A stretch of DNA of 64,000 bases from Candidatus Freyarchaeum deiterrae (GTDB lineage: Archaea; Asgardarchaeota; Jordiarchaeia; Jordiarchaeales; Jordiarchaeaceae). The translations under genes were made by a program, and so were the position numbers. The notes below the pieces were generated by a model that was given only the letters and a program-made list of their open reading frames with translations, was not told the origin of the DNA and made no database searches. Of this stretch, positions 1 to 64,000 are shown in pieces. Every line of letters starts with the position of its first letter. Positions within the stretch are counted from its first letter, which is position 1. The stretch is taken from assembly GCA_037305845.1 (NCBI GenBank), contig CP147778.1, positions 320,001 through 384,000 of the forward strand, in the 5' to 3' direction.

Positions 1-1
1 C

Positions 2-184
2 TTTGAGCCTGCCAAGAGGTTCATGTTAAAATCTATTCCCGCCAGAAGAGAAAGAACAGATGAGGAATGGATTAAATGGGAAGAAAATAATTGGACATGC
101 GAGAATTGCGGGACGCTTCAATTCAGAGGAGCGAGAAGATGCCACAATTGCAAAAACGAAATAATTTCAATTCTCGATAAATAA
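2..184 (+). CDS. 3' end of a Cys-rich protein (DUF3795-like, C-terminal zinc ribbon), truncated by window edge
   Basis: Manual translation FEPAKRFMLKSIPARRERTDEEWIKWEENNWTCENCGTLQFRGARRCHNCKNEIISILDK*; CxxC...CxxC. Confidence 0.6.
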   Translation, partial: FEPAKRFMLKSIPARRERTDEEWIKWEENNWTCENCGTLQFRGARRCHNCKNEIISILDK

Positions 185-211
185 ATTGCAACTTATTGAA
201 AATCTCTCTCA

Positions 212-246
212 GAGAGCAGGCTGTGCCTCAAGGCTGGTCTGCTCTC
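212..246. terminator. Stem-loop between convergent genes
   Basis: GAGAGCAG(212-219) pairs with CTGCTCTC(239-246); extendable by G-U pairs and inner GCC-TCAA-GGC. Confidence 0.45.
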
Positions 247-310
247 ACTCTATCCCATTTGTACTGTTGGTAGGAGACGCTTCTATAACTGAAGCCGACG
301 CGGGTATGGT

Positions 311-1981
311 TTAGGTCTTTTCTTTTAGCAGTCTTTTCAGTATTTTTCCGGATCCGCTTCTTGGAAGCTCGTTTACAAACTCTATCTCTTTTGGATACTT
401 GTACTCAGCCATTTTTCTTTTAGCCCACTCCATGAGCTTTTCCTCAGTTATCTTTCCTTTGTAATCTGGTCTGAGAACCACGTAGGCTTTAACCGTTTCA
501 CCTTGTTGGGGGTCTGGTACTCCGACTATGGCTGCTTGATAGACTGCGGGGTGTTTCTTTAGTAATTGTTCAACTTCCGCTGCCCAGACCTTGTAGCCTG
601 AGACAATGATCATGTCTTTCTTGCGGCCCACGATGTATATGTAGCCGTCCTCGTCCATTTTTGCAATGTCTCCCGTGTAAATCCATCCGTCTCTGAGTGT
701 GGCTCTGGTCGCTTCGGGCTGATTCCAGTATCCCTTCATAACCTGTGGTCCTTTAAAGAGGATTTCTCCTTCTTCGCCGATCCCAAGCTCCTCGGAGCCG
801 GTGTCTGTGTCCACGATTTTGGCATCCACGTCGAAGACTGGGATTCCTATGGAGCCGCGTCTGGGTTTGTCGACGGGGTTTATTGTCATCTGGGAGATGG
901 TCTCGCTCAACCCGTATCCTTCTGTTAATTCGCAGCCTGTTACTTCCTTGAATTTATCGAAATCACTTATTGGCACTGGGGCTCCGCCGGAACTGCATAC
1001 TCGTAGGGAGCTCAAGTCGTAGTTCTTAGCATAGGGGTAGGTGGCGATGGCTTTGTCTATTGGTGCTGCGCTAATCAGGATGGTGCACTTGTACTTTTCT
1101 ATTCCTTTTAGCATTGCTTCTAGGTCGAAGCGGGAGAGTAGCACTGTAGTGTTTCCGATGTAGATTGGGCAGTTCATGGATTGCTGCATTCCCAAAACGT
1201 TGAACAAGGGTAAAACGGATAGGGTTACATCCTCTTCGACAACCTTTGCCCATTTCACCCCACCTACAATGTTCACTACAGCGTTAAAGTGGGTTATCAT
1301 GGCACCTTTGGGCTCTCCGGCTGTTCCCGATGTGTATTCGAGAAGGGCCAAATCTTCTTTGGGGTCGATATTCACTCTTGGAGCCTTTGCCTTATACTGC
1401 TTTAAGAGATCCGTAAATTCGATGGTTTCCGGGAATGTTTTTTTCTCTTGCTCCAGAGATACGGGGATGGGAAGAGTGGGTTTTTCGGATAGGTAGTCTC
1501 TGCCGCTTGTAACTATTATGTTCCGAAGCCCGGTCTTTTTTAACACCTTTTGAACTGTGGGGTAAAGATAGTCCAGAGTAATTAGATTCTCTGTTTCAGA
1601 ATCGTTCAACTGGTACTCCATTTCCATCTCCTTAAACATGGGGTTAATAGGAACCACGATTGCGCCGGCTTTGAGAGTGCCATAATAGCTGACGACAAAT
1701 TGCGGGCAGTTCTCTAGTAACAGCCCTACCCTGTCTCCCTTATTGACACCCATATCCACAAGTGCGTTTGCGAAACGGTCAGACCAATTATCTAGCTCAC
1801 CGTAAGTAATTTCATATCCGTAGAAATTGATTCCAGTCTTTTTCGGAAATTTTTTGGCGGTGTTACTAAGAAATGTAAAAATAGGCACTTCGGGATAGTC
1901 CAAAGACTTCGGTAAACCCTCCGGCCAAGATTTAAACCATGCTCTCTCCATTCCAAACATCTTCCATATACGAGGATTCAC
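311..1981 (-). CDS. Long-chain fatty acid--CoA ligase (AMP-binding family)
   Basis: YTSGTAGEPKG AMP-binding motif, EGYGLSE, YTGD, GRKKD, SGSGKILK. Confidence 0.93.
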   Translation of the reverse strand: MNPRIWKMFGMERAWFKSWPEGLPKSLDYPEVPIFTFLSNTAKKFPKKTGINFYGYEITYGELDNWSDRFANALVDMGVNKGDRVGLLLENCPQFVVSYYGTLKAGAIVVPINPMFKEMEMEYQLNDSETENLITLDYLYPTVQKVLKKTGLRNIIVTSGRDYLSEKPTLPIPVSLEQEKKTFPETIEFTDLLKQYKAKAPRVNIDPKEDLALLEYTSGTAGEPKGAMITHFNAVVNIVGGVKWAKVVEEDVTLSVLPLFNVLGMQQSMNCPIYIGNTTVLLSRFDLEAMLKGIEKYKCTILISAAPIDKAIATYPYAKNYDLSSLRVCSSGGAPVPISDFDKFKEVTGCELTEGYGLSETISQMTINPVDKPRRGSIGIPVFDVDAKIVDTDTGSEELGIGEEGEILFKGPQVMKGYWNQPEATRATLRDGWIYTGDIAKMDEDGYIYIVGRKKDMIIVSGYKVWAAEVEQLLKKHPAVYQAAIVGVPDPQQGETVKAYVVLRPDYKGKITEEKLMEWAKRKMAEYKYPKEIEFVNELPRSGSGKILKRLLKEKT

Positions 1982-2142
1982 TTAATTCAAGTTGTGAACA
2001 ATTTATATATAACTATTTTTCATACCTGAAAATTAGAATAAAAAAATAAGCGTTGTTTCAAGCTATATGTTCTTTAAAGAGTTCCCACAAAGTAACGAGC
2101 CCATCGAATTAGAGCTTAAAAGCTGAAACAAAAAAATGAAAA

Positions 2143-3024
2143 CTATTTGGTGTATTCTTTTAGAAATTCGAGCATGTACTTGTTGACAAGCTTCGGTTCC
2201 TCGTTCTGCACCCAGTGGCCACATTTTGGAATGTATTTTATAGTGTACGGAGCATCTATGTATTTCTCTGCTCCCTTACTAACTTCTAGTGTAAGGGCTA
2301 CATCTTCCTCTCCCCAGATTACCAGGGTGGGGCTGGTTATTTTGGGGAATTTTAGTGGGATTTCCTCCATGAAGATTTCGGGTCTGATGTTTGCGCGGTA
2401 ATAGTTTATCCCTGCAGTTAGTGCTCCGGGTTTCGACCAAGCTTCTTTGAATTTATCCAAGTCCTGGTCGGTGAAGACACCTTTTTTAACAGTTGAATTG
2501 CTGAGCATCAGTTTAAGAGCGAGGTAATTGTTTCTGCTGAAATAGCTCTCTGGAACCTTCTCTTTTTGGAAGAAAAAGACGTACCAGCTCTTCTGAAGTT
2601 GTCTACCAATGTATTTTGCTTTTTCCTGCCAAACCGCGGGGTGTGGGACATTCATGATAATTAGTCTCTCGGTGGCTTCTGGGTGTGTCATAGCGAAAGA
2701 CCAAGCTACGATAGCGCCCCAGTCGTGACCCACGATTATGGCTTTCTCCTCTCCAAAGGATTTGATAAGACCCATAACGTCCTCAACCAGTAGGTTCAGC
2801 CTGTACTTGTCTACTCCCTCAGGTTTTTCGCTCTCGTTGTAACCTCTCATGTCAGGAGCTACAACCTTGAAGTACTTTGACAAAATTGGTATCTGATGTC
2901 TCCAAGAATACCAGAACTCGGGAAAACCGTGCAACATTATCATTAGTTTCCCATTGCCCTGGACAACGCAATGAAGACGAATCCCGTTGGTTTCCACAAA
3001 TTTATGTTCCCATGTCTCACTCAA
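2143..3024 (-). CDS. Alpha/beta hydrolase, epoxide hydrolase-like
   Basis: HGFPEFWYSWRHQ, GHDWGA nucleophile Asp, CGHWVQ catalytic His. Confidence 0.9.
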   Translation of the reverse strand: MSETWEHKFVETNGIRLHCVVQGNGKLMIMLHGFPEFWYSWRHQIPILSKYFKVVAPDMRGYNESEKPEGVDKYRLNLLVEDVMGLIKSFGEEKAIIVGHDWGAIVAWSFAMTHPEATERLIIMNVPHPAVWQEKAKYIGRQLQKSWYVFFFQKEKVPESYFSRNNYLALKLMLSNSTVKKGVFTDQDLDKFKEAWSKPGALTAGINYYRANIRPEIFMEEIPLKFPKITSPTLVIWGEEDVALTLEVSKGAEKYIDAPYTIKYIPKCGHWVQNEEPKLVNKYMLEFLKEYTK

Positions 3025-3170
3025 CCTTAATTAACCTCCTTTTTTAATACCCAATTTGTTTACTAAAGATAATAAGTTACTCGTTGTTTTTCTACTTATA
3101 TTCCCCTTATAACATTATTTTCATTAGTGTCAATTTAAAAATTTAAAAACATGAAAAGCAAGTTAGAAAT

Positions 3171-3878
3171 ATGGACTATGTGAGGGAAGTCGTAAAAGAA
3201 ATCACAGTTAAACTGGGCAGATTATTCTCAATGGAACTCGGAATAAATCTGCAAAAGGGGAGTTCAGATGAGATATTCAAATGGTTCGTAGCCTCCCTAC
3301 TATTCGGAGCCAGAATTTCGGAAACAATAGCCAAAAACACCTACCACGAATTCGAAAAAGATAATCTTCTAACTCCCGAAAAAATTCTAAGAAAAGGATG
3401 GGACGGACTGGTGTTTACACTCGATAAAGGCGGATACGTGAGATACGATTATAAAACAGCTGACAAGTTTCTGGAAGTGACGGGCAACCTGAAAAAGGAG
3501 TATAACGGAGACTTGAACCATCTGCACGAAGATTCAGCCGATTCTGGGGACGTTGAACAAAGATTGAAGAACCTCGGAAAAGGAATAGGAAACGTAACCG
3601 TTAATATTTTCTTAAGAGAACTCAGAGGAATCTGGGATAAAGCAAATCCCGCGCCCCAAGATCTCACCATAGTAGCTGCCAAAAATCTGGGACTAATCGG
3701 AGAGGCGAATAAAATATCAGCTCTAGAGGAACTTGAAAAAATCTGGGATCGAAGCAAAGTTGAGGGGTATACTTTTCCAAACTTTGAAACAGCCTTACTT
3801 AGAATTGGAAAAGACTTTTGCAGAAAAAACAAGTGCAGCGAATGTCCAGTGAAAGCATTTTGCACACGCCAATCTTGA
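3171..3878 (+). CDS. HhH-GPD superfamily DNA glycosylase-like protein with C-terminal Fe-S motif
   Basis: HhH-like LGKGIGNVT; C-terminal CRKNKCSECPVKAFC. Confidence 0.7.
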   Translation: MDYVREVVKEITVKLGRLFSMELGINLQKGSSDEIFKWFVASLLFGARISETIAKNTYHEFEKDNLLTPEKILRKGWDGLVFTLDKGGYVRYDYKTADKFLEVTGNLKKEYNGDLNHLHEDSADSGDVEQRLKNLGKGIGNVTVNIFLRELRGIWDKANPAPQDLTIVAAKNLGLIGEANKISALEELEKIWDRSKVEGYTFPNFETALLRIGKDFCRKNKCSECPVKAFCTRQS

Positions 3879-3908
3879 ACCTGCTTGCTCCTTCTGTCTA
3901 AAAAATTT

Positions 3909-5030
3909 TCATTTAATTAAGTGAACCGACAAGGCTTTAAACAAAACATACAGGTCTGATCCGGGGCGGATTTCGAATTCTTCCAGAGAACTTCTTGTTA
4001 TTAAACAGCTTACCGGGACACTGTTTACATCTATTTTCAACATAAAGAGAAATCCTTCGGGTATAACACCAGATACCTTTCCTTTTAGGACATTACGTGC
4101 GCTGGTTACTGGTTTCTCCTTGGCAATGATAATGTCCTCTGGTCTTATCACCACTTTCACATCTTGACCCTCCTGCAAGTCTGGGTCGAACATTGCGCTG
4201 ATTTCGATGTCTCCCACCATTATCTTTGAGAGACCTTCTCGGGGGCGGTTCTCCAAAACTTTGCCGTCAAGAATGTTTTCCGCCTCGGTGAAACCTGCAA
4301 CAAAATCTGTTTGGGGCTTGTAAAAGATATCCTCTGGTTCTCCTATCTGTTCTATTTTACCATCGTGAATTACGGCTATACGGTCAGCTATGGCTCTTGC
4401 TTCATTTTGGTCGTGAGTGACGAAGATGGATGTTACTTTGGACTCTCTTTGGACTCTCAAAATTTCGCTTCTCACACTTTTTCTAACTTGGACATCTAGA
4501 TTGCTGAGGGGCTCATCGAGAAGTAGAAGCTTGGGCTGAACAACCAATGCTCTAGCCAGGGCGACTCTTTGCTTCTCCCCGCCGCTCAGGGTTTCTGGCT
4601 TGCGATACTTGAGACGATCCAAATCTAACTTATCCAAAACTTCTGTAACACGTTCAATTACTATATGCCTTTTTATTTTTTTAGAGAATAAACCGTAAGC
4701 AATGTTGTCCGCCACATTCATGTGGGGAAAAAGAGCGCAGTCTTGAAAAACCAAGCAAACCTCTCTCTTGTTTGGAGGAGTATTGTCTATGCACGTTCCA
4801 TCCAGATAAACATGCCCAGAATCCTGCTTGATTAAGCCACAAATTATGTTCAGTAGAGTGCTTTTTCCACAACCTGTGGAGCCGACTAAAACTAGAAATT
4901 CTCCTTTTTCCACCTCAAAACTTAATCCTCTTAAAACAGGATTTTCCTTCTTTAAGCCAGAAAACCTCTCATTTAAGCTCGCGGAATCCCTGTAAGTTTT
5001 ACTTATTTCTTCCACTTTTAAGAAGGACAT
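3909..5030 (-). CDS. wtpC: Tungstate/molybdate ABC transporter ATPase with TOBE domains
   Basis: GSTGCGKS, LSGGEKQR, LLLDEP, C-terminal TSARN TOBE; operon context. Confidence 0.88.
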   Translation of the reverse strand: MSFLKVEEISKTYRDSASLNERFSGLKKENPVLRGLSFEVEKGEFLVLVGSTGCGKSTLLNIICGLIKQDSGHVYLDGTCIDNTPPNKREVCLVFQDCALFPHMNVADNIAYGLFSKKIKRHIVIERVTEVLDKLDLDRLKYRKPETLSGGEKQRVALARALVVQPKLLLLDEPLSNLDVQVRKSVRSEILRVQRESKVTSIFVTHDQNEARAIADRIAVIHDGKIEQIGEPEDIFYKPQTDFVAGFTEAENILDGKVLENRPREGLSKIMVGDIEISAMFDPDLQEGQDVKVVIRPEDIIIAKEKPVTSARNVLKGKVSGVIPEGFLFMLKIDVNSVPVSCLITRSSLEEFEIRPGSDLYVLFKALSVHLIK

Positions 5031-5033
5031 TTT

Positions 5034-5933
5034 TCAGCTCCTCCTGCCCATTAGTATGCGGGCGGTAATCAAGACCGAGAATGCAATAATCAGCAAAATA
5101 ACCGCAGCGGTGATGCTTAGGAACAATCCATTCGGCAAATTAAACTCAAAATAGATGACTGTTGAGAGGGTATAACTCTGCCCCGGCACATTGTTAGAAA
5201 CCATTAATGTGGCTCCAAACTCTCCTATAGCACGGGCCCACATCATCGCCCAACCCGCAAACACACCCCTGGCCGAAAGGGGTAGAGTGATTGTGATAAA
5301 AGTTCTAATTTTTGAAGCTCCCAAGTTTGTAGCCGCAAGTTCAAGATTTCTGGGAACAGCCGAAAAGGATGTGGCAGCCGACCTTATGAAGAAGGGTGCG
5401 GAAACAAAAATCTGCGCAAGTATTATCGCTCTCCAAGTAAAAATTATATCAATACCATTATTACTCAGAAAAGACCCTACGGGTGTATTAGGACCCAGGA
5501 GCAATATTAGAGCTAATCCAGCAACCGTGGGAGGAAGAACCATAGGCAAATCCACCGTGGTATCAAGAATCTTCTTGCCCCAAAAATTGTACCTAGCCAA
5601 AATGTAGGCTAAAGGCATACCCAAAGAGATACATATTACACTAGAAAAGGCAGAGGTGATCAAACTAACCTTAATCGCACTAACGATGACATCACTATTC
5701 AACGCATTAATAATCGGGTTAAATATTGTCATAAACATATTAAAGGCTTGGGTCGGACCGGAAGTCTGATAAATATTGTAAAGCATCTGGTAAAATCCAG
5801 GTTCGGCATAAAGAGGATTTATCACGGAATAGACAAGAACTCCCAGTGGTGATAAAAAGAAAATTATGAGAAAAATCAACCCGAAAAAAAAGAGGAGAAT
5901 AGGGTAAACACTGATTTTACTCCAGCCAGACAT
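5034..5933 (-). CDS. wtpB: Tungstate/molybdate ABC transporter permease (ModB/WtpB)
   Basis: DLPMVLPPTVAG, EAA-like loop ELAATNLGAS, WARAIGEFGAT. Confidence 0.88.
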   Translation of the reverse strand: MSGWSKISVYPILLFFFGLIFLIIFFLSPLGVLVYSVINPLYAEPGFYQMLYNIYQTSGPTQAFNMFMTIFNPIINALNSDVIVSAIKVSLITSAFSSVICISLGMPLAYILARYNFWGKKILDTTVDLPMVLPPTVAGLALILLLGPNTPVGSFLSNNGIDIIFTWRAIILAQIFVSAPFFIRSAATSFSAVPRNLELAATNLGASKIRTFITITLPLSARGVFAGWAMMWARAIGEFGATLMVSNNVPGQSYTLSTVIYFEFNLPNGLFLSITAAVILLIIAFSVLITARILMGRRS

Positions 5934-5980
5934 TCACATCGCCACTATAATTTTTCATCACGTTCTATTCACTATTTAGA

Positions 5981-7102
5981 TTAAGCTTCAACAGACACGT
6001 TCTGTATTTCAGGAGGAACATTACCCCAGACACCATCTGCTATCGGCGGATTAATCGTGGGTTGCGATCCAGCCTTCAATATGGCTTGCCCATTTAAGGG
6101 GGACAATACGAACTTTAGAAACTCAATAGCCCAGTACCGATTCTGGGCAGTGTTAGGAATCGTAGCCCCGTATTGGATCCACGAACCCTGATAAGTCGTC
6201 GTGGTAGGGGTAACTGAGAATTGCGAATACCAAGCATTGTAAGGTTGATATCCTAGACTAACATTATCTGGAAGCGCTACGTAGTTTAAACCACTTTGAT
6301 TGGCATTGGACTCATAGACTATACCATAATCGAGTTCATTTGCCTGTAAAAGAGCTATTATATTCGCCGACTTAGCAGCTACCGTAATCCATGAAGGTGA
6401 AGGTTTTGATTCAACTTCAGATAACAAAATGCCTTGACTGCTATTGCTTGGATTGACTGGATAACCAGGATATTCACTTGAGTGATCTGGATAATAGGTG
6501 TCGCTTATGTTTAGCATAATAAGTGTTCTATAGCCGCATGGATCTTGGTCAGGGTTGGCTCTAGCCCATGTTACTTTCTGCCCATTATCGTATCCAGTAG
6601 ATAGGGCTGTGTACCAAGTGGTGTTGGTCAACGGTATAGCAGTAGGACTGTAAGCTATGCAGAGTGTATTTGTTGCAAAGTCCACCCACCAATCAGTATA
6701 GTTTACCACAGGAAATGACGGTATGGGTGTCTGATACAACATGTTTTTGATCACGTAGAAGTCGGCGGAGAAAAATAGGTCACACGGTTGTCCCTGTTTT
6801 ATACGGTTAGCGCAGTCAATTGATCCTGCAGACGTAATGTAAATATTCACCCCTGGGTGTAGCGCCTCAAATTCTTGGGCCGCTGTAGTCAAAACTCCCT
6901 GAAGACTTCCCGCAGTAAGAATGTTAACACTTCCTCCAATTGGAAGACCAAAGAGCGTCAAAAGATTCTGTTGCTGCTGTTGCTGCTGTGGAGCGTACCA
7001 TCCGTAGTAATAGGCGGTGCCACTAAGTATTACGCTTGATGCTATAATTACTGCTAGTATGTTTACGCCAATTGCTCGGGACAGTTTCAAGGGTTTACTC
7101 AA
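5981..7102 (-). CDS. wtpA: Tungstate/molybdate-binding protein, membrane anchored
   Basis: N-terminal TM then poly-Q linker; AGSL, GS, SAD, DPCGYR, YES motifs of WtpA family. Confidence 0.85.
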   Translation of the reverse strand: MSKPLKLSRAIGVNILAVIIASSVILSGTAYYYGWYAPQQQQQQQNLLTLFGLPIGGSVNILTAGSLQGVLTTAAQEFEALHPGVNIYITSAGSIDCANRIKQGQPCDLFFSADFYVIKNMLYQTPIPSFPVVNYTDWWVDFATNTLCIAYSPTAIPLTNTTWYTALSTGYDNGQKVTWARANPDQDPCGYRTLIMLNISDTYYPDHSSEYPGYPVNPSNSSQGILLSEVESKPSPSWITVAAKSANIIALLQANELDYGIVYESNANQSGLNYVALPDNVSLGYQPYNAWYSQFSVTPTTTTYQGSWIQYGATIPNTAQNRYWAIEFLKFVLSPLNGQAILKAGSQPTINPPIADGVWGNVPPEIQNVSVEA

Positions 7103-7206
7103 TTTTTTTATCTCCTAAACTTTTTTTCGATTTGGGGGTCTCTTATGAAAATATGGGATCCATTAGTGAATCGGATGCTTTGTAGAAGTTGGTAGTTTCT
7201 ACAGCA

Positions 7207-7254
7207 ACCGATATGAACCGTTATGCATATCGGTATCATGAACCTGTATAAAAA
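7207..7254 (-). promoter_or_regulatory. wtpABC promoter: TATA box plus inverted-repeat operator
   Basis: Minus-strand TTTTTATA at 7254-7247; ACCGATATG-N10-CATATCGGT at 7207-7234. Confidence 0.6.
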
Positions 7255-7358
7255 TATTCCCATAAAGGTACCTTTTGCATAATTTCCTCTATTTCCTCAT
7301 TTTCGCCCTTTTTGTAGCGTAAAACTTGGACAAAGTTTTTGTTTTTCTGGAAGTTATT

Positions 7359-8174
7359 TTACTCTTTTATGTTATTTTCAGTTTTTTCTACGAAGTATAA
7401 GAGTAAATCGATAAAGAATTGTGGGCGTTCCATTATGAGTTCGTGCCCGCAGAAGGGGAAAATCGCCAATTGTGAGTTTGGAATTTGTTTGTGCATGAGT
7501 TCGGCGTTCTCGACCGGAACTATATTATCATCCTGTCCATGGATTATCAGGGTTGGGGTTTTTATCTCTTTGAGTTTTTTTCGAAAATCTGCTGACTCTA
7601 CTTGGAAGCCTTTGTTAATTCTTCCCGGAGTTTCGGAGGGCGGGATGCGTTTACTCTCCCTGAAAATGTTGACTATGTCGTCGTGTCTTCTTCTGAAGAT
7701 AGGGTTGAAAACATCTTTAACCTGAGCTTCCACGAGCGCTTCCACTCCGCCGCTAAGGAGAGCTTCTGACCATTTACCTGAAACATTTACGGTGTGCTCC
7801 GGGATGTATGGGGCTACGTCCACTAGGATTATTCCTCTAACCTTTTCAGGGTAGCTTAAAGCGGTTTTCAGTACTGTGTATCCTCCCATGCTGGCGCCGC
7901 AAAAATAAGCACTGTCTATTCCCAGTTGGTCTAGTAAGGTTACTATATCCTTGGCAAAGAGGGACTGCGTGTATGGTTGATTCGGCTTGTCTGACTGCCC
8001 GTGACCCCTGAGATCAACAGCAATACACCTTATCTCCTTCGATAACTCAGGAATAACTAGCGCCCAATCCCTGGTGTCACCGCCCAACCCGTCAACAAAA
8101 ACCACCGGTACTCCCTCACCGGTATCCTCATAGTAAATCTGGATGTCATTTATTCTGGATTTCAAGAGCACCAC
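7359..8174 (-). CDS. Alpha/beta hydrolase (3-oxoadipate enol-lactonase-like)
   Basis: DLRGHGQS, GASMGG nucleophile elbow, HGQDD, CGHE. Confidence 0.88.
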   Translation of the reverse strand: MVLLKSRINDIQIYYEDTGEGVPVVFVDGLGGDTRDWALVIPELSKEIRCIAVDLRGHGQSDKPNQPYTQSLFAKDIVTLLDQLGIDSAYFCGASMGGYTVLKTALSYPEKVRGIILVDVAPYIPEHTVNVSGKWSEALLSGGVEALVEAQVKDVFNPIFRRRHDDIVNIFRESKRIPPSETPGRINKGFQVESADFRKKLKEIKTPTLIIHGQDDNIVPVENAELMHKQIPNSQLAIFPFCGHELIMERPQFFIDLLLYFVEKTENNIKE

Positions 8175-8503
8175 TTCTAAATTTTAGATTAACTAAAGTC
8201 CTTTATAATTATTAGGATAAGCCCACACAAATAAACGGAGTGGACGGCAGATTGTAGTAAATCTCGATTAAAGGTATTAAGAACATTCTTTGATGACCAA
8301 ACTTTTTATGTATCACACGAAATTTCCTTCTTTTTCTCTTAAAAATTCTCCAAACCTAAATATTTTTGAATGGAATGATTAGAAAAGTTTAATTTATACT
8401 TGATTAATATAGTAATTAGCCTGAATTTTACGCAGAGACATTAGGATATTTTTGCAGAATCAACGACAATGCGATACAGAGTATGAGTCTTGAATAATAA
8501 TTA

Positions 8504-9442
8504 TTGCAAAAATTTTCGAGAGTGAGGAAAGTGATATATGGATTACTAATATTTGACAGAACTGGAAAAAATTTTTTCCAAAAGTTTTATGGTAACATCG
8601 AGGTAGAGGAGAACATCATACGCAGCTTCGTTAAGGAGCTGACAATCCTCATGTACAACCTTAATCAGGTCAATAGAATTTCGTACATAAATCTGGAAAA
8701 GCTGAAATTTTTCTACTCCATTTTTAAAGACATAATCACAGTTTTTTGCACGGATCAAAATGAAGATCTAAGGGACGTCCACGACAAATTCGTCAAAGTG
8801 CAGGAAGAATTTATTAAAATTTTCGACAATCTACCGAGAGAAGAAAATAAACTGGAGGGGGAATCGAAAATTGAGAATAGCCCTCTAAATGTATTTCAAA
8901 AAACTGTGGACAAGATACTTTTCCCCCATCTTAAAACAGTGATAATTGGAGATGGCGGAGTTGGAAAAACTACCATTCTGAAACTTATCATGGGAGAAAA
9001 GACGATTTCCCCTTACCTTCCAACGGTTGGAGTGGATGTTAAAGAGTTTAGTAACGCGGTCAAAAACATGAATCTTATTCTCTGGGACTTCTCAGGTCAA
9101 CCACAGTTCAGAAAACTCTGGAGACCATTTCTCGATGGAACCCACATCGCCATCCTAGTTACGGATTCAACACCTAAAAACATAGAAGAAACAAAAAATA
9201 TATACCAATTAATTAAAGAAGAAAAACCGGAAATGAATTTCATACTAATCGCTAATAAGCAGGACTTACCAGACGCAACCGCACCCGAAACCATCGGAAA
9301 ATACTTGGGAATAACAGCGCACGGATTAGTCGCAATTGACCCAAACTACAGAAAAAAAATACTAGAAATAATCAGAGAAAAAATCACAGAGCTCACCCAA
9401 GTCAAGTCTAAACCATCTCTGCCCATTGACGTTAAGGCGTAA
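8504..9442 (+). CDS. Longin-like domain fused to Ras-superfamily (Arf-like) small GTPase; true start may be GTG at 8531
   Basis: G1 GDGGVGKT, G2 PTVG, G3 WDFSGQ, G4 NKQD; N-terminal ~120 aa with longin-like pattern (IYGLLIFDRTGKNFFQKFY). Confidence 0.85.
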   Translation: MQKFSRVRKVIYGLLIFDRTGKNFFQKFYGNIEVEENIIRSFVKELTILMYNLNQVNRISYINLEKLKFFYSIFKDIITVFCTDQNEDLRDVHDKFVKVQEEFIKIFDNLPREENKLEGESKIENSPLNVFQKTVDKILFPHLKTVIIGDGGVGKTTILKLIMGEKTISPYLPTVGVDVKEFSNAVKNMNLILWDFSGQPQFRKLWRPFLDGTHIAILVTDSTPKNIEETKNIYQLIKEEKPEMNFILIANKQDLPDATAPETIGKYLGITAHGLVAIDPNYRKKILEIIREKITELTQVKSKPSLPIDVKA

Positions 9443-9679
9443 AAAACCAGTCCAGTTATGGAATCGTTTCACATGCTATTGATTTTAGGTTTTGCCTATT
9501 TTTATCATTAAAAATGTTTGGGAGAAACATCGTTTGTTTTATTTTTTTGTTAGATGTTTGGTTGTTAGTTTATACGATTTTTGTAAGACAGAAATGTATC
9601 AAAGTGAAAATTCTCCAATATGATTGAGAAAACATTATATTGAGAATTAAAGACTGTTCTTTCCTCTCTATTTTAGCTG

Positions 9680-11119
9680 GTGATGCACTTGGATTCCGAG
9701 AGATATCGCTACTTTGAGGAATTGTTCCATCCGCAATCTATTGCTATTGTGGGTGCTTCAGAACCTAACGCTTTTTACATTTTGCCCCTACTTGAGTCTA
9801 AATTTTCTGGAAAAGTGTATCTTGTGAATCCTAATCGGACGGAGTTATTCGGGTTAAAATGTTATCCTAGTATTCTGGATATTGATGGTTCAATTGATTA
9901 TGTCATTTCTGCGATTCCAGCCCGTTTTGCTCTGGAATTAATGAAGGAATGTGTGGAAAAAGGGGTTAAAACAGTTCAATACTATACATCCGGTTTTAGT
10001 GAAACTGGAAAGCCAGATGATATAAAGCTGGAAGAGGAGCTGCTAAAAATTGCCAGAGCGGGAGACGTGAGAATAATAGGCCCTAACTGTATGGGGCTGT
10101 ATGTCCCGGAATCGGGAGTATCATTCTTCTATGATTTTCCCAGGGAAAGTGGGCCTGTTGCTCTTGTTGCTCAGTCTGGTGCATTAGCAATCGGAATAAT
10201 CATGCTTGGAAGAGCTAGAGGTATTAGGTTTAGTAAGCTCATCAGTTTTGGTAACGCTGCAGACTTTGACTCTTCGGATTTTATTGAGTACCTTGCTGAG
10301 GATCCGAAAACCGAAATCATTACCGCCTATCTTGAGGGAGTGAAAGACGGGAGAAAATTGTTAAGCGTGTTAAAGGAAGCTAATCTGCGGAAACCGGTAG
10401 TAGTTTTAAAGGGCGGGAGAACAAGTGAGGGGGCTAGGGCGGCTTCGTCGCATACCGGTTCTCTTTCAGGATCCGCCAATATTTGGAACACGGTTTTTAA
10501 ACAGCTAGGTGTAGTTACAGTTAACACGGTTGAAGAGTTGACCGACACTGTATTAGCCTTCACCCAGGTGCCTAAGCCACGCGGTAGAGGAGTTCTAATA
10601 GTTTCTTTTAGCGGAGGCTTCACTGTTGTTCAATCCGATATTTGTACAGAGCTAGGATTGAAAATTCCAGTAATAAGCAGGAAATCGACAGAGGAAATAA
10701 ATAAAATAGTTCACTCCGCAGGGAGCAGCATAAAGAACCCTTTGGACATTCCCTCCGCTTACCTTAGTAATGATATCGTAGCAAAGTCGTTGAGTGTCGC
10801 GGCGTCTGAGGATAGCATTGACATAGTGCTTTTTGATTTCACAGATCGCCTTCGTGTTTTCTTTGAGCGTGCGAGCAACATTGAGGGATATAGCGTCCTC
10901 CTAGAAACTGTAATCAATTCTGCGAAATATGTTCGAGATGTTCTGGGTAAACCCTTTCTAGTAGCACTACCGCCCTCCTATTATGAGGATGAGGGTAGAA
11001 AGTTGAAGGACTTGTTCCAGAGCGAGGGATTCCCCGTCTTTCCTTCTGCGGATAGGGCTGCAAAAGCCGTAAGCAATGTTCTCAACTATTATGATTTTTT
11101 GAAAGGGAAAGCAACGTAG
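9680..11119 (+). CDS. ADP-forming acyl-CoA synthetase alpha subunit (CoA-binding, no ATP-grasp)
   Basis: SIAIVGAS, IIGPNCMG, AQSGA, ASSHTGSL phospho-His. Confidence 0.9.
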   Translation: MMHLDSERYRYFEELFHPQSIAIVGASEPNAFYILPLLESKFSGKVYLVNPNRTELFGLKCYPSILDIDGSIDYVISAIPARFALELMKECVEKGVKTVQYYTSGFSETGKPDDIKLEEELLKIARAGDVRIIGPNCMGLYVPESGVSFFYDFPRESGPVALVAQSGALAIGIIMLGRARGIRFSKLISFGNAADFDSSDFIEYLAEDPKTEIITAYLEGVKDGRKLLSVLKEANLRKPVVVLKGGRTSEGARAASSHTGSLSGSANIWNTVFKQLGVVTVNTVEELTDTVLAFTQVPKPRGRGVLIVSFSGGFTVVQSDICTELGLKIPVISRKSTEEINKIVHSAGSSIKNPLDIPSAYLSNDIVAKSLSVAASEDSIDIVLFDFTDRLRVFFERASNIEGYSVLLETVINSAKYVRDVLGKPFLVALPPSYYEDEGRKLKDLFQSEGFPVFPSADRAAKAVSNVLNYYDFLKGKAT

Positions 11120-11229
11120 AAAATAGTGCTCATTTAAAGGTTTTTTTTCGAAATATGTGGTAAATGTTTATCTATTATCTTTCCCATTAATTTATTCTAG
11201 CGACAGAATTTTTCGGATGGTGGATATTT

Positions 11230-12957
11230 TTGGAGAAGAGAATCAGTTGCATTGAGCCTGCGGATAAAGAGCTTTTTACTGGCAGACCTAGTGAGGTTAA
11301 AGAGTTTCAAGACTTTATTTCTGGAGTAAAGGCGGGTTCCGAAGATAAGAGAATTTGGGTAATTACCGGGATACCCGGCATTGGAAAGTCATCCCTGATG
11401 AAGAGGTTTATTCAGATAACTGAGACAGAGGGCCTAGAGGTACTGGTTAGAAATATTTCCGCCTCTGAGGCTAGAATGTTTTTCGATGGTGTGAAAAAAA
11501 CACTTGATAGTTACGCGCCTGAAGCTCGGAAAAAATTCATGGGCGAAAAGAAATACGTACCGGCTCCACCGCTTTCCAAAGAGATGGGGAGCCAGGAGTT
11601 TGAACAATTTTTTAACCAGTTCTTTGAGGATATGGATAAGGTTCAGCAAAAGCTCAGTAAGATTTTAGTGTTTTTCTGTGACAATTTCGAGCGTTTCGGT
11701 TGGTTGGGCTATGAGGCTGCTTACGATTTGTTCAGAAGAATAGCAGCCAGGCTGGGTGAAATGGGATTTAGCGTTTTCTTTATACTCAGTGTGGATAAAA
11801 AGTTTCTCGACTTGTTGGTGGATGATAAAGCGGAATTGTTTCGCGTAGTAGATTTGGATGTCTTCCCGGTGCAGGACGTACGTTTGTTGATTCAGAAATT
11901 TCAGAATGCGACGGGTATGAGGATTGATGATGCTCTTAAGGAGGAGTTAGCCAAAGCCTCAGGAGGTATCCCCTTTAAACTAGCATTATTTATCTGCGGT
12001 TTACTCAAGGAAACCCGTATGGGCGAGGTTCAACCGAGTGTGGAAATCTTTCGAAGAGTGGATAGCAAGATTCAGGATAACGCTCTGAACGCCTTAACCG
12101 ATCTAACCGTGGAGAAGGAGACTCTTGTAGATAAGATTGTTTCACAGAGGTTTAACTTGATTCCTCTAGAGGAACTTGGCTCAGAGGCGGGAGGGAAATC
12201 AAGCGGAAACGCTCTGAACGCTCTTATCGAAGAGGGAATAATAGAGGTTGATAGCTCCTCGGCTTGGCTTAAATCCGACGCGTTTTATGAAATGTTGAGA
12301 CTTCTTATTAACGTGGATCAGGTCTACGGTCGCGCAAGAGCCGTGCTGAAGGTAATCGGAAGAGTAATAGAAGTTAAGAACAGACCGGATCCCATTTACT
12401 TTGAGTGGCTGAGGGACTCTGCAAATATGCTGATCTCACAGGATAAACCCGCCCTAGCTGTAGAGATAGCCACGAATGCTGAGGTTTATGCAAACTCCGC
12501 GTTGGAAAATAAACTTTACTATGAATCCATGCAACTATTCCGCTTAACTGCTAATATCTACGAGAGGACGGGTGACTCTGAGCGTGCCGGAACTATTCTT
12601 GAGAGAGCCGCTAAACTCTTTGAGACTGAGGATAAGAGTTTCTATTCAAGGTCCCTGCTTTCCCGAGCCTCGGATCTTTTTGATGCTTCCAAGGTGGAGT
12701 GGAAAGCACGCTCCATATCTAGGAGCGCGGCTCTAATCTACGAGGAAACCGGAGACAGTTATGATGAGAGGGGGTTCAAAATGTTGGCAAGGGTTTTCTA
12801 CCGCAAAGCCTTTGAACACTATCTAAGGGCAGGGGATAAGGAGAGGATAGAAAGTTTATATGAAAAGGCTATGAACGCTTTTGGCGAGCAGCCAATTTTT
12901 CTAAAAGAGTTTGAGGAGTTAAAGAAAAAAGAAGGAGTAGTGGTTAAGGAGGAATGA
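11230..12957 (+). CDS. STAND-like P-loop ATPase with C-terminal TPR (alpha-SNAP-like) repeats
   Basis: FTGR, Walker A GIPGIGKS, Walker B FFCDNFE, GxP motif SGGIP; helical repeats such as AGTILERAAKLFE, FYRKAFEHY. Confidence 0.75.
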   Translation: MEKRISCIEPADKELFTGRPSEVKEFQDFISGVKAGSEDKRIWVITGIPGIGKSSLMKRFIQITETEGLEVLVRNISASEARMFFDGVKKTLDSYAPEARKKFMGEKKYVPAPPLSKEMGSQEFEQFFNQFFEDMDKVQQKLSKILVFFCDNFERFGWLGYEAAYDLFRRIAARLGEMGFSVFFILSVDKKFLDLLVDDKAELFRVVDLDVFPVQDVRLLIQKFQNATGMRIDDALKEELAKASGGIPFKLALFICGLLKETRMGEVQPSVEIFRRVDSKIQDNALNALTDLTVEKETLVDKIVSQRFNLIPLEELGSEAGGKSSGNALNALIEEGIIEVDSSSAWLKSDAFYEMLRLLINVDQVYGRARAVLKVIGRVIEVKNRPDPIYFEWLRDSANMLISQDKPALAVEIATNAEVYANSALENKLYYESMQLFRLTANIYERTGDSERAGTILERAAKLFETEDKSFYSRSLLSRASDLFDASKVEWKARSISRSAALIYEETGDSYDERGFKMLARVFYRKAFEHYLRAGDKERIESLYEKAMNAFGEQPIFLKEFEELKKKEGVVVKEE

Positions 12958-12964
12958 AAATTCT

Positions 12965-15277
12965 ATGGAAAAAATTCAGCAGAGAATAGCGGAAAGAAAG
13001 GAATCTCTAGTTGAATCAAACAACGCTGTTAAAGACATTGAGACAAAATTTAATGAAACCTTTTCCGCTTTGACAGAACAAATTGGACCTTCTTCAGAAA
13101 AATTGAAAGCAATTTCTAAGCAGTTTCAAACAAGTGAAGATAATCTGAAAAAAAAGTTCGCAGCCTCAATAAAGGGGGCTCAAAACAATATTGCTAACTG
13201 GATGCAGGAGATAGAAACCAGTCTTAAGGAGGAGATTAACACCCAAACCGGCTCGCTCAACCAGGGAATTGACACCATAACGGAGGAGCTGATATCGAAG
13301 CTAACCCAAATTGATTCGAACATTAACGGAAAGATTGAGGAGTCAAATAGCGGTGTTAGCCAGAAAGTCACGGAAACCCAATCAAGTTTAGACACGGAAT
13401 TAAACTCTTTAATTTCCCATATCGATGAATCCTCAGGAGAATTTCTCTCGAAAGCCGAAGAAAACAGAAAGACGCAGGAGGAGCTGTTATCGAATGTTTC
13501 TGAGGAACTAAAAAACCAGGTTCTCTCCAGCACCCAAAACTTTGGAGAATCAGAAAGCGGTTTTCTAAAAGAAAACTATAACGCTTTTACTTCTCAAATT
13601 ACGGATTTTGGTGCACGGACATCTGAAATTTTAGACGGTTATCAAGGTAATCTTGAATCCATGTTTTCGGATGCAAAAAAAGGCGCGGAATCCATAGTCC
13701 TTAAGATGAAAGAGAAGTTGGAAACGCTAGAGTCTGAGACAATAGGCAATTTGGAAAAGGCGTCCACGGAGTACTTGAACAAGGTTTCTGAGAATCACGA
13801 TTCTCTTAAAGGCGGATTGGATCAGAAATTGGGAGAGGCTACTTCCATTATAGAGGCAGCGAAGGAGGCGCTAAAGGCCGAAGTAAATAACTTAGCGGAG
13901 ACAAAACTAAAAGAAATAGAAGAGATTAGCAACCAAACGAGAGAAAAGCTTGACGAAGTTTCGGGTTTAAAGGAGAGAGATTTCTCGAAGAATGTGGAGG
14001 ATCTGCTTTCCGGCTTCTCTTCACAGCTTGTCGGTCAGCTTGAGAGGCTAGAAGGGAGTATGCAATCTCTGCAGGAGCAGGTAAGCGGAGATCTTTCAAG
14101 TGCTCTGGAACAGATTTCCAAATTGGTGACTTCAATTAACACTAATATCAATGCGATGTTTGTTTCGGAGTTGAAGGAGGTTCAATCCGTTCTTCAAAGT
14201 TATGAGGAGCAATACACGGAGCTGGTAAGTGGTTCTGTAAAATCTTTCTACGATGACGCCTCGGTCTTAAAGTCGGATTTCGATTCGAGATTAATGGAAA
14301 CCAGACAAGAGTTCAGCAAGTCGATGGAGACTTTGGTGGCCAAACTTTCAGAGTCTTTGGAGAATTATGTTGAGAAGAGCAAGACGGTAAAAGAGAGCAT
14401 CACAAATGATGTCTCGAATGTGCTGGATTCCAATAAAGCTTTACTCGAGTCTCAAAACGAGGAATTCAAAAGCAATGCATCCCAAGCTATAAAAAGCGCT
14501 ACTGAATCGTTTGGTGAAATGGGGGAGAGTTCGTCGTCAAGCCTAAGTGTTGGCGCAGACGAGACCATGCAAAAAATTACTGAAGAACTCACAAAGTCAA
14601 AGGACACCATCACTCAAATTATTGAAGAAAATAATGCCAAAACCGGAGAAGCCCAAGCGGCTTTCGAACAGAAACTGCAAGAACTGAACCAAAACCTAGG
14701 AACAAGTGTTGAAAACCTGGTGAAAGAATTCCAAGCTAAATGGGCTGAAGGCATCAGTGAAAACTCGTCAGCCAATACGGGAACTGTTGAAAACTTAAAG
14801 ACCTCATTAAAGGATACTATTTCGAACAGCATAAACAACCTGAAAGAAGAATTAGAGCGAACCAAGACGGTTATGGCTGAAACCACAAGCCAAGAAACCT
14901 CATCCATAAAAGAGCTTGTACAGAAAATGACTGAGACATCGGAGCAAAGCCTCGCCTCTGTTAAAACGAGTGTGAAAGAGAATCTAGATGGTACGGTTTC
15001 GGGTATTTCGACGCGACTTTCAGACCTAGGCACGAATACTGGTAATGAATTATCTGAAGTGGAAGAGGAGACTTTGAAAGAGTTGGGGAGCGGGATAGAT
15101 GAAATACAGGAAACCGTAAAAAATCTTATTAGCAGTTTCTCCGAGATTGACGGCGAAGTTAAAAGAAGTGGCGGGGGTGTCTCTAAAAACATTGCAAATC
15201 TATTGAAAACTTTGGGAGAAGCCTACAAGAGCCTCGAGGCTGCCGAAAAAGAAATCTCAAGTATAGGGGGTAGATAA
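12965..15277 (+). CDS. 770-aa acidic all-helical hendecad coiled-coil protein, function unknown
   Basis: No TM, one Pro; hydrophobic residues spaced 4-4-3; operonic spacing of 7 nt and 1 nt to neighbours. Confidence 0.8.
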   Translation: MEKIQQRIAERKESLVESNNAVKDIETKFNETFSALTEQIGPSSEKLKAISKQFQTSEDNLKKKFAASIKGAQNNIANWMQEIETSLKEEINTQTGSLNQGIDTITEELISKLTQIDSNINGKIEESNSGVSQKVTETQSSLDTELNSLISHIDESSGEFLSKAEENRKTQEELLSNVSEELKNQVLSSTQNFGESESGFLKENYNAFTSQITDFGARTSEILDGYQGNLESMFSDAKKGAESIVLKMKEKLETLESETIGNLEKASTEYLNKVSENHDSLKGGLDQKLGEATSIIEAAKEALKAEVNNLAETKLKEIEEISNQTREKLDEVSGLKERDFSKNVEDLLSGFSSQLVGQLERLEGSMQSLQEQVSGDLSSALEQISKLVTSINTNINAMFVSELKEVQSVLQSYEEQYTELVSGSVKSFYDDASVLKSDFDSRLMETRQEFSKSMETLVAKLSESLENYVEKSKTVKESITNDVSNVLDSNKALLESQNEEFKSNASQAIKSATESFGEMGESSSSSLSVGADETMQKITEELTKSKDTITQIIEENNAKTGEAQAAFEQKLQELNQNLGTSVENLVKEFQAKWAEGISENSSANTGTVENLKTSLKDTISNSINNLKEELERTKTVMAETTSQETSSIKELVQKMTETSEQSLASVKTSVKENLDGTVSGISTRLSDLGTNTGNELSEVEEETLKELGSGIDEIQETVKNLISSFSEIDGEVKRSGGGVSKNIANLLKTLGEAYKSLEAAEKEISSIGGR

Positions 15278-15278
15278 A

Positions 15279-18200
15279 ATGTCTTCATGGGAAGAAACTC
15301 TAAAGGAAATAGGAATAACGGGCGAACAGGCTCAGGTTTACGCTGTCTGTGTTGGGCTGGGAGCGAAAACGGCATCAGAATTGGCTGTTTACACAGGACT
15401 ATCTATTCCAGCTGTTTCAGAGGAACTTGAAAAATTGCAGACAATGGGTGTGATCAAAAAAATACCGGGCAAAATAGATTTCTATATTGCTTTGACACCC
15501 AGGATAGCCCTCACTGGAATGGTTGCTGACACTCTACAAAAAAAACTTGAAAATTTGAAAAGCAACATCATGACGAGTACAAATAACGCGATTGATAGCC
15601 TAAATCAAAGCGTTGCCACACTCAAAAGTAAACTAAATGAAGGCTTGTCAAACTATCTGGGGGAGGTTAAAGAGGGCAGTTCCCAGATAGTAGCTCAGCT
15701 TCTCGGCTCAACCAGCGAATCTGTGGAGAATTTTAAATCCGAAGCGAATCAACAATCCCAGAGCGTTGAGGGGTACCTGCAGCAAATGCTTAACCTTCAT
15801 GAGAAGGACTCCAAGGAAACCATAAAAAATCTAGTTGAAGCGAGTACCGAGTCGGTGAGTACGTTCCGGAGTGACATACAGGAAGTAAAAGACACCTCTG
15901 AGAGTGTGCTGAAAGATTTCATTGAACAGACGCGAATCTCCATAACTGATTTTCAGGAAAAGTTGGAAGCTGCTGTGAATGATGCTGTTAAAACAATAGA
16001 ATCAAGAGCCGAGGATGTGTCGGGTAGAGCGATTTCTGAAGTTACTTCGCTTTTCTCGGATCTCGACTACGCTTTTGACCAGTCGGTAAAAGAAATTAAT
16101 GAGATTGACCTGCAGCCACTGGCAACCATTAATGAGAATGCCATAGAGATTTCCAAGACTGCCATATCGGGCATGTCGGAACTCATGGATGAATTGGGAC
16201 CTCTAACCGAGACTCAAATCACAAATATTCAGAGTATGAAAGAAGCATTTTTGAAGGACTTTAATAAAACTCTTGAAGCTAATCGAAAAAAACTAGTCGG
16301 TTTTATGGACGAGATTGAGGGAGCTCTTGATACTCAAACTATAAAGATTAGAGATTTAATACTTGAAAATCTCACGCGTTTACAAACAGAGACCTCCCAA
16401 GTAATGGAGAGGTACACGGAAAAAATAACTGAAGTTGGTGAAACCTCAAAAAACGCGATTGAGCAGGTGAAGATAAACCTAAGCATCCAGGAAGAATTAA
16501 ACACGCAGGAAAACCAGTTGAAAACATCTTTGGAGGAAGAGGTTCAAAAAGCGGAAAGCGAACTGAAAACGAAACTAGCAGAAATAGATGAGGAAAGCAA
16601 CTCCCTAAAGCAGAGAATAGGGAGCATAAAAGATAAAGCTATTCAAGATTCTAGAAACAGCTTGGGGTCACTTCTTAAAAAAATAAACAAAGCGATGAAG
16701 AAACATTTAGATGACTTTGTATCCAGCTTCAATTCCGAATCTTTAACTCTTAAAAGAAATCTATCCGCTAATTTTAACGACAGCGTCGCCGTCCAAAAAA
16801 GCAAAATGACCAGTTTTGAAGAAACCTTCACAACAGCGCTAAACAAGATGCTAGACATTATTCAGTTCATTGAAGACAAGTCCGGCGATAAGAAAAAACT
16901 TTCACTGGGAAAAGAGGAAACAGAAGAACTCCTAAACAAAGTTACCTCCAGCAAAAATGAAATCACGGAATTGAAAAAGGAACTGAGAAACTCTGTAAAT
17001 GACCTTAATGAAAACATCAATAAGGTGTCCACAATCATTCTCGACGCACTCGACAAAAGCTTAACATACATCGGTGAATCCTTCGCAAAAAAAACCGAAA
17101 AACTCGTCCAATCAATACAGGAAGAAGATACCAAATCAAAGGAAATCGCCAGTAAAGTAAAAGAGAGCCCCGTTAAAACAAAAGAAAGTGCTGTTAAGGG
17201 CACCGGAGACATAGGAGAAAGTGCGATAGTCTCCGAAATAACAAGCTTCAAGACCATAAATGAAAAAAGCTTGATTACGTTCCACTCGGAGGTTGAGACA
17301 CAAATCGATAAGCAACTCCCCGAGATGGAGAAGATTATAACCGACGCCGTCGGCCAAGTTACAAGCACCAAGGACAGTTGCTTAACAGTATTCGGGTCTA
17401 TTAAAAGCGGAATCGTTGAACAAATAGACAAATCCTCAGAAATTTTAGAAAGTTCCAGGAGCTTGCTTGAAGAAAGTTTAGAAAGCATCAAACAAACACT
17501 GGAAAACACGAGCACAGATACACAGAACATTGTCACTCCGATAAAGGAGAGTGTCAGCAGCCAGACTTTACAACAGTTCGCCGAGGAAAAAACTTCGCTT
17601 GAGGAAAACCTGGAATCGGAAATAAAAGAATCTTATAACGATACTAGACAGAGACTGGAAGACTTTCAATCCAGCGTGAAAGAGAACCTAAACGGCTACT
17701 TAGATAAAGCCAACAAATTAAGAGCAACAGCAGATAAAAACGTGTACTCAAACATTAATAAAGAATTCAAAGATTTAACAAAACAACTCGAGGAACAAAA
17801 AGAAAAACTAGAGGAGACTCTAACCAAAAGCAAAGATGAGATAGAAGAAAAACACAGCAAAGTGCAAAAGGGAGCGGAAGAGGTAACTTCAACCCTTGGG
17901 CGAGACCTACCCAGCTATGTGGAGAAAATAAAATACGACCTACTTTCCACCATGGATAGGCATAGCAGGGAGAGCAGAGACTCTGCGGAAGTCAAACTGG
18001 ACAGCCTTGCCGCTATCACAGACAAGCCCTTCTCAAACATAGAAAGCAAACTCCTAGACTTCGATAGAAAATTGGGCTTGTTATTCGAAAAACGCCACTC
18101 CGAACTCAAATCCAAAACCTACGAAGCCCTCGAAAGCCTAAAAGACAGCCACAATGCATTCGAAGAAAGCTTGAACAGCCTATACTCAAGCATGGAACAG

Positions 18201-18809
18201 ACGCTAAACCAAAAAGTAGAAGAAACAGTCTCAAAGCATCAAGAAGACACCAGCAATACCATAAACACCACCACCACAAGTATTGAGGAAAATGAGACGG
18301 GTTCAATTCAGGCTCTAAACACGTTCACGGGGGAAATCCCGGAGAGAATAGGTGATGCCATAACCAGTACTCAGGACACTCTAAAACTCATAACCCAAAT
18401 AATGAAACTATCCGAAGAAATAGAACCCAAACCCTTCGAAGACACCGAGAGAGTGGTCGGAAGAGAACAAATACTAAACCTGCTAAAAACATTTATTAAA
18501 AACACAAAGAGCACCATAACCATCCTCACCCCTACCGTAGATGACATACCCATAGATGATCTGAAACAGATACCAAGGCAGAGAGTAACAGTAATCACGG
18601 ACGCCGAGGGAAAAGCCCCACCGATGCCTGGCCACGTCCAGCTCAAACACAACCCTGGAAACGTATACGCCTTCAACCGGGACAGTGAAGAAATGATACT
18701 AGCAGTAGCCACACCGGAACCACTGGGAATATACACCATAAACATGGAGCTAATCAAACTACTAAACCAGATATTACAAGATGTGTCCGCAAGAGCTAAA
18801 AAAATATAG
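15279..18809 (+). CDS. TrmB-like wHTH protein with very long coiled-coil insert and C-terminal TrmB/PLD-like domain
   Basis: N-term LKEIGITGEQAQVY...TASELAVYTGLS...LQTMGVI; C-term VVGREQILNLL..IKNTKSTITILTP...RDSEEMIL. Confidence 0.75.
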   Translation: MSSWEETLKEIGITGEQAQVYAVCVGLGAKTASELAVYTGLSIPAVSEELEKLQTMGVIKKIPGKIDFYIALTPRIALTGMVADTLQKKLENLKSNIMTSTNNAIDSLNQSVATLKSKLNEGLSNYLGEVKEGSSQIVAQLLGSTSESVENFKSEANQQSQSVEGYLQQMLNLHEKDSKETIKNLVEASTESVSTFRSDIQEVKDTSESVLKDFIEQTRISITDFQEKLEAAVNDAVKTIESRAEDVSGRAISEVTSLFSDLDYAFDQSVKEINEIDLQPLATINENAIEISKTAISGMSELMDELGPLTETQITNIQSMKEAFLKDFNKTLEANRKKLVGFMDEIEGALDTQTIKIRDLILENLTRLQTETSQVMERYTEKITEVGETSKNAIEQVKINLSIQEELNTQENQLKTSLEEEVQKAESELKTKLAEIDEESNSLKQRIGSIKDKAIQDSRNSLGSLLKKINKAMKKHLDDFVSSFNSESLTLKRNLSANFNDSVAVQKSKMTSFEETFTTALNKMLDIIQFIEDKSGDKKKLSLGKEETEELLNKVTSSKNEITELKKELRNSVNDLNENINKVSTIILDALDKSLTYIGESFAKKTEKLVQSIQEEDTKSKEIASKVKESPVKTKESAVKGTGDIGESAIVSEITSFKTINEKSLITFHSEVETQIDKQLPEMEKIITDAVGQVTSTKDSCLTVFGSIKSGIVEQIDKSSEILESSRSLLEESLESIKQTLENTSTDTQNIVTPIKESVSSQTLQQFAEEKTSLEENLESEIKESYNDTRQRLEDFQSSVKENLNGYLDKANKLRATADKNVYSNINKEFKDLTKQLEEQKEKLEETLTKSKDEIEEKHSKVQKGAEEVTSTLGRDLPSYVEKIKYDLLSTMDRHSRESRDSAEVKLDSLAAITDKPFSNIESKLLDFDRKLGLLFEKRHSELKSKTYEALESLKDSHNAFEESLNSLYSSMEQTLNQKVEETVSKHQEDTSNTINTTTTSIEENETGSIQALNTFTGEIPERIGDAITSTQDTLKLITQIMKLSEEIEPKPFEDTERVVGREQILNLLKTFIKNTKSTITILTPTVDDIPIDDLKQIPRQRVTVITDAEGKAPPMPGHVQLKHNPGNVYAFNRDSEEMILAVATPEPLGIYTINMELIKLLNQILQDVSARAKKI

Positions 18810-19013
18810 ACATAACATTTCAATTTTAACTTTTTTTCATTATACCCATTAGCTTGAATTTTTCTGCTAAAGCTAAGCTCATGAAATTAAAAGAAATAAC
18901 TCAAATTTTAGAGAGACTGCCTTTTTTTATTGCTTTTGTTTTTTTTAATTAACCATAAAGAATTAAAGGGTGCATGTCGCAGTTCCATTCTCTAGTTATA
19001 GAATATTTTCAAA

Positions 19014-20231
19014 TTGAAACAGCTTCAAAAGATGGATATCAAAATGGGAATGCGAAGCTCACGGAGTAGAAAAACTAGGAAGAAGATGGTTACCGAGCAA
19101 AAAGAGGCCTCCGCGGTCTCTATGCTTAAGCCTAACGCCATAATGTTTTTTACTAATGTTTCCATAGGAATTGGTCAAATCATTCTTCCTCTATTTGCTA
19201 AGGATCTGGGAGCCTCAGACACCCTGCTAGGCATTATCGGTGCGGGGTATGGGTTGGCTCTGCTCGTTTCCTCATACATTTTTGGCTGGGCTGCCGATGT
19301 CACCGGGAGAAGGGTTCTCTTACTGGCTGGCTTGCTGAGTTCTGCGGTAATGTACGGTATGCAGTTTTTGGTTCCCAATGGGAACTTTTTGTTTATAACT
19401 TGGTCTCTGGCGGGTTTTTGTGTAGGAATTTATCCTCAAGCCTTGATAGCTTACGGCTATGAACTGAAGAGAAAAATGGGTACATTTGTATCATATGGTT
19501 CTCTGGGCTGGGGTTTGGGAAACCTTATTGCGGGAATTATTGCCATTTACCTGGATGTATTCATCTTAGCGGGTTTATTCTTCTTATTAGGGTTTGTAGT
19601 TGCACTCAGAATGCCGATTACCGATGTTAGACTCAAGGTACCCTTGTTTCCCAAACACGTAATTAAGAGAAATGTATCAATTTATATAGCATTTTTCCTG
19701 AGACACACGGGCGCTTATGCCGCGTGGATTATTTTCCCCCTCTTCTTAAGGCAGCTGGGTGCAAACGATGTATGGATAGGTGTACTGTACGCAATAAATT
19801 CCTTCGGCCAATTCTTTATGATGAGACCCTTAGATAGGTTCAGAAGCGTGTCATTGGTTATAGGTGGGCTTTCATTCTCCGCATTGACATTCTCCCTATA
19901 CTTCTTTGCACAAAACGTTTGGCAAGTAATTCCCATTCAGCTAGTTCTAGCCCTCTCATGGTCTCTACTTTATATCGGCTCTCTAAAATTCGTAGCCGAA
20001 AGCGGGATTGAGAGAGGAACGTCAGTAGGTTTACTCAATCTGACCATCAGCCTCTCAACAGTTATCGGGCCCCTAATAGGAGGAGTCATCAGCCAACTGT
20101 GGGGATTCAGATACACTATGCTCTTCGCTCTGGCCCTAACTCTCGCTGGTTTATTATTTTTCACACTCTATCTAAGACACAGCAATAACAACACTCAAGA
20201 ACCACAAAATAAAAAGAATAAAAAATTGTAA
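19014..20231 (+). CDS. MFS transporter (true start probably downstream)
   Basis: About 12 hydrophobic segments; motif A GWAADVTGRR. Confidence 0.88.
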   Translation: MKQLQKMDIKMGMRSSRSRKTRKKMVTEQKEASAVSMLKPNAIMFFTNVSIGIGQIILPLFAKDLGASDTLLGIIGAGYGLALLVSSYIFGWAADVTGRRVLLLAGLLSSAVMYGMQFLVPNGNFLFITWSLAGFCVGIYPQALIAYGYELKRKMGTFVSYGSLGWGLGNLIAGIIAIYLDVFILAGLFFLLGFVVALRMPITDVRLKVPLFPKHVIKRNVSIYIAFFLRHTGAYAAWIIFPLFLRQLGANDVWIGVLYAINSFGQFFMMRPLDRFRSVSLVIGGLSFSALTFSLYFFAQNVWQVIPIQLVLALSWSLLYIGSLKFVAESGIERGTSVGLLNLTISLSTVIGPLIGGVISQLWGFRYTMLFALALTLAGLLFFTLYLRHSNNNTQEPQNKKNKKL

Positions 20232-20302
20232 GAACCTCTAATGAAACTCCTTTTTAAAAAGCAGCTCATCACGATTTATTCACTTGACAGTTTTATTTAT
20301 TT

Positions 20303-20758
20303 TCAGATCTTGGTCGAAATGCTTTTACCGAACTCCTCAGCTTTGGCAAGTTCACCTTCAACAAGTGGACCCTTCGAAAACCCCTTGATTTGCGTTGTTA
20401 AACCCGGAGCAACCAGTTTTAGCCCTGGAATTTTTCCTCGAATCTGTTTCTCCATTTTTTGAACAGCTCTGAGGTCATTTCTCGCGTGTGTGTCGAAAAC
20501 AGCGCCTGCTTTTCCTTTCAAATCAAGCTTTTCTAACTTTTTCAGGAAATTCTTGATGTCTCCCACCGGTCCTCCCCCGTTATTTGGGGAACCAATAATT
20601 AACGCATCATATTCTAAAGCTTCTTCGGGTTTAGTTTCCTTAACGTCCTTGACTGCAGCCTCTGCCTTTTTCGTTGTATTAATACCCTTGGCTATTGCCT
20701 CTGCTACTGCTTTGGTGTTCCCGTACCTGCTCCAATAAACTACCAATGCTTTTGGCAA
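20303..20758 (-). CDS. Flavodoxin, copy 1
   Basis: YWSRYGNT FMN phosphate loop, IIGSP, AVFDT. Confidence 0.9.
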   Translation of the reverse strand: MPKALVVYWSRYGNTKAVAEAIAKGINTTKKAEAAVKDVKETKPEEALEYDALIIGSPNNGGGPVGDIKNFLKKLEKLDLKGKAGAVFDTHARNDLRAVQKMEKQIRGKIPGLKLVAPGLTTQIKGFSKGPLVEGELAKAEEFGKSISTKI

Positions 20759-21032
20759 AATATCAAACGCTCCACCAATAATTTTCTGATACTATTTTAT
20801 TTAACCTATTTTGTAATTATCCGCTCCTTAAACCAGAAGATTAAATGTATTTTATTGTTTAATGGGTGCATGAAATATTAATTTTTATTCGTTGACAGTG
20901 ACCAGCCAAACAATCGAAATTATAAAAAAAATAGGTTATAGGGAGTTACTACTTAGATTGTAATGAACTCCAATGAAACTCTTTTGGGAAATAGCTCATC
21001 ACGATTTATTCGCTTAACAGTTTTATTTATTT

Positions 21033-21497
21033 TCAGATCTTGGCCGAAATGCTTTTACCGAACTCTTCAGCTTTGGCAAGTTCTCCTTCAACAAGTGGAC
21101 CCTTCATAATTCCCTTGGCCTCTCCTCCAAAACCCGGAGCCACCAGTTTTAAACCCGGAATTTTTCCCCGAATCTGTCTCTCCATTTTTTGAATAGCTCT
21201 AAGATTACTTTGTCCCGGACCACTGTGTGTGTCGAAAACAGCGCCTTTTTTTCCTTTCAGATTAAGCTTTTCTAATTTTTTCAGGAAATTCTTGATGTCT
21301 CCAACCGGTCCTCCACCGTGGTTTGCAGAACCAATAATTAGCGCATCGTAGTCTAAAACCTCTTCGGGTTTAGTAATCTTAACGTCCTTGACTACAGCCT
21401 CTGCCTTTTTCGTTGCATTAATACCCTTGGCTATTGCTTCTGCTACTGCTTTGGTGTTTCCCGTCTTGCTCCAATAAACTACCAATGCTTTTGGCAA
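21033..21497 (-). CDS. Flavodoxin, copy 2
   Basis: YWSKTGNT, IIGSA, AVFDT. Confidence 0.9.
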   Translation of the reverse strand: MPKALVVYWSKTGNTKAVAEAIAKGINATKKAEAVVKDVKITKPEEVLDYDALIIGSANHGGGPVGDIKNFLKKLEKLNLKGKKGAVFDTHSGPGQSNLRAIQKMERQIRGKIPGLKLVAPGFGGEAKGIMKGPLVEGELAKAEEFGKSISAKI

Positions 21498-21765
21498 AAT
21501 ATCAAACGCTCCTTCAATAACTTTCTGCTACTATTACACAATTTTGTGATTACCCTCTCCCTAAATTAGGAGATTAAACTTATTTTATTATTTTATAGGT
21601 ACATGAAATATTAATATTTATTCTTTGGCAGTGACCAGCTAAACAATCAAAAATATCAAAAAAATATGTTATAGGGAGTTACTGCTTGAATTGTAGTGAA
21701 CTCCAATGAAACTCTTTTGGGAAATAGCCCATCACGATTTATTCGCTTAACCGTGTTATTTATTT

Positions 21766-22221
21766 TCAGATCTTGGTCGAAATGCTTTTTCCGAACTCCT
21801 CAGCTTTCGCAAGTTCACTCTCAGCAATTGGACCCTGCATTCCCTCAACCTGCAATGCTAAGCTTGGGGCAACTAGTTTTAGGCCTGAAATTTTTTCCTG
21901 TATCTGTTTCTCCATTTTTTGCCCGACTTTAAGGTCGTTTTTATTATGTGTATCAAAAACGGCGCATGCTTTTCCTTTCAAATTAAGCTTTTCTAATTTT
22001 TTCAGGAAATTCTTGATGTCTCCAACCGGTCCTCCCATGTGATTTGCCGAACCAATAATTAACGCATCGTAGTCTAAAACCTCTTCTGGTTTAGTATCTT
22101 TAACATTCTTTACTACTACCTCTACCTTTTTTGCTGCCTTTATTATCCCTTTGGCTATTGAATCTGCCACTTTTTTGGTGTTTCCGTACCTACTCCAATA
22201 GACAATTAAAACTTTTGACAA
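21766..22221 (-). CDS. Flavodoxin, copy 3 (start moved to TTG at 22221 by alignment with paralogs)
   Basis: YWSRYGNT; paralogs begin at the equivalent TTG. Confidence 0.88.
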   Translation of the reverse strand: MSKVLIVYWSRYGNTKKVADSIAKGIIKAAKKVEVVVKNVKDTKPEEVLDYDALIIGSANHMGGPVGDIKNFLKKLEKLNLKGKACAVFDTHNKNDLKVGQKMEKQIQEKISGLKLVAPSLALQVEGMQGPIAESELAKAEEFGKSISTKI

Positions 22222-22399
22222 AATCACATCACTCCCCAAATAGACTTTTAGTATCTTCTTATTCAATCGTACAAATATCTTTTACTCTAATCTAAGCGCA
22301 AGATTAAATATCTTTAGGAAACAAGGAATAATGGAAGTATGGAAGAACTTACCTAAGATTTTCTCACTCTCAAGAATAATTCACTCTCCGTGTTTTAGG

Positions 22400-22524
22400 A
22401 GGGGTCTCTCAAGGATCTTCCACTTTGCGTGAGCCTAGAGCCAACCTAGAGAAGGCTACGCGTCTCGTATAACTTTCGGCTTTAGGCCATAGAAAAGGTA
22501 ATAGGGGAATTAAAGAAGAAATAA
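22400..22524 (+). pseudogene. Degenerate 3' remnant of a phytoene desaturase-like FAD oxidoreductase
   Basis: LKDL/HFA*A*SQPREGYASRITFG resembles the family C-terminal GLYFAGAW.QPGGGY motif; contains stops and frameshifts. Confidence 0.4.
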
Positions 22525-22541
22525 GAAATGAGGGAGCGAAA

Positions 22542-23642
22542 ATGTGTGCAGCACAACAGCCAAGGGATTACACTAAAGAACCAGACATTGTAAAGAAAAT
22601 AGTGGACGGTTTACATCCAGAAAGAATGTATCTGAAAGTGAAAGAAATAATTGAAGAGACGCCGAGCACGAAAACCTTTAGGATGGTGCCAACCAAGGGA
22701 AAGTTACCACCCTTTAGAGCCGGCCAGTACGTTAACCTATTTGTAAATATAGAAGGAGTACTCACCAGTAGACCCTACAGCATATCCTCATCGCCCACCA
22801 AGACGGAATACATCGACCTCACAGTACGTAGAAAGCAGAACGGCTTCGTATCCAACTATCTCATGGACAAGGTAAGAGTGGGTGATGAGTTTGAAACCAC
22901 AGGACCCATGGGGCAGTTCTATTACGAGCCTCTTACTGATGGAAAAAATTTGGTATTCCTCGCTGGTGGAAGTGGGGTAACTCCCTTCATGAGCATCATC
23001 AGAGAAGTGGTGGATCGAAAACTAGATTTTAACATCTGGTTGATTTACGGAAGCCGTGTTCCCAGCGACGTAATCTTCCTCAAGGAACTGGAAAAAATTG
23101 CTAAAAAGTATAAAAACACTCATTTCACGGTTGTGATTTCAGAGCCTCCAGATGGTTACACGGGAGTATGCGGCTTCTTGGAGAGGGGAATCATCTTGAG
23201 TCAAATAGGCCAAGCTGAAGGCAAGACATTCTACATGTGTGGACCGCGGGTGATGTACACCTTCTGCGAAAGTGAATTAGCCAGTCTAAAACTGCCCAGA
23301 AGAAGATTCAAGCGTGAATCTTACGGTCCCCCAGACGATGTAACCATGGAGCCAGACTGGCCTTCTGGTCTCTCAGGTGACAAACAGTTCACTGTGGAAG
23401 TAGTTGGTAAAAAGACCTTTGAGGCACGCGCAGGTGAACCCCTAATGAACTCCTTGGAAAGGGAGGGTGTAGTTATTCCAGCAGTTTGCCGCTCTGGAGT
23501 TTGCACAACTTGTCGCACCAAGCTGGTTTCAGGAAAGGTTTTCATGCCAAGCACGGTAACACTGTTAGAGGCTGACCGCAAATTCGGCTACATTCATCCG
23601 TGCATGGCCTACCCAATCTCGGATATAAAAATTCGAATCTAG
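22542..23642 (+). CDS. FNR-type FAD/NAD(P) oxidoreductase with C-terminal 2Fe-2S ferredoxin (PaaE/Hcr-like)
   Basis: RPYSISS, GFVS, AGGSGVTP, MCGP, CRSGVCTTC...C. Confidence 0.9.
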   Translation: MCAAQQPRDYTKEPDIVKKIVDGLHPERMYLKVKEIIEETPSTKTFRMVPTKGKLPPFRAGQYVNLFVNIEGVLTSRPYSISSSPTKTEYIDLTVRRKQNGFVSNYLMDKVRVGDEFETTGPMGQFYYEPLTDGKNLVFLAGGSGVTPFMSIIREVVDRKLDFNIWLIYGSRVPSDVIFLKELEKIAKKYKNTHFTVVISEPPDGYTGVCGFLERGIILSQIGQAEGKTFYMCGPRVMYTFCESELASLKLPRRRFKRESYGPPDDVTMEPDWPSGLSGDKQFTVEVVGKKTFEARAGEPLMNSLEREGVVIPAVCRSGVCTTCRTKLVSGKVFMPSTVTLLEADRKFGYIHPCMAYPISDIKIRI

Positions 23643-23786
23643 TTACAGTTGCTGAACTACTTTCTAATTTTTCTTTTGAGGATTGGACTTTAGCCGCGGT
23701 TTTCCTTTTTCTCTAAATTTTTCGGTTTCCACATTGAATCATTTTATAATCCGTCCTGCATATTGAAGCATAAGAAATAAAGGTAT

Positions 23787-25115
23787 TTGATTACTATAAA
23801 TCCACGAAATGGTGGTGAGACTGTTTTGGAAGGAGTATTCTTTTCTGATGTTACTGGAATTGATCCCGAAAATCATATAATTTGCACTTATTATGTAGAA
23901 ACTTCTGGCAGTCTTGAGAGTGCTGGAGAAGCCATAGCTGCAGAAGAATCCATAGGAACATGGACTGACATCAAAACTATAAAAGTTGATATTCAGCAGA
24001 GACTCGCAGCTAAGGCTTTCAAATTCGAGGAAAAAGAAAAGGGAACAGGATTAATTAAGATAGCCTTTCCCTTGGAACTTTTCGATTTAGAAAAAGGTGG
24101 CATCCCAAACATAATGAGCATGATTACAGGAAACCTATTCGGCCTTTCAGCATTAAAAAATGTGAGACTGCTTGACGCTGAATTCCCCAAGTCTGTGCTG
24201 ACCTATTTTCCCGGACCGAAATTCGGATTGGAAGGCGTAAGAAAAATCGTAGGTACAAAGGAGAGTAGACGACCTCACCTCGGAACAATAATCAAACCCA
24301 AGGTTGGTCTAAACCCATCAGAAACCGCTGAAGTGGCTTACGAGGCAGCTGTCGGCGGAGTGGACTTCATCAAGGATGATGAAACGCTTGTCTCACAGAG
24401 CTTCTGTCCCTTGGAAGAGAGGCTTTCCAAAGTTATGGAGAAAATTGACCTAGTGAAGGAGGAAACAGGACGCACAGTTTTCTATGCACTGAACATAACC
24501 GGGAACGTGAATACGCTCTATGAGTTTGCGGATTACGCAGTGGAAAACGGAGCAAACATGATTATGCTGGACATCCTGCTCTCCGGCTTAGCCGCATTAC
24601 AGAGACTCGCAGAGGACCCCTCGATAACGGTTCCCCTTCACTGCCACAGAACATTCCACGCAGCCTTCACCAAAAACCCTGTCCACGGAGTCCACATGAA
24701 GGTGATAGGCATGTTAACCAGACTCGCCGGAGGAGACCAGCTTCACAGCGGAACCGCTGCGGGAAAAATGGGGATAGAGGAAGAGACACCTGAAACGTTA
24801 GAAACCAACGCCGCTCTGCTTAAAGAGTGGGGGAACATGAAAACAGTTATGCCTGTAGCTTCGGGTGGAATTCACCCCGCACTGGTTCCCAAAAACCTCG
24901 AAGTACTGGGCACAGACCTCGTCATCAACGCAGGTGGCGGCATCCACGGTCACCCGGACGGAACTAGAGCAGGAGCTGCTGCAATGAGGCAGGCGATAGA
25001 CGCGGTTATGAAAAAAATCCCTCTAGAAAAATACGCAAAGACACACAAAGAACTTCAAAGAGCACTTGAAAAATGGGGATACAGGTACGTAGAAAAACCC
25101 GAATCCATCAAGTAG
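23787..25115 (+). CDS. rbcL: RuBisCO large subunit, archaeal form III type (start probably TTG at 23826)
   Basis: EESIGTW, GNLFG, IIKPKVG, DFIKDDE, HCHR, HSGTAAGKM, SGGIH, GGGIHGHP. Confidence 0.9.
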   Translation: MITINPRNGGETVLEGVFFSDVTGIDPENHIICTYYVETSGSLESAGEAIAAEESIGTWTDIKTIKVDIQQRLAAKAFKFEEKEKGTGLIKIAFPLELFDLEKGGIPNIMSMITGNLFGLSALKNVRLLDAEFPKSVLTYFPGPKFGLEGVRKIVGTKESRRPHLGTIIKPKVGLNPSETAEVAYEAAVGGVDFIKDDETLVSQSFCPLEERLSKVMEKIDLVKEETGRTVFYALNITGNVNTLYEFADYAVENGANMIMLDILLSGLAALQRLAEDPSITVPLHCHRTFHAAFTKNPVHGVHMKVIGMLTRLAGGDQLHSGTAAGKMGIEEETPETLETNAALLKEWGNMKTVMPVASGGIHPALVPKNLEVLGTDLVINAGGGIHGHPDGTRAGAAAMRQAIDAVMKKIPLEKYAKTHKELQRALEKWGYRYVEKPESIK

Positions 25116-25182
25116 CATTAAGGCGCATAAACCCTATTAAAAATTTAGGAATCGAGTTATTTAGAATCAGGATTTAACATTA

Positions 25183-25811
25183 CTATTTTTCTTTTTGTTC
25201 GAGGGCTCTGTCGATTTCCTCTTTAAACAGTGAATAGGGCTCCGCTCCAAATATTACACTATGGTTTTTAATTATGAATGTGGGAACTCCTGTTATACAT
25301 TTGTTTCTTCCTTCACGATAATTTTGAATTATTATGTCCTTCTTGGAACCACCGTTCAGACATTTTTCGAACAATTCCACATCCATTCCTACATCGGTGG
25401 CTATTTCCTTTAAAACTTCCACACTGCCAATGTCTCTATGTTCTTTGAATAAAGCGTCAAAAACCTTTTCGTGGAATTCCCAGAACTTACCCTGATCCCT
25501 TGCGCACTCACTAGCCTCGAAGGCTTTCACGGAGTCGGGAAGTGTGAAGGGAAGTTTGGGGGGGTGATCTTTATGTCCAGATTTCTCTCCTCAGCTAGGT
25601 TTTTAATACGTTCGAAAACTCTGAGAATAAAATCATTTGACATTATGGGTTTAATGCTTCCTGGGTATAGGGGATAGTGTTTCCAAGTAAAACTAATTTT
25701 GTCACCGTACTCTTCCTTTAGTTCCTTTAGGGTGAGGTATCCTATAAAGCAGAAGGGGCATATGTAATCCGAAAAAACGATGATTTCAAGAGGAGAATTT
25801 TTTTCAACCAA
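25183..25811 (-). CDS. DsbA/FrnE-family thiol oxidoreductase split into two ORFs by a -1 frameshift
   Basis: ORF 25527-25811 has SDYICPFC; ORF 25183-25530 has KAFEASECA...ITGVPTF (cis-Pro); joined length 209 aa. Confidence 0.8.
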
Positions 25812-25940
25812 AATTTCTTCACCAGCCTAATTTCCAATCACATCGTTAAAAACATTTTCAAACCACTCATGGGTTCCAGAGAAAAATGGTGATAAATAAA
25901 GTGGAAAGAAAAGATTGTTAATATCTCAAGAGAAGCTAAT

Positions 25941-28900
25941 CTAAACAATGTCTAGCTGGCTCAATTTCTTCTCGCAACTCGGGCAGGTTCCCTTTATCTT
26001 GATCCATTCTAATAGGTGGTCTTTGTGGCTCAGGGCTCCGCAGCATGGACACTTGACCAACTGGTCTCCTGAGACAATGTTTATCTGGCACACTGGGCAC
26101 CTGAGTCTGGCTCCTCCGCAGTTGGGGCAATACTTTTCGTCCCCCTGAATCTCGGTTCCGCAGAACATGCAGCACCGCTGCCCAATGTCAGGTGTAGGTG
26201 AGGTGATTACTCCCAGCTTTTTCTCAACGGTAGCAAGTTTGGCGCTGTATTTCTGGTATATTTCCCGGTACTCGTCGGGGGTGAGTTTTCCGGCTTCGAA
26301 CCGGGTGTTTATCTCCGCCATCAGGTCCTTGAGAGCCGCCCTTCTAGATTCGAGGTCTTGAGCCAGACGCTTGGCTTTGGCTGGCTTTACACGCTTTGCA
26401 GCGGTTACTGTCTGTGCTTCACTCTGAGGCGTTGTCCTCCTGATTTTGAGAATTATCTTCTGTTCTGAGGCTTTTTCTTCTCTTGTGGGAGAGATTTGGG
26501 TCCCTGTATAGCTGGCTGGTCTCTGAGGAGCAGTCTCTGGATATCTGGTTGGGGCTTCCGTCTCGGTAATCTGTTCTTCTTCCCTTCTTCCTCTCCGCAA
26601 TCCCAATGTGGCAACCGTGACCCCTGCGACCGCGACCAAGCCTAGAGTCAGGTAAATCAGAGGATTTAGGCCGCTGGGTGTATTCAAGAAAAGTATTAGT
26701 AATGGGATATACGGATACCACACTGGTGTTCCGAGTATGGCAAAGTAGGTTAAATGGTTAGTATACCCAGTTATTGTGTTGTTCTGGATGTCTACGGTGC
26801 TTGGGAGCTGGATCCAGTTTCCTGAGGTTTCGTTCCAGTACCATATTGCTAGGGAGTTTTCTTTCAGGTTGTTTCCTGTGACTTCTTGGTCAGTGTAGTG
26901 TATTGTTATATTGATTCCCTGAATTGCGGTTGTGTTATCTACCTCGATAGAAACAAATCTTCCCAAAAAGTTCAAGCCGAAGGGCGTATTTCCCTTCAGG
27001 TTATCTATGATTTTTATAATGCTCAAGTTAACTGGATTTGTTAGATTTATAGTGAGTTCTACCCCCATTTGTACCGAGACATTCACAAGTTTATTTATAC
27101 CAGCACCAATACTGGTAGTGATTGAAGAGTCTACTTTTTCCACAACAAAAGTTTCCTTATGAGATGAACTCATGTAGACTGTTCTTTTGTTGTCCGTAAT
27201 ATTTAGCCCAAAGAAACTAGCAGTCACTCTGGCCGCATTATATATCGGGGTCCCACCAACATAGGTTTGATATGGTACAATAAACCAGTCGGTTAATCCA
27301 CTTTGGTTTGTTGTGGAGTTGCTGCCGCCAAATTCAGGAGAGGCGTAAACTACGTTTCCATCAACCTCTACCTTAACGTCCGCACCCTGTACAGGATTCT
27401 CGTTTTTGTCCAGAACCTCAATACAGAGATAATTTGCTACAACACTTCCCGTGAAATCAATATATAAGTTACTACCATCCAGATTGAAACCGTATCTGTT
27501 GTTCACAAGAGTGTTATCTGTAAGAGTATTGTTGTTTGATTTCCATTCTAGGAAGAAACCGGCGGCGCCGTTGTTGTTTGCAGTGTTACACGAAAGAGTG
27601 TTGTTTGAGCTTTGGGACAGGAAGAAGCCGTCTCCGTTGTTGTTTGCGGTATTGTTTGAGAGAGTATTGTTGGAGCTGTCGTACATGTAGAAGCCATCGC
27701 CGTTGTTGATGGCGAAATTGCTCATAAGTTTGCTATACGTGCTGCGAAATATATCGAATCCATAGTTGTTGTTGCTTGCTGTGTTACCCGTAAGAGTGTT
27801 GTTGTAGGTGTTGTATATGTTGAAGCCGTCCCAGACGTTGTTGGTTGCGGTGTTGCCTGAGATATTGTTGTTATTGGAACCGAACCAGAGATATAAGCCG
27901 TACATGTTGTTGTATGAAATCGTATTATTAATGAGTTGGTTGTTGGAACTGGAGTCGAGGAAGAATCCGTCGTTACTGTTGTTTGTGACGTTGTTGTTTC
28001 TTATTATATTGTAGTAAGCATTCCAGAGCAATATTCCATAGTAGTTGTTTGAGAAGGTGTTGTTTTCGATTACCGCGTTGTCGGTGTTTATGCAGGGACC
28101 GCAATCCTCTTTGTTTGGCCAGTTGCTGTATCCGCAGTAGTGTATTTCGCTGTTGTTCATCTGGAATGTTGCTCCGGGTTGCACCCAGAATACGAAGTTA
28201 TGCGCATTATCTTTATTGTAGGCTGTGATTACTGTGGCGTCATTTGTGGTGAGAGGGTTACCGTCACTATCATTGATGTACAATGCTCCCCCGCTCTTAA
28301 CTTCTATGCCGTGTTCGCCGTTGGTGGAGCAGTTGACAAATAAGGTGACGCTGGTTAGTGTCAGGCTTCCCCCGCCAGCTATTGTAAGGTTTCCATTTAG
28401 TATAATTTGAGTGTTTGAAATGTTCTGTGAATCACTTATTGTGGTATCTCCCCATATAGTGGGGGTAGCGGTGAAGTTTTCAATATGAGAAGATGATATG
28501 TCAACAATTCTAGGGTTGTTGAGAAAGCTCATTATTTTGAATTTCACGGTTACAACCGTTGTGTTCCCCACCCAGGCTCCACTGGTAAAGGTTTGATAGG
28601 GAACAATGATCAAGTCGGTTAATCCGTTTTGGTCTGTTGAGGAATTAATTCCACCAAATCCGGGGGAGGCGTAAAGCGGGTTCCCGTCAACCTCTACCTT
28701 AACATCCGCACCCTGCACAGCACCACCGTCGTAGCCCAGTACCTTAACGCTGAGATAATTTGACACAATACTGCCTGTGAGATCATTGCCTGAACTGCCA
28801 GCTTCAAGATAGAAACCGTATGCGTTGTTTACGGCAGCGTTTCCCGTAATAGTATTGTTCAAGCAGGAGAATAGGTAGAAGCCGTAGGTGCTGTTTGTGG

Positions 28901-31013
28901 CGGTGTTACTCGAAAGAGTATTGTTATTGGAGCTGGAGGATAGGTAGAAGCCGTAGTAGTTGTTGTTTGTGACGGTGTTACTTGTAAGATTGTTGTTTGA
29001 GCTGGAGGATAGACCGAAGCCTAAATAATAGTTGAGGTTTGCGGTGTTACTCGAAAGAGTATTATTCGAGCTGGAGGATAGGAAGAAACCGTCCCAGCCG
29101 TTGTGGTATGCGGTGTTACTCGAAAGAGTATTGTTGTTCGAGTAGTGGTTAAGGTCGAAGCCGTTGCCTCTCCAGCCGAAAGCCCCGTTGTCGTTTGCGG
29201 TATTACCCAAGAGAATATTGTTGTTCGAGTAGTGGTCTAGGTCGAAGCCCCAATAGTTGTATTTTGCGGTATTACTTGTAAGAGTGTTATTTGAGCTGGA
29301 GTTTAGGTAGAAGCCGTATTGGGTGTTGTTGTTTGCGGTGTTACCCAAGAGAGTATTATTCGAGCTGGAGGATAGGCTGAAGCCGTCGTTAATATTGTTG
29401 TTTACGGTGTTACCCAAGAGAGTATTGTTGTATGCAGAGTATAATGTGATTCCAACATAGTTGTTTGTGAATGTGTTGTTCTCTATGACTGCGTTGTTGG
29501 TGCTTATCCAGAGACCATAATAGTCATAGTTACTGGTCGTGTAATTGTATCCGCAGTATTGCAGTTCGCTGTTGTTCATCTGGAATGTTGCTCCGGGTTG
29601 CACCCGAAATAGGAAGTTATGCGTGTTGTCTGGATTATAGGCAGTGATGTTTGTGGCGTCGTTTATAGTATTAGGGTTTCCGTCGCTGTCATTTATGTAT
29701 AGTGCTCCTCCACTCTGAACCTCTATGCCGTGTTCACCGTTAGTGGTGCAGTTGACCATTAAGGTATCATTGGTTAGTGTCAGGCTTCCCCCACTAGCGA
29801 TTGTTAGGTTTCCGTTCAGAATTATGGCTTTGCTGTAAATTATTTGAGTATCGGTGATAATGGTATCGTTCCAGATTTCTTCTTCGCTTCCCCAGGCTCC
29901 CTGGATTGGTTCGGGGTCACATAAATTTCTTACAAAGCACCAATCAACTGTTACACTTGTATTAGTACCTCTTGCCCCAAAATTTATACCCAAATTATCT
30001 TTAGGTGCTTGGCCAGGCATCCAAGCTGTTAAAATGTCGTTTTCGAAGAATTGGACGTCATTTTTCCAAATTATCTTTAAAATATGGTAAGAGCTTAAAT
30101 CTGTTCTTCGGACTACCATGCCAGCACTGTCGTCTGTCCATACTTGATAATAATCTAGCGCAAACTCGGCAATATCAAACCCGAAACCCGAGTAACCACC
30201 ACCTGTTGCGCTTCTTTCATCCGCAGCTATCTGCCACGCATTTTGTCCACCGGCTTGTCCGTATGCTTTAGCTCTGAAATAAAAAGCTCTCGGCTTGCTG
30301 AATTGGACTCTAGCGCCGATGGATTCAAAATCGAGACCTCCATTGCCCAAAATTGTTAACTCGGTTCCAGACTCGGAATACGCACCGCCTGTTTTCCCTA
30401 TATTCCATTTGTTCGTGTCCAAAATATTGTCATCAAAGTGATCAAAGAATGGAAAAGTGTTAGTCCCATTACTAGTTGTTGTGGCATCGTTTTTCCCATA
30501 ATAAACGTAAATAGTAGTATTGTTAGGTGCAACGGGGATAGAATCTACTTGGACCCAGAAGGTCGCGTTGTCACCGTCGTACTCGCTCTCCATCCAGTAG
30601 TTCAGTTGGCTGGTTCCATCCGAGTTTGTGAACCTTATGTCGCCGAAGTCTGTTCTGCAGTTAGCCTTACAATAAATGTTCTCGGCGTTGTCGCTGCCGC
30701 TGCTGTAGTGTACCACTATCATCGTCTGGTAATTGGTCTGGGCACCCGCAGTACTTCCACTTAATGTGTGGCTTTTGCAGTATTCCCATCCCGACAGCCA
30801 AAAAGCTTTTGCATTAATATTATTGTTATTTTGGGGGTTGTTTAAAAATAGGGTTTGAAAGTAATTTGTATTTGTAGTTTGGTAAGAGAGGAATACGGGT
30901 ATGCATATTGAAATGGTGAAAAGTGAAATCGCCATTAATGCGATGAATGCACGTTTATGATTATTTAAACGGTTTTTTAGGCTTGGTATTTTCACCCGCC
31001 TCATTTCTCCCAT
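25941..31013 (-). CDS. Large membrane-anchored surface glycoprotein: DUF2341-like domain, PbH1/NosD beta-helix blocks, TM, cytoplasmic zinc ribbon and RING-like finger
   Basis: N-terminal hydrophobic segment; DFGDIRFT...IYVYYG; NNTLSSNTANNN..GF.L repeats; TM followed by RRGRR; CPVC-x12-CPCC-x4-H-x2-H-LLEW-x6-CPSC. Confidence 0.85.
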   Translation of the reverse strand: MGEMRRVKIPSLKNRLNNHKRAFIALMAISLFTISICIPVFLSYQTTNTNYFQTLFLNNPQNNNNINAKAFWLSGWEYCKSHTLSGSTAGAQTNYQTMIVVHYSSGSDNAENIYCKANCRTDFGDIRFTNSDGTSQLNYWMESEYDGDNATFWVQVDSIPVAPNNTTIYVYYGKNDATTTSNGTNTFPFFDHFDDNILDTNKWNIGKTGGAYSESGTELTILGNGGLDFESIGARVQFSKPRAFYFRAKAYGQAGGQNAWQIAADERSATGGGYSGFGFDIAEFALDYYQVWTDDSAGMVVRRTDLSSYHILKIIWKNDVQFFENDILTAWMPGQAPKDNLGINFGARGTNTSVTVDWCFVRNLCDPEPIQGAWGSEEEIWNDTIITDTQIIYSKAIILNGNLTIASGGSLTLTNDTLMVNCTTNGEHGIEVQSGGALYINDSDGNPNTINDATNITAYNPDNTHNFLFRVQPGATFQMNNSELQYCGYNYTTSNYDYYGLWISTNNAVIENNTFTNNYVGITLYSAYNNTLLGNTVNNNINDGFSLSSSSNNTLLGNTANNNTQYGFYLNSSSNNTLTSNTAKYNYWGFDLDHYSNNNILLGNTANDNGAFGWRGNGFDLNHYSNNNTLSSNTAYHNGWDGFFLSSSSNNTLSSNTANLNYYLGFGLSSSSNNNLTSNTVTNNNYYGFYLSSSSNNNTLSSNTATNSTYGFYLFSCLNNTITGNAAVNNAYGFYLEAGSSGNDLTGSIVSNYLSVKVLGYDGGAVQGADVKVEVDGNPLYASPGFGGINSSTDQNGLTDLIIVPYQTFTSGAWVGNTTVVTVKFKIMSFLNNPRIVDISSSHIENFTATPTIWGDTTISDSQNISNTQIILNGNLTIAGGGSLTLTSVTLFVNCSTNGEHGIEVKSGGALYINDSDGNPLTTNDATVITAYNKDNAHNFVFWVQPGATFQMNNSEIHYCGYSNWPNKEDCGPCINTDNAVIENNTFSNNYYGILLWNAYYNIIRNNNVTNNSNDGFFLDSSSNNQLINNTISYNNMYGLYLWFGSNNNNISGNTATNNVWDGFNIYNTYNNTLTGNTASNNNYGFDIFRSTYSKLMSNFAINNGDGFYMYDSSNNTLSNNTANNNGDGFFLSQSSNNTLSCNTANNNGAAGFFLEWKSNNNTLTDNTLVNNRYGFNLDGSNLYIDFTGSVVANYLCIEVLDKNENPVQGADVKVEVDGNVVYASPEFGGSNSTTNQSGLTDWFIVPYQTYVGGTPIYNAARVTASFFGLNITDNKRTVYMSSSHKETFVVEKVDSSITTSIGAGINKLVNVSVQMGVELTINLTNPVNLSIIKIIDNLKGNTPFGLNFLGRFVSIEVDNTTAIQGINITIHYTDQEVTGNNLKENSLAIWYWNETSGNWIQLPSTVDIQNNTITGYTNHLTYFAILGTPVWYPYIPLLILFLNTPSGLNPLIYLTLGLVAVAGVTVATLGLRRGRREEEQITETEAPTRYPETAPQRPASYTGTQISPTREEKASEQKIILKIRRTTPQSEAQTVTAAKRVKPAKAKRLAQDLESRRAALKDLMAEINTRFEAGKLTPDEYREIYQKYSAKLATVEKKLGVITSPTPDIGQRCCMFCGTEIQGDEKYCPNCGGARLRCPVCQINIVSGDQLVKCPCCGALSHKDHLLEWIKIKGTCPSCEKKLSQLDIV

Positions 31014-31370
31014 TGATTATATAAATTCGGTAATATATTTATATACTTATTTATTGTGACAAAAACGAAGATGGCATTATCCTTAGATTTTTAATAAATT
31101 TTTTCTAGTGAGTTAATAGCTTTTAATTATCGATTCAATTAAGGGAGAAGAGGATTATTTTTTTAATAGAGTATGGGGGCAACTCAATACTGTGATGATG
31201 GTGTATTATTGGTCTACTTTGGGTGGTTAGGATTCAAAATTTTTGTTTAATAATTTTTTTCTAATTGTTGAGAACATAAAGATTGAGTTTTGTTTGTTTT
31301 AAGTAAAGTGGTATTTTAATACTGAAAATTCTTTTAAGGGGATAAATCGTTGTAAATATTAAAAGGAGGA

Positions 31371-32129
31371 ATGGTCTTGGCGTTCTCAGCAAAGGATGTG
31401 GAAAGGGTTGCTGAACTTATCAGTAATGCTTCTTATCTAGTTGCATTCACTGGGGCGGGTATCTCTACCGAGAGCGGAATTCCGGATTATAGAGGTCCGG
31501 AGGGTGTTTGGACACTTAGAGATAAGGGTTTGAAGCCCAAATTGCCAACGAAGCCTATGGATCAAATTGAACCCAACGATGGTCATTACGCTCTTGTTGA
31601 GCTTTACAATATGGGGATACTGAAATATGTGATATCTCAAAACGTTGATAATCTTCACATAAAATCGGGCATTCCTCAAGATATTCTCGCTGAGCTTCAC
31701 GGTAATCATGCTCTCATGAAATGCTTGAGCTGTGATGCGCGTTTTTCAAAAGAGGAAGTGGGATGGGACGACCTTGTATGTGGTAATGGCTATAGAACAC
31801 AGAAACCTGTTTCCAATCAACCGGCGTGTCCGGAATGTTCTGGTAGACTTATTTCATCAGTGGTAAACTTCGGTGACCCGATGCCTGAACGTGAAATAGC
31901 GGAATCTGCTAGGCAATCAGGAAAATGTGACTTAATGTTGGTGGTAGGTTCGTCGTTAAGTGTTTCTCCTGCTAACCAATTCCCGATTATTGCAAAGAGT
32001 AGGGGCGCTAAAATAATAATTATTAACATGGGTGAGACACAATTAGAAGAAATCGCAGATATAAGAATTGAAGCCAAGTCAGGAGAGTTTCTTTCCAAAG
32101 TACTCGACAAAGTAAAGATGAATAAGTGA
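31371..32129 (+). CDS. NAD-dependent protein deacylase (sirtuin), class IV-like
   Basis: GAGISTESGIPDYRG, SQNVD, ELHGN, CLSC/CPEC zinc ligands, GSSL. Confidence 0.93.
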   Translation: MVLAFSAKDVERVAELISNASYLVAFTGAGISTESGIPDYRGPEGVWTLRDKGLKPKLPTKPMDQIEPNDGHYALVELYNMGILKYVISQNVDNLHIKSGIPQDILAELHGNHALMKCLSCDARFSKEEVGWDDLVCGNGYRTQKPVSNQPACPECSGRLISSVVNFGDPMPEREIAESARQSGKCDLMLVVGSSLSVSPANQFPIIAKSRGAKIIIINMGETQLEEIADIRIEAKSGEFLSKVLDKVKMNK

Positions 32130-32288
32130 TTTCTTCATAAAAGGAACTCAGAATACGTCACTAATTAATTAACTAATATTTTTACAGACCAGAAATTACT
32201 ATTTCACTCACTAGTGGAAGACCTGAATACATAGGCTTAAATAGAGGATGCAACATACCACCTAAAAAATAATTCTTGATGATAAGGA

Positions 32289-33776
32289 ATGCCGGAAGAC
32301 ACCCAGGTCTTGGGGCACGAGCCACCTCAAGAATTGGCGAGTGCCAGTGACAACTGGTTTATTGGTCCCCTGCACTTATACGATATCCTAGTAATCTTGC
32401 TGGTTGCTGTCTTCACTGTAGGATTGTTTGTTGTGGGCCCACCGTTGACCCTCGATGACTTCTACCATATGGGTGTTGCCCAAGAGATTTATACGTTTGG
32501 CTTCGTTCCCACTTGGGACTTCTGGGACTTTGTGCCAATCGGCCGCCCCCAACTTTATCCTCCTCTTCTTCACATTTTGATGGCTCTTTTCATGAAGTTC
32601 TCTGGTGGAGATGTTTTCTTTGCTGCGAGAGTATTTAAGGTTATAACCTACCCGTTTCTTGTTTTCTGTTTCTGGTACTCGGCAAGGGGTTTCTTGGGTA
32701 GGAAGTCGGCTTTCTACTCCACAATGGCGTTGGCTAGTATTTATCCCATGCTCGTCTTGAGCTATATAATTATGCCTGCTAGCCTAGTTATCGCTCTCAC
32801 CTGTCTCCTATTTCTAACCTTTACTCGGAAGAAGCTCCTATACTCAATAATTTTAATGGCGGTAATGCTGTGGCTTCACATATCCATGCCAATACTCTCA
32901 ATTATTGCTCTCCTCGCCTTCAGCTTGTTGAGAAGGAGGGAGGGATACTTGAAGTTCTTCCTCAAGGTGTTTGCAGCTTCCGCTCTACTCTACTCCCCCT
33001 GGTTAATTCACGTGGCTGTAAACATAAACTGGCTTTCCTCAGCTGGATTACCCGCAGAGTTTTTTGTTCCCTTCATTGTCTGGGCTCTAGGGCTGCCCGC
33101 AATTATTTTCTCCTTCAAGTATTACAAGGCTGACTACTTTATCTACACGCTCTATGCCTTCGCACTAATCCCCCTATTTTCGGGGTATGGTATCCGCTAC
33201 TGGGTTTACCTGACAATCCCACTGTCATTCTTTGTGGGTGTAACTCTCTCAAGGCATGTGGGCTCAAGAAGCGGAAAATGGAGAGCTATAAAGATGATAC
33301 TCATAGTTCTCTTAGCTGTTTCAGCGATTGCGGTCACGCCAGCAATAGGGGGAGCGACGCCAGTACAGCAAGGCCCCATAGCTTATCCGAATAATTCTTT
33401 TTCCTTCCTGTCCTCGCCTTTCCTTCAGCTACTCCTATGGTCACCTCAGTGTAGAGGAATGGTAACCCCGGATATTTTCCCACTTTACTTGGCGTCTGGC
33501 TGGATAAGAGCAAATACTCAGCCCTCCCAACCCATCTGCTACATTGGCTCCAGTTCAACTGATGCCGAAGTAATAACAGCTTTTACGGGCAGACCAACAA
33601 CGGGTGGAATGTGGCTTGAAGTTATGAACCCTCTCACCCAAATAGCGTCCCAATTGTACACACTAAACTACGGAACGGTGTACGTTGTGGGCCCTCCCTA
33701 CAGCGCACCTCCTCCCTCAATCCCCTGCACACTAGCAGCAGACTTCGGGCCAATTAAAATATTCGTAATAACATAA
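32289..33776 (+). CDS. Multi-TM GT-C-like membrane glycosyltransferase, paralog 1
   Basis: DDFYH after TM1, YPPLLH loop, many TM segments, soluble C-terminal domain starting WIRANT. Confidence 0.65.
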   Translation: MPEDTQVLGHEPPQELASASDNWFIGPLHLYDILVILLVAVFTVGLFVVGPPLTLDDFYHMGVAQEIYTFGFVPTWDFWDFVPIGRPQLYPPLLHILMALFMKFSGGDVFFAARVFKVITYPFLVFCFWYSARGFLGRKSAFYSTMALASIYPMLVLSYIIMPASLVIALTCLLFLTFTRKKLLYSIILMAVMLWLHISMPILSIIALLAFSLLRRREGYLKFFLKVFAASALLYSPWLIHVAVNINWLSSAGLPAEFFVPFIVWALGLPAIIFSFKYYKADYFIYTLYAFALIPLFSGYGIRYWVYLTIPLSFFVGVTLSRHVGSRSGKWRAIKMILIVLLAVSAIAVTPAIGGATPVQQGPIAYPNNSFSFLSSPFLQLLLWSPQCRGMVTPDIFPLYLASGWIRANTQPSQPICYIGSSSTDAEVITAFTGRPTTGGMWLEVMNPLTQIASQLYTLNYGTVYVVGPPYSAPPPSIPCTLAADFGPIKIFVIT

Positions 33777-33991
33777 AATTCAGAGCCACTAAACAAAGAG
33801 AAAGAAATAAAACTTTGCCGAAGCCAATGACACTCTCAGGTTACAATTAATTAAGAGGAAGTACAATGAGTGTTTCTCCTGCTAACCAGTTTCCGCTTAT
33901 TGAGTGATTGCTAATTCTGTGTTTTTTCTGGATTTTCATTCCAAAAAATATAATAATGAGTTCGGCTCAAGTCTTAATCTAAAAAATTGGG

Positions 33992-35515
33992 GTGCTCAAG
34001 GGTATGCGGAGAATAAACTTTGAAGTCGAACTGCCCACTGAGTTGCCGAGTTCTTTGGATAAGTTGTTTCTGGGTCCCTTGCACCTGTACGATTTTCTGG
34101 TTATAGGCATCATAATCTTTTTTATAGTCGGATTGTGGATAGTGGGGCCACCCCTATCCTACGATGATTTTTCTCATATGGCTGCAGCGCAGCAAATATA
34201 CTTGCTGGGGTATATTCCCACCTGGGATTTCTGGGAGTTTGCACCAGTCGGTCGGCCTGAGATTTATCCTCCTCTCGTGCACGTGATTATGGCGCTAATA
34301 ATGAAGGGCAGCGGGGGAGATGTCCTGCTGGCGGCGAAGGTAATTAAGGTTGGAACCTACCCACTTCTAATTTTTTGTTTATGGTGGAGTGCCAGAAAAT
34401 TTGTCGGGTATAAATCCGCTTTCTATACTGTCCTGGTACTCATCGGTAGTTTTACCACAATGACTGAAAGTTATACGATTATTCCAGCGTCCATCCTACT
34501 CGCGATTTCATGTATTTTGTTTTGGACTTTTACGCAGAAAAAGTTGATATCCTCAATTATTCTTTTAGCGGTAGCTCTCTGGATACATATCCTTTTCCCT
34601 TTTATGATCATCGGGGTTTTATTGCTTTTTTCTATAATTCGAAGGGATGAGGGGTACTTAACCTTTTTCGCCAAAGTTGTGGGAGTATCCCTCCTATTAT
34701 ATTCCCCCTGGCTAATTCATGTAGTGCCTGATTTGCATTGGCTGTCCAATGTGCAGACGCCCTTAGGATTACAGTTTCCCCTCCTAGCCTGGATTATTGG
34801 ACTTCCAGGTCTACTCTACTCAGTTAAATATTACAAGGACAACAGCTTCATTTTCGCCCTATTAGCCTTGGGGCTGAGTCCTCTTGTTATTTCTTACGGA
34901 GCCCGCCTCTGGGCAAACATACTAATTCCCTTATCGTTCTACGCTGGAATCACTATAACAAAATTCGTTGGAACCAGGTCGGGAAGATGGAAAAAGGCCA
35001 AAATTATTCTAATCATAGCTATAGCGTTTTCAGCGCTAACTTTAGCTCCAGCATTAGGAAGCACTATAGAGATTTTATATTATACGCCGAATTCTCCGCC
35101 TCTCCTAAACCCGTCAGCCGTCAGTTATCTAGCTTTGTGGCCTTCCACACGTATGGGTTCAACACCAGTATACTATGATCCTACGGGAAACATTGACCCT
35201 GTTGGAAACACCTTTTTTTACTATCTAGCTTCGTTCTGGATACAGGCAAACGTCCCACTATATGAGCCCATAGTCGTACTAGGCGGTAAAGCGGGGGTAG
35301 ATTCGGTTATGATGACCGCATTCACAGGTAGACCCACCACGAGCGGGGACTGGCTTGAGGTGATGAATCCGTTAATACAACCCATAGTACTATACTACAC
35401 CTATCACAACGCAACAGTTTTTGTTGTAGGTCCTCCCTTTACTTCACCGCCAACTGTGCTTCCTACGAACCTAGTGGCGCAGTTTGGACCTGTGAGTATA
35501 TTCGAGACGGCCTAG
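33992..35515 (+). CDS. Multi-TM GT-C-like membrane glycosyltransferase, paralog 2
   Basis: DDFSH, YPPLVH; colinear with paralog 1 (GPLHLYD, PTWDFW, AFTGRPTT.G.WLEVMNPL). Confidence 0.65.
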   Translation: MLKGMRRINFEVELPTELPSSLDKLFLGPLHLYDFLVIGIIIFFIVGLWIVGPPLSYDDFSHMAAAQQIYLLGYIPTWDFWEFAPVGRPEIYPPLVHVIMALIMKGSGGDVLLAAKVIKVGTYPLLIFCLWWSARKFVGYKSAFYTVLVLIGSFTTMTESYTIIPASILLAISCILFWTFTQKKLISSIILLAVALWIHILFPFMIIGVLLLFSIIRRDEGYLTFFAKVVGVSLLLYSPWLIHVVPDLHWLSNVQTPLGLQFPLLAWIIGLPGLLYSVKYYKDNSFIFALLALGLSPLVISYGARLWANILIPLSFYAGITITKFVGTRSGRWKKAKIILIIAIAFSALTLAPALGSTIEILYYTPNSPPLLNPSAVSYLALWPSTRMGSTPVYYDPTGNIDPVGNTFFYYLASFWIQANVPLYEPIVVLGGKAGVDSVMMTAFTGRPTTSGDWLEVMNPLIQPIVLYYTYHNATVFVVGPPFTSPPTVLPTNLVAQFGPVSIFETA

Positions 35516-35528
35516 TGCACGCGATGAA

Positions 35529-35556
35529 GTGAAGACAGAAATTCGCATGTCTTCAC
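35529..35556 (+). terminator. Stem-loop downstream of GT-C paralog 2
   Basis: GTGAAGACA-N10-TGTCTTCAC, with T-rich tracts further downstream. Confidence 0.4.
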
Positions 35557-35723
35557 ACTTGAACCTTTTCAGCTCAGCTTTCTACAATTTTTTCTTTTTC
35601 TTCCAGTTAAATCTCCTAAAAACTCGGCAAGTAATAATCAAAATGGCGAAAGTAATTAATAGGGTTACTGTTAGTTCGCACCTTATGAATACATATGTTG
35701 TAAATTAATTTAGAGGAATTACG

Positions 35724-36323
35724 ATGAGTGAGGATACTTTGGTAGAGCAACTAGCAAAAATGTCGACTCTGGAAGAAGTGTATGATATAGCTAAAGATTG
35801 TGTTCGATGCCCCCTCTCACAATCGAGAACCAGAGTCGTGTTCGGTGAGGGTGATTCCCACACCAAACTAATGTTCGTTGGAGAAGCGCCCGGAGAACAG
35901 GAAGACCTTCAGGCTCGCCCCTTTGTGGGAAGAGCTGGGAAGTTTCTAGACCAATTACTAAAATTAGCGGGTCTAGAAAGATACAAGGTTTACATATCAA
36001 ACACCGTTAAGTGCCGCCCGCCGAAGAATAGGAAGCCGCGAAAGGAAGAAATGGAAAAGTGTAATCCCTATCTCAGAAAACAAATCGAGTTAATAAAACC
36101 CCAAGTAATCTGCATTCTTGGAAGCGCATCCCTCGAAGCGCTGCTGGGGAAAACCTCCCGAATCAGCGAATTAAGAGGGAAGCCCATCGAAAAAGGGGGA
36201 ATCACCTATTTTGTTACATTCCATCCCGCAGCAACACTCTACAATCCTGCAGCAAAGGGGGAAATGGAAAAAGACATGCTATCACTAAAAGAGTTACTAG
36301 AAAAAAAGAAAATAGAAATCTAG
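35724..36323 (+). CDS. udg: Uracil-DNA glycosylase family 4
   Basis: CVRC, GEAPG, PFVG, NTVKCRPP, FHPAA. Confidence 0.93.
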   Translation: MSEDTLVEQLAKMSTLEEVYDIAKDCVRCPLSQSRTRVVFGEGDSHTKLMFVGEAPGEQEDLQARPFVGRAGKFLDQLLKLAGLERYKVYISNTVKCRPPKNRKPRKEEMEKCNPYLRKQIELIKPQVICILGSASLEALLGKTSRISELRGKPIEKGGITYFVTFHPAATLYNPAAKGEMEKDMLSLKELLEKKKIEI

Positions 36324-36357
36324 TTAGTCTCCATTCAACCTCAAACATCAAACTAAA

Positions 36358-36729
36358 TTAGGTTTCCTCTTCTTCCTCCGTTTCCCCAGGTTTTTCTTGA
36401 ATGTATACATTTCTATACTTTCCCTTTTCTTGATAAACTATCTTCAACACTTGTTCAGGTATCTTTTCCTGAACTGTTTCAAAAGAGATTGGGGAAACTT
36501 TTTCCATTCTTAAGATTTTTGAGAATAGTATGAAGGCATTGAAAGCCTCGCCCGTTGCAATAGACCTTCCCTTAAGATTAATTCCCCTGTCGCTGATGGC
36601 TACTAACCCTTCAAAATTGTAAGGCGAAGCGCTAAGCTCGTCACTGAGGCCCTCTCTGGTTTCTCGTTTGGGAGCATTCTCCTTGAAAAACCAAAAAGCC
36701 TCGTATTTTTTTCCCAAAATTAACACCAA
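36358..36729 (-). CDS. Hypothetical protein
   Basis: 123-aa ORF filling an otherwise empty gap; no recognised motif. Confidence 0.5.
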   Translation of the reverse strand: MVLILGKKYEAFWFFKENAPKRETREGLSDELSASPYNFEGLVAISDRGINLKGRSIATGEAFNAFILFSKILRMEKVSPISFETVQEKIPEQVLKIVYQEKGKYRNVYIQEKPGETEEEEET

Positions 36730-36975
36730 TTATAAACGATACCTACTGCTTCTCTAAAAAATATTCCCTCTAGCCGTAAAAGATTAATTATTGTCAGGAA
36801 AGCTTCATCCCCGTTAAGGGATAACAAATATTTTTAAATGGATTTTTCTTTTGTATCACTGTTGGATTCGCGAGAATTGGATACCAATAAATTTAAGGCA
36901 CTAATCGAATCGTTCAGATAATTAATAAAAATTAGTGAAAATGTTTTTAAAAGATTAAAAAAAGAAGTTATTCAA

Positions 36976-38688
36976 ATGAGAGTAGAAGAATTTGATGTAG
37001 TTGTTGTAGGGGCTGGGTTGAGTGGTTTAAGAGCGGGGTTAGAATTATCTAGTGAGTACAATATTGCCGTAGTAAGTAAAGTTTATCCAGTTAGAAGCCA
37101 TTCGAACGCTGCTCAAGGAGGAATAAATGCTGCCTTGGGTAATGCCGAAAAGGGTAAAGAGGATTCTCCCAAAAGACACGCATTTGATACGGTAAAAGGT
37201 TCAGATTATTTGGCGGATCAAGATGTTGTAATGTTTATGTGCCAAGAAGCTCCAAAAATAGTCGTAGAATTTGAAAGCATGGGCGCGCCATTCTCAAGAT
37301 TGGATTCTGGATTAATAGCACAACGTCCATTTGGTGGTGCAGGTTTTCCTAGAACGTGTTATGCGGGAGATCGTACTGGCCACGCCTTATTACATACACT
37401 TTTTGAACAGTGTGTTAGAAAATCAGTTAAATTTTTTGATGAATATTTTCTCATTGATTTAATGCGGTTTAATAATCAAATAGTGGGATTAATATGCCTT
37501 GATATTGGTACTGGAGAATTAGTCGTTTTTCATACTCCATTAGTTGTTCTTGCAACTGGAGGTTTTGGACGAATATATAAGCGATCTACTAATTCAGTTA
37601 TTAACACTGGAGATGGACCGGGTGCTGCCTTTCGTGCGGGAGTTGCATTAGAAGATCTCGAATTTCAACAATTCCATCCAACTACATTATATGGAACTAA
37701 TATTTTGATAACCGAGGGGGCTAGAGGTGAAGGAGGTCTCTTATATAACAAGAATGGAGAGCGTTTTATGAAAAGGACTGCTCCAGAGGCGATGGAACTC
37801 GCTCCACGAGATATTGTAGCACGATCTATTGAAACCGAGATTCTCGAAGGAAGAGCATTTGATAATGAATATGTAAATTTAGATCTTACACATTTAGGTG
37901 CGGATCTTATTAAGCAACGGCTTCCGGGAATTAGAGAAATAAGCATGTATTTTGCAGGAATTGATCCTATTGATGATCCAATTCCAGTTCAACCAGGACA
38001 ACATTATTCAATGGGAGGGATAGCTACTGTTTCCGGAGGTGCCTATGGTCAAACAGAAATATCTGGACTTTATACGATTGGGGAGTGCTCTTGCCTATCG
38101 GTTCACGGAGCCAATCGTTTAGGAGGTAATTCTTTGTTAGAAACTTCTGTTTTTGGGAGATATATTGGGAGAGAATTGATTAAAAAGCATTTACCCAAAT
38201 TGCCATCCTCAGCTGATATGATGAAATTAACGGATAAAGTTGTTGGGAACGTTGAAAAATTATTTAAAAGCTGGGAGGAGAATGATGGGAAAAAACCAGC
38301 TGAGATTAGGAATGAAATGGAGGAAGTTATGACTAATTACGTGGGAATATTTCGAAAAGAAGAAGATCTAAAGAAAGCTTATGGTATCTTGGTCAAACTA
38401 CAAAAAGATTTCTTAAATACACAGGTATTAGCTTCTGATAGAAAATTTAACTACGGACTCGTTCGTACATTAGAATTAAGAAACATGTTAGACCTTGCAG
38501 AATCAACGGCGTATGCTGCTTTATGGAGGAAAGAAAGTCGGGGATCTCATTATAGGAGAGATTATCCAAATCGAAATGATAAGGATTATTTGGTGCATTC
38601 ATTAGTTTACAGACATGGGGATGGTCTTGAATTAAAAACTAAGCCCGTTAGGTTGGGTATTTTTGAAGTAAAAGAGCGTGAGTATTAA
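36976..38688 (+). CDS. sdhA: Succinate dehydrogenase/fumarate reductase flavoprotein subunit
   Basis: [16 protein letters not shown] (FAD-His), [31 protein letters not shown]. Confidence 0.93.
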
Positions 38689-39449
38689 TGGTAGATAGGT
38701 ATAAATTTTTAGTTTATAGAAATTCCGGAGACGGTAATGCTCATTATATGCGATATGAAGTCCCCATATTTAAAGGAATGAATATTTTAGAAGCATTATT
38801 TTACATCCAAGATTACTGTGATTCAAGTTTTGCATTCCGTTACGCTTGTAGAGGGGCTATATGCGGATCTTGTGGTATGACGATAGATAAAGTACCACTA
38901 TTAGCATGCAGAACTCAAGTAGTTTCTGTTAAAACCATGAAAATGCCAATAAATTTACCAGAATTTAAGTTTGGTAATCATGACGACTGGAACTCGAAAA
39001 ATGAAATCCTCATAGAGCCATTACCTAATATGAAAATTATAAAGGATTTAATCGTTGATATGGAGCCATTCTGGAAATTCTATAGAGAGGTAGAACCCTA
39101 CTTCTCAAGAAACTGGAATGATAATGCACCAGAATCAACCCAATCAGCAGAACAAATGAAGAAAATTGAGCGATATGTTTATTGCATTCTCTGTGGTTTA
39201 TGCTGGGCTTGCCCTGTAAATGCGAAAAATCAAAATTATTTAGGACCCGCGCAATTAGCTAAAGCAAATAGATTTATTCAGGATTCAAGATTTTCAGAAG
39301 AAAGAAGGAATAGTATTGTCACTCGGGTATTAAAAGCAGATGCTGTACCCGCTTGTGAAAGATTTTTTGTTTGTAACAGAGTTTGTCCTAAAGAAGTTAT
39401 GCCCGGTACAGCAATTCATGAAATTCGAACTAAATTCTTAAATAAATAA
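38688..39449 (+). CDS. sdhB: Succinate dehydrogenase/fumarate reductase iron-sulfur subunit
   Basis: CRGAICGSC...LAC, CILCGLCWACP, CERFFVCNRVCP; 1-nt overlap with sdhA. Confidence 0.92.
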   Translation: MVDRYKFLVYRNSGDGNAHYMRYEVPIFKGMNILEALFYIQDYCDSSFAFRYACRGAICGSCGMTIDKVPLLACRTQVVSVKTMKMPINLPEFKFGNHDDWNSKNEILIEPLPNMKIIKDLIVDMEPFWKFYREVEPYFSRNWNDNAPESTQSAEQMKKIERYVYCILCGLCWACPVNAKNQNYLGPAQLAKANRFIQDSRFSEERRNSIVTRVLKADAVPACERFFVCNRVCPKEVMPGTAIHEIRTKFLNK

Positions 39450-39660
39450 AAGCTCTATGAAAAACTAATTTGAACTTAGAGAAGTGGCAAATATTTTTAA
39501 TAATTTTTTCTCTCGTATCACACTTGGAACCAGATATTTGAGTCGGAAAGACTTCCGAAAGAGCTATAAGAATTTATCGAGTGCTTGATTTCATTTGAAA
39601 CCAATAGTCTCGCAAAAAATGGAAATAATTTATTATTGAACTAAGAAAGGAAGAAAAATC

Positions 39661-40521
39661 ATGTTAACCGTAGGTGTTTCAAGCACATTATATCTCAATT
39701 TGACCATGGACCAAATTGTTGAGAAATTGGCAGAGTATGGTTTCTCTTCCATAGAAGTTTGGGCGGATGTGCCTCAGAAATGGTCCGGGAATTTCGATGA
39801 AGAGGAACAGCGAAAACTGGCGGATACACTTGAATCATTCGGTTTTCAGAGCTCCATACATGCACCGATATGGGACATGAACTTAGCATCTCACATAACC
39901 GGCTTTCGAAACTTATCCATAAATCAGATAAAATGGTCGATGGATTTAGCAAGAAAACTGGGTTCAAAACTTATTGTGCTGCATCCCGGTCACATGCCCC
40001 CATACGGCTCCATCGCATCTTTGCGTGAAAAGGGTAAAATGAACTTTATAGATTCACTTCAAAATTTGATTGATTACTCACTTGAAACCGGGGTTCCAAT
40101 AGGTTTGGAAAACCTTCCGTTAGACCTGAGTTTCTGCTATACTGTCGAACACCTTATCGAGTATGTTGACAGTTTCGAAAACCTCAACGTAACACTTGAC
40201 ATCCCACATGCTTATATGATTGAGAAATTTTTACAAAATCTAGACCCCAAAAAAAAGTCAACAACCCCAGAAGAAAGAATTGCCGCGGCGATAATAAAAC
40301 TTGGAAAACGCATCATCAACATTCATCTCCACGATAATGACGGCTCATGGGATCAGCACAAAGTTCCAGGAGAGGGAACCATCAACTTTAAACCCATAAT
40401 GAAAGCCCTAAAAGAAATAAACTACAGTAATCTAATCACACTAGAATTAAACGGCACAAAAGACCCCGACAAAACCGCATTGCAAGCCAAAAACGTAGCA
40501 GAAAAATTACTAAAATTTTAA
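39661..40521 (+). CDS. Sugar phosphate isomerase/epimerase family TIM barrel (AP endonuclease 2-like)
   Basis: SIHAP, VLHPG, GLEN, LDIPHA, IHLHDNDG..DQH, LE. Confidence 0.85.
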   Translation: MLTVGVSSTLYLNLTMDQIVEKLAEYGFSSIEVWADVPQKWSGNFDEEEQRKLADTLESFGFQSSIHAPIWDMNLASHITGFRNLSINQIKWSMDLARKLGSKLIVLHPGHMPPYGSIASLREKGKMNFIDSLQNLIDYSLETGVPIGLENLPLDLSFCYTVEHLIEYVDSFENLNVTLDIPHAYMIEKFLQNLDPKKKSTTPEERIAAAIIKLGKRIINIHLHDNDGSWDQHKVPGEGTINFKPIMKALKEINYSNLITLELNGTKDPDKTALQAKNVAEKLLKF

Positions 40522-40674
40522 ACCACCACCCCAAGCAATTTTTTTAATAAAGTAACAGCCAACTAAATCATTGGATAATACAAATTTTCCATTTGGTTTC
40601 TAACTCAACCCAAAAATTAAAATAATTAAAAAATAAAACTTAACCAATTAAAATACCTTTGGAGGTATTTTTTT

Positions 40675-41622
40675 ATGGCTTCTTTCTCCCCATGGAAAGA
40701 AAAGTGCATAATTACTTGCGCACTTACAGGAAGCGCTACTTTCCCTTATCAGTCGAAATACCTACCCGTAACGCCTGACCAGATATCAGACGATGCCAAA
40801 GCTGCTCGTGATGCAGGCGCAGCGATAGTTCATCTACATGTAAGAGACCCAAAAACAGGATTCCCATCGGCGGACTTGAACATCTGGAGGGAGAACCTTG
40901 AAAAAATTAAGCAAAAGGCTGATGACCTCATCGTCTGCTGTACTACCGGTGGTAGCGTAACCATGACTCCTGAAGAAAGGATACGTGTTGCTTCAGAGTT
41001 TTCACCAGAAATGTGCTCCTGCAACACCGAAACCATGAACTTCACTATGTTCAACCGAGCAGAGAGATTTAAAGACAATGAATTCTTATACAAAGTCGTT
41101 TTATCGACAAAAAATATGATATTCAAAAACAGCTTCGCGGATATAGAGAAATTTTTACAAACCATGTACGAAAACAATGTTAAACCCGAATTCGAATGCT
41201 ACGGTTCCAACGGCCTCTGGAACCTCATGGCTATGGTGAATTTAGGATGGGTCAAACTGCCCGCCCACATGCAGTTAGTCTTTGGAGTACTGGGAGGAAC
41301 AGGAAACACCCCCTACGAGCTAATACATATGTACACCGAAGCCCAAAGAATACTCGGCACGCAGAATTTCACATGGTCGGTAATTGGAGTCGGATATCCG
41401 CAGCAATTCCAGCTAGGAGCAGTGGGTGCGGTCATGGGTGGTCATGTACGTGTTGGTCTTGAAGATAACTTGTATGTTCGGCACCGGGAACTCGCGCAAG
41501 GGAATGGGCCTCTGGTTGAAAAGATGAGGAGAATAATTGAGGATCTGGGCCGAGAAATAGCTACCCCCGACGAAGCTAGGAAAATGCTGGGGCTTAAGGG
41601 AATCGACAAGGTTAACTTCTAA
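40675..41622 (+). CDS. Beta-keto acid cleavage enzyme (Kce/DUF849 family)
   Basis: ITCALTG, AGAAIVHLHVRDP, TTGG, KPEFECY, HVRVGLEDN. Confidence 0.9.
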   Translation: MASFSPWKEKCIITCALTGSATFPYQSKYLPVTPDQISDDAKAARDAGAAIVHLHVRDPKTGFPSADLNIWRENLEKIKQKADDLIVCCTTGGSVTMTPEERIRVASEFSPEMCSCNTETMNFTMFNRAERFKDNEFLYKVVLSTKNMIFKNSFADIEKFLQTMYENNVKPEFECYGSNGLWNLMAMVNLGWVKLPAHMQLVFGVLGGTGNTPYELIHMYTEAQRILGTQNFTWSVIGVGYPQQFQLGAVGAVMGGHVRVGLEDNLYVRHRELAQGNGPLVEKMRRIIEDLGREIATPDEARKMLGLKGIDKVNF

Positions 41623-41730
41623 ACCCTTCTGTCCTCTTCCTACTTTTTCTCGAAAAATAGAAGTAAAGTGCTTCAAATGAAGCATCAACTGGACATTTAT
41701 AGCGAAGTCTTTTTTTTCTGTTTTTTGTGA

Positions 41731-43065
41731 CTATCCCTTGAATATGTCTTTGGTTTTCTTCTCCAGTTCCTTGATGTCGCCCTTATTTACTTTTTTGGGG
41801 TTGTAATACTTCGCTCTGGAAGAATCAGGCAGCCAGTTATCGGGTACGCTTATAGTCTTGGCCTCTCCAGCCGGAACTGGTGGGGGTGCTTGTGCATATG
41901 CTGGCGATGCTGGCTGACGTGAACTGTGCATCTCCTCTTCCTCAGCTGGAGGTCTTTTCGGATCCTTGCGACCCTTATCTTTATCCTTATCCTTGTCCTT
42001 ACCCTTACCTTTGTCCTTATCCTTGTCCTTACCCTTACCTTTGTCCTTATCCTTGTCCTTACCCTTACCTTTGTCCTTATCCTTGTCCTTACCCTTACCT
42101 TTGTCCTTGTCCTTGTCCTTACCCTTACCCTTAGGTTGATCTTGCTCCTCATCATCTGGAAATCTTCTGGGAGCCTGAGAACCCGGAGCTCCACCATACT
42201 CCGCCTCAGCTGGAGGTCTTCTGGGAGCCTGGTAACCCGGAGCTGAACCGTATCCCGGAGCCTCACCATATCCCGGAGCTCCACCATACTCCGCCTCAGC
42301 TGGAGGTCTACTGGGAGCCTGGTAACCCGGAGCTGAACCGTATCCCGGAGCCTCACCATATCCCGGAGTTGGCTCTGGGCGGGGTGCTCTTCTTTGGGCT
42401 TCTGGCTTAATTTTTCCTAGAACAGTTGAAATCTGTGACCTCAGCTGCATCGATGGCGGGAGTGGATATCCTCCTGGGCCGTATTGTTGTGGTGTGGCTG
42501 CTGCTGCGGCTTCGAGTTTATTCATTTCTTTTGAAAAGACTGATGGTTTGACGTATTTCTCTTCTACTATGCCGCCTCGAGCTGGTCTGTATGTTCCGAT
42601 TGCTTCCTCTCCTGAGGATTCGCCGAAGCTTGAGGGTTGCATTTCTCGCCTTGCAGGTTGTTGTCTGGCTTGGCTCGGACTTCGACCGCCTGCTGCCTCA
42701 GCCTCTCTGGGAGACGCTGCGTAGGTTTTTTCTGATATATACTGTCTCCCTTGCGGTGTACCAGCCGCCGCCACGGAGGGGGTTCTACTGACTGACGGGG
42801 GAGTTTGATCCCTCGCAGCAGTTACAAAATCTGCAGGTTCTCTACTTCCAAGTGAAATCGGTCTTGCTTCTCTCTTTTCTCCTGTGTAAGAGGACCAGCT
42901 TGCAGCACCGTCTACTTTACTTTCAAGTTCCGTCATTCTTTGATTTATGAAAGCTATTTCCTGTCTCACTGCTTCTGTATACTGGTCGAAGACTTCTGCT
43001 ATTTTTTCAATCCCTTGCTCAAGCTTTTTTAGGACATCATCAACATGTTTCTCCTTATTTACCAT
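41731..43065 (-). CDS. Low-complexity protein: N-terminal coiled coil, Pro/Gly/Tyr repeats, K/D tract
   Basis: 444-aa ORF with upstream GGAGAGG; both DNA repeats preserve frame. Confidence 0.75.
   Translation of the reverse strand: MVNKEKHVDDVLKKLEQGIEKIAEVFDQYTEAVRQEIAFINQRMTELESKVDGAASWSSYTGEKREARPISLGSREPADFVTAARDQTPPSVSRTPSVAAAGTPQGRQYISEKTYAASPREAEAAGGRSPSQARQQPARREMQPSSFGESSGEEAIGTYRPARGGIVEEKYVKPSVFSKEMNKLEAAAAATPQQYGPGGYPLPPSMQLRSQISTVLGKIKPEAQRRAPRPEPTPGYGEAPGYGSAPGYQAPSRPPAEAEYGGAPGYGEAPGYGSAPGYQAPRRPPAEAEYGGAPGSQAPRRFPDDEEQDQPKGKGKDKDKDKGKGKDKDKDKGKGKDKDKDKGKGKDKDKDKGKGKDKDKDKDKGRKDPKRPPAEEEEMHSSRQPASPAYAQAPPPVPAGEAKTISVPDNWLPDSSRAKYYNPKKVNKGDIKELEKKTKDIFKG
41971..42129. repeat. 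30-bp tandem repeat, ~5.3 copies, encoding KGKDKDKDKG
   Basis: ACCCTTACCTTTGTCCTTATCCTTGTCCTT at 42001, 42031, 42061; variants at 41971 and 42091. Confidence 0.95.
42182..42368. repeat. 90-bp tandem duplication encoding PGYGEAPGYGSAPGYQAPxRPPAEAEYGGA
   Basis: 42182-42271 versus 42272-42361 differ at one base (42220/42310). Confidence 0.95.
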
Positions 43066-43269
43066 AGAGAGCCTCTCCCGACTCTTTAATTTCGGGTTGC
43101 TTAAATTATTCTACGTCTTTTGACTATAAATATTTATTTAATAGCATTTTGATTTTCTCAACACTTAAAAATGAGCAAAAAGAAAGAAGTGAGCAAAAAT
43201 TGATAATTGCTCAAAAAATAATGAAAGGGTGGAGGATGGGTGGTGTATTTTTCTGTTGATTCATGGAGT

Positions 43270-44196
43270 CTAAGTCACTGTTTTTTCTAGTGGTGGGATT
43301 ACCTGCTTTTTTCTGGACATCATGCCTTTTATGTATGCTGAATTGTCTTTTAGTTGTGCGTTGAAGGCTTTCTTGGTTACTGAGCCGTCTTTGTCTCCTG
43401 TTACTAGGAGTTCTGTTCCCTCCTGTATGATGTCGGTGAGCATCATGAAGAGCATGTCGTAGCCTTCCTTCTTCGACATTTTGTCCATTTCGCCAAGTAT
43501 ATCCTTTTTTCTGCCTCGGGCTTCCTCGATGTCCACTATCTCAACCTGCCCCACGCCCACCTTTTTGCTTCCGAACTTGTAGTCTTTGAAGTCCGATTTT
43601 ATAATGTCTTTAGCACTTTTACCCGCTAAGCTGGCTTTGGTTTTCTTTACCTCGATTCCAAATTTCTGTGGATCCACACCCACTATTGGAGCCAGCTTAT
43701 CGGCCGCCTTCTTGTCGCGGTCGGTACATGTGGGTGACTTGAAAACCACAGTGTCCGATAGAATAGCGCCGAGCAGTATTCCCGCTGTTTTCTTATCCAG
43801 TTTGATTCCCTTCTCAAAATACTTCTCCGCAACTAACGTCGATGTCGATCCTACTGGTTCGGTGTGGAATAGGATGGGATTCGCGAGTTTGAACTCTATA
43901 CGATGATGATCCAAGACTTCTAATACGTCGGCTTTGTCGGCTCCATCAACCATCTGGCCCAATTCGTTGTGATCTACTAGGATTAGCTTTTTTCCAGCAG
44001 CATTGTCCAATATCTTAGGTGCCTCAACGCCAAAGTTTTTGAGAACAAACTCCGTTTCGGGGTTAATCTCACCAGCTCTCGCAGCCGTGGCGGCAGGATT
44101 CTCTTTGGTTACTCTTTTTAAATTCGCGTAAGCTATGGCAGCACAAACCGAATCGGTATCCGGCGATTTATGACCAATAACATAAACCTCAGACAT
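43270..44196 (-). CDS. ppaC: Manganese-dependent inorganic pyrophosphatase (family II)
   Basis: GHKSPDTDS, LVDHNE, DHH, ILSDT, SRKKQ. Confidence 0.95.
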   Translation of the reverse strand: MSEVYVIGHKSPDTDSVCAAIAYANLKRVTKENPAATAARAGEINPETEFVLKNFGVEAPKILDNAAGKKLILVDHNELGQMVDGADKADVLEVLDHHRIEFKLANPILFHTEPVGSTSTLVAEKYFEKGIKLDKKTAGILLGAILSDTVVFKSPTCTDRDKKAADKLAPIVGVDPQKFGIEVKKTKASLAGKSAKDIIKSDFKDYKFGSKKVGVGQVEIVDIEEARGRKKDILGEMDKMSKKEGYDMLFMMLTDIIQEGTELLVTGDKDGSVTKKAFNAQLKDNSAYIKGMMSRKKQVIPPLEKTVT

Positions 44197-44675
44197 TTTC
44201 CAAATACCTCACAAATTCCTTTTCAAACCATTTTATCGCATCAAAGATATAAAACATTCGTCTAAAACCACTCAACTAAGGTCGAGAAAACAAGCAATCA
44301 AAACAAGAAGGCATCCAAATTTCCAATTTAAACTCGTGATCTACTATTTTTCAGCTTAAAAACTCCTGAAAAGTTCTTTCCCAATTCCATAATTCTATTG
44401 TATTCGTTGCTCGAATAGTAAAACTTAATATAATAATAGACCCTAAAAAATTCATTAGACATAAAGGAATGTAAAGTGAACCCTTTGATTGCGAAGGGTA
44501 AGCCACTAATTTCTGTTAACCCTGCAAAAAGAATGGACAGAATGAATGAACTAAAATAATTAGTCACCCTATTCGTAAAGCATCGACAGGCAATAATAGA
44601 GGCAATCTGTCTAAAATATGGAGCCGTTTTATTGTAGAGGGTGACGGGGGTTAAAATGTTATACTAAATAAATTA

Positions 44676-47600
44676 GTGGGGGACGACCATATGAGAGTGA
44701 GAAGTACGAGGAAGGAAGCATTTACAATAGTGGTTTTGGCAGCAATCCTACTTACAGGTGCGGTTGTACTTACCTCGACCTCGATTCAGAGCCAAAACCA
44801 AAAAACGTACCCACTCATCAACGCCTACATGCAAGGTGGCTCCCAAGGTTCTCCCCCTATCATTCTACCAAAGATGAACATCGATTCTAGCAGAATATTA
44901 AACGGAAGCGTCTACACTGAAACGATAATTGTGCTGGCGGACAACATAGTGATAGATGGAAACGGATCCACCGTCCAGGGCTCTGGATCTGGTTCTGGGT
45001 GTGGCTTCAACTTAACTGGCAGAAGTAACGTAACCATCTTTAACGTCACAGTCACGGGGTGGGACTACGGCTTCTACTTGCAACAAAGCTCGAACAACAA
45101 TCTCTCAGGCAACACCGCAAACAACAACACTTGGAGCGGCTTCTTACTACAATCCAACTCAAACAACAATACTCTTTCCAGTAACATCGCAAACAACAAC
45201 GGCGAAGGCTTCTTACTACAATCCAACTCGAACAACAATTTTACAAATAACACCGCAAATAACAACAACGGTGACGGCTTCGTATTGGCTTCCAGCTCTT
45301 ACAATACTCTTTCGGGTAACACCGCAAACAACAACGGATACCAAGGCTTCTGGCTAGTAACAAGCTCTTACAACAATACTCTTTCGGGTAACACCGCAAA
45401 CAACAACGGACTCGACGGCTTCCCCCTGTACTCCAGCTCTTACAATACTCTTTCGGGTAACACCGCAAACAACAACTACGAGGACGGCTTCGACCTGTAC
45501 AATAGCTCCAACAATATTCTTTCGAGTAACAACGCCACAAACAACAAATGGGACGGCTTCGACCTGCTCTCCAGCTCGAACAATAATACTCTTGGGGGTA
45601 ACAACGCCACAAACAACATGTATGGCTTCAGCCTGTGGTCCAGCGCGAACTACAATAATCTTTCGGGTAACAAAGCCATAAACAACACATACAGTTTCTA
45701 TCTTGAAACTGGTAGCTCAGGCAATGACTTTACGGGAAGTTTTGTAGCTAATTATCTCAGAGTTCAGGTTCTATACTATAACGGTGATGCTATGCAGGGT
45801 GCGGATGTTAAAGTAGAGGTCGACGGGAACCCAGTATACGCCTCTCTGGGATTTGGTGGAAGTAATTCCACATCAGACCAATATGGATTGACAGATTGGA
45901 TTTTCGTCCCATATGGAATCTTTAATAATGTCACACTGGTGCAGAACACAACGAATGTAACCGTAAACTTCACGGTTTTGAGTTTTACCAACAACAATAG
46001 AACAGTTAATATGTCCTCTCCTCATACGGAGACCTTCACTGCCACGCCCATTATATGGGAGGATACCTCAATAAATGGTTCCCAGAACATTTCAAACATT
46101 GATATTATACTAAACGGAAACCTTACAATCGCTAGCGGAGGAAGCCTAACACTAACCAACGTTCACCTAAGTGTTAACTGCACTACCAACGGTGAACACA
46201 GCATAGTGGTTCAGGGTGGGGGGGCACTGTATATGAATGACACCGACGGAAATCCCAATACTAGGAACGACGCCACAAAAATCACAGCATACACTCAGGA
46301 TAACGCGCATAATTTCCTCTTCTGGGTGCAACCCGGAGCAACATTCCAGATGAACAACAGCGAAATACACTACTGCGGATACGACAACTGGCCGAACATG
46401 GATTGCCTCGGTCCCTGCATAAACACAAACAACACAATAATCGAGAACAACACCTTCTCAAACAACTACTATGGAATAGTGCTCCAGAACGCCTACTATA
46501 ACACAATAAGAAACAACAATGCCACAAACAACAGTTACGAAGGCTTCTTCCTTGACTCCAGTTCCAACAACCAACTCATTAACAATACGGCTGCAAACAA
46601 CAACTGGAACGGCTTCATCCTCTATTCCGGTTCCAACAGCAACAATCTCTCAGGCAACACCGCAAACAGCAACGGCAACAACGGCTTCCACCTGGAAAAC
46701 GGCTCGAATAATCTTCTTTCAGGCAACACCGCCGCGTACAACACTGGTGCCGACTTCTACCTAAACTCCAGCTCATACAACACTCTTTCGGGCAACACCG
46801 CAGCCACTGTAGAAATCTACAACATTCCGGTGAATATTACCATTGTGGCGAATCCGACTACCGACTACATCCTCAGGTATCATGGCTTGTCTGTGGATCA
46901 ACCTCTGCCCGATGACTTCTGGAACTACTATCCACTCTACATCATCCAGACAACTAGTTCTTCATTTACCTACACCACGATACAAAACTTTTCCTCAGGG
47001 AGCCACTACGTCGAGTACGCGAGTTCTGGTTACGTGACGAACTACGCCTGGCATGCAAGAATATACATCAATAATGTCCTAGTGGCAGAAGGAGACGTTG
47101 GAAGATCCAACCACCTCATAGCCTATTTCGACGCAACTAACAACTCCCAATACGGCTTCTACCTAAACTCCAGCTTATACAACACTCTTTCGGGCAACAC
47201 CGCAAACAACAACACTTGGAGCGGCTTCTATTTGCGTTACAGTTCAAATAACACTATTTCGGGTAACAACGCAAGCAACAACTATTATGGCTTCTTCCTT
47301 TATTCCAGCTTGAACAATACTATTATGGGTAACAATGCCGTAAACAACACAAACGGTTTCTATCTGGATAGTGGTAGCACAGGCAATGATTTAACGGGTA
47401 GTGTTGTAGTGAATTATCTCTGTGTTGAGGTTCTGGGACAAACTGGTGGTGTTGTGCAGGGTGCGGATGTTAAGATAGAGGTTGACGGAAACACTATGTA
47501 TGCCTCTCCCGGATTTGGCGGCAGCAACTCCACGACAGACCGAAACGGATTAACTGACTGGATTTTATTCCCGTATCAAACCTGTGTCGGTGGAACTTGG

Positions 47601-48650
47601 ATGGGTAATACGACCCTTGTGACTGTGAAATTCTTTGCACTAAATATTACGAATAGTTCAAGAGTAGTTAACATGAGTTCACCGCACAAGGAAACCTTTG
47701 TTGTGACAAACGTAGATACAGCTATTACCACTGATATCGGTTATGGCCCAAATCAGTATTGGAACGCCTCAGCACAAATGGGCATAGAGCTCACACTTAA
47801 TCTCACAGCACCGGTTAAAATAAGCATTATAAAACCCATAAACAACCCAGGGGGAAGTGCATCCTCAGGCTTGAACTTTCTAAGATTTGTTTCCATCGAG
47901 GCGAACGACACCAATCCGATTCAGAAAATCGGAATAACGATACACTACACAGATAGCCTCCTCATAGAAGAAAACTCCTTAGCGTTATGGTACTGGAACA
48001 CAACCTCAGGAAACTGGATTATGCTCCCAAGCACTATAGACCCGCAAAATAACATTGTGACTTCATATACTGATCATCTGACCAATTTCGCTTTAATGGG
48101 AAGTACATCGTACCTTCCACTCCTACCACTCCTCCTCCTGCTTACGCCCAGCGGCCTAAATCCACTGGTTTACCTGGCTCTGGGCTTGGTTGCGGTTGGA
48201 GTGGTCACAGTTGCGGCGCTGGGATTACGGAGAAGAAGAGAAGAACAAGTTCCTAAGACGGAAGCTCCAACCAGATACGCAAGTACCCGAACTCCCCAGA
48301 AAAGTCCAACCAAATACGCGAGAACTCAAACTTCTCGAAGAAAGAAAATTGTGGAAGTTCCTGAGCAGGAAATGGCACTTAAGTTTAGTTGGCCAACACC
48401 TGCTCCCGAAAAACCGAGGTGTGTATACTGCGGCCTCGAGGTTCCAGAGAATGCCAACTACTGCCCCAGATGTCATGGGATCATTGCGCATTGCTCCGTG
48501 TGTAGTCAGAACATCGCTTCAGGAGACCGTTTCCTAGAGTGCCCCCACTGCGGTACCCTGAGTCACAGGGACCACCTGTTAGAGTGGATCAAGGTGAAGG
48601 GGTACTGTCCAAGTTGCAAGAATAAATTGAGGGAATCAGACTTCGATTAG
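44676..48650 (+). CDS. Paralogous surface glycoprotein: PbH1 beta-helix blocks, TM, cytoplasmic zinc ribbon and RING-like finger
   Basis: Signal/anchor, NNTLSGNTANNN repeats, TM followed by RRRR, CVYC..CPRC, CSVC-x12-CPHC-x4-H-x2-H-LLEW-x6-CPSC. Confidence 0.85.
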   Translation: MGDDHMRVRSTRKEAFTIVVLAAILLTGAVVLTSTSIQSQNQKTYPLINAYMQGGSQGSPPIILPKMNIDSSRILNGSVYTETIIVLADNIVIDGNGSTVQGSGSGSGCGFNLTGRSNVTIFNVTVTGWDYGFYLQQSSNNNLSGNTANNNTWSGFLLQSNSNNNTLSSNIANNNGEGFLLQSNSNNNFTNNTANNNNGDGFVLASSSYNTLSGNTANNNGYQGFWLVTSSYNNTLSGNTANNNGLDGFPLYSSSYNTLSGNTANNNYEDGFDLYNSSNNILSSNNATNNKWDGFDLLSSSNNNTLGGNNATNNMYGFSLWSSANYNNLSGNKAINNTYSFYLETGSSGNDFTGSFVANYLRVQVLYYNGDAMQGADVKVEVDGNPVYASLGFGGSNSTSDQYGLTDWIFVPYGIFNNVTLVQNTTNVTVNFTVLSFTNNNRTVNMSSPHTETFTATPIIWEDTSINGSQNISNIDIILNGNLTIASGGSLTLTNVHLSVNCTTNGEHSIVVQGGGALYMNDTDGNPNTRNDATKITAYTQDNAHNFLFWVQPGATFQMNNSEIHYCGYDNWPNMDCLGPCINTNNTIIENNTFSNNYYGIVLQNAYYNTIRNNNATNNSYEGFFLDSSSNNQLINNTAANNNWNGFILYSGSNSNNLSGNTANSNGNNGFHLENGSNNLLSGNTAAYNTGADFYLNSSSYNTLSGNTAATVEIYNIPVNITIVANPTTDYILRYHGLSVDQPLPDDFWNYYPLYIIQTTSSSFTYTTIQNFSSGSHYVEYASSGYVTNYAWHARIYINNVLVAEGDVGRSNHLIAYFDATNNSQYGFYLNSSLYNTLSGNTANNNTWSGFYLRYSSNNTISGNNASNNYYGFFLYSSLNNTIMGNNAVNNTNGFYLDSGSTGNDLTGSVVVNYLCVEVLGQTGGVVQGADVKIEVDGNTMYASPGFGGSNSTTDRNGLTDWILFPYQTCVGGTWMGNTTLVTVKFFALNITNSSRVVNMSSPHKETFVVTNVDTAITTDIGYGPNQYWNASAQMGIELTLNLTAPVKISIIKPINNPGGSASSGLNFLRFVSIEANDTNPIQKIGITIHYTDSLLIEENSLALWYWNTTSGNWIMLPSTIDPQNNIVTSYTDHLTNFALMGSTSYLPLLPLLLLLTPSGLNPLVYLALGLVAVGVVTVAALGLRRRREEQVPKTEAPTRYASTRTPQKSPTKYARTQTSRRKKIVEVPEQEMALKFSWPTPAPEKPRCVYCGLEVPENANYCPRCHGIIAHCSVCSQNIASGDRFLECPHCGTLSHRDHLLEWIKVKGYCPSCKNKLRESDFD

Positions 48651-48907
48651 AACCTTAACTTTTGAATTAACCAAAGTTTTCTATTTCCTCTTTTTTATTT
48701 GAGGTGCTTATTGAAGATTAAGTTGTCATTCAATCTGCGATTGAAAAATTAGAGAATTGGAAAAAATTTAATTTATACTTTAGTGTTCACCTTTGGATAC
48801 TTGTTAGGGTTTCTTTATTTTATCATTTTTGGGAAAGATTATTTCCGTTTTTTGTCGGAAATCTTTCCGAGTATTATCTCATAATAGGGGGATGTGTTTG
48901 GTGTTTT

Positions 48908-49885
48908 TTATTCTAGTCCCGCTTCTTTGTATCGTTTTAGTGTTAACTGGGCGTCTTTTGCTATGGCTTCGTCGTTTAGTGCTTGGGTTAATGGTTTTAC
49001 TGCGTTTTTGCTCACTAGGTCTCTTTTCGCGTATAGGGCGAGTAGTCTGGCTGCTGCTTTTCGGATGTCTTCGTGTTTGTCTTTTAGTAGTTTTGCAGAT
49101 GCGTCTACGGCTTTCTCGTCTGTGAGGTTTTTATTCGCGTAGATTACCAGTGTTTCTGCTGCGTTTTCCCTCACATCTTCGTCCTTGTCTTTTAGGAGTT
49201 TGACCAGCCTCTCCATCGCTTTTTCGTCTGTGAATCCTTTCTCGGCGTAGATTCCCACAGTCATAGCGTCGTTCATTCTCACTCCGTTTTCGATGTCTTT
49301 GAGCCCGTTAATCAGTTTTTCTAGTACCTTTTCGTCTGTCACGCCTTTTTCGGCGTAGTTTAGAACGGCGTAGGAGGCGTTTCTGCGCACGCTTGCGTTA
49401 TTATCGTCCATCAGGGCGACTATTTTTTCAAACGCGTCTTTGACCATAGAATTTTTTTCCGCGAAGAAACCGAGTATTAGGACGCCGTTAGCTCTTACTT
49501 TCTCAAATTTGTTCTCTAGCATTTGTAGGAGCATGTCCTTACTTAGGTCACGATTACTAACGAGGTTTGCTCCGGCGTAAACGGTGAGAGCCATGGTTGT
49601 ATTGATGAGAACATCTATTTCTTTGTCATCCAACATTTTTATCAGAGGATTGATAGCCTTTTCGTTGAATAGTTGTTGTTTACCGTATTTGGCTATTGTC
49701 CAGGCGGACATGCTTCTAGCCTTTTTATCTTTGTCACTTAAAAACGGTATAAGAAGAATTAGTGCCTTCTCATTGAATTCACCCTTGTTAGCATATTTAG
49801 CGGTTTTAAGCAGGGCAGTATAGCGTTTTTTGTCCTTCTTATTCTGAAGGGCAGCTAAGAGTTTCTCTACTTTTTCACTGCTCAA
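48908..49885 (-). CDS. HEAT-repeat protein
   Basis: Repeated L..LL.D.D..VR..AA..L units of about 38 aa. Confidence 0.85.
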   Translation of the reverse strand: MSSEKVEKLLAALQNKKDKKRYTALLKTAKYANKGEFNEKALILLIPFLSDKDKKARSMSAWTIAKYGKQQLFNEKAINPLIKMLDDKEIDVLINTTMALTVYAGANLVSNRDLSKDMLLQMLENKFEKVRANGVLILGFFAEKNSMVKDAFEKIVALMDDNNASVRRNASYAVLNYAEKGVTDEKVLEKLINGLKDIENGVRMNDAMTVGIYAEKGFTDEKAMERLVKLLKDKDEDVRENAAETLVIYANKNLTDEKAVDASAKLLKDKHEDIRKAAARLLALYAKRDLVSKNAVKPLTQALNDEAIAKDAQLTLKRYKEAGLE

Positions 49886-50178
49886 TTTTTTAACCTCCGT
49901 TTAAGGTGGACTTCTTTACCCGCTTTCTGGATAACATAATGCGGAATACGTTTTAATATCCTTCTGCTTACAAAAGCTTTTCGCATGGTAAATTCTAGAA
50001 ATATTTGCTGAATAAAAGGCGAAACGAAAAATTCCTCTATTAAATTGACCCCGAACTGAATAGTTATGATGAAAGAGAAATATGGATTTGAGAATGGAAA
50101 AAATCTATCTTTCTTGATTTTACTAAGCTATGAAAAAATTTTGAAATAATTAAAAAAAAGAATGTGATGAGTGGGGTA

Positions 50179-50538
50179 TTATACTAGGACAGATGTTGCA
50201 ATTTGCATGAATGGAAATTGTTCGTGTGCGTTTCCCATTATTAAAAGCTTCCAAGCGTCTCGAACGGCGCCGACCTTAATTTTGCCCTCAATTATGCCTT
50301 GGAGAGTCGCTTCGTCGGATCTGAAAATCAGTTCCGGGCTGGGATAATCTCCTTCTTTAAGCTTTACACCCTTGCTTGTGAACACGAAATAGTATGCTTT
50401 GGTGAAGCCTTTTAGGTCGCCCACTTGGAACTGGATGATTTTTCCATAGTAATGGGGGCTAATCCACTGTTTCACGGCGTCCATGGCTTTGGCGTTCATG
50501 TTTTTTGCTAATTTTTCTAGGAACTCTTTTAGAGCCAT
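50179..50538 (-). CDS. SCP2 sterol/lipid-binding domain protein
   Basis: IQFQV...YYFVF...LKEGDYPSPELIFRSD...LLIMGN fits SCP2 pattern. Confidence 0.7.
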   Translation of the reverse strand: MALKEFLEKLAKNMNAKAMDAVKQWISPHYYGKIIQFQVGDLKGFTKAYYFVFTSKGVKLKEGDYPSPELIFRSDEATLQGIIEGKIKVGAVRDAWKLLIMGNAHEQFPFMQIATSVLV

Positions 50539-50822
50539 TACTTACCCCTCACCTTCTTAATCCAATCCTCAGCTGCCGCCCTGACTGCGGCTTCGACATT
50601 GTTCGCCCCGATATTGCCATAAGTCGTCTCGACGGCTTCAAGGAATTTCTTGTAGAACTCGTACTCCCAGCGTACAACTATTCTTCCCTTCTTATTCTCT
50701 ACCAAGCTCTCACCTAAGAACCCGGACTCTTCCCTGAACAAGTCGTATTCTATGTCTTCTAGTTTTAGTGCAGGATAGGCGATGAATTCGGATCCTGGTG
50801 CATAACCCTTATACTTAGGCAT
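50538..50822 (-). CDS. Hypothetical protein with C-terminal ribbon-helix-helix-like segment
   Basis: RIVVRW..EFYKKF...YG...VEAAVRAAAEDWIKK; translationally coupled to SCP2 gene. Confidence 0.55.
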   Translation of the reverse strand: MPKYKGYAPGSEFIAYPALKLEDIEYDLFREESGFLGESLVENKKGRIVVRWEYEFYKKFLEAVETTYGNIGANNVEAAVRAAAEDWIKKVRGK

Positions 50823-50830
50823 AAACTAAC

Positions 50831-51082
50831 TCACCTCGATAACTTTTCCAACTCCTCAGCGCTTAGAACGATCTGACCGGTGATGTAGGGCCACTGAATC
50901 AAGAAGATTTTACCACTATTTGGAGCGGGCCCGTAGAAAACGTAGCCGCCCTTATTTTTTATATACTCTTCAAGAATGAACTTGCAAACGGTTTCCAAAG
51001 GCACATCTAAGATTTCCGAGTGATTTTTTAGAGCTTTAACCGCATCGTCGTCTAACTCAACTTCAACTTTCACGGCAAACAC
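50831..51082 (-). CDS. Hypothetical protein with N-terminal ribbon-helix-helix-like segment
   Basis: VKVEVELDDDAVKAL...LETVCKFILEEYIK; operonic spacing. Confidence 0.55.
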   Translation of the reverse strand: MFAVKVEVELDDDAVKALKNHSEILDVPLETVCKFILEEYIKNKGGYVFYGPAPNSGKIFLIQWPYITGQIVLSAEELEKLSR

Positions 51083-51085
51083 CTC

Positions 51086-51823
51086 TCACTTTTTATCCTC
51101 AAGAAAAGCTTTTCTTATCCAGGGGTTACCCCATCTTTCCTTGCAGAATAAGCCCTCCATAGGAATTCTAGAGGGACCGATCATTCTTTCTTCGCCTCTA
51201 ACACCAATACTCAGTGTTGCTACTGGATCCCAATTACGAGGTATTCCTAGCTTGTCCGCGATTATTTCCATTCTTCTAGGATCCATAATCGGGAAAGCCT
51301 CGTAACCAGCAGCATAGCCCAAACTGGTAGCCATAGTCCACATTGCGAAAATTGCCATGCCCACACAGACTGAGCCATAATGTTTCATAAGATAATTTAT
51401 GGTGGAATCATGGAATGACTCTGAGCCACAACCAATGATTACTACGTCCGCATTCCGTGGATAATCAAACAGACTTCCGTCACGCATCTCTGTAAAAGTC
51501 CAGGGACGGCGTTCTGGAGGGATATACCATATGCGGCCTTGCGTCAACTCTGCGGGATGTTGTCCGAAGGTTTCTTTTGCGGCTTCTCTGGCTATGTCTG
51601 CTATCAAATTTTTCATTTCCTGATCATCGCGTATCACGACGAATCGGTACATCTGCATGTTTTCAGGGCTAGGCGTGTAGCGAGCCGCGTCGAGTATTCT
51701 CTCAACGTCTTCGTCAGGTATGCGTTCACCAGTGTATCTTCTCATGGATCTTCTTAATCTAATGGCGTCCTCTAACCTTTCAGCCCGATTAGGGCTTGGT
51801 TTACCATACTTTTTCTCAGACAA
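51086..51823 (-). CDS. Nitroreductase family flavoprotein
   Basis: IRLRRSMRRY, ARYTPSPENMQ, ATSLGY, LSIG. Confidence 0.88.
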   Translation of the reverse strand: MSEKKYGKPSPNRAERLEDAIRLRRSMRRYTGERIPDEDVERILDAARYTPSPENMQMYRFVVIRDDQEMKNLIADIAREAAKETFGQHPAELTQGRIWYIPPERRPWTFTEMRDGSLFDYPRNADVVIIGCGSESFHDSTINYLMKHYGSVCVGMAIFAMWTMATSLGYAAGYEAFPIMDPRRMEIIADKLGIPRNWDPVATLSIGVRGEERMIGPSRIPMEGLFCKERWGNPWIRKAFLEDKK

Positions 51824-52053
51824 ATTTCCTCACCCTATTTTCTAACCTAAAGTTTGACTCCATTTTGGTAATAGTTTATTACTAATAAGGTTATTAAAAA
51901 TACCGATGTATATAATTTATTATTGAGCTTATTTAATTTTTCACACAAATATAGTTAAGCCAATTTACCGGATATAACTCCACAATTTCTTTCCCTATAC
52001 GAAAAATTTCAAAAAAGGATAAAGTTACACAAAAAAATATAAAATTTTTATAG

Positions 52054-52623
52054 GTGTTTTTTAATATGAGAGTAAGGTGGCTTGGTAATTCTTGTGTTGA
52101 ACTCCTTGGGAGTAAGCATTTTTTGATTGATCCTAATTTTCTTGTGGAGCCGGAAAATGGTGTGGAACAGGTTTTTGTAACCCATGAGCACGTTGACCAC
52201 TTTGACATCCAAAAATTCGGAAAGTTGAATGCAAGGCTCGTTGCGCCATACCCTGTTTTGAGTATGTACAACCTATATGGTGAGAGGGCCGAGGCTGGGA
52301 GGGAGTTTGACGGTGTTAAAATTTTTGAGAGTTGGTGTTTGAAATCCGAGGAAAGCGTTAGCTACTTTTATGAGGGCGTTCTTCATTCTGGTGATTCAGC
52401 TAGATTTCCAGAGGTGGAGGATGTTAAGCTTGTCTTTACTGCTTGTTTCCCAGATTTTTATGCGGATTATGTTAGCGCTTTCAAGAGAATGAAGCCGGGA
52501 ATAGTAATACCTTTTCATTTCTCAGAACAGAAGAGATATATCGCCGAGGATTTGAGGAAGAGATTAGAAAAAGAAAGAATCGATTGCAGAATTCTCAGAG
52601 TTGGAGAGCCAATTGAGATTTGA
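52054..52623 (+). CDS. Metallo-beta-lactamase fold hydrolase
   Basis: WLGNS, LIDP, THEHVDH, HSGD, IPFH. Confidence 0.85.
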   Translation: MFFNMRVRWLGNSCVELLGSKHFLIDPNFLVEPENGVEQVFVTHEHVDHFDIQKFGKLNARLVAPYPVLSMYNLYGERAEAGREFDGVKIFESWCLKSEESVSYFYEGVLHSGDSARFPEVEDVKLVFTACFPDFYADYVSAFKRMKPGIVIPFHFSEQKRYIAEDLRKRLEKERIDCRILRVGEPIEI

Positions 52624-52793
52624 AAAACAATCTGAAGCATAGCCCTTGTTGAAGAAAAGTTTTTAGCAGCTTTAATCCCACTCTCAATTGTTTAACCATT
52701 CACTGCACAGCGCATCTCATCAAGTGTAGATCAGTCAGGGTTTTAGCAAAAAAATGAAATTATTCCGGGCCGCCTTTTTTTAAAAAATAGATT

Positions 52794-52815
52794 TTTCAGG
52801 GGAATTCCCCTGAAA
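52794..52815. terminator. Perfect 22-bp palindrome between convergent genes
   Basis: TTTCAGGGGAATTCCCCTGAAA, about 10 nt past the stop of the 7TM gene. Confidence 0.55.
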
Positions 52816-52824
52816 CGTTTGATT

Positions 52825-53646
52825 TCATTTTTTAGGCTTGGCTTTGGTTCCCGGTGTTTTTTCGCCTACTAATCTTCGGAACCAGTTCGGTAGGACGTAT
52901 CCAATGTATGCGAATATGCTTGCTATTAGTCCCATGGTCCACGCGATGGGTACGTATATACTCCAGCCTTCTGTGAGTACTGCCTCTATGAAAAAGAACA
53001 CGAAGAATAGTGCCAGGAAAACAGAGGTCAGAGCAATCATTACGAAGCCGTAGCGGGATAATTTCTTATCGCTCTCTCTGAATGCTTTTACTGCCAGGTA
53101 TATTAACGGGATGTATGTCATCAATCCAACTATCGTTGCTAGTATAAAGCTTGATGTAACATTGAAAAATATTAGGGGGTAAATGAACAATGGTGCAAAG
53201 GCTGCTGAGTAGAGGGCCATCCATTTTCTCTTTTTCTGAAGAAATGCTTCGAGACTGAACGCGTATAGGAAAAGATTTGCCAGGTCAGCCAGTGCGAAGG
53301 AGAATGTGAAAATGTAAATGGAACCCGTTAGCCATCCCTGGGTAAGGATTATGAACCAGTCTGAAAGATTAGAGTAGAAGTGCCCTAGAATCCTGAAAGG
53401 AAACACGTAGCCATCGTATATCCAATCCTGGATAAGTATGGGATAAATTGACAGGTGGTTGATGTGACTCCAAGCAACAAAGAACGCCGCAAGAGCAAAG
53501 AGAATAAAGGTAAGGGCCAAATAAATCAGGGCGATTTTCCGTACTTTCCAAAACCGCCAAATGAAATTAGCACTGACGAAGAGCACAAGCGCAGTTATTA
53601 GGAACTCATAATAAATTAGGTATACTAGATAATCAGGTGTTAACAT
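52825..53646 (-). CDS. Stand-alone seven-TM membrane protein
   Basis: Seven hydrophobic segments by inspection; basic C-terminal tail after YIGYVLPNWF. Confidence 0.75.
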   Translation of the reverse strand: MLTPDYLVYLIYYEFLITALVLFVSANFIWRFWKVRKIALIYLALTFILFALAAFFVAWSHINHLSIYPILIQDWIYDGYVFPFRILGHFYSNLSDWFIILTQGWLTGSIYIFTFSFALADLANLFLYAFSLEAFLQKKRKWMALYSAAFAPLFIYPLIFFNVTSSFILATIVGLMTYIPLIYLAVKAFRESDKKLSRYGFVMIALTSVFLALFFVFFFIEAVLTEGWSIYVPIAWTMGLIASIFAYIGYVLPNWFRRLVGEKTPGTKAKPKK

Positions 53647-53827
53647 CTTTCTAACCTCACTTGCTTTAAACTCTAAAAATAGAAAATTAATTTGATTTAA
53701 TTAAATTAATGAATTAATAGTATTTAAAATTTTTTAGAAAAAGTTAAAGAATTGTAAAAAAATTGTATTTTTTTATTATTAATGGGAGTGTCTCAGTTGA
53801 AGTGCTTTAATCATTTGAACCGCTTCT

Positions 53828-55243
53828 TCAACTGTATGGTTTAGTGGAACATTGTTTATCTTCACCATGTCGCATTTTCAGACCTTTGACCATTTGAACC
53901 GCTTCTTCAACGGTGTGGGCTACTGGCACATTGTTTATTTCGAATCCTTCGATGATTATATCATATTTTAGGAGCCAGGGAACATAGGCTACCACTGGTT
54001 TGCCATACTCTTGGGCTATGTTTGATAAGCGACGTCCTATCTGCATAGTGATTGTGGGTGGATACGGGAATGTGAGAACAATAACCGCTTCAACTTTTTC
54101 TTGTTTGAGTAAGTATTCGAACACCTTTTCCACATCTGGATCCTCTGCGCTTCCGGTGAGATCTATGGGGTTTGTTACTGTGGCTATGCGCGCCGCCGTG
54201 GGGTTAATCAACTGTCTCATTTCCTTCTGTTCTTCTTCTGTAAACTCCACTAGGTTTAGGCCGTATTTGGCTATCAAATCCGCGCAGATTACTCCGTGTC
54301 CTCCCGAAACCGTTACTACGGCCACGTTTCCGTTTTTTATAGGTTTGGAGCATAATGAAAGTATCTTCGCGAAACTGATTATTTCCTGTTCGCTTTCCGC
54401 TTCTACGATTCCGTACTGCTTAAAAATGTCTGAGGCTAATTGAGGGGATGCTGCGACTGAACTCGTATGAGACATGGCAGCCCTCTGACCGCCAGCAGTT
54501 TTTCCCGCTCTGTACACTATGATGTTTTTATTTTCCGTGAATTCCTTTGACGCATCGAGAAATCTTCTACCTTCTCCGGGCCTAAATCCCTCCAAATACA
54601 TGGCCACAGTCTGAGTCCTTTTATCATTAAGGAAATACTCCATGAGAATTGCTTCATCCACCACCGCCTTATTGCCTATACTTACTGCGGCTGAAACTCC
54701 TATTTTTCTTTCCGCGTATTTGCTTAGAAACTGGTCCACAATAAAGCCGCCACTCTGACTTAATATGGCCACGTTTCCTGGTGGAGGTTTTAGCATCCTT
54801 TCACTAGGTATAAAGAAAGTGTCAACATAAGGTGGGCTGTACACGCCCATACAGTTGGGACCTATAAGAGCAAGATCATACTCGTTCGCTATCTTGACAA
54901 GCTCATTTTGGAGTTCTATTCCACTATCTCCAACCTCCGCAAAGCCTCCCGAGATAACAATTGCTCCTCCGATACCCGCCTTTCCACATTCCTCCAACGC
55001 CGTGTTTACGAGGTCCGCCCGTATGACTATACATGCCAAATCAACCGGGTTGGGAATATCCGTAACCGTTTTATAAATTTCAGTGCCCTCAATGTTTCCT
55101 CCCTTAAGGTTGACCGGTATAGTTTCGACACTCATTTCATGATGATTTTTGTTAAAAATAACTGTCCCAGGATTCAATGGGTCGTTGATTGAAACTCCTA
55201 CAACCGCCATTCTTTTCGGCTCGAAAACTTTTTTGAAGTCCAT
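53828..55243 (-). CDS. ADP-forming acyl-CoA synthetase alpha subunit, second copy
   Basis: MAVVGVS, IGPNCMG, SQSGG, AMSHTSS, NPIDLTG. Confidence 0.9.
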   Translation of the reverse strand: MDFKKVFEPKRMAVVGVSINDPLNPGTVIFNKNHHEMSVETIPVNLKGGNIEGTEIYKTVTDIPNPVDLACIVIRADLVNTALEECGKAGIGGAIVISGGFAEVGDSGIELQNELVKIANEYDLALIGPNCMGVYSPPYVDTFFIPSERMLKPPPGNVAILSQSGGFIVDQFLSKYAERKIGVSAAVSIGNKAVVDEAILMEYFLNDKRTQTVAMYLEGFRPGEGRRFLDASKEFTENKNIIVYRAGKTAGGQRAAMSHTSSVAASPQLASDIFKQYGIVEAESEQEIISFAKILSLCSKPIKNGNVAVVTVSGGHGVICADLIAKYGLNLVEFTEEEQKEMRQLINPTAARIATVTNPIDLTGSAEDPDVEKVFEYLLKQEKVEAVIVLTFPYPPTITMQIGRRLSNIAQEYGKPVVAYVPWLLKYDIIIEGFEINNVPVAHTVEEAVQMVKGLKMRHGEDKQCSTKPYS

Positions 55244-55437
55244 AATATCCGCTCCTCAAATTATACGCAAAACCTCTCCTTGTCATACTCGAACCCAGAT
55301 AATGATGATTTGAAAGAACTGGATGAGTAGTTCTTGCGTGTTTATGTTTTACGGTTATTTTAATGGTATCCTGTATTTATAACGATTATCATTTTTCAGC
55401 CACATGCTTTAAAGAAAGTAATGCTTGTTTGAGAGTT

Positions 55438-56031
55438 TTAGCGTATTTTGCCTCCACATCTGGGGCAGTATACAGTATCTGGAGGTATCCGACGACCGCA
55501 GTACATACAGTACCGATCTGAACCATATTCGGACTCGGTTCTTCTATTCTCTATCCCTTGATCTGTTAAGTCGTTTGGCTGTGGTGAAAGTCTGCTTATA
55601 GCGCTTTCTATTGCTTTTTTAACCGCATATTGTAGGCGTTCAACACCACCCAAAGCTAGGAACACGAACACGAAAAAGACTGTAAAGAAAATTCCATAGT
55701 ATATGAAAAACAAGGAGACAATTACCAGCGCGACTGTTAAAATCAGAGAAAGGACAAGGAGGGTATAATTGTACCCAGCTCTACCTTCGTAAACGATGTT
55801 TGAGCCGCTTTTGTAGATTTGGAGTCTACCCTTTGTATTAATACCAGTGCGTGCCTTCCATTCAAACTGGTTTTTCCTCTTAACGCGGATGCTTTGAGAA
55901 TTCAACTCCTCATTAAGAATCTCAGCGAACTCATCAATTCTACGCCCTTCTTCAGGAATAGAACCGTAAATGTCTTGTTTCATTATTACCCTCCAAGGTC
56001 TTACCCAAGTAAATCTCATAAAACGCATCAT
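55438..56031 (-). CDS. Membrane protein with C-terminal zinc ribbon
   Basis: Two adjacent TM segments; YCMYCG...YCPRCG. Confidence 0.7.
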   Translation of the reverse strand: MMRFMRFTWVRPWRVIMKQDIYGSIPEEGRRIDEFAEILNEELNSQSIRVKRKNQFEWKARTGINTKGRLQIYKSGSNIVYEGRAGYNYTLLVLSLILTVALVIVSLFFIYYGIFFTVFFVFVFLALGGVERLQYAVKKAIESAISRLSPQPNDLTDQGIENRRTESEYGSDRYCMYCGRRIPPDTVYCPRCGGKIR

Positions 56032-56187
56032 TTATTCTTTTTGGGTTTCCAACCCGCATCCATACAAAATATAGTCGGATTTAAAATAAATTAATAGATC
56101 TGCTGGTGTCCGTTTTGTTTAAATAGTATGCTTGATTATTTCTTAGCATAAACTAAATTATCCAAGGGAATTTACAGGGGTGAAAAA

Positions 56188-57369
56188 TTGAGCGTTAAAT
56201 TGGCGGAAGGGGTTTACTGGGTTGGTGCTATAGATTGGAACCTGAGATACTGTGGGTCCTACCAAACACCGCTCGGTACCACATATAACGCGTATTTAAT
56301 TGTTGACAAAAAAATTGCTTTAATCGACGGCGTGAAACACACACACACCGCTGAAATGATTGAAAGAGTGAAAGAAATTGTCGACCCTCAAGACATCGAC
56401 TACCTGATTGTGAACCACGGAGAACCGGATCACGCTGGAAGCATCGAAGATATGCTCAAATTGGCTCCAAAAGCGGAAATAGTCTGTTCCAAAAGAGCCG
56501 AAGACTCACTTCCCGGATACTACAAAATCGACAGACCCTTAAAAATTGTCAAAACCGGCGACACGTTAAACATTGGAAAAAGGAACCTCGTATTCATAGA
56601 AGCACAGATGCTGCACTGGCCTGACAACATGATGACCTACCTGAAAGAAGACCACATACTATTCTCAAACGATCCCTTCGGACAGCACATAGCAACTACA
56701 GAGAGATTTGTGGATGACATTGGAGAGCAAATCGTAATGGATCACGCAGCCAGATACTACGCCCAAATCGTATTAATCTATTCTCAACTGGTTCTCAAAA
56801 AACTGGAGGAAGTTAAAAACCTAAAAGTCCCAATAGACATGATATGTCCGGCTCACGGTTTAATCTGGAAAGAGAAACCCGAGAGAATAATAAACGCCTA
56901 TGAAAAGTGGGCAAAGGGCGAGACAGAAAACAGAGCGGTTATACTCTACGACAGCATGTGGGGAAGCACGGACATGATGGCGAGAGAAATAGCCCGAGCA
57001 CTAATGGACAATGGAGTCCACGCCACAGTGTACCCTGTACGCTTCTCGGATTGGGGCCTCATGACAAGAGACGTTATGCTATCAAAGATTATCCTAATCG
57101 GATCCGCAACCCTAAACATGACCATGATGCCGGCATTGAGAGGATTCCTAGAATTCATGAAAGGACTAAGACCACCGGGCACAAAAATAGCAGCAGCCTT
57201 CGGATCATTCGGATGGGGCGGCGGAGCAGTAAAAAACATCATAGAAGTCCTAAAAGAAATGAAATTCGAAGTAGTGGAACCAGGACTACAATTCAAATGG
57301 GTTCCAACAGAAGAACAACTAAAAGAATGCTATGAATATGGAAAACAATTAGCCCAGAAAATCCAATAA
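56188..57369 (+). CDS. fprA: Flavodiiron protein (type A flavoprotein)
   Basis: GTTYNAY, NHGEPDHAG, LHWPD, ND, PAHG, YDSMWGST flavodoxin domain. Confidence 0.95.
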   Translation: MSVKLAEGVYWVGAIDWNLRYCGSYQTPLGTTYNAYLIVDKKIALIDGVKHTHTAEMIERVKEIVDPQDIDYLIVNHGEPDHAGSIEDMLKLAPKAEIVCSKRAEDSLPGYYKIDRPLKIVKTGDTLNIGKRNLVFIEAQMLHWPDNMMTYLKEDHILFSNDPFGQHIATTERFVDDIGEQIVMDHAARYYAQIVLIYSQLVLKKLEEVKNLKVPIDMICPAHGLIWKEKPERIINAYEKWAKGETENRAVILYDSMWGSTDMMAREIARALMDNGVHATVYPVRFSDWGLMTRDVMLSKIILIGSATLNMTMMPALRGFLEFMKGLRPPGTKIAAAFGSFGWGGGAVKNIIEVLKEMKFEVVEPGLQFKWVPTEEQLKECYEYGKQLAQKIQ

Positions 57370-57492
57370 CAGAAACAAACCGAAAAAACCTGCTCCAAAT
57401 AACTTTTTTTTACTTTATCCATTTATAGGAAGGCAAACTGCGAATTTCCGATGAGCGTGCCGCAAGAAAGAGTTTTGGGAAAGTTTTTAATT

Positions 57493-58161
57493 TTACTTCC
57501 CTATAGGGCATACCTTGATACAAATTCCGCAGAACAATTCACTTGTGTTTAATTGTTTTCCTATTTTTTTCAGATGGCTACCGCATTTTTCCTTATCGGT
57601 GTACCCAGTTTCAAGAGCGTTTACTGGACAAAAATTAATACACGCTTCGCATCCTTCACAAAAATTCTCATTCAAAGGCTCATCGCGGCTCAGAGGGGCG
57701 TTTGTTACAATAGAAACCAAACGTACTCTTGGCCCGTAATTTTTGGTAATCAAAAGATTGTTCTTTCCCAAACAACCGATTCCTGCAAGAACAGCAGCAT
57801 GGCGGTGGGAGAAATCCCCCCTATACTCATCAACATTGTAGGGTTGAGCAGTAGGTATGGGAACCGTTTCATATCCTTCACTCTCCAAGAACCACCCCAG
57901 GTGAAGCGCAATTATGTTTAGTTCATTGTTTACCATGAAATAATTTAAAAAATATTCTCTACTGGGAGCATTCCTTAAAACACCTTTTAAAAGAGGAATA
58001 GCCAGAACCACTACACTTTCTGCATCTTCCAAAATATCATTCGGCCTATAACCCTCGGGAGCTTCTCCGAATCTATCCGCTTCCGCAACTCCCACAATTT
58101 TAGCCCCTAAGTCTTGGGCAATTTTTTTAACTCTAACAGTCAACTCAGCATCTCTAATCAT
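57493..58161 (-). CDS. QueG/reductive dehalogenase-like 4Fe-4S protein
   Basis: SHRHAAVLAGIG.LGKN, YGPRVRL, CEGCEACINFCP, CGICIKVCP. Confidence 0.8.
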   Translation of the reverse strand: MIRDAELTVRVKKIAQDLGAKIVGVAEADRFGEAPEGYRPNDILEDAESVVVLAIPLLKGVLRNAPSREYFLNYFMVNNELNIIALHLGWFLESEGYETVPIPTAQPYNVDEYRGDFSHRHAAVLAGIGCLGKNNLLITKNYGPRVRLVSIVTNAPLSRDEPLNENFCEGCEACINFCPVNALETGYTDKEKCGSHLKKIGKQLNTSELFCGICIKVCPIGK

Positions 58162-58340
58162 TTTTCATTCACCACTAGTAAAATTTTAAGAGCACTTCCA
58201 AACATTAACTACTTAAGAATAGCACTCTTCTCTCCTTGATATTCTATCCATCAGCAAGTCAAAAAGAAATAATATAATTTAGTTCCTTCCCAAATATATC
58301 TCTGAGTGTGTTTTCGGATTTTATTGGTTTCTCTTTCTTG

Positions 58341-58784
58341 TTACTTTTTGCGTTCTTCCACGCGTAATTCCATGACAATGTGTCCCCAGCCGCCGCATTT
58401 CACTCCGACATCAATGCAACCTGCCCGCTTAAACCTCATTTCATTGGGATCAGTGCCCGCGTAGAGTAACTCATTTGCCGCGTAGATTAGCGGTTGAAGT
58501 GCGCCTAGGGCGTAGATGCAGATTCGCTTCGGGCAGAGCTTGGTTATCAGGCTGCCTGAGTCGAAGTAGAACTTGTCGCCCACCTTGTGCTGACTGTTAC
58601 ACCCGTGTGAATCCACCACCTCGGCAATGATCGTCTTATTCATTAAGACATCCGCCTTTGATAGAACATCCTCATTTCTCGGGTTTTCCCTAAATAGTTT
58701 CATTTCTTCGTCGGTGTAACCCATGCGTTCTTGGAAAAACTTCCATACTTCTTTAGTAACTTTCATTTTTTTGTTCACCTTCAT
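58341..58784 (-). CDS. Conserved hypothetical Cys-containing protein (TIGR04076-like)
   Basis: GCNSQHKVGDKFYF, ICIYAL, GCIDVG. Confidence 0.6.
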   Translation of the reverse strand: MKVNKKMKVTKEVWKFFQERMGYTDEEMKLFRENPRNEDVLSKADVLMNKTIIAEVVDSHGCNSQHKVGDKFYFDSGSLITKLCPKRICIYALGALQPLIYAANELLYAGTDPNEMRFKRAGCIDVGVKCGGWGHIVMELRVEERKK

Positions 58785-59061
58785 TCAGAATTTATCTCGA
58801 AAACTCGTTCGCTACTCATTTACAACGTAGGAGAATAGGTCAAACTTTTTTACCATATTCTAGATCAACTCCCTGATTTCCAAGATTCCTTCAATCCGTC
58901 ATAAATGATAGCTTCGGTCATATCCTTGACTTCTTATCAAGTCGAATTGACGATTTCTTGCCTCACATATAACTTTGTTGAATTTACAATAGGTACACTA
59001 AGTTCCCCATTAGCGCATTTACACGAAAAAATAGGAGGGTTGAAGATAGTTCCAATCAAAA

Positions 59062-59811
59062 TCAAAGGCCTGGGAACGGCGGCGGCATCGCTAGAGCTGT
59101 AGGAACAGGATATTTAACGAATCTTTGGCCCTTCATTCCGGAAACGATTTCTTCTGCTTTAGCTGCGGGAATTGCGAAAAGCATTTCGTTGTCGTGGCTT
59201 AGTGCAAAAGCGCGGTCACCAGCTCCCAGTATTGCTACTTGGCATTCGCCAGTGTTGAATGCGCGTATGATTCCTCCGGTGCAGGAACCAGCAAGTCCTA
59301 GCATTTCGATTTTCAATTTCTTACCTTCTTTATATGTTGCTCCCTGAATGAGTCGCATGATCTGGGCGGGATTTCCGTAAACTAGAATGACGTCTGGAGC
59401 AATTTTTGTTCGTGTTAGGGGGGAGATAACCACTCCTTTATACTTGCCTGGTTTTAAATGGTCCATGTTCTCGAGGAGTGTTTTTGCTGCAGCCTCATTG
59501 GAAACGTGTCCCGCTTCTAAAAATTCCTTTTGCATCATGGATTCGTCAAAAATTTTTATCCAACCGTAGTTTAGACTCGCTGCCGGACATCCGCTATCTT
59601 TTTCGGTTATTCCCATTGTGGAACCTGTTCTGCGGCTTAGGGTTAAACCCTGGCAGACAGCTATTTTTTGTTCTGGTCTTCTCGTTCCCTCTGGAAATTC
59701 GGACTCATCCTTCACTAATTTTACTGCTAGTGGATAGGTTTGAAGTCTAAGTAATTCCTCTAATGACTTTCCAATATCTCTCCAATTTTCCATTTTCTTA
59801 TTCGTACTCAA
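59062..59811 (-). CDS. DUF169 family protein
   Basis: LRLQTYPLAVK, VCQ, PDVILVYGNPAQIMRL, GSC, GDR. Confidence 0.85.
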   Translation of the reverse strand: MSTNKKMENWRDIGKSLEELLRLQTYPLAVKLVKDESEFPEGTRRPEQKIAVCQGLTLSRRTGSTMGITEKDSGCPAASLNYGWIKIFDESMMQKEFLEAGHVSNEAAAKTLLENMDHLKPGKYKGVVISPLTRTKIAPDVILVYGNPAQIMRLIQGATYKEGKKLKIEMLGLAGSCTGGIIRAFNTGECQVAILGAGDRAFALSHDNEMLFAIPAAKAEEIVSGMKGQRFVKYPVPTALAMPPPFPGL

Positions 59812-59861
59812 AAAAGATCACGACCTATTTGAACTTTATTTTCATTTTCTGCCATTCTCAC

Positions 59862-59888
59862 ACTTCCTTAAAGTTACTTTTAGTAAGT
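59862..59888. promoter_or_regulatory. Tandem ACTT-N5-AAGT boxes, candidate operator for the adjacent HxlR regulator
   Basis: ACTTccttaAAGT (59862-59874) and ACTTttagtAAGT (59876-59888) in the divergent promoter. Confidence 0.55.
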
Positions 59889-59955
59889 TACTTATAATTT
59901 ATCAGTCAATATATTTAGGTAATACTTAAATATTTTGTAACCCCTTTGTAACTAG

Positions 59956-60354
59956 GTGACCTTCTTGGTGCGTATTTATAAATGTCCAATTTCAACAGCG
60001 TTGGAATACATTGGGAAAAAATGGACATTTGAAATAGTTCGAGACTTGTTTTTTGGTAAAATACATTTTAATGAGTTTCTCGAGTCAAACCCAAATTTGA
60101 GCGGTAAAGTATTATCTGAGCGTTTAAAGGAATTGAGAGATGATGGTATTATTGAAAAAAAAGTTTCAAACACTTTTCCTGTTTCTGTAGAATATGAATT
60201 AACTCCAAAAGGAAGAGCATTAAATAAAATATTATACGAATTAGCTGTTTTCGCAATGAACTTTTGTGAAGAGTTTAATGAAGCTAAGAAGGATAATTCC
60301 TCTTGTGTACTAGTATTAGACACTCTGAAAAAAGCACTAAATATTCAAGAGTAA
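59956..60354 (+). CDS. HxlR/DUF24 (MarR-type) transcriptional regulator
   Basis: CPI..ALEYIGKKW, LSERLKEL, VEYELTPKG. Confidence 0.92.
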   Translation: MTFLVRIYKCPISTALEYIGKKWTFEIVRDLFFGKIHFNEFLESNPNLSGKVLSERLKELRDDGIIEKKVSNTFPVSVEYELTPKGRALNKILYELAVFAMNFCEEFNEAKKDNSSCVLVLDTLKKALNIQE

Positions 60355-60823
60355 AATTTTATGCACACGCTTATTATATTGGATTAAATCTTGATTCTTT
60401 ATTTAACATGTTTGTTTAGAACATTCTTTTTTATTTTCCATTTTCAAAAAAATATTTGAATGAGAGATTATTCTGCCTCTTTTGCCTTATCAAACAGTTT
60501 TACCAATTTGACCAATTAAAAGCAGGTTAGGAACCGATTCCGCAAATTCAATCTCAGAATCGACACTCAGCTCCTCTCTAAGTCTGAGCTTTTTTCAAAC
60601 TCCTTTTTGTATTTCTCGATATCCTTCACCCTAGACTTGTTGATTTAGGTTGAGAAATTTCTCAAAAGTGTTATATGGAATTTATGTACTTTGATATTAA
60701 ACATTCTAAACTTTTTAAACGAATATGATTAGTCCATAATCTAATTTCGATAAGGAAGAAAAATTGAGGTTTAGAAATATTAGGAGGATATAGGCGCATT
60801 CTAAAATTAAAAAGGGTGATTAG

Positions 60824-61261
60824 ATGTCGGAAAAAAAGACTGTGGAAAAGATTATAGATGTGGAGCTTAAATGGAAGGGCAATTTGAAATTTGATGTCAA
60901 AATACGCGGCACTCACGAACTTTTTGTTGACGATTCAGCAGAAGCTGAGGTCTTGGATGAGGGGCCCGCCCCTTCTGATCTTCTCGCAGCAGCCGTTGGG
61001 GCTTGTCTTTCTTCCTCATTTACCTTTTGCATGAGTAAAGCGAGAGCAGAGTTAACGGATCTGACTACTATTGCCAAGGCAGAAGTATCGCGTGTTGAGG
61101 GCCGTTTAAGAGTTACCGGTATAGATGTGACTCTTAATCCCAAGTTTGCGGAGGTCGATGATAAAAAATTGGAGCGTTGCAAAGCGATATTCAGGAATTA
61201 TTGCACCGTCACAGAATCTGTTACTAAGGGAATCCCTGTAAATGTTACCGTGAACACCTAA
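60824..61261 (+). CDS. OsmC/Ohr family protein
   Basis: GPAPSDLLAAAVGAC and YCTVTES cysteine pair. Confidence 0.88.
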   Translation: MSEKKTVEKIIDVELKWKGNLKFDVKIRGTHELFVDDSAEAEVLDEGPAPSDLLAAAVGACLSSSFTFCMSKARAELTDLTTIAKAEVSRVEGRLRVTGIDVTLNPKFAEVDDKKLERCKAIFRNYCTVTESVTKGIPVNVTVNT

Positions 61262-61823
61262 AATTGAGTAAATTCGGCTGCAAAGTATGAATTATGCCTT
61301 TGGTTTTAGGTGCAACGCATTTCAGAGATCTTTTATGCCTTCAACAAGAGTATAGCTGGTGGCTCACTCTCTACGAGTAATCTTAGACTATGTGGTGAAA
61401 GGTATTAGTTTCGGAATCTTACTCCTTCAGTTTTTTGCTCATTCTCTCTCCTAAATTTTTATTTAGTTTAGGATAAGTACATACTCTAAGAAAAAGTATG
61501 AAGCGTAAGCTTTTTGACAAAATTAGTTTAACTATTTTTATTAAAGGATCTGTCCGCCGGTGGTTTAAACAGAAGGAGAAGGAGCAGTTTAGCTCTCCCA
61601 GAAAGAGAAACCCACCTCCCCCCAGTGCTTTTAAAAGAATGATTTATCTCGATCAGACTTTAAAGGGTTTGATTACTTACATAATTATAGAAGGCATTCC
61701 CGGAAGCTTTCGCAGACGGGATAGAGGGTGTAGAGCTTCACCCAGCGAGAACGGAACGGATTTCAAAGTTCTAGCAAAGGGAACTTGAAGAATATACAAT
61801 TTTTGTCCCAAAGCCTGAAGCGT

Positions 61824-61850
61824 AGAACGCCTTCAAAAGGAAGGCGTTCT
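61824..61850. terminator. 11-bp perfect stem-loop
   Basis: AGAACGCCTTC-AAAAG-GAAGGCGTTCT, 3 nt beyond the stop of the 50-aa ORF. Confidence 0.55.
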
Positions 61851-61853
61851 TTC

Positions 61854-62006
61854 TTATACGCGTTTAATTATTTCTATTTCGGCGTAGGTACTTATCTCTT
61901 TATGCTTTTTCTCGAAATCTTTTAGTAAAGCCTTGATTTTGTTTTCTAATTCGTCTTGTTCACTTTCGGGTATGAACTCAACTCTGGCTAATACGACTTC
62001 TGGCAT
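61854..62006 (-). CDS. Small 50-aa protein missing from the ORF track
   Basis: MPEVVLARVEFIPESEQDELENKIKALLKDFEKKHKEISTYAEIEIIKRV*; GAGGGA upstream; hairpin downstream. Confidence 0.65.
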   Translation of the reverse strand: MPEVVLARVEFIPESEQDELENKIKALLKDFEKKHKEISTYAEIEIIKRV

Positions 62007-62178
62007 CTTTAATCCCTCACACGTTTTAGAGCATGTTTTTATTTAAATTTTTCCAAGTAATCCAGCAACATTCTTAAACTGTTTTGAGAGCTTTAAAAAC
62101 TAAAGTGTGATGGAAACCCAAAAAAAATTTAATAGGTTGAAATTATAAATAGTCTGAAGGTCATGGGAGGTAAATAGT

Positions 62179-63102
62179 GTGCCGGATCTAGTTACAGTAG
62201 GGCATATCTTAATGGATATCCGATTCTTTGTGGATAAATTTCCCCAACCAGATGCGGAAGCGAAAACTGACAAGTTGAGTTTAGGTGGTGGAGGATCTGC
62301 TGCTAACGTCGCCGTTAGTGCCTCACGGCTAGGGGTAAAATCTGGATTTATCGGTACTGTTGGCTTTGACTCATATGGGCGAACTCTTTTAGGTGAACTT
62401 GAACGTGAGGGTGTCGACGTATCTTGTGTTAAGATTGATACGACCACTAACTCGGGTATAACCTGCATAGCTATTAATGAACAAGGGCAAGTACTGATGT
62501 TTGGATACGTGGGGGCAAGCGATAAGCTATATCCTGAAGATCTTAAAAAAGAGTATATATCTTCCGCCAAACATTTACACATCACTGGTCTTTCATTTGA
62601 AACAGCACTGGCAGCTGCGAAAATAGCTAGCAAAGCAAAGATTGTAGTGTCCTTCGACCCCGGGAGGCTTATGTCCGGTCTCGGATTGAAGAAGGTCTCA
62701 CCTCTCCTAAAGGAGGTTAATCAAATTCTGTTAAATCATGAGGAAGCAAAAGCGCTAAGTGGTGAATCTAACCTAGAGGATGCGGGGAGTATCCTTCTCA
62801 AAAATGGACCGAAAGTTGCTGTAATAAAGAGGGGAGGCGATGGTGTGCTTGTTATGACTCAAGATAGCAAGTTTAGCGTCCCCGCTCCTCACGTAAAGGT
62901 TGTGGACACAACAGGAGCGGGTGACTCATTCTCTGGAGGTTTTATCACGGCTCAATTAGAGGGTGAGAGTTTAGAAGACTCAGTTAAATTTGCCAGCGCC
63001 ACAGCAGGGTTAAAAATCACCAAAATGGGTGCAAGAGCATTACCAACACGGACTGAGGTTGAAAGATTCCTAAAGGCCCACGACCATGGAAGTTTAATAT
63101 AA
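62179..63102 (+). CDS. PfkB/ribokinase family carbohydrate kinase
   Basis: GGSAANVAV, VGFDSYG, SFDP, NHEE, VDTTGAGDSF. Confidence 0.93.
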   Translation: MPDLVTVGHILMDIRFFVDKFPQPDAEAKTDKLSLGGGGSAANVAVSASRLGVKSGFIGTVGFDSYGRTLLGELEREGVDVSCVKIDTTTNSGITCIAINEQGQVLMFGYVGASDKLYPEDLKKEYISSAKHLHITGLSFETALAAAKIASKAKIVVSFDPGRLMSGLGLKKVSPLLKEVNQILLNHEEAKALSGESNLEDAGSILLKNGPKVAVIKRGGDGVLVMTQDSKFSVPAPHVKVVDTTGAGDSFSGGFITAQLEGESLEDSVKFASATAGLKITKMGARALPTRTEVERFLKAHDHGSLI

Positions 63103-63123
63103 GAAAGAAAGGAGGCATGAAAC

Positions 63124-64000
63124 ATTAAGCTAATTTACATAGTTATAGACGGTATGGGTGACTTACCAACAGAAGAATTTGCAAACGAAACCCCACTTGA
63201 GGCTGCTGAAACACCTAACATGGATTCTCTTGCGAAAAAAGGTAAAACGGGAATGATGTACACTATTGGAAAGGGCATCGCTCCGGAAAGTGATGTGGCT
63301 GTTATCTCAATTTTAGGATACGACCCATTCAAGTATAGTACTGGAAGAGGGGTTCTTGAAGCCGTAGGTTCGGATATGAAGATGAAAGACGGCGACCTCG
63401 CCCTGAGGTGCAACTTTGCCACACTAGGTCATGGGAAGGAAATTATTGATCGAAGAGCGGGGAGAGATTTACTCACCGAAGAGGCTAATGAGCTAAGTAA
63501 AACCATAAACAGGGTTATCAAATTGGAATCATACCCTACGGATTTTGAGTTCAAAAGTACTATAGGGCATAGGGGAGTTTTGGTCATAAGAAGCAGGAAG
63601 AGCCCTCTCTCAAGTAACATATCGAACACCGACCCCGCCTATTCTAAGGTGGAGGGGCTAGGAGTAGCCAAAGCAAATGTGGAAATGGTTCTTAAAAAAT
63701 GCGAGCCTATGGATAAAACTGAGGAAGCGAATACATCCGCAAAACTGGTAAACGAGTTCACTGAGAAAAGCCATAAGGTTTTGGATGAAGATAAGATAAA
63801 CAAAAAACGTGCTGCAGAGGGAAAATTAAAAGCAAACGTAATACTCTCCAGGGACGCCGGACACCTTTTACCAAAATTCTACAACATTAGTGAGAAGTAT
63901 GGTGTACGATTCATTTCTCTCACAGACATGCCTGTCGAAAGAGGTATATCCAAACTAGCGGGCATGGAAATGACTGTGCTACCTCCCCCCTCAGGAGCCC
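63124..64000 (+). CDS. apgM: Cofactor-independent phosphoglycerate mutase, archaeal type; runs off window; probable ATT start
   Basis: Manual translation IKLIYIVIDGMGD...TPLEAAETPNMD...APESDVA..SILGYDP...GRG.LEA...LRCNFAT...DRRAGR. Confidence 0.88.
   Translation, partial: MKLIYIVIDGMGDLPTEEFANETPLEAAETPNMDSLAKKGKTGMMYTIGKGIAPESDVAVISILGYDPFKYSTGRGVLEAVGSDMKMKDGDLALRCNFATLGHGKEIIDRRAGRDLLTEEANELSKTINRVIKLESYPTDFEFKSTIGHRGVLVIRSRKSPLSSNISNTDPAYSKVEGLGVAKANVEMVLKKCEPMDKTEEANTSAKLVNEFTEKSHKVLDEDKINKKRAAEGKLKANVILSRDAGHLLPKFYNISEKYGVRFISLTDMPVERGISKLAGMEMTVLPPPSGA

Follow-up and report, generated by a model that had tools for sequence, protein, structure and literature searches.

Organization of the locus

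The window (the whole stretch of Candidatus Freyarchaeum deiterrae DNA analysed here, 64,000 nucleotides; the organism is an Asgard archaeon of the Jordarchaeia/Freyarchaeia) contains three closely packed ORFs:

11230..12957, + strand: gene 1, ORF of 575 aa with a TTG start
12965..15277, + strand: gene 2, ORF of 770 aa
15279..18809, + strand: gene 3, ORF of 1176 aa

The ORF calls agree with the layout given in an initial annotation made from the sequence, with all three genes on the + strand and gaps of 7 nt (genes 1–2) and 1 nt (genes 2–3). Within the operon, Shine–Dalgarno-like ribosome-binding sites precede gene 2 (AAGGAGG) and gene 3 (GGGGG), and oligo-T runs lie 3' of gene 3. As previously claimed, none of the three proteins has a TM segment, the highest Kyte–Doolittle mean in a 19-residue window being 1.41. 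The operon is flanked by housekeeping genes with a GC content typical of the genome. Sequencing runs that contain operon DNA are metagenomes from wetland and freshwater sediment, and no RNA run containing the operon was among those listed.

Gene 1 encodes a STAND-type ATPase with a TPR solenoid

The gene 1 product comprises a STAND-type P-loop NTPase, a wHTH and a TPR-like solenoid, and no effector domain was found in it. Its main features are:

11368..11391, + strand: Walker A, GIPGIGKS (aa 47–54), from a 17-sequence alignment
11662..11691, + strand: Walker B region (aa 145–154; D151 nearly invariant), from the 17-sequence alignment
11959..11988, + strand: STAND GxP motif, SGGIPFKLAL (aa 244–253), from the 17-sequence alignment
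12352..12933, + strand: C-terminal TPR-like alpha-solenoid (aa 375–568), ten helices, AF2 pLDDT 95.5

Most of the 17 homologues in the alignment retain the Pro–aromatic pair of the GxP motif, and the wHTH-like stretch (aa ~285–345) carries an invariant N309 in the same alignment. Three Pfam profiles score just below their cut-offs (AAA_16, 30.8 against 32.6 bits; ATPase_2, 28.4 against 33.2; nSTAND1, 22.3 against 27.1), and PF01637, PF13191 and PF20703 are among the precomputed matches of gene 1 orthologues. The resemblance to STAND NTPases (PF01637 archaeal ATPase, AAA_16, nSTAND1; MalT, Avs) takes in an N-terminal F-x-G-R motif, Walker A/B and GxP, and a wHTH placed after the NTPase with a C-terminal solenoid of the TPR sensor type; gene 1 differs from them in having no effector. 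The earlier identification of an effector-less STAND-type ATPase with Walker A/B, GxP and TPRs holds. We suggest that gene 1 is probably a STAND-type nucleotide switch, its ligand-gated oligomerization being a prediction. In about one-quarter of the family's 50 %-identity cluster representatives, Walker A has Arg in place of Lys or goes unmatched; hydrolysis may be dispensable. The family is compact (~30 clusters at 50 % identity; lengths of 555–631 aa), and beyond it matches fall sharply to ~380-aa PF01637 proteins that have no TPR part.

The TPRs had been called SNAP-like. TPR and SNAP Pfam matches do lie in the C-terminal part of gene 1, and a profile of the solenoid searched against the PDB found alpha-SNAP/Sec17 at the top (24 bits, E 1.9e-4). 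PF14938 (SNAP) gave 19.9 bits on the C-domain of the window's protein, under the gathering cut-off of 25, and matched 14 of 27 family members (E ≤ 0.1, best E 1.2e-6), each time below threshold. By structure, Foldseek returned the kinesin light chain (KLC) TPR (8e-5) and alpha-SNAP (2.7e-4) with TM values of 0.35–0.5, and VIA put LGN, HAP40 and KLC level with Sec17, gamma-SNAP and alpha-SNAP at Z ~12. The TPR solenoid of the initial annotation is thus confirmed, whereas the SNAP kinship is weak (sub-threshold PF14938; best profile E 2e-4), and the modelled structure indicates a generic TPR fold, for which kinesin light chain, LGN and other proteins match equally well. The parallel with alpha-SNAP/Sec17 and NSF lies in this best, though weak, sequence-profile match in the PDB and in a solenoid fused to a P-loop ATPase and encoded beside long helical-bundle proteins; in contrast to NSF, gene 1 matches no Cdc48/NSF-type ring unfoldase, and in contrast to SNAREs the operon rods have neither a TM anchor nor a heptad SNARE motif.

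Gene 2 encodes a hendecad rod

Gene 2 consists of 70 unbroken hendecads (11-residue repeats) over 770 aa, with 1 proline and a net charge of -56. The period of its hydrophobic residues is exactly 11/3 across all 770 aa (z ~75–100 against shuffles), with no heptad signal in the periodicity analysis, and 11/3 periodicity recurs in 18 of 18 homologues (z 22–110), eight of which, when aligned, share 13–57 % identity with the window's protein. Conservation and hendecad signal peak in the same place:

13955..14254, + strand: best-conserved part of gene 2 (aa 331–430), also with the strongest hendecad signal, from conservation and periodicity

The stripe has three strongly and two partly hydrophobic positions per 11 residues and is rich in L, I, V and F, which reads as the core pattern of a coiled coil of the a-d-e-h type. 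No register break was found at the midpoint of gene 2, and the protein is most likely a single continuous helix of ~114 nm. Its unbroken repeats and lone proline bear out the description as a pure helical rod; the more general claim of coiled-coil rods holds in that the rods are helical, but not in the ordinary heptad sense, the repeats being hendecads. The ESM Atlas model (pLDDT 0.37) is unusable, and its neighbours are other 11-mer families. No terminal peptide that might act as a TPR ligand is shared across gene 2 families.

Pfam Apolipoprotein (PF01442) covers five stretches of gene 2 with 98.4 bits, above its cut-off of 90, and ApoLp-III is also matched. Apolipoproteins of this family are secreted and built of 22-mer class-A amphipathic helices that have a wide hydrophobic face and are punctuated by prolines; these hallmarks are lacking in gene 2, given the single proline, the absence of a signal peptide and the narrow three-to-five-position stripe. 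We rejected the Pfam Apolipoprotein, ApoLp-III, Baculo_PEP_C and MAP65 identities, as well as ZorA, LmuB, LeoB and JetC from PADLOC/NCBIfam, as periodicity matches, since the rods match such profiles because of a common 11/3 periodicity. For ZorA, the matches reach no further than the tail parts of its profiles, and neither gene 2 nor gene 3 has a MotA/ExbB-like TM domain. The 11/3 periodicity is common to the operon rods and other 11-mer proteins (tetrabrachion, the ZorA tail, apolipoproteins, ApoLp-III), and the likeness to tetrabrachion, the ZorA tail and apolipoproteins is one of periodicity and composition; the operon rods differ in having no MotA-like TM domain, signal peptide or proline punctuation.

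Gene 3 joins TrmBL2-like ends by a long helical linker

In gene 3 an N-terminal TrmB wHTH and a PLD-like domain at the C terminus enclose a hendecad helix of ~950 aa:

15300..15500, + strand: TrmB-type wHTH (aa 8–74), PF01978 36.7 bits, cut-off 25.6
15531..16880, + strand: proposed ascending arm (aa 85–534), N-side variable-length site at ~aa 340–450, from periodicity and length comparison
16881..16928, + strand: proposed apex (aa 535–550, SGDKKKLSLGKEETEE), a register break, from periodicity and orthologue mapping
16929..18368, + strand: proposed descending arm (aa 551–1030), C-side variable-length site at ~aa 705–750, from periodicity and length comparison
18369..18806, + strand: C-terminal TrmBL2/TrmB-type PLD-like domain (aa 1031–1176), AF2 pLDDT 84, Foldseek

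The C-domain is the best-conserved part of gene 3 and the wHTH the second best, with 81 % identity within the genus and 34–59 % across families. Alignment A1 of the C-domain shows invariant K, P, R, D, E and E, and no conserved His that could be the HKD histidine. The domain was identified by fold search alone: HMMER, by sequence or by profile, found nothing significant in the PDB, and PF11495 was matched by 2 of 13 members at E 0.008, which is not significant as a sequence profile. AF2 models cover the two end domains (the gene 1 solenoid and the gene 3 C-domain), and with the latter Foldseek placed TrmBL2 first (5bpi/5bpd/5bqt, best E 5e-8), followed by TrmB (3qph/2f5t) and then the PLD-family nucleases NucT and Nuc. 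By fold, the C-domain can be assigned as a non-catalytic PLD-like domain of the TrmB/TrmBL2 type.

TrmBL2 (TK0471/PF0496; 5bpd, 5bpi, 5bqt, 5box) and TrmB (3qph, 2f5t) are accordingly the closest structures (E 5e-8 to 5e-7). Gene 3 shares with TrmBL2 the N-terminal TrmB-type wHTH and C-terminal PLD-like domain, and likewise has no catalytic HKD motif and no second sugar-binding subdomain. It differs in that the sequence similarity of the C-domain is undetectable by HMMER against the PDB, in its coupling to an ATPase gene and a second rod gene, and above all in its linker, which is a ~30-residue helix in TrmBL2 (~264 aa in total) but ~950 aa in gene 3 and up to ~1580 aa in orthologues. In Thermococcales, the chromosomal protein TrmBL2 is abundant and sequence-unspecific and gives rise to thick nucleoprotein filaments (PMC8707338).

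The gene 3 rod as a probable fold-back arm

Gene 3 orthologues of 1176, 1339 and 1812 aa differ in length by two near-equal insertions at two sites, one on either side of the proposed apex. The evidence comprises five comparisons in two classes, the last two within Heimdallarchaeaceae:

1339 vs 1812 aa: N-side 231, C-side 241
1176 vs 1812 aa: N-side 334, C-side 315
1176 vs 1339 aa: N-side 103, C-side 74
L037 vs L034: N-side 117, C-side 108
L037 vs L031: N-side 84, C-side 91

The proposed apex of the window's protein lies ~20 aa from the midpoint of the rod, within the rod's best-conserved block (aa ~452–605), and the orthologous site is at residue 641 in the 1339-aa form (midpoint 639) and 872 in the 1812-aa form (midpoint 876). 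A register break occurs no more than ~20 aa from the midpoint in 12 of 14 homologues, and the orthologous site is there in the remaining two. A Pro/Gly-containing loop at aa 606–650 falls within the proposed descending arm. Considering the paired indels together with the register break at the midpoint, we argue that the rod is most likely an intramolecular antiparallel hairpin resembling an SMC arm, ~65 nm long (~115 nm in the 1812-aa orthologues), and not a 140-nm extended rod. The paired length changes and the register break at the midpoint are new observations of this analysis. The initial annotation was right about the wHTH, rod and TrmB/PLD-like parts, but its rod ending in a DNA-binding head does not stand, both globular domains being most likely at one end. 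A complex prediction between aa 1–260 and aa 845–1176, run without controls, gave no verdict (score 0.08 against a mark of 0.32) and was used neither for nor against the hairpin.

Gene 3 would share with SMC, Rad50 and MukB a long intramolecular antiparallel arm whose strand lengths co-vary, a conserved tip and globular ends brought together at the base. It differs in having no ABC ATPase head, its termini being a wHTH and a PLD-like domain, and no kleisin; in its repeats, which are hendecads and not heptads; and in that the ATPase of the operon is a separate, STAND-type protein.

In families f1, f2 and f16, gene 2 keeps to 767–773 aa irrespective of how long gene 3 is. We rejected a general match between the lengths of gene 2 and the gene 3 arm: it holds in some lineages only, fitting the 1812-aa forms (773 against ~790 aa) and failing in the 1176- and 1340-aa forms (770 aa against arms of ~450–550 aa).

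Distribution and inheritance of the operon

Scanning 400 Asgard genomes with the gene 1 TPR profile gave strong full-length matches in ~83, mostly single-copy. In families that carry the gene the counts are 31/31, 11/12, 5/5 and 5/5. Roughly half of the sampled Asgard families, the two largest among them (1/135 and 0/76), gave no ATPase match. All named members of the gene 1 family are Asgard. In genus g33, 10 of 22 species have the ATPase, and some 8 kb separate it from the gene 3 relative, which is on the opposite strand.

A Pro-poor helical ORF directly follows the ATPase gene in all 20 fetched loci, which come from 12 GTDB families, and 16 of these loci also have a gene 3 family protein of 1110–1812 aa, two of the 16 being without gene 2. 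Such recurrence puts the three-gene arrangement beyond chance, and the genes are co-conserved. The same gene order is found on named Heimdall, Hermod and Hel contigs. Hel-type loci have no gene 2 and a rod protein without a detectable wHTH, so DNA anchoring may not extend to every version. The genome from which the window comes has three more gene 3 paralogues, none adjoining an ATPase gene, and a homologue search with alignment A3 returned close Jordarchaeia relatives only.

Genes 1 and 3 have diverged together: in trees of gene 1 and of the gene 3 end domains each family is monophyletic, and the deep groupings are common to both. This agreement argues for vertical inheritance, with a single case of possible transfer (G365). 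In roughly half of the sampled Asgard families the three genes are passed on together. A literature search found no published description of the three-gene operon, consistent with the initial annotation, which had matched it to no named system.

Discussion

We suggest that the three genes form a vertically inherited, Asgard-restricted module whose products assemble into a scaffold of long rods, anchored on DNA and controlled by the ATPase, a reading to which we give a little less than an even chance. Gene 3 would be a DNA-binding protein of the TrmBL2 type in which wHTH and PLD-like C-domain sit together at the base, as in TrmBL2, and in which the short linker helix has been expanded into an antiparallel hendecad arm with a conserved tip. 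Since the rods are strongly acidic (-56 and -53 for genes 2 and 3), DNA contact could be made through the wHTH base alone. The two rods have the same unusual 11/3 geometry and are both strongly negative, and the ~114-nm helix of gene 2 probably forms bundles, either among its own copies or together with arms of gene 3. The TPR solenoid of gene 1 is the likely grip on such helical bundles, so that nucleotide-dependent oligomerization would assemble, cluster or release the rods. The cellular role may be nucleoid organization or tethering. Points that weigh against this reading are the acidity of both rods, the patchy distribution of the ATPase, the distant gene 3 relative in g33, the Hel-type loci, the degenerate Walker A motifs and the gene 3 paralogues that do without a neighbouring ATPase.

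Alternatively, the operon may be a transcription-regulatory module, with gene 3 repressing or activating specific promoters in the manner of TrmB and its arm serving sensing or oligomerization, and gene 1 a MalT-like signal-sensing co-regulator acting through its own wHTH and TPR sensor. The TrmB family consists mostly of regulators, the gene 3 wHTH is above its Pfam cut-off and gene 1 is laid out like a STAND protein (NTPase, wHTH, TPR sensor). A regulator, however, needs no rod of 950–1600 aa with length-matched arms, and a second, 770-aa rod gene would be superfluous; moreover, the gene 3 C-domain has no sugar-binding subdomain and finds its best match in TrmBL2, and there are no conserved target genes beside the operon, as only the three genes recur. 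We regard this explanation as unlikely.

We think it equally unlikely that the rods are a membrane- or lipid-associated scaffold, in which the 11-residue repeats would lie on membranes as amphipathic helices like those of apolipoproteins and perilipins, for instance to shape protrusions or to anchor DNA at the membrane. An 11/3 periodicity is a hallmark of lipid-surface helices, and gene 2 does exceed the Apolipoprotein cut-off and match ApoLp-III. Against this, the hydrophobic stripe is narrow with an a-d-e-h coiled-coil core pattern, gene 2 is highly acidic and has no proline punctuation, signal peptide or TM segment, and the length-matched gene 3 arms point to helix–helix pairing.

Slightly less probable still is a cytoskeletal filament or molecular ruler that does not engage DNA, the wHTH being a vestige or a protein-binding module. 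The Hel-type version without a detectable wHTH, the acidity of the rods and the constant length of gene 2 in three families, as expected of a ruler, all speak for it, but the wHTH is better conserved than any other part of gene 3 except the C-domain. An anti-virus or conflict system, in which an invader sets off a STAND sensor (as in Avs) and the rods are effector or scaffold, would suit the STAND and TPR sensor plan and the PADLOC/NCBIfam matches to ZorA-tail, LmuB and PDC-S39, but is very improbable. These matches are confined to helical and TPR parts, MotA-like and nuclease domains being absent, and are thus periodicity matches, and the operon encodes no effector of the nuclease, protease, NADase or pore kind. 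Moreover, the ATPase occurs in single copy and coherently by family, with a tree congruent with that of gene 3; the flanks are housekeeping genes at genome-typical GC, and the possible transfer of G365 is the only one seen.

The DNA-anchored scaffold can be carried further, to an Asgard nucleoid skeleton in which DNA-bound TrmBL2-type bases with arms of 65–115 nm are cross-linked by the 114-nm rods into a lattice that is assembled and dismantled by a STAND ATPase with a SNAP-related solenoid. We put forward this extended form as a long shot, on a par with the filament or ruler; if true, prokaryotes would have a functional, though not homologous, counterpart of the long coiled-coil tethers of chromatin and the machines for bundle disassembly in eukaryotes.

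No other known prokaryotes are as closely related to eukaryotes as the Asgard archaea, and this conserved, vertically inherited operon is, as far as its named members go, confined to them. Cultured Asgards have reported cell diameters of a few hundred nanometres, and rods of 65–115 nm on DNA would, if real, span a sizeable fraction of the cell, with a switch ATPase encoded alongside. Should the rods be a DNA-anchored scaffold, they would represent a new kind of prokaryotic chromosome-organizing machine, derived from a transcription-factor fold and not from an SMC ATPase. Whatever the function, gene 3 appears from its sequence to show clearly how, in nature, a small DNA-binding protein has been turned into a giant fold-back rod, and its length classes (1176, 1339 and 1812 aa) offer a natural series for the effect of arm length.

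Operon organization and setting

The three genes adjoin one another on the forward strand:

11230-12957, + strand, gene 1, STAND-type ATPase with TPR tail (575 aa, TTG start)
12965-15277, + strand, gene 2, helical rod protein (770 aa)
15279-18809, + strand, gene 3, wHTH-rod-PLD-like protein (1176 aa)

These coordinates agree with the adjacency claimed in the initial annotation, with gaps of 7 nt between genes 1 and 2 and 1 nt between genes 2 and 3, and none of the three proteins carries a hydrophobic stretch of TM grade (maximum Kyte-Doolittle mean over 19 residues, 1.41), as had also been proposed. Shine-Dalgarno-like sequences precede gene 2 (AAGGAGG) and gene 3 (GGGGG), an AT-rich TATA-like sequence lies 5' of gene 1 and oligo-T runs lie 3' of gene 3. 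The GC content of the locus is that of the remainder of the window, and the genome containing the window (bases 320001-384000) is a single contig of 3.58 Mb. Close homologues are labelled Jordarchaeia/Freyarchaeota, and a sequencing-run search located the window DNA in wetland and freshwater-sediment metagenomes.

Conservation, synteny and inheritance

The pairing of ATPase and rod, which the initial annotation had proposed to check across Asgard genomes, is conserved at the loci sampled: a helical rod gene directly follows the ATPase gene in all 20 loci sampled from 12 families. At 18 of them it is a proline-poor helical gene 2 (425-773 aa) and at the remaining two, of the two-gene Hel-type, a rod protein of 1110-1123 aa. 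The gene 3 family is represented by a giant protein at 16 of the 20 loci. In 13 of these, gene 2 precedes a gene 3 of 1126-1812 aa (one cut by the contig end); at locus L030 the giant protein is detached; at the two Hel-type loci, which lack gene 2, it is a rod protein with the C-domain and no detected wHTH. Named Heimdall, Hermod and Hel contigs repeat the same layouts, and no other neighbour gene recurs across the sampled families.

The Hel-type version was located at three loci (rod-protein coordinates L029 4917-8249, L035 8423-11794 and L057 10862-14278), with an ATPase of 622-636 aa carrying an extra TPR-like insert and a rod protein of 1110-1138 aa; in L029 and L035 the TrmB-type C-domain is present, the wHTH undetected and a separate gene 2 absent. 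Genus g33 has the ATPase in just 10 of 22 species. Its gene 3 relative, where located, is separated from the ATPase-rod pair by about 8 kb and encoded on the opposite strand (1538 aa, L053 4938-9554 on contig C1 of genome G258; likewise in L030), and methyltransferase and NUDIX genes follow the pair.

The gene 1 query matched 78 of 301 genomes of the phylum, nearly always as a single full-length copy, and with the more specific TPR-domain profile, strong matches over the full length (E <= 1e-19, ORF of 550-650 aa) came from about 83 of 400. Presence of the ATPase follows families.

Genomes with the gene 1 ATPase, by GTDB family within the Asgard phylum
f1: 5/5
f5 (includes Ca. Heimdallarchaeum endolithica): 31/31
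f14: 11/12
f16: 5/5
f25: 3/3
f30: 3/3
f21: 10/22
f9: 1/135
f7: 0/76
f12: 0/19
f23: 0/14

The sole strong match among the 135 f9 genomes (genome G365, contig C11, 70430-71026, E 2.7e-53) may reflect transfer, faulty binning or a relic. Searched with HMMER, 1.84 billion representatives yielded about 30 full-length gene 1 clusters (555-631 aa), beneath which there was a sharp drop to PF01637 ATPases of about 380 aa without the TPR part. The named members are all Asgard (Jord/Frey, Loki, Hel, Hermod, Heimdall, Wukong and 'Promethearchaeota') and carry no annotation beyond ATPase or hypothetical protein. Maximum-likelihood trees built for gene 1 and for the gene 3 end domains recover each family as monophyletic and have their deep groupings in common (f1+f2 with f16; f14 with f5), a pattern that indicates long vertical co-inheritance of genes 1 and 3 and not mobility.

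The STAND-type ATPase and its tail

Gene 1 matches the Pfam families AAA_16, ATPase_2 (PF01637) and nSTAND1, each slightly under its cut-off, and TPR and SNAP families in its C-terminal third; the first three likewise occur among the precomputed matches of its orthologues. Walker A and B, GxP and helical repeats, all claimed previously, were recovered in an alignment of 17 homologues (19-72% identity), and the protein has no effector domain.

Elements of gene 1 in the 17-homologue alignment
N-terminal part: F-x-G-R motif
aa 47-54: Walker A, GIPGIGKS
D151: Walker B
aa 244-253: STAND GxP motif, SGGIPFKLAL
aa ~285-345: wHTH-like stretch with invariant N309
C-terminal part: helical-repeat tail

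Among the family's 50%-identity representatives, about one in four has Arg in place of the Walker A Lys or does not match the motif.

The tail had been described as SNAP-like. An AF2 model built on a 27-sequence alignment (pLDDT 95.5) gives a ten-helix TPR-like solenoid, and the best PDB matches of the sequence profile are alpha-SNAP and Sec17 (E 1.9e-4, 24 bits), so far in keeping with that description. PF14938 is the Pfam family matched by most tail members (14/27), every match being under the cut-off; Foldseek placed kinesin light chain first (8e-5) and alpha-SNAP at 2.7e-4, while VIA gave Z of about 12 for SNAPs, level with LGN, HAP40 and KLC. Since the Pfam matches fall below cut-off and the structure does not distinguish SNAPs from other TPR solenoids, the TPR part of the description stands and the SNAP part is a weak lead, not membership. 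A 2026 preprint on Heimdall SNAREs leaves their disassembling ATPase open and does not name any SNAP homologue.

Gene 2, a probable continuous hendecad rod

The hydrophobic spectrum of gene 2 has one sharp peak at 11/3 residues (z 75-100 versus shuffles) and none at 3.5, and its phase stays the same between residues ~30 and ~720. With 11 residues to a row, the protein divides into exactly 70 hendecads (11-residue repeats), in which positions 10, 3 and 6 are strongly and 2 and 7 partly hydrophobic, giving a narrow stripe of the a-d-e-h type; it contains one proline and has a net charge of -56. The 'pure helical rod' of the initial annotation thus holds as to its 70 unbroken rows and single proline, with the refinement that its repeat is the hendecad and not the heptad. 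The 11/3 peak recurs in all 18 homologues examined (z 22-110), and identity to the window protein is 13-57% in the eight that were aligned with it; the register is therefore under selection and not the relic of a recent duplication. Phase tracking in seven gene 2 proteins found no register break at the midpoint of any, and gene 2 is therefore read from its sequence as one uninterrupted helix some 114 nm long (770 x 0.148 nm). Its centre (aa 331-430) is the best-conserved part, and its length stays constant (767-773 aa in families f1, f2 and f16) while that of gene 3 varies. A Pfam Apolipoprotein match (98.4 bits, cut-off 90) and matches to ZorA, LmuB and ApoLp-III were rejected as reflecting periodicity, the defining non-helical parts of those families all being absent.

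Gene 3, a TrmBL2-like protein with a putative fold-back arm

The wHTH-rod-TrmB/PLD-like architecture assigned earlier to gene 3 was confirmed at both ends. The N-terminus is a TrmB wHTH (PF01978, 36.7 bits), and the last ~146 aa contain invariant K, P, R, D, E and E and no conserved His in 13 aligned homologues. Sequence searches of PDB and Pfam gave nothing significant for this C-terminal domain; the best structural matches of its AF2 model (pLDDT 84) are TrmBL2 (5bpi, 5bpd and 5bqt, E 5e-8 to 1e-7), followed by TrmB (3qph, 2f5t) and then the PLD-family nucleases NucT and Nuc. Gene 3 thus follows the TrmBL2 plan of wHTH, helix and PLD-like domain without the sugar-binding subdomain, although its helix spans ~950 aa compared with roughly 30 in TrmBL2. 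In Thermococcales, TrmBL2 is an abundant chromosomal protein without sequence specificity; it builds thick filaments on DNA and acts as a repressor of transcription (PMC8707338).

The gene 3 rod is also hendecad (z 23 overall), with register breaks near aa 375-405 and 518-540 and a Pro/Gly loop of weak periodicity at aa 606-650. Jordarchaeia orthologues fall into three length classes (1168-1176, 1339-1340 and 1812 aa), and an ungapped diagonal scan showed each length difference to be split into near-equal parts over two sites ~300-440 aa apart; Heimdallarchaeaceae have the same paired changes.

Paired length changes in the gene 3 rod (aa; N-side insertion, C-side insertion)
1339 vs 1812 aa: +231, +241
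1176 vs 1812 aa: +334, +315
1176 vs 1339 aa: +103, +74
Heimdallarchaeaceae, L037 vs L034: +117, +108
Heimdallarchaeaceae, L037 vs L031: +84, +91

Moreover, the geometric midpoint of the rod has a register break within ~20 aa in 12 of 14 homologues from seven families, where chance, with four to six breaks per rod, would place one that near in about one protein in six; in the remaining pair, the position orthologous to the break at aa 538 of the window protein falls on the midpoint (641 vs 639; 872 vs 876). These two independent lines indicate that the halves of the rod pair antiparallel as a fold-back arm. Conservation along the rod is highest in the block surrounding the proposed apex (aa ~452-605). 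In the window protein such an arm would have strands of ~450 aa and a length of ~65 nm, rising to ~115 nm in the 1812-aa forms, and would hold the wHTH and C-domain side by side, as in TrmBL2. An antiparallel dimer of extended chains would also fit the same paired-insertion and midpoint data.

Paralogues and neighbouring features

Three further proteins of the same genome (G000, contig C1) combine a gene 3-type C-terminal domain with a hendecad rod:

1173381-1177301 (L050 7381-11301), 1306 aa, TrmB wHTH detectable
1064805-1067066 (L051 6805-9066), 753 aa, TrmB wHTH detectable
1276121-1277740 (L052 6121-7740), 539 aa, wHTH undetected

No ATPase adjoins any of the three. The rod-bearing TrmB form thus constitutes a small Asgard family, only one member of which is coupled to genes 1 and 2. 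A stand-alone ORF of ~149 aa (same contig, 2558922-2559272, - strand) aligns with the central part of the gene 1 TPR-domain profile (E 1.6e-10), as do ORFs of 138-151 aa in all five other genomes of the genus, and may be a free mini-solenoid paralogue.

Other features of the window were recorded:

8504-9442, + strand, 312-aa protein with a small-GTPase domain (G1-G4 motifs) behind a ~120-aa N-terminal region, called a longin-GTPase fusion in the first reading; a same-genus contig has a KaiC/GvpD-like ATPase on the other strand instead
20303-22266, - strand, flavodoxin-like paralogues in a tandem of three (151, 154 and 166 aa), their scaffolds almost identical; two copies in the same-genus contig L059
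25941-31013, - strand, 1690-aa protein whose N-rich beta-helix-type repeats form two blocks, with a TM segment close to the C-terminus and a Cys-rich tail resembling a zinc ribbon or RING

A tentative scaffold model

Full-text literature searching turned up neither the operon nor any rod-bearing TrmB protein, in line with the earlier statement that the trio is not a recognised named system. What the data establish is anatomy and evolutionary pattern; all contacts and the cellular role are inferred. Rival explanations cast the same three proteins as a regulatory module, an amphipathic scaffold associated with membranes, a filament or ruler not bound to DNA or, lastly, a defence system. The best reading, to which we give a little less than even weight, is a DNA-anchored scaffold. 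In such a scaffold gene 3 would bind DNA through its TrmBL2-like base, with the acidic fold-back arm projecting; gene 2, of the same rare helix geometry, would bundle with itself or with gene 3 arms, with the conserved tip of gene 3 and centre of gene 2 as candidate docking sites; and gene 1 would act as a nucleotide switch whose solenoid grips the bundles. The three natural length classes of gene 3 within one taxonomic class served as a test of the arm pairing.

Follow-up and report, generated by a model that had tools for sequence, protein, structure and literature searches.

The window analyzed here is a 64,000-nucleotide stretch of the Candidatus Freyarchaeum deiterrae genome (contig CP147778.1, positions 320,001 to 384,000 of the forward strand). 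It contains a three-gene operon, opened by the gene for a predicted STAND-type ATPase and closed by that for a 1176-aa rod protein with a TrmB-type head; between them lies the gene for a second, headless rod protein (Table 1). A T-rich stretch follows the stop codon of the last frame on its 3' side. A sigma-70 promoter scan of the locus gave matches at chance level only, the sigma-70 model being unsuited to archaea. The initial annotation dealt with the 1176-aa protein, and the two upstream genes and the Asgard-wide paralogue family were absent from it.

Table 1. Positions of the operon genes and of their predicted domains within the window
Feature	Position	Strand	Basis or remark
STAND-type ATPase, 575 aa: P-loop, helical domain, winged helix, TPR/SNAP-like repeats	11230..12957	+	Pfam
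Headless rod protein, 770 aa, ~115 nm if straight	12965..15277	+	Period 3.66; starts 7 nt past the ATPase stop
Conserved central core of the headless rod, aa 305-465	13877..14359	+	Centred in relatives
TrmB-headed, predicted fold-back rod protein, 1176 aa	15279..18809	+	ATG start; 1 nt past the stop of the headless rod gene
TrmB-type winged helix (aa 1-74); recognition helix degenerate, wing basic	15279..15500	+	PF01978
Outgoing helical arm, aa 76-536, ~69 nm	15504..16886	+	Repeat period, model, arm alignment
Lys-rich predicted hairpin tip, aa 537-544	16887..16910	+	Helix break; midpoint place and mirrored indels in relatives
Returning helical arm, aa 545-1047	16911..18419	+	Repeat period, model, arm alignment
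Non-helical bulge, aa 628-647	17160..17219	+	Coil, pLDDT <50; lineage-specific insertion
PLD-like C-terminal domain of TrmBL2 type, aa 1056-1176, without HKD motif or sugar-binding subdomain	18444..18806	+	

Domains of the rod protein and its operon partners

The winged helix that had been read from the first ~75 aa of the 1176-aa protein is recovered by Pfam TrmB (PF01978) at residues 8-74, above the curated cut-off (E 3.9e-9, 36.7 bits against 25.6), and it shows profile matches to TrmB 3qph and TrmBL2 5bpd. The C-terminal ~120 aa alone have no Pfam match, and PF11495 yields a weak match in one of 16 rod-family members. A TrmB-like domain at this end, as originally proposed, is nevertheless indicated by hhalign of the rod-family profile against ordinary TrmB (92%, E 6e-7) and by the best fold matches in the AlphaFold model, which are TrmBL2, TrmB (2f5t) and PLD-fold proteins. 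The model ends after one alpha/beta domain, and the second, sugar-binding subdomain of TrmB is missing; the label ‘effector domain’ used earlier for this region is therefore not borne out. The HxKxxxxD motif of phospholipase D enzymes is absent from the protein and from all 78 relatives, in line with the first reading, and the catalytic His and Lys positions are occupied by Asn and Tyr.

The two end domains are separated by a 976-aa rod, compared to 29-35 aa in the three ordinary TrmBs of the same genome. Over residues 76-1051 the hydrophobic period is 3.66, with a power of 1.5-1.8 against 0.25-0.27 in shuffled sequences (about six times), while the power at period 3.5 is just 0.22-0.25. The rod is therefore built on an 11-residue (hendecad) repeat and not as a heptad coiled coil. 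It is strongly acidic overall. In the AlphaFold model, residues 74 to 1047 are predicted to be helical, interrupted mainly at 398-403, 537-544 and 628-647.

The ATPase that opens the operon matches AAA_16, ATPase_2 and nSTAND1 in Pfam and, weakly, SNAP/TPR families. All modules expected of a STAND protein (NTPase, helical, winged-helix and repeat sensor) are present, Walker A is intact and the first Walker B Asp is invariant. The best fold match of its model (pLDDT 86) is the STAND-TPR protein 6mfv, and Avs3/Avs4 are also matched. The predicted layout is thus that of PH0952-type 6mfv, MalT and Avs3/Avs4; unlike these, the ATPase has neither an N-terminal effector domain nor any other fused effector, is encoded with two giant rods and is single-copy and lineage-wide. 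The headless rod keeps an unbroken, constant 11-residue phase over ~680 aa, and the conserved core is central in relatives ranging from 425 to 773 aa in length. By its sequence it is probably an antiparallel homodimer, an arrangement that would explain the centred core.

The three-gene order is kept across the Jordarchaeia and in at least four other families. The ATPase occurs in 37 of the 121 Asgard genomes and the operon type of rod tip in 33, all of them among the 37 and spread over ten families, some of which also supplied sequences for the ATPase and tip profiles used in this count. Synteny and co-occurrence make it very likely that the TrmB-headed rod works together with the two upstream proteins. 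Within one genus the arms measure between 465 and ~800 residues, yet the headless rod remains at ~770; this speaks against a precise ruler and against a pairing of the two rods over their full length. A further idea, that the headless rod changes in length along with the arms, was rejected on comparison across operon loci.

A predicted antiparallel hairpin with matched arms

We have little doubt, on the basis of the sequence comparisons and the model, that the rod forms an antiparallel 11-residue hairpin turning at residues 537-544. A fold-back at a Lys-rich central break had been suggested from the sequence alone, and it agrees with the way in which the arms change length among relatives. In 29 of 78 non-redundant relatives (4.7 expected), the maximum of a score for basic, glycine and aromatic residues lies no more than 3% away from the midpoint of the rod. 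When the turn is placed with a tip profile, the lengths of the two arms co-vary closely (r=0.996, n=26) over a range of rod lengths from 507 to 1608 aa, and another clade behaves alike (r=0.9998, n=23). In 12 of 13 close pairs, some of which share members and none of which can be treated as independent samples, the net insertions of both arms fall within 10 aa of each other and are mirrored about the tip (for example 231/241, 33+40/33+33, 44/44, 62/62 and 11/11). Many indels in multiples of 11, the length step named at the outset as a check, occur among the compared relatives. In the AlphaFold model of the 1176-aa protein, which has a pTM of 0.30 and gives no contact map, the helix is interrupted at the tip and segments that mirror each other are modeled with high confidence. 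The family is also a clean natural instance of matched-length evolution in an 11-residue hairpin.

The break itself is where it had been described, at 537-544, although it sits ~22 residues before the rod midpoint and is the most lopsided of the 26. Compared to a 1340-aa relative, the outgoing arm of the 1176-aa protein is shorter by 103 aa and the returning arm by a net 60 aa, including a matched 74/74 deletion. Some of the surplus length of the returning arm is probably absorbed by the bulge at 628-647. The closest relatives are from Freyarchaeota/Jordarchaeia; one of 1168 aa and 86% identity has the same deletions, ruling out an assembly error as the cause of the short rod, and a second 86%-identity relative is likewise 1176 aa long. 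The hairpin would bring the winged helix and the C-terminal domain together at its base and place the Lys-rich tip ~70 nm away, reckoned at ~0.15 nm per residue.

The likeness to an SMC arm that was initially drawn extends to bare hairpin topology: like SMC and Rad50, the rod is predicted to be an intramolecular antiparallel arm of matched lengths that reunites N- and C-terminal domains. Unlike them, it has no split ABC ATPase heads, hinge or zinc hook (no Pfam or NCBIfam match), its repeat has 11 residues instead of seven, and its modeled tip is an 8-residue loop. The operon encodes no kleisin, and its ATPase is a separate STAND protein. The cytoplasmic hairpin of chemoreceptors (MCPs) is also long, with a conserved tip and length classes that arise from paired symmetric indels. 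The rod protein differs from MCPs in its lack of an MCPsignal Pfam match and of a transmembrane or HAMP part, in its period of 3.66 in place of a heptad, and in the absence of che genes nearby.

ZorA tails and apolipoproteins are long 11-residue helical rods with profile matches to our protein. All of these matches are confined to rod stretches and lie below curated cut-offs where such exist. Conceivably, the amphipathic helices do not pair with each other and are wrapped around lipid particles or the edges of membranes, as the Pfam Apolipoprotein match (E 2e-22, score 80.3 under a cut-off of 90) and further matches to ApoLp-III might suggest. We regard such lipid packaging as highly improbable, given that mirrored paired indels require arm-to-arm pairing and that the prolines are irregular, with no regular breaks of the 22-residue apolipoprotein kind. 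The stretches concerned also match the tails of ZorA and further 11-residue rods, so the apolipoprotein match is compositional. Relative to Zorya and Avs systems, no MotA-like membrane domain, ZorB or nuclease was found.

Origin of the head and distribution of the family

On profile and fold evidence, the rod protein is a descendant of TrmB/TrmBL2. TrmBL2 of Thermococcales (PDB 5bpd/5box) and TrmB (3qph, 2f5t) share with it the order winged helix, helix, PLD-like domain, and TrmBL2 likewise lacks the sugar subdomain. The linker has grown from ~30 aa to ~975 aa and would pair with itself and not only with a second subunit. Two further differences are that the recognition-helix motif has been lost and that the gene sits in a fixed operon together with those for an ATPase and another rod.

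The recognition-helix Tyr (Tyr50) is found in none of the 78 rods and in all 119 ordinary TrmBs; the latter are close relatives of each other, and TrmB and TrmBL2 share the same Tyr. The Pro and Lys/Arg beside it, and the Arg-Pro of the wing, are also largely lost in the rods. This Tyr has been named the most important residue for DNA binding by TrmB, whose sugar-binding residues sit in the second subdomain (PMC4158304). The loss of the recognition-helix signature makes DNA binding doubtful. The operon clade keeps Lys/Arg30, Tyr38, Lys/Arg60 and Lys/Arg65, with a basic residue at 30, 60 and 65 in 26, 24 and 21 of its 26 members. A wholly acidic winged helix was considered and rejected, as the net charge equals that of ordinary TrmB and the differences are confined to specific columns. 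With these basic columns kept and the net charge unchanged, loose binding to the DNA backbone is possible. Judged from these residues, it is uncertain whether the head binds DNA; set against the non-specific DNA binding of TrmBL2, the rod seems to have retained the basic wing and lost the recognition helix.

In a tree of the end domains the rods branch apart from the sampled ordinary TrmBs (support 100/99) and fall into three groups: the operon clade (99/94), a second tip-bearing clade that contains Lokiarchaeia (97/90) and a clade with unbroken rods (96/92). An ordinary sugar-sensing TrmB regulator whose linker has expanded neutrally would share both TrmB-derived end domains. That explanation is at odds with this branching, with the missing sugar subdomain and recognition Tyr, and with matched indels that show selection on arm register; as the genome already has its three ordinary TrmBs, we consider it extremely improbable.

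The C-terminal profile matches 116 of the 121 Asgard genomes, with one to six copies in each, and the best 150 matches lie nearly all in long frames; it matches none of 301 genomes of the Thermoproteota (the phylum of an Aigarchaeota genome). A ‘Bathyarchaeota’ relative was discarded as a non-Asgard member, because the genome with the match has the Asgard set itself as its phylum sample. A single-protein query against viral contigs found no relative, a PDB sequence search with the C-domain profile returned nothing real, and atlas searches gave leads below 0.9 only. The three rod clades are old, and the family is present near-universally in the searched Asgard genomes. The present genome holds one member of each clade (1176, 753 and 1306 aa), and the two non-operon clades have no such ATPase alongside. 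TrmB itself is an antiparallel, domain-swapped dimer (PMC4158304), which by analogy suggests that members with a tip may be one-headed arms paired with themselves, and those with unbroken rods two-headed dimers. Length changes in the unbroken paralogues lie mostly near the midpoint, as would fit antiparallel dimers, though at ~30% identity the gaps may simply mark the least conserved middle.

The tips carry a net positive charge on a rod that is acidic (+1.5 versus -0.7 per 14 aa), 18 of 26 carry an aromatic residue, and a conserved patch lies 40-60 aa ahead of the tip. The tip of the 1176-aa protein is only Lys-rich, with no aromatic residue and a weak hydrophobic moment of 0.35, and the case for a membrane anchor is accordingly stronger in the Loki-type clade. 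There the tip has a conserved Lys run with Phe/Trp/Leu and resembles membrane-targeting helices such as that of MinD.

Candidate roles

We consider it likely that the role of the protein is structural and not promoter-specific. The loss of the recognition Tyr, the missing sugar subdomain and HKD motif, the presence in 116 of 121 Asgard genomes and the abundance of a paralogue all point this way. The latter was estimated in Promethearchaeum syntrophicum, where a 963-aa tip-bearing member lies at 3185900-3188791 of NZ_CP042905.2. Counting genes over 360 kb from published locus tags as anchors gives a tag of 3346-3392 for this member, and the sole other rod-type head in the counted 360 kb falls near tag 3150; it is thus probably DSAG12_03376. 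In the Promethearchaeum proteome this ‘TrmB regulator’ is tenth by score with an NSAF of 0.15 in one replicate, compared to 0.24 for pyruvate phosphate dikinase (PMC11284389). The paralogue is therefore probably a top-ten protein, bearing in mind that ranking by score favors long proteins and that the datum concerns another clade than the window protein. An NSAF of the same order as those of central enzymes fits a structural protein better than a regulator.

By a small margin we believe that the hairpin, its operon partners and a structural role together describe a strut or tether of set length under the control of a switch ATPase. In such a strut, the heads could oligomerize via the C-terminal domain, like those of TrmBL2, and keep a loose grip on the nucleoid by way of the wing lysines or a protein partner. 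The cationic tip might contact the membrane or another polyanion, the headless rod, as an antiparallel dimer, could cross-link the arms, and the STAND-TPR ATPase might license assembly or release. The partners of head and tip are inferred only, and this chain of steps as a whole is put forward tentatively, as something that may well not hold in full.

Alternatively, the protein could serve in chromatin architecture only, as had first been thought, which amounts to a special case of the structural reading. The head would then bind DNA independently of sequence, with no membrane contact, and the arms and the headless rod would bridge DNA segments or block loop extrusion by SMC. TrmBL2, the best fold match, is a chromatin protein and an SMC roadblock (PMC4877046, PMC11840125). 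The basic residues kept at 30, 60 and 65 and the SMC-like and ScpA-like genes beside the operon in one genome (locus L028) would also fit. We think this unlikely, since the recognition-helix motif and the wing Arg-Pro are lost, the rod is strongly acidic and an SMC neighbor occurs at that one locus only.

A signal relay similar to chemoreceptors or to a split MalT is a further alternative. Here the ATPase would sense a ligand or damage and dock at the conserved region near the tip, and the hairpin would carry the signal to the winged-helix head, leading to gene regulation or a stress or defense response. The sensor-type TPR of an ATPase with no effector of its own, its matches to 6mfv and Avs3/Avs4, and the conserved patch ahead of the tip are in keeping with a relay. 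So are the mirrored indels, paired symmetric indels around a conserved tip being the hallmark of chemoreceptor hairpins. That the ATPase is single-copy and lineage-wide, with no defense-island context at the examined operon loci, makes a relay distinctly unlikely, as do PADLOC results consisting of compositional ZorA-tail matches only, two family clades with no adjoining ATPase and the loss of the DNA-reading residue.

For the strut reading, a broader extension can be considered. TrmB-derived struts of 35-120 nm, formed as one-headed hairpins and two-headed dimers, could have tied the nucleoid to the membrane under ATPase control early in Asgard evolution and throughout the group. We deem this speculative and improbable as it stands. 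If true, such struts would be a molecular candidate for the gap of 0.16-0.18 µm that separates the DNA from the ribosomes in cells of the Loki and Heimdall groups (PMC8776820). How Asgards with no known lamins or tethers organize their DNA and cell interior is an open question of eukaryogenesis. No description of the protein or operon was found in the searchable library of papers, and going by sequence we rate the system as one outside the described kinds, with a putative function.

Members of the family are annotated just as ‘helix-turn-helix protein’ or ‘TrmB regulator’ and are therefore easy to overlook. Hairpin members are encoded by both cultured Lokiarchaeia, that of 963 aa in Promethearchaeum syntrophicum and one of about 1050 aa in Ca. 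Lokiarchaeum ossiferum, so that localization and biochemistry are feasible now.

Rod length and paralogues

The 714-aa member at relative locus L060 and the 1534-aa relative P0121 have one and the same motif at the tip, and their arms differ by +409/+408 aa, the largest matched change in the two arms that we found. A 461-aa member from a 1.4-Mb Asgard genome has a rod of just 118 aa and an N-terminal extension of ~130 aa, and it might represent an intermediate form. Both cultured Lokiarchaeia, P. syntrophicum (loci L089 / L181) and L. ossiferum (L087), carry tip-type members; the P. syntrophicum protein probably corresponds to DSAG12_03376 in the published proteome. The source genome encodes two further paralogues, and no operon-type ATPase adjoins either locus.

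Coordinates of rod-family members and neighboring genes
Feature	Locus	Position	Strand
714-aa member	L060	6312-8456	
461-aa member	L058	7024-8409	
P. syntrophicum tip-type member	L089 / L181	3185900-3188791	
Paralogue, 1306 aa, unbroken rod	G000 C1 (source genome)	1173380-1177300	(-)
Paralogue, 753 aa, tip at rod midpoint	G000 C1	1064804-1067065	(-)
SMC-like and ScpA-like genes	L028	114-4041	
Longin-like/GTPase fusion	window	8504-9442	(+)
MFS transporter	window	19014-20231	(+)
Three flavodoxin-like genes	window	20303-22266	(-)
RuBisCO large-chain-like protein	window	23787-25115	(+)
1690-aa protein	window	25941-31013	(-)

Genes beside the operon

Two genes upstream of the operon lies a eukaryote-like signature protein, a longin-like domain (a weak Clat_adaptor_s match) fused to an Arf/Roc-type small GTPase; this gene is not kept beside the operon in relatives. 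The MFS transporter gene follows the operon in several genomes, all of the same genus. In one Jordarchaeia genome, genes for an SMC-like protein of 1117 aa and an ScpA-like protein of 190 aa, both assigned from their N-termini, adjoin the operon with convergent ends.

Other downstream genes

The flavodoxin-like genes form a near-identical tandem, and the RuBisCO-like protein was recognized by sequence inspection. The 1690-aa protein appears secreted or membrane-bound, with parallel beta-helix-like repeats and a zinc-ribbon/RING-like, apparently cytoplasmic C-terminus.
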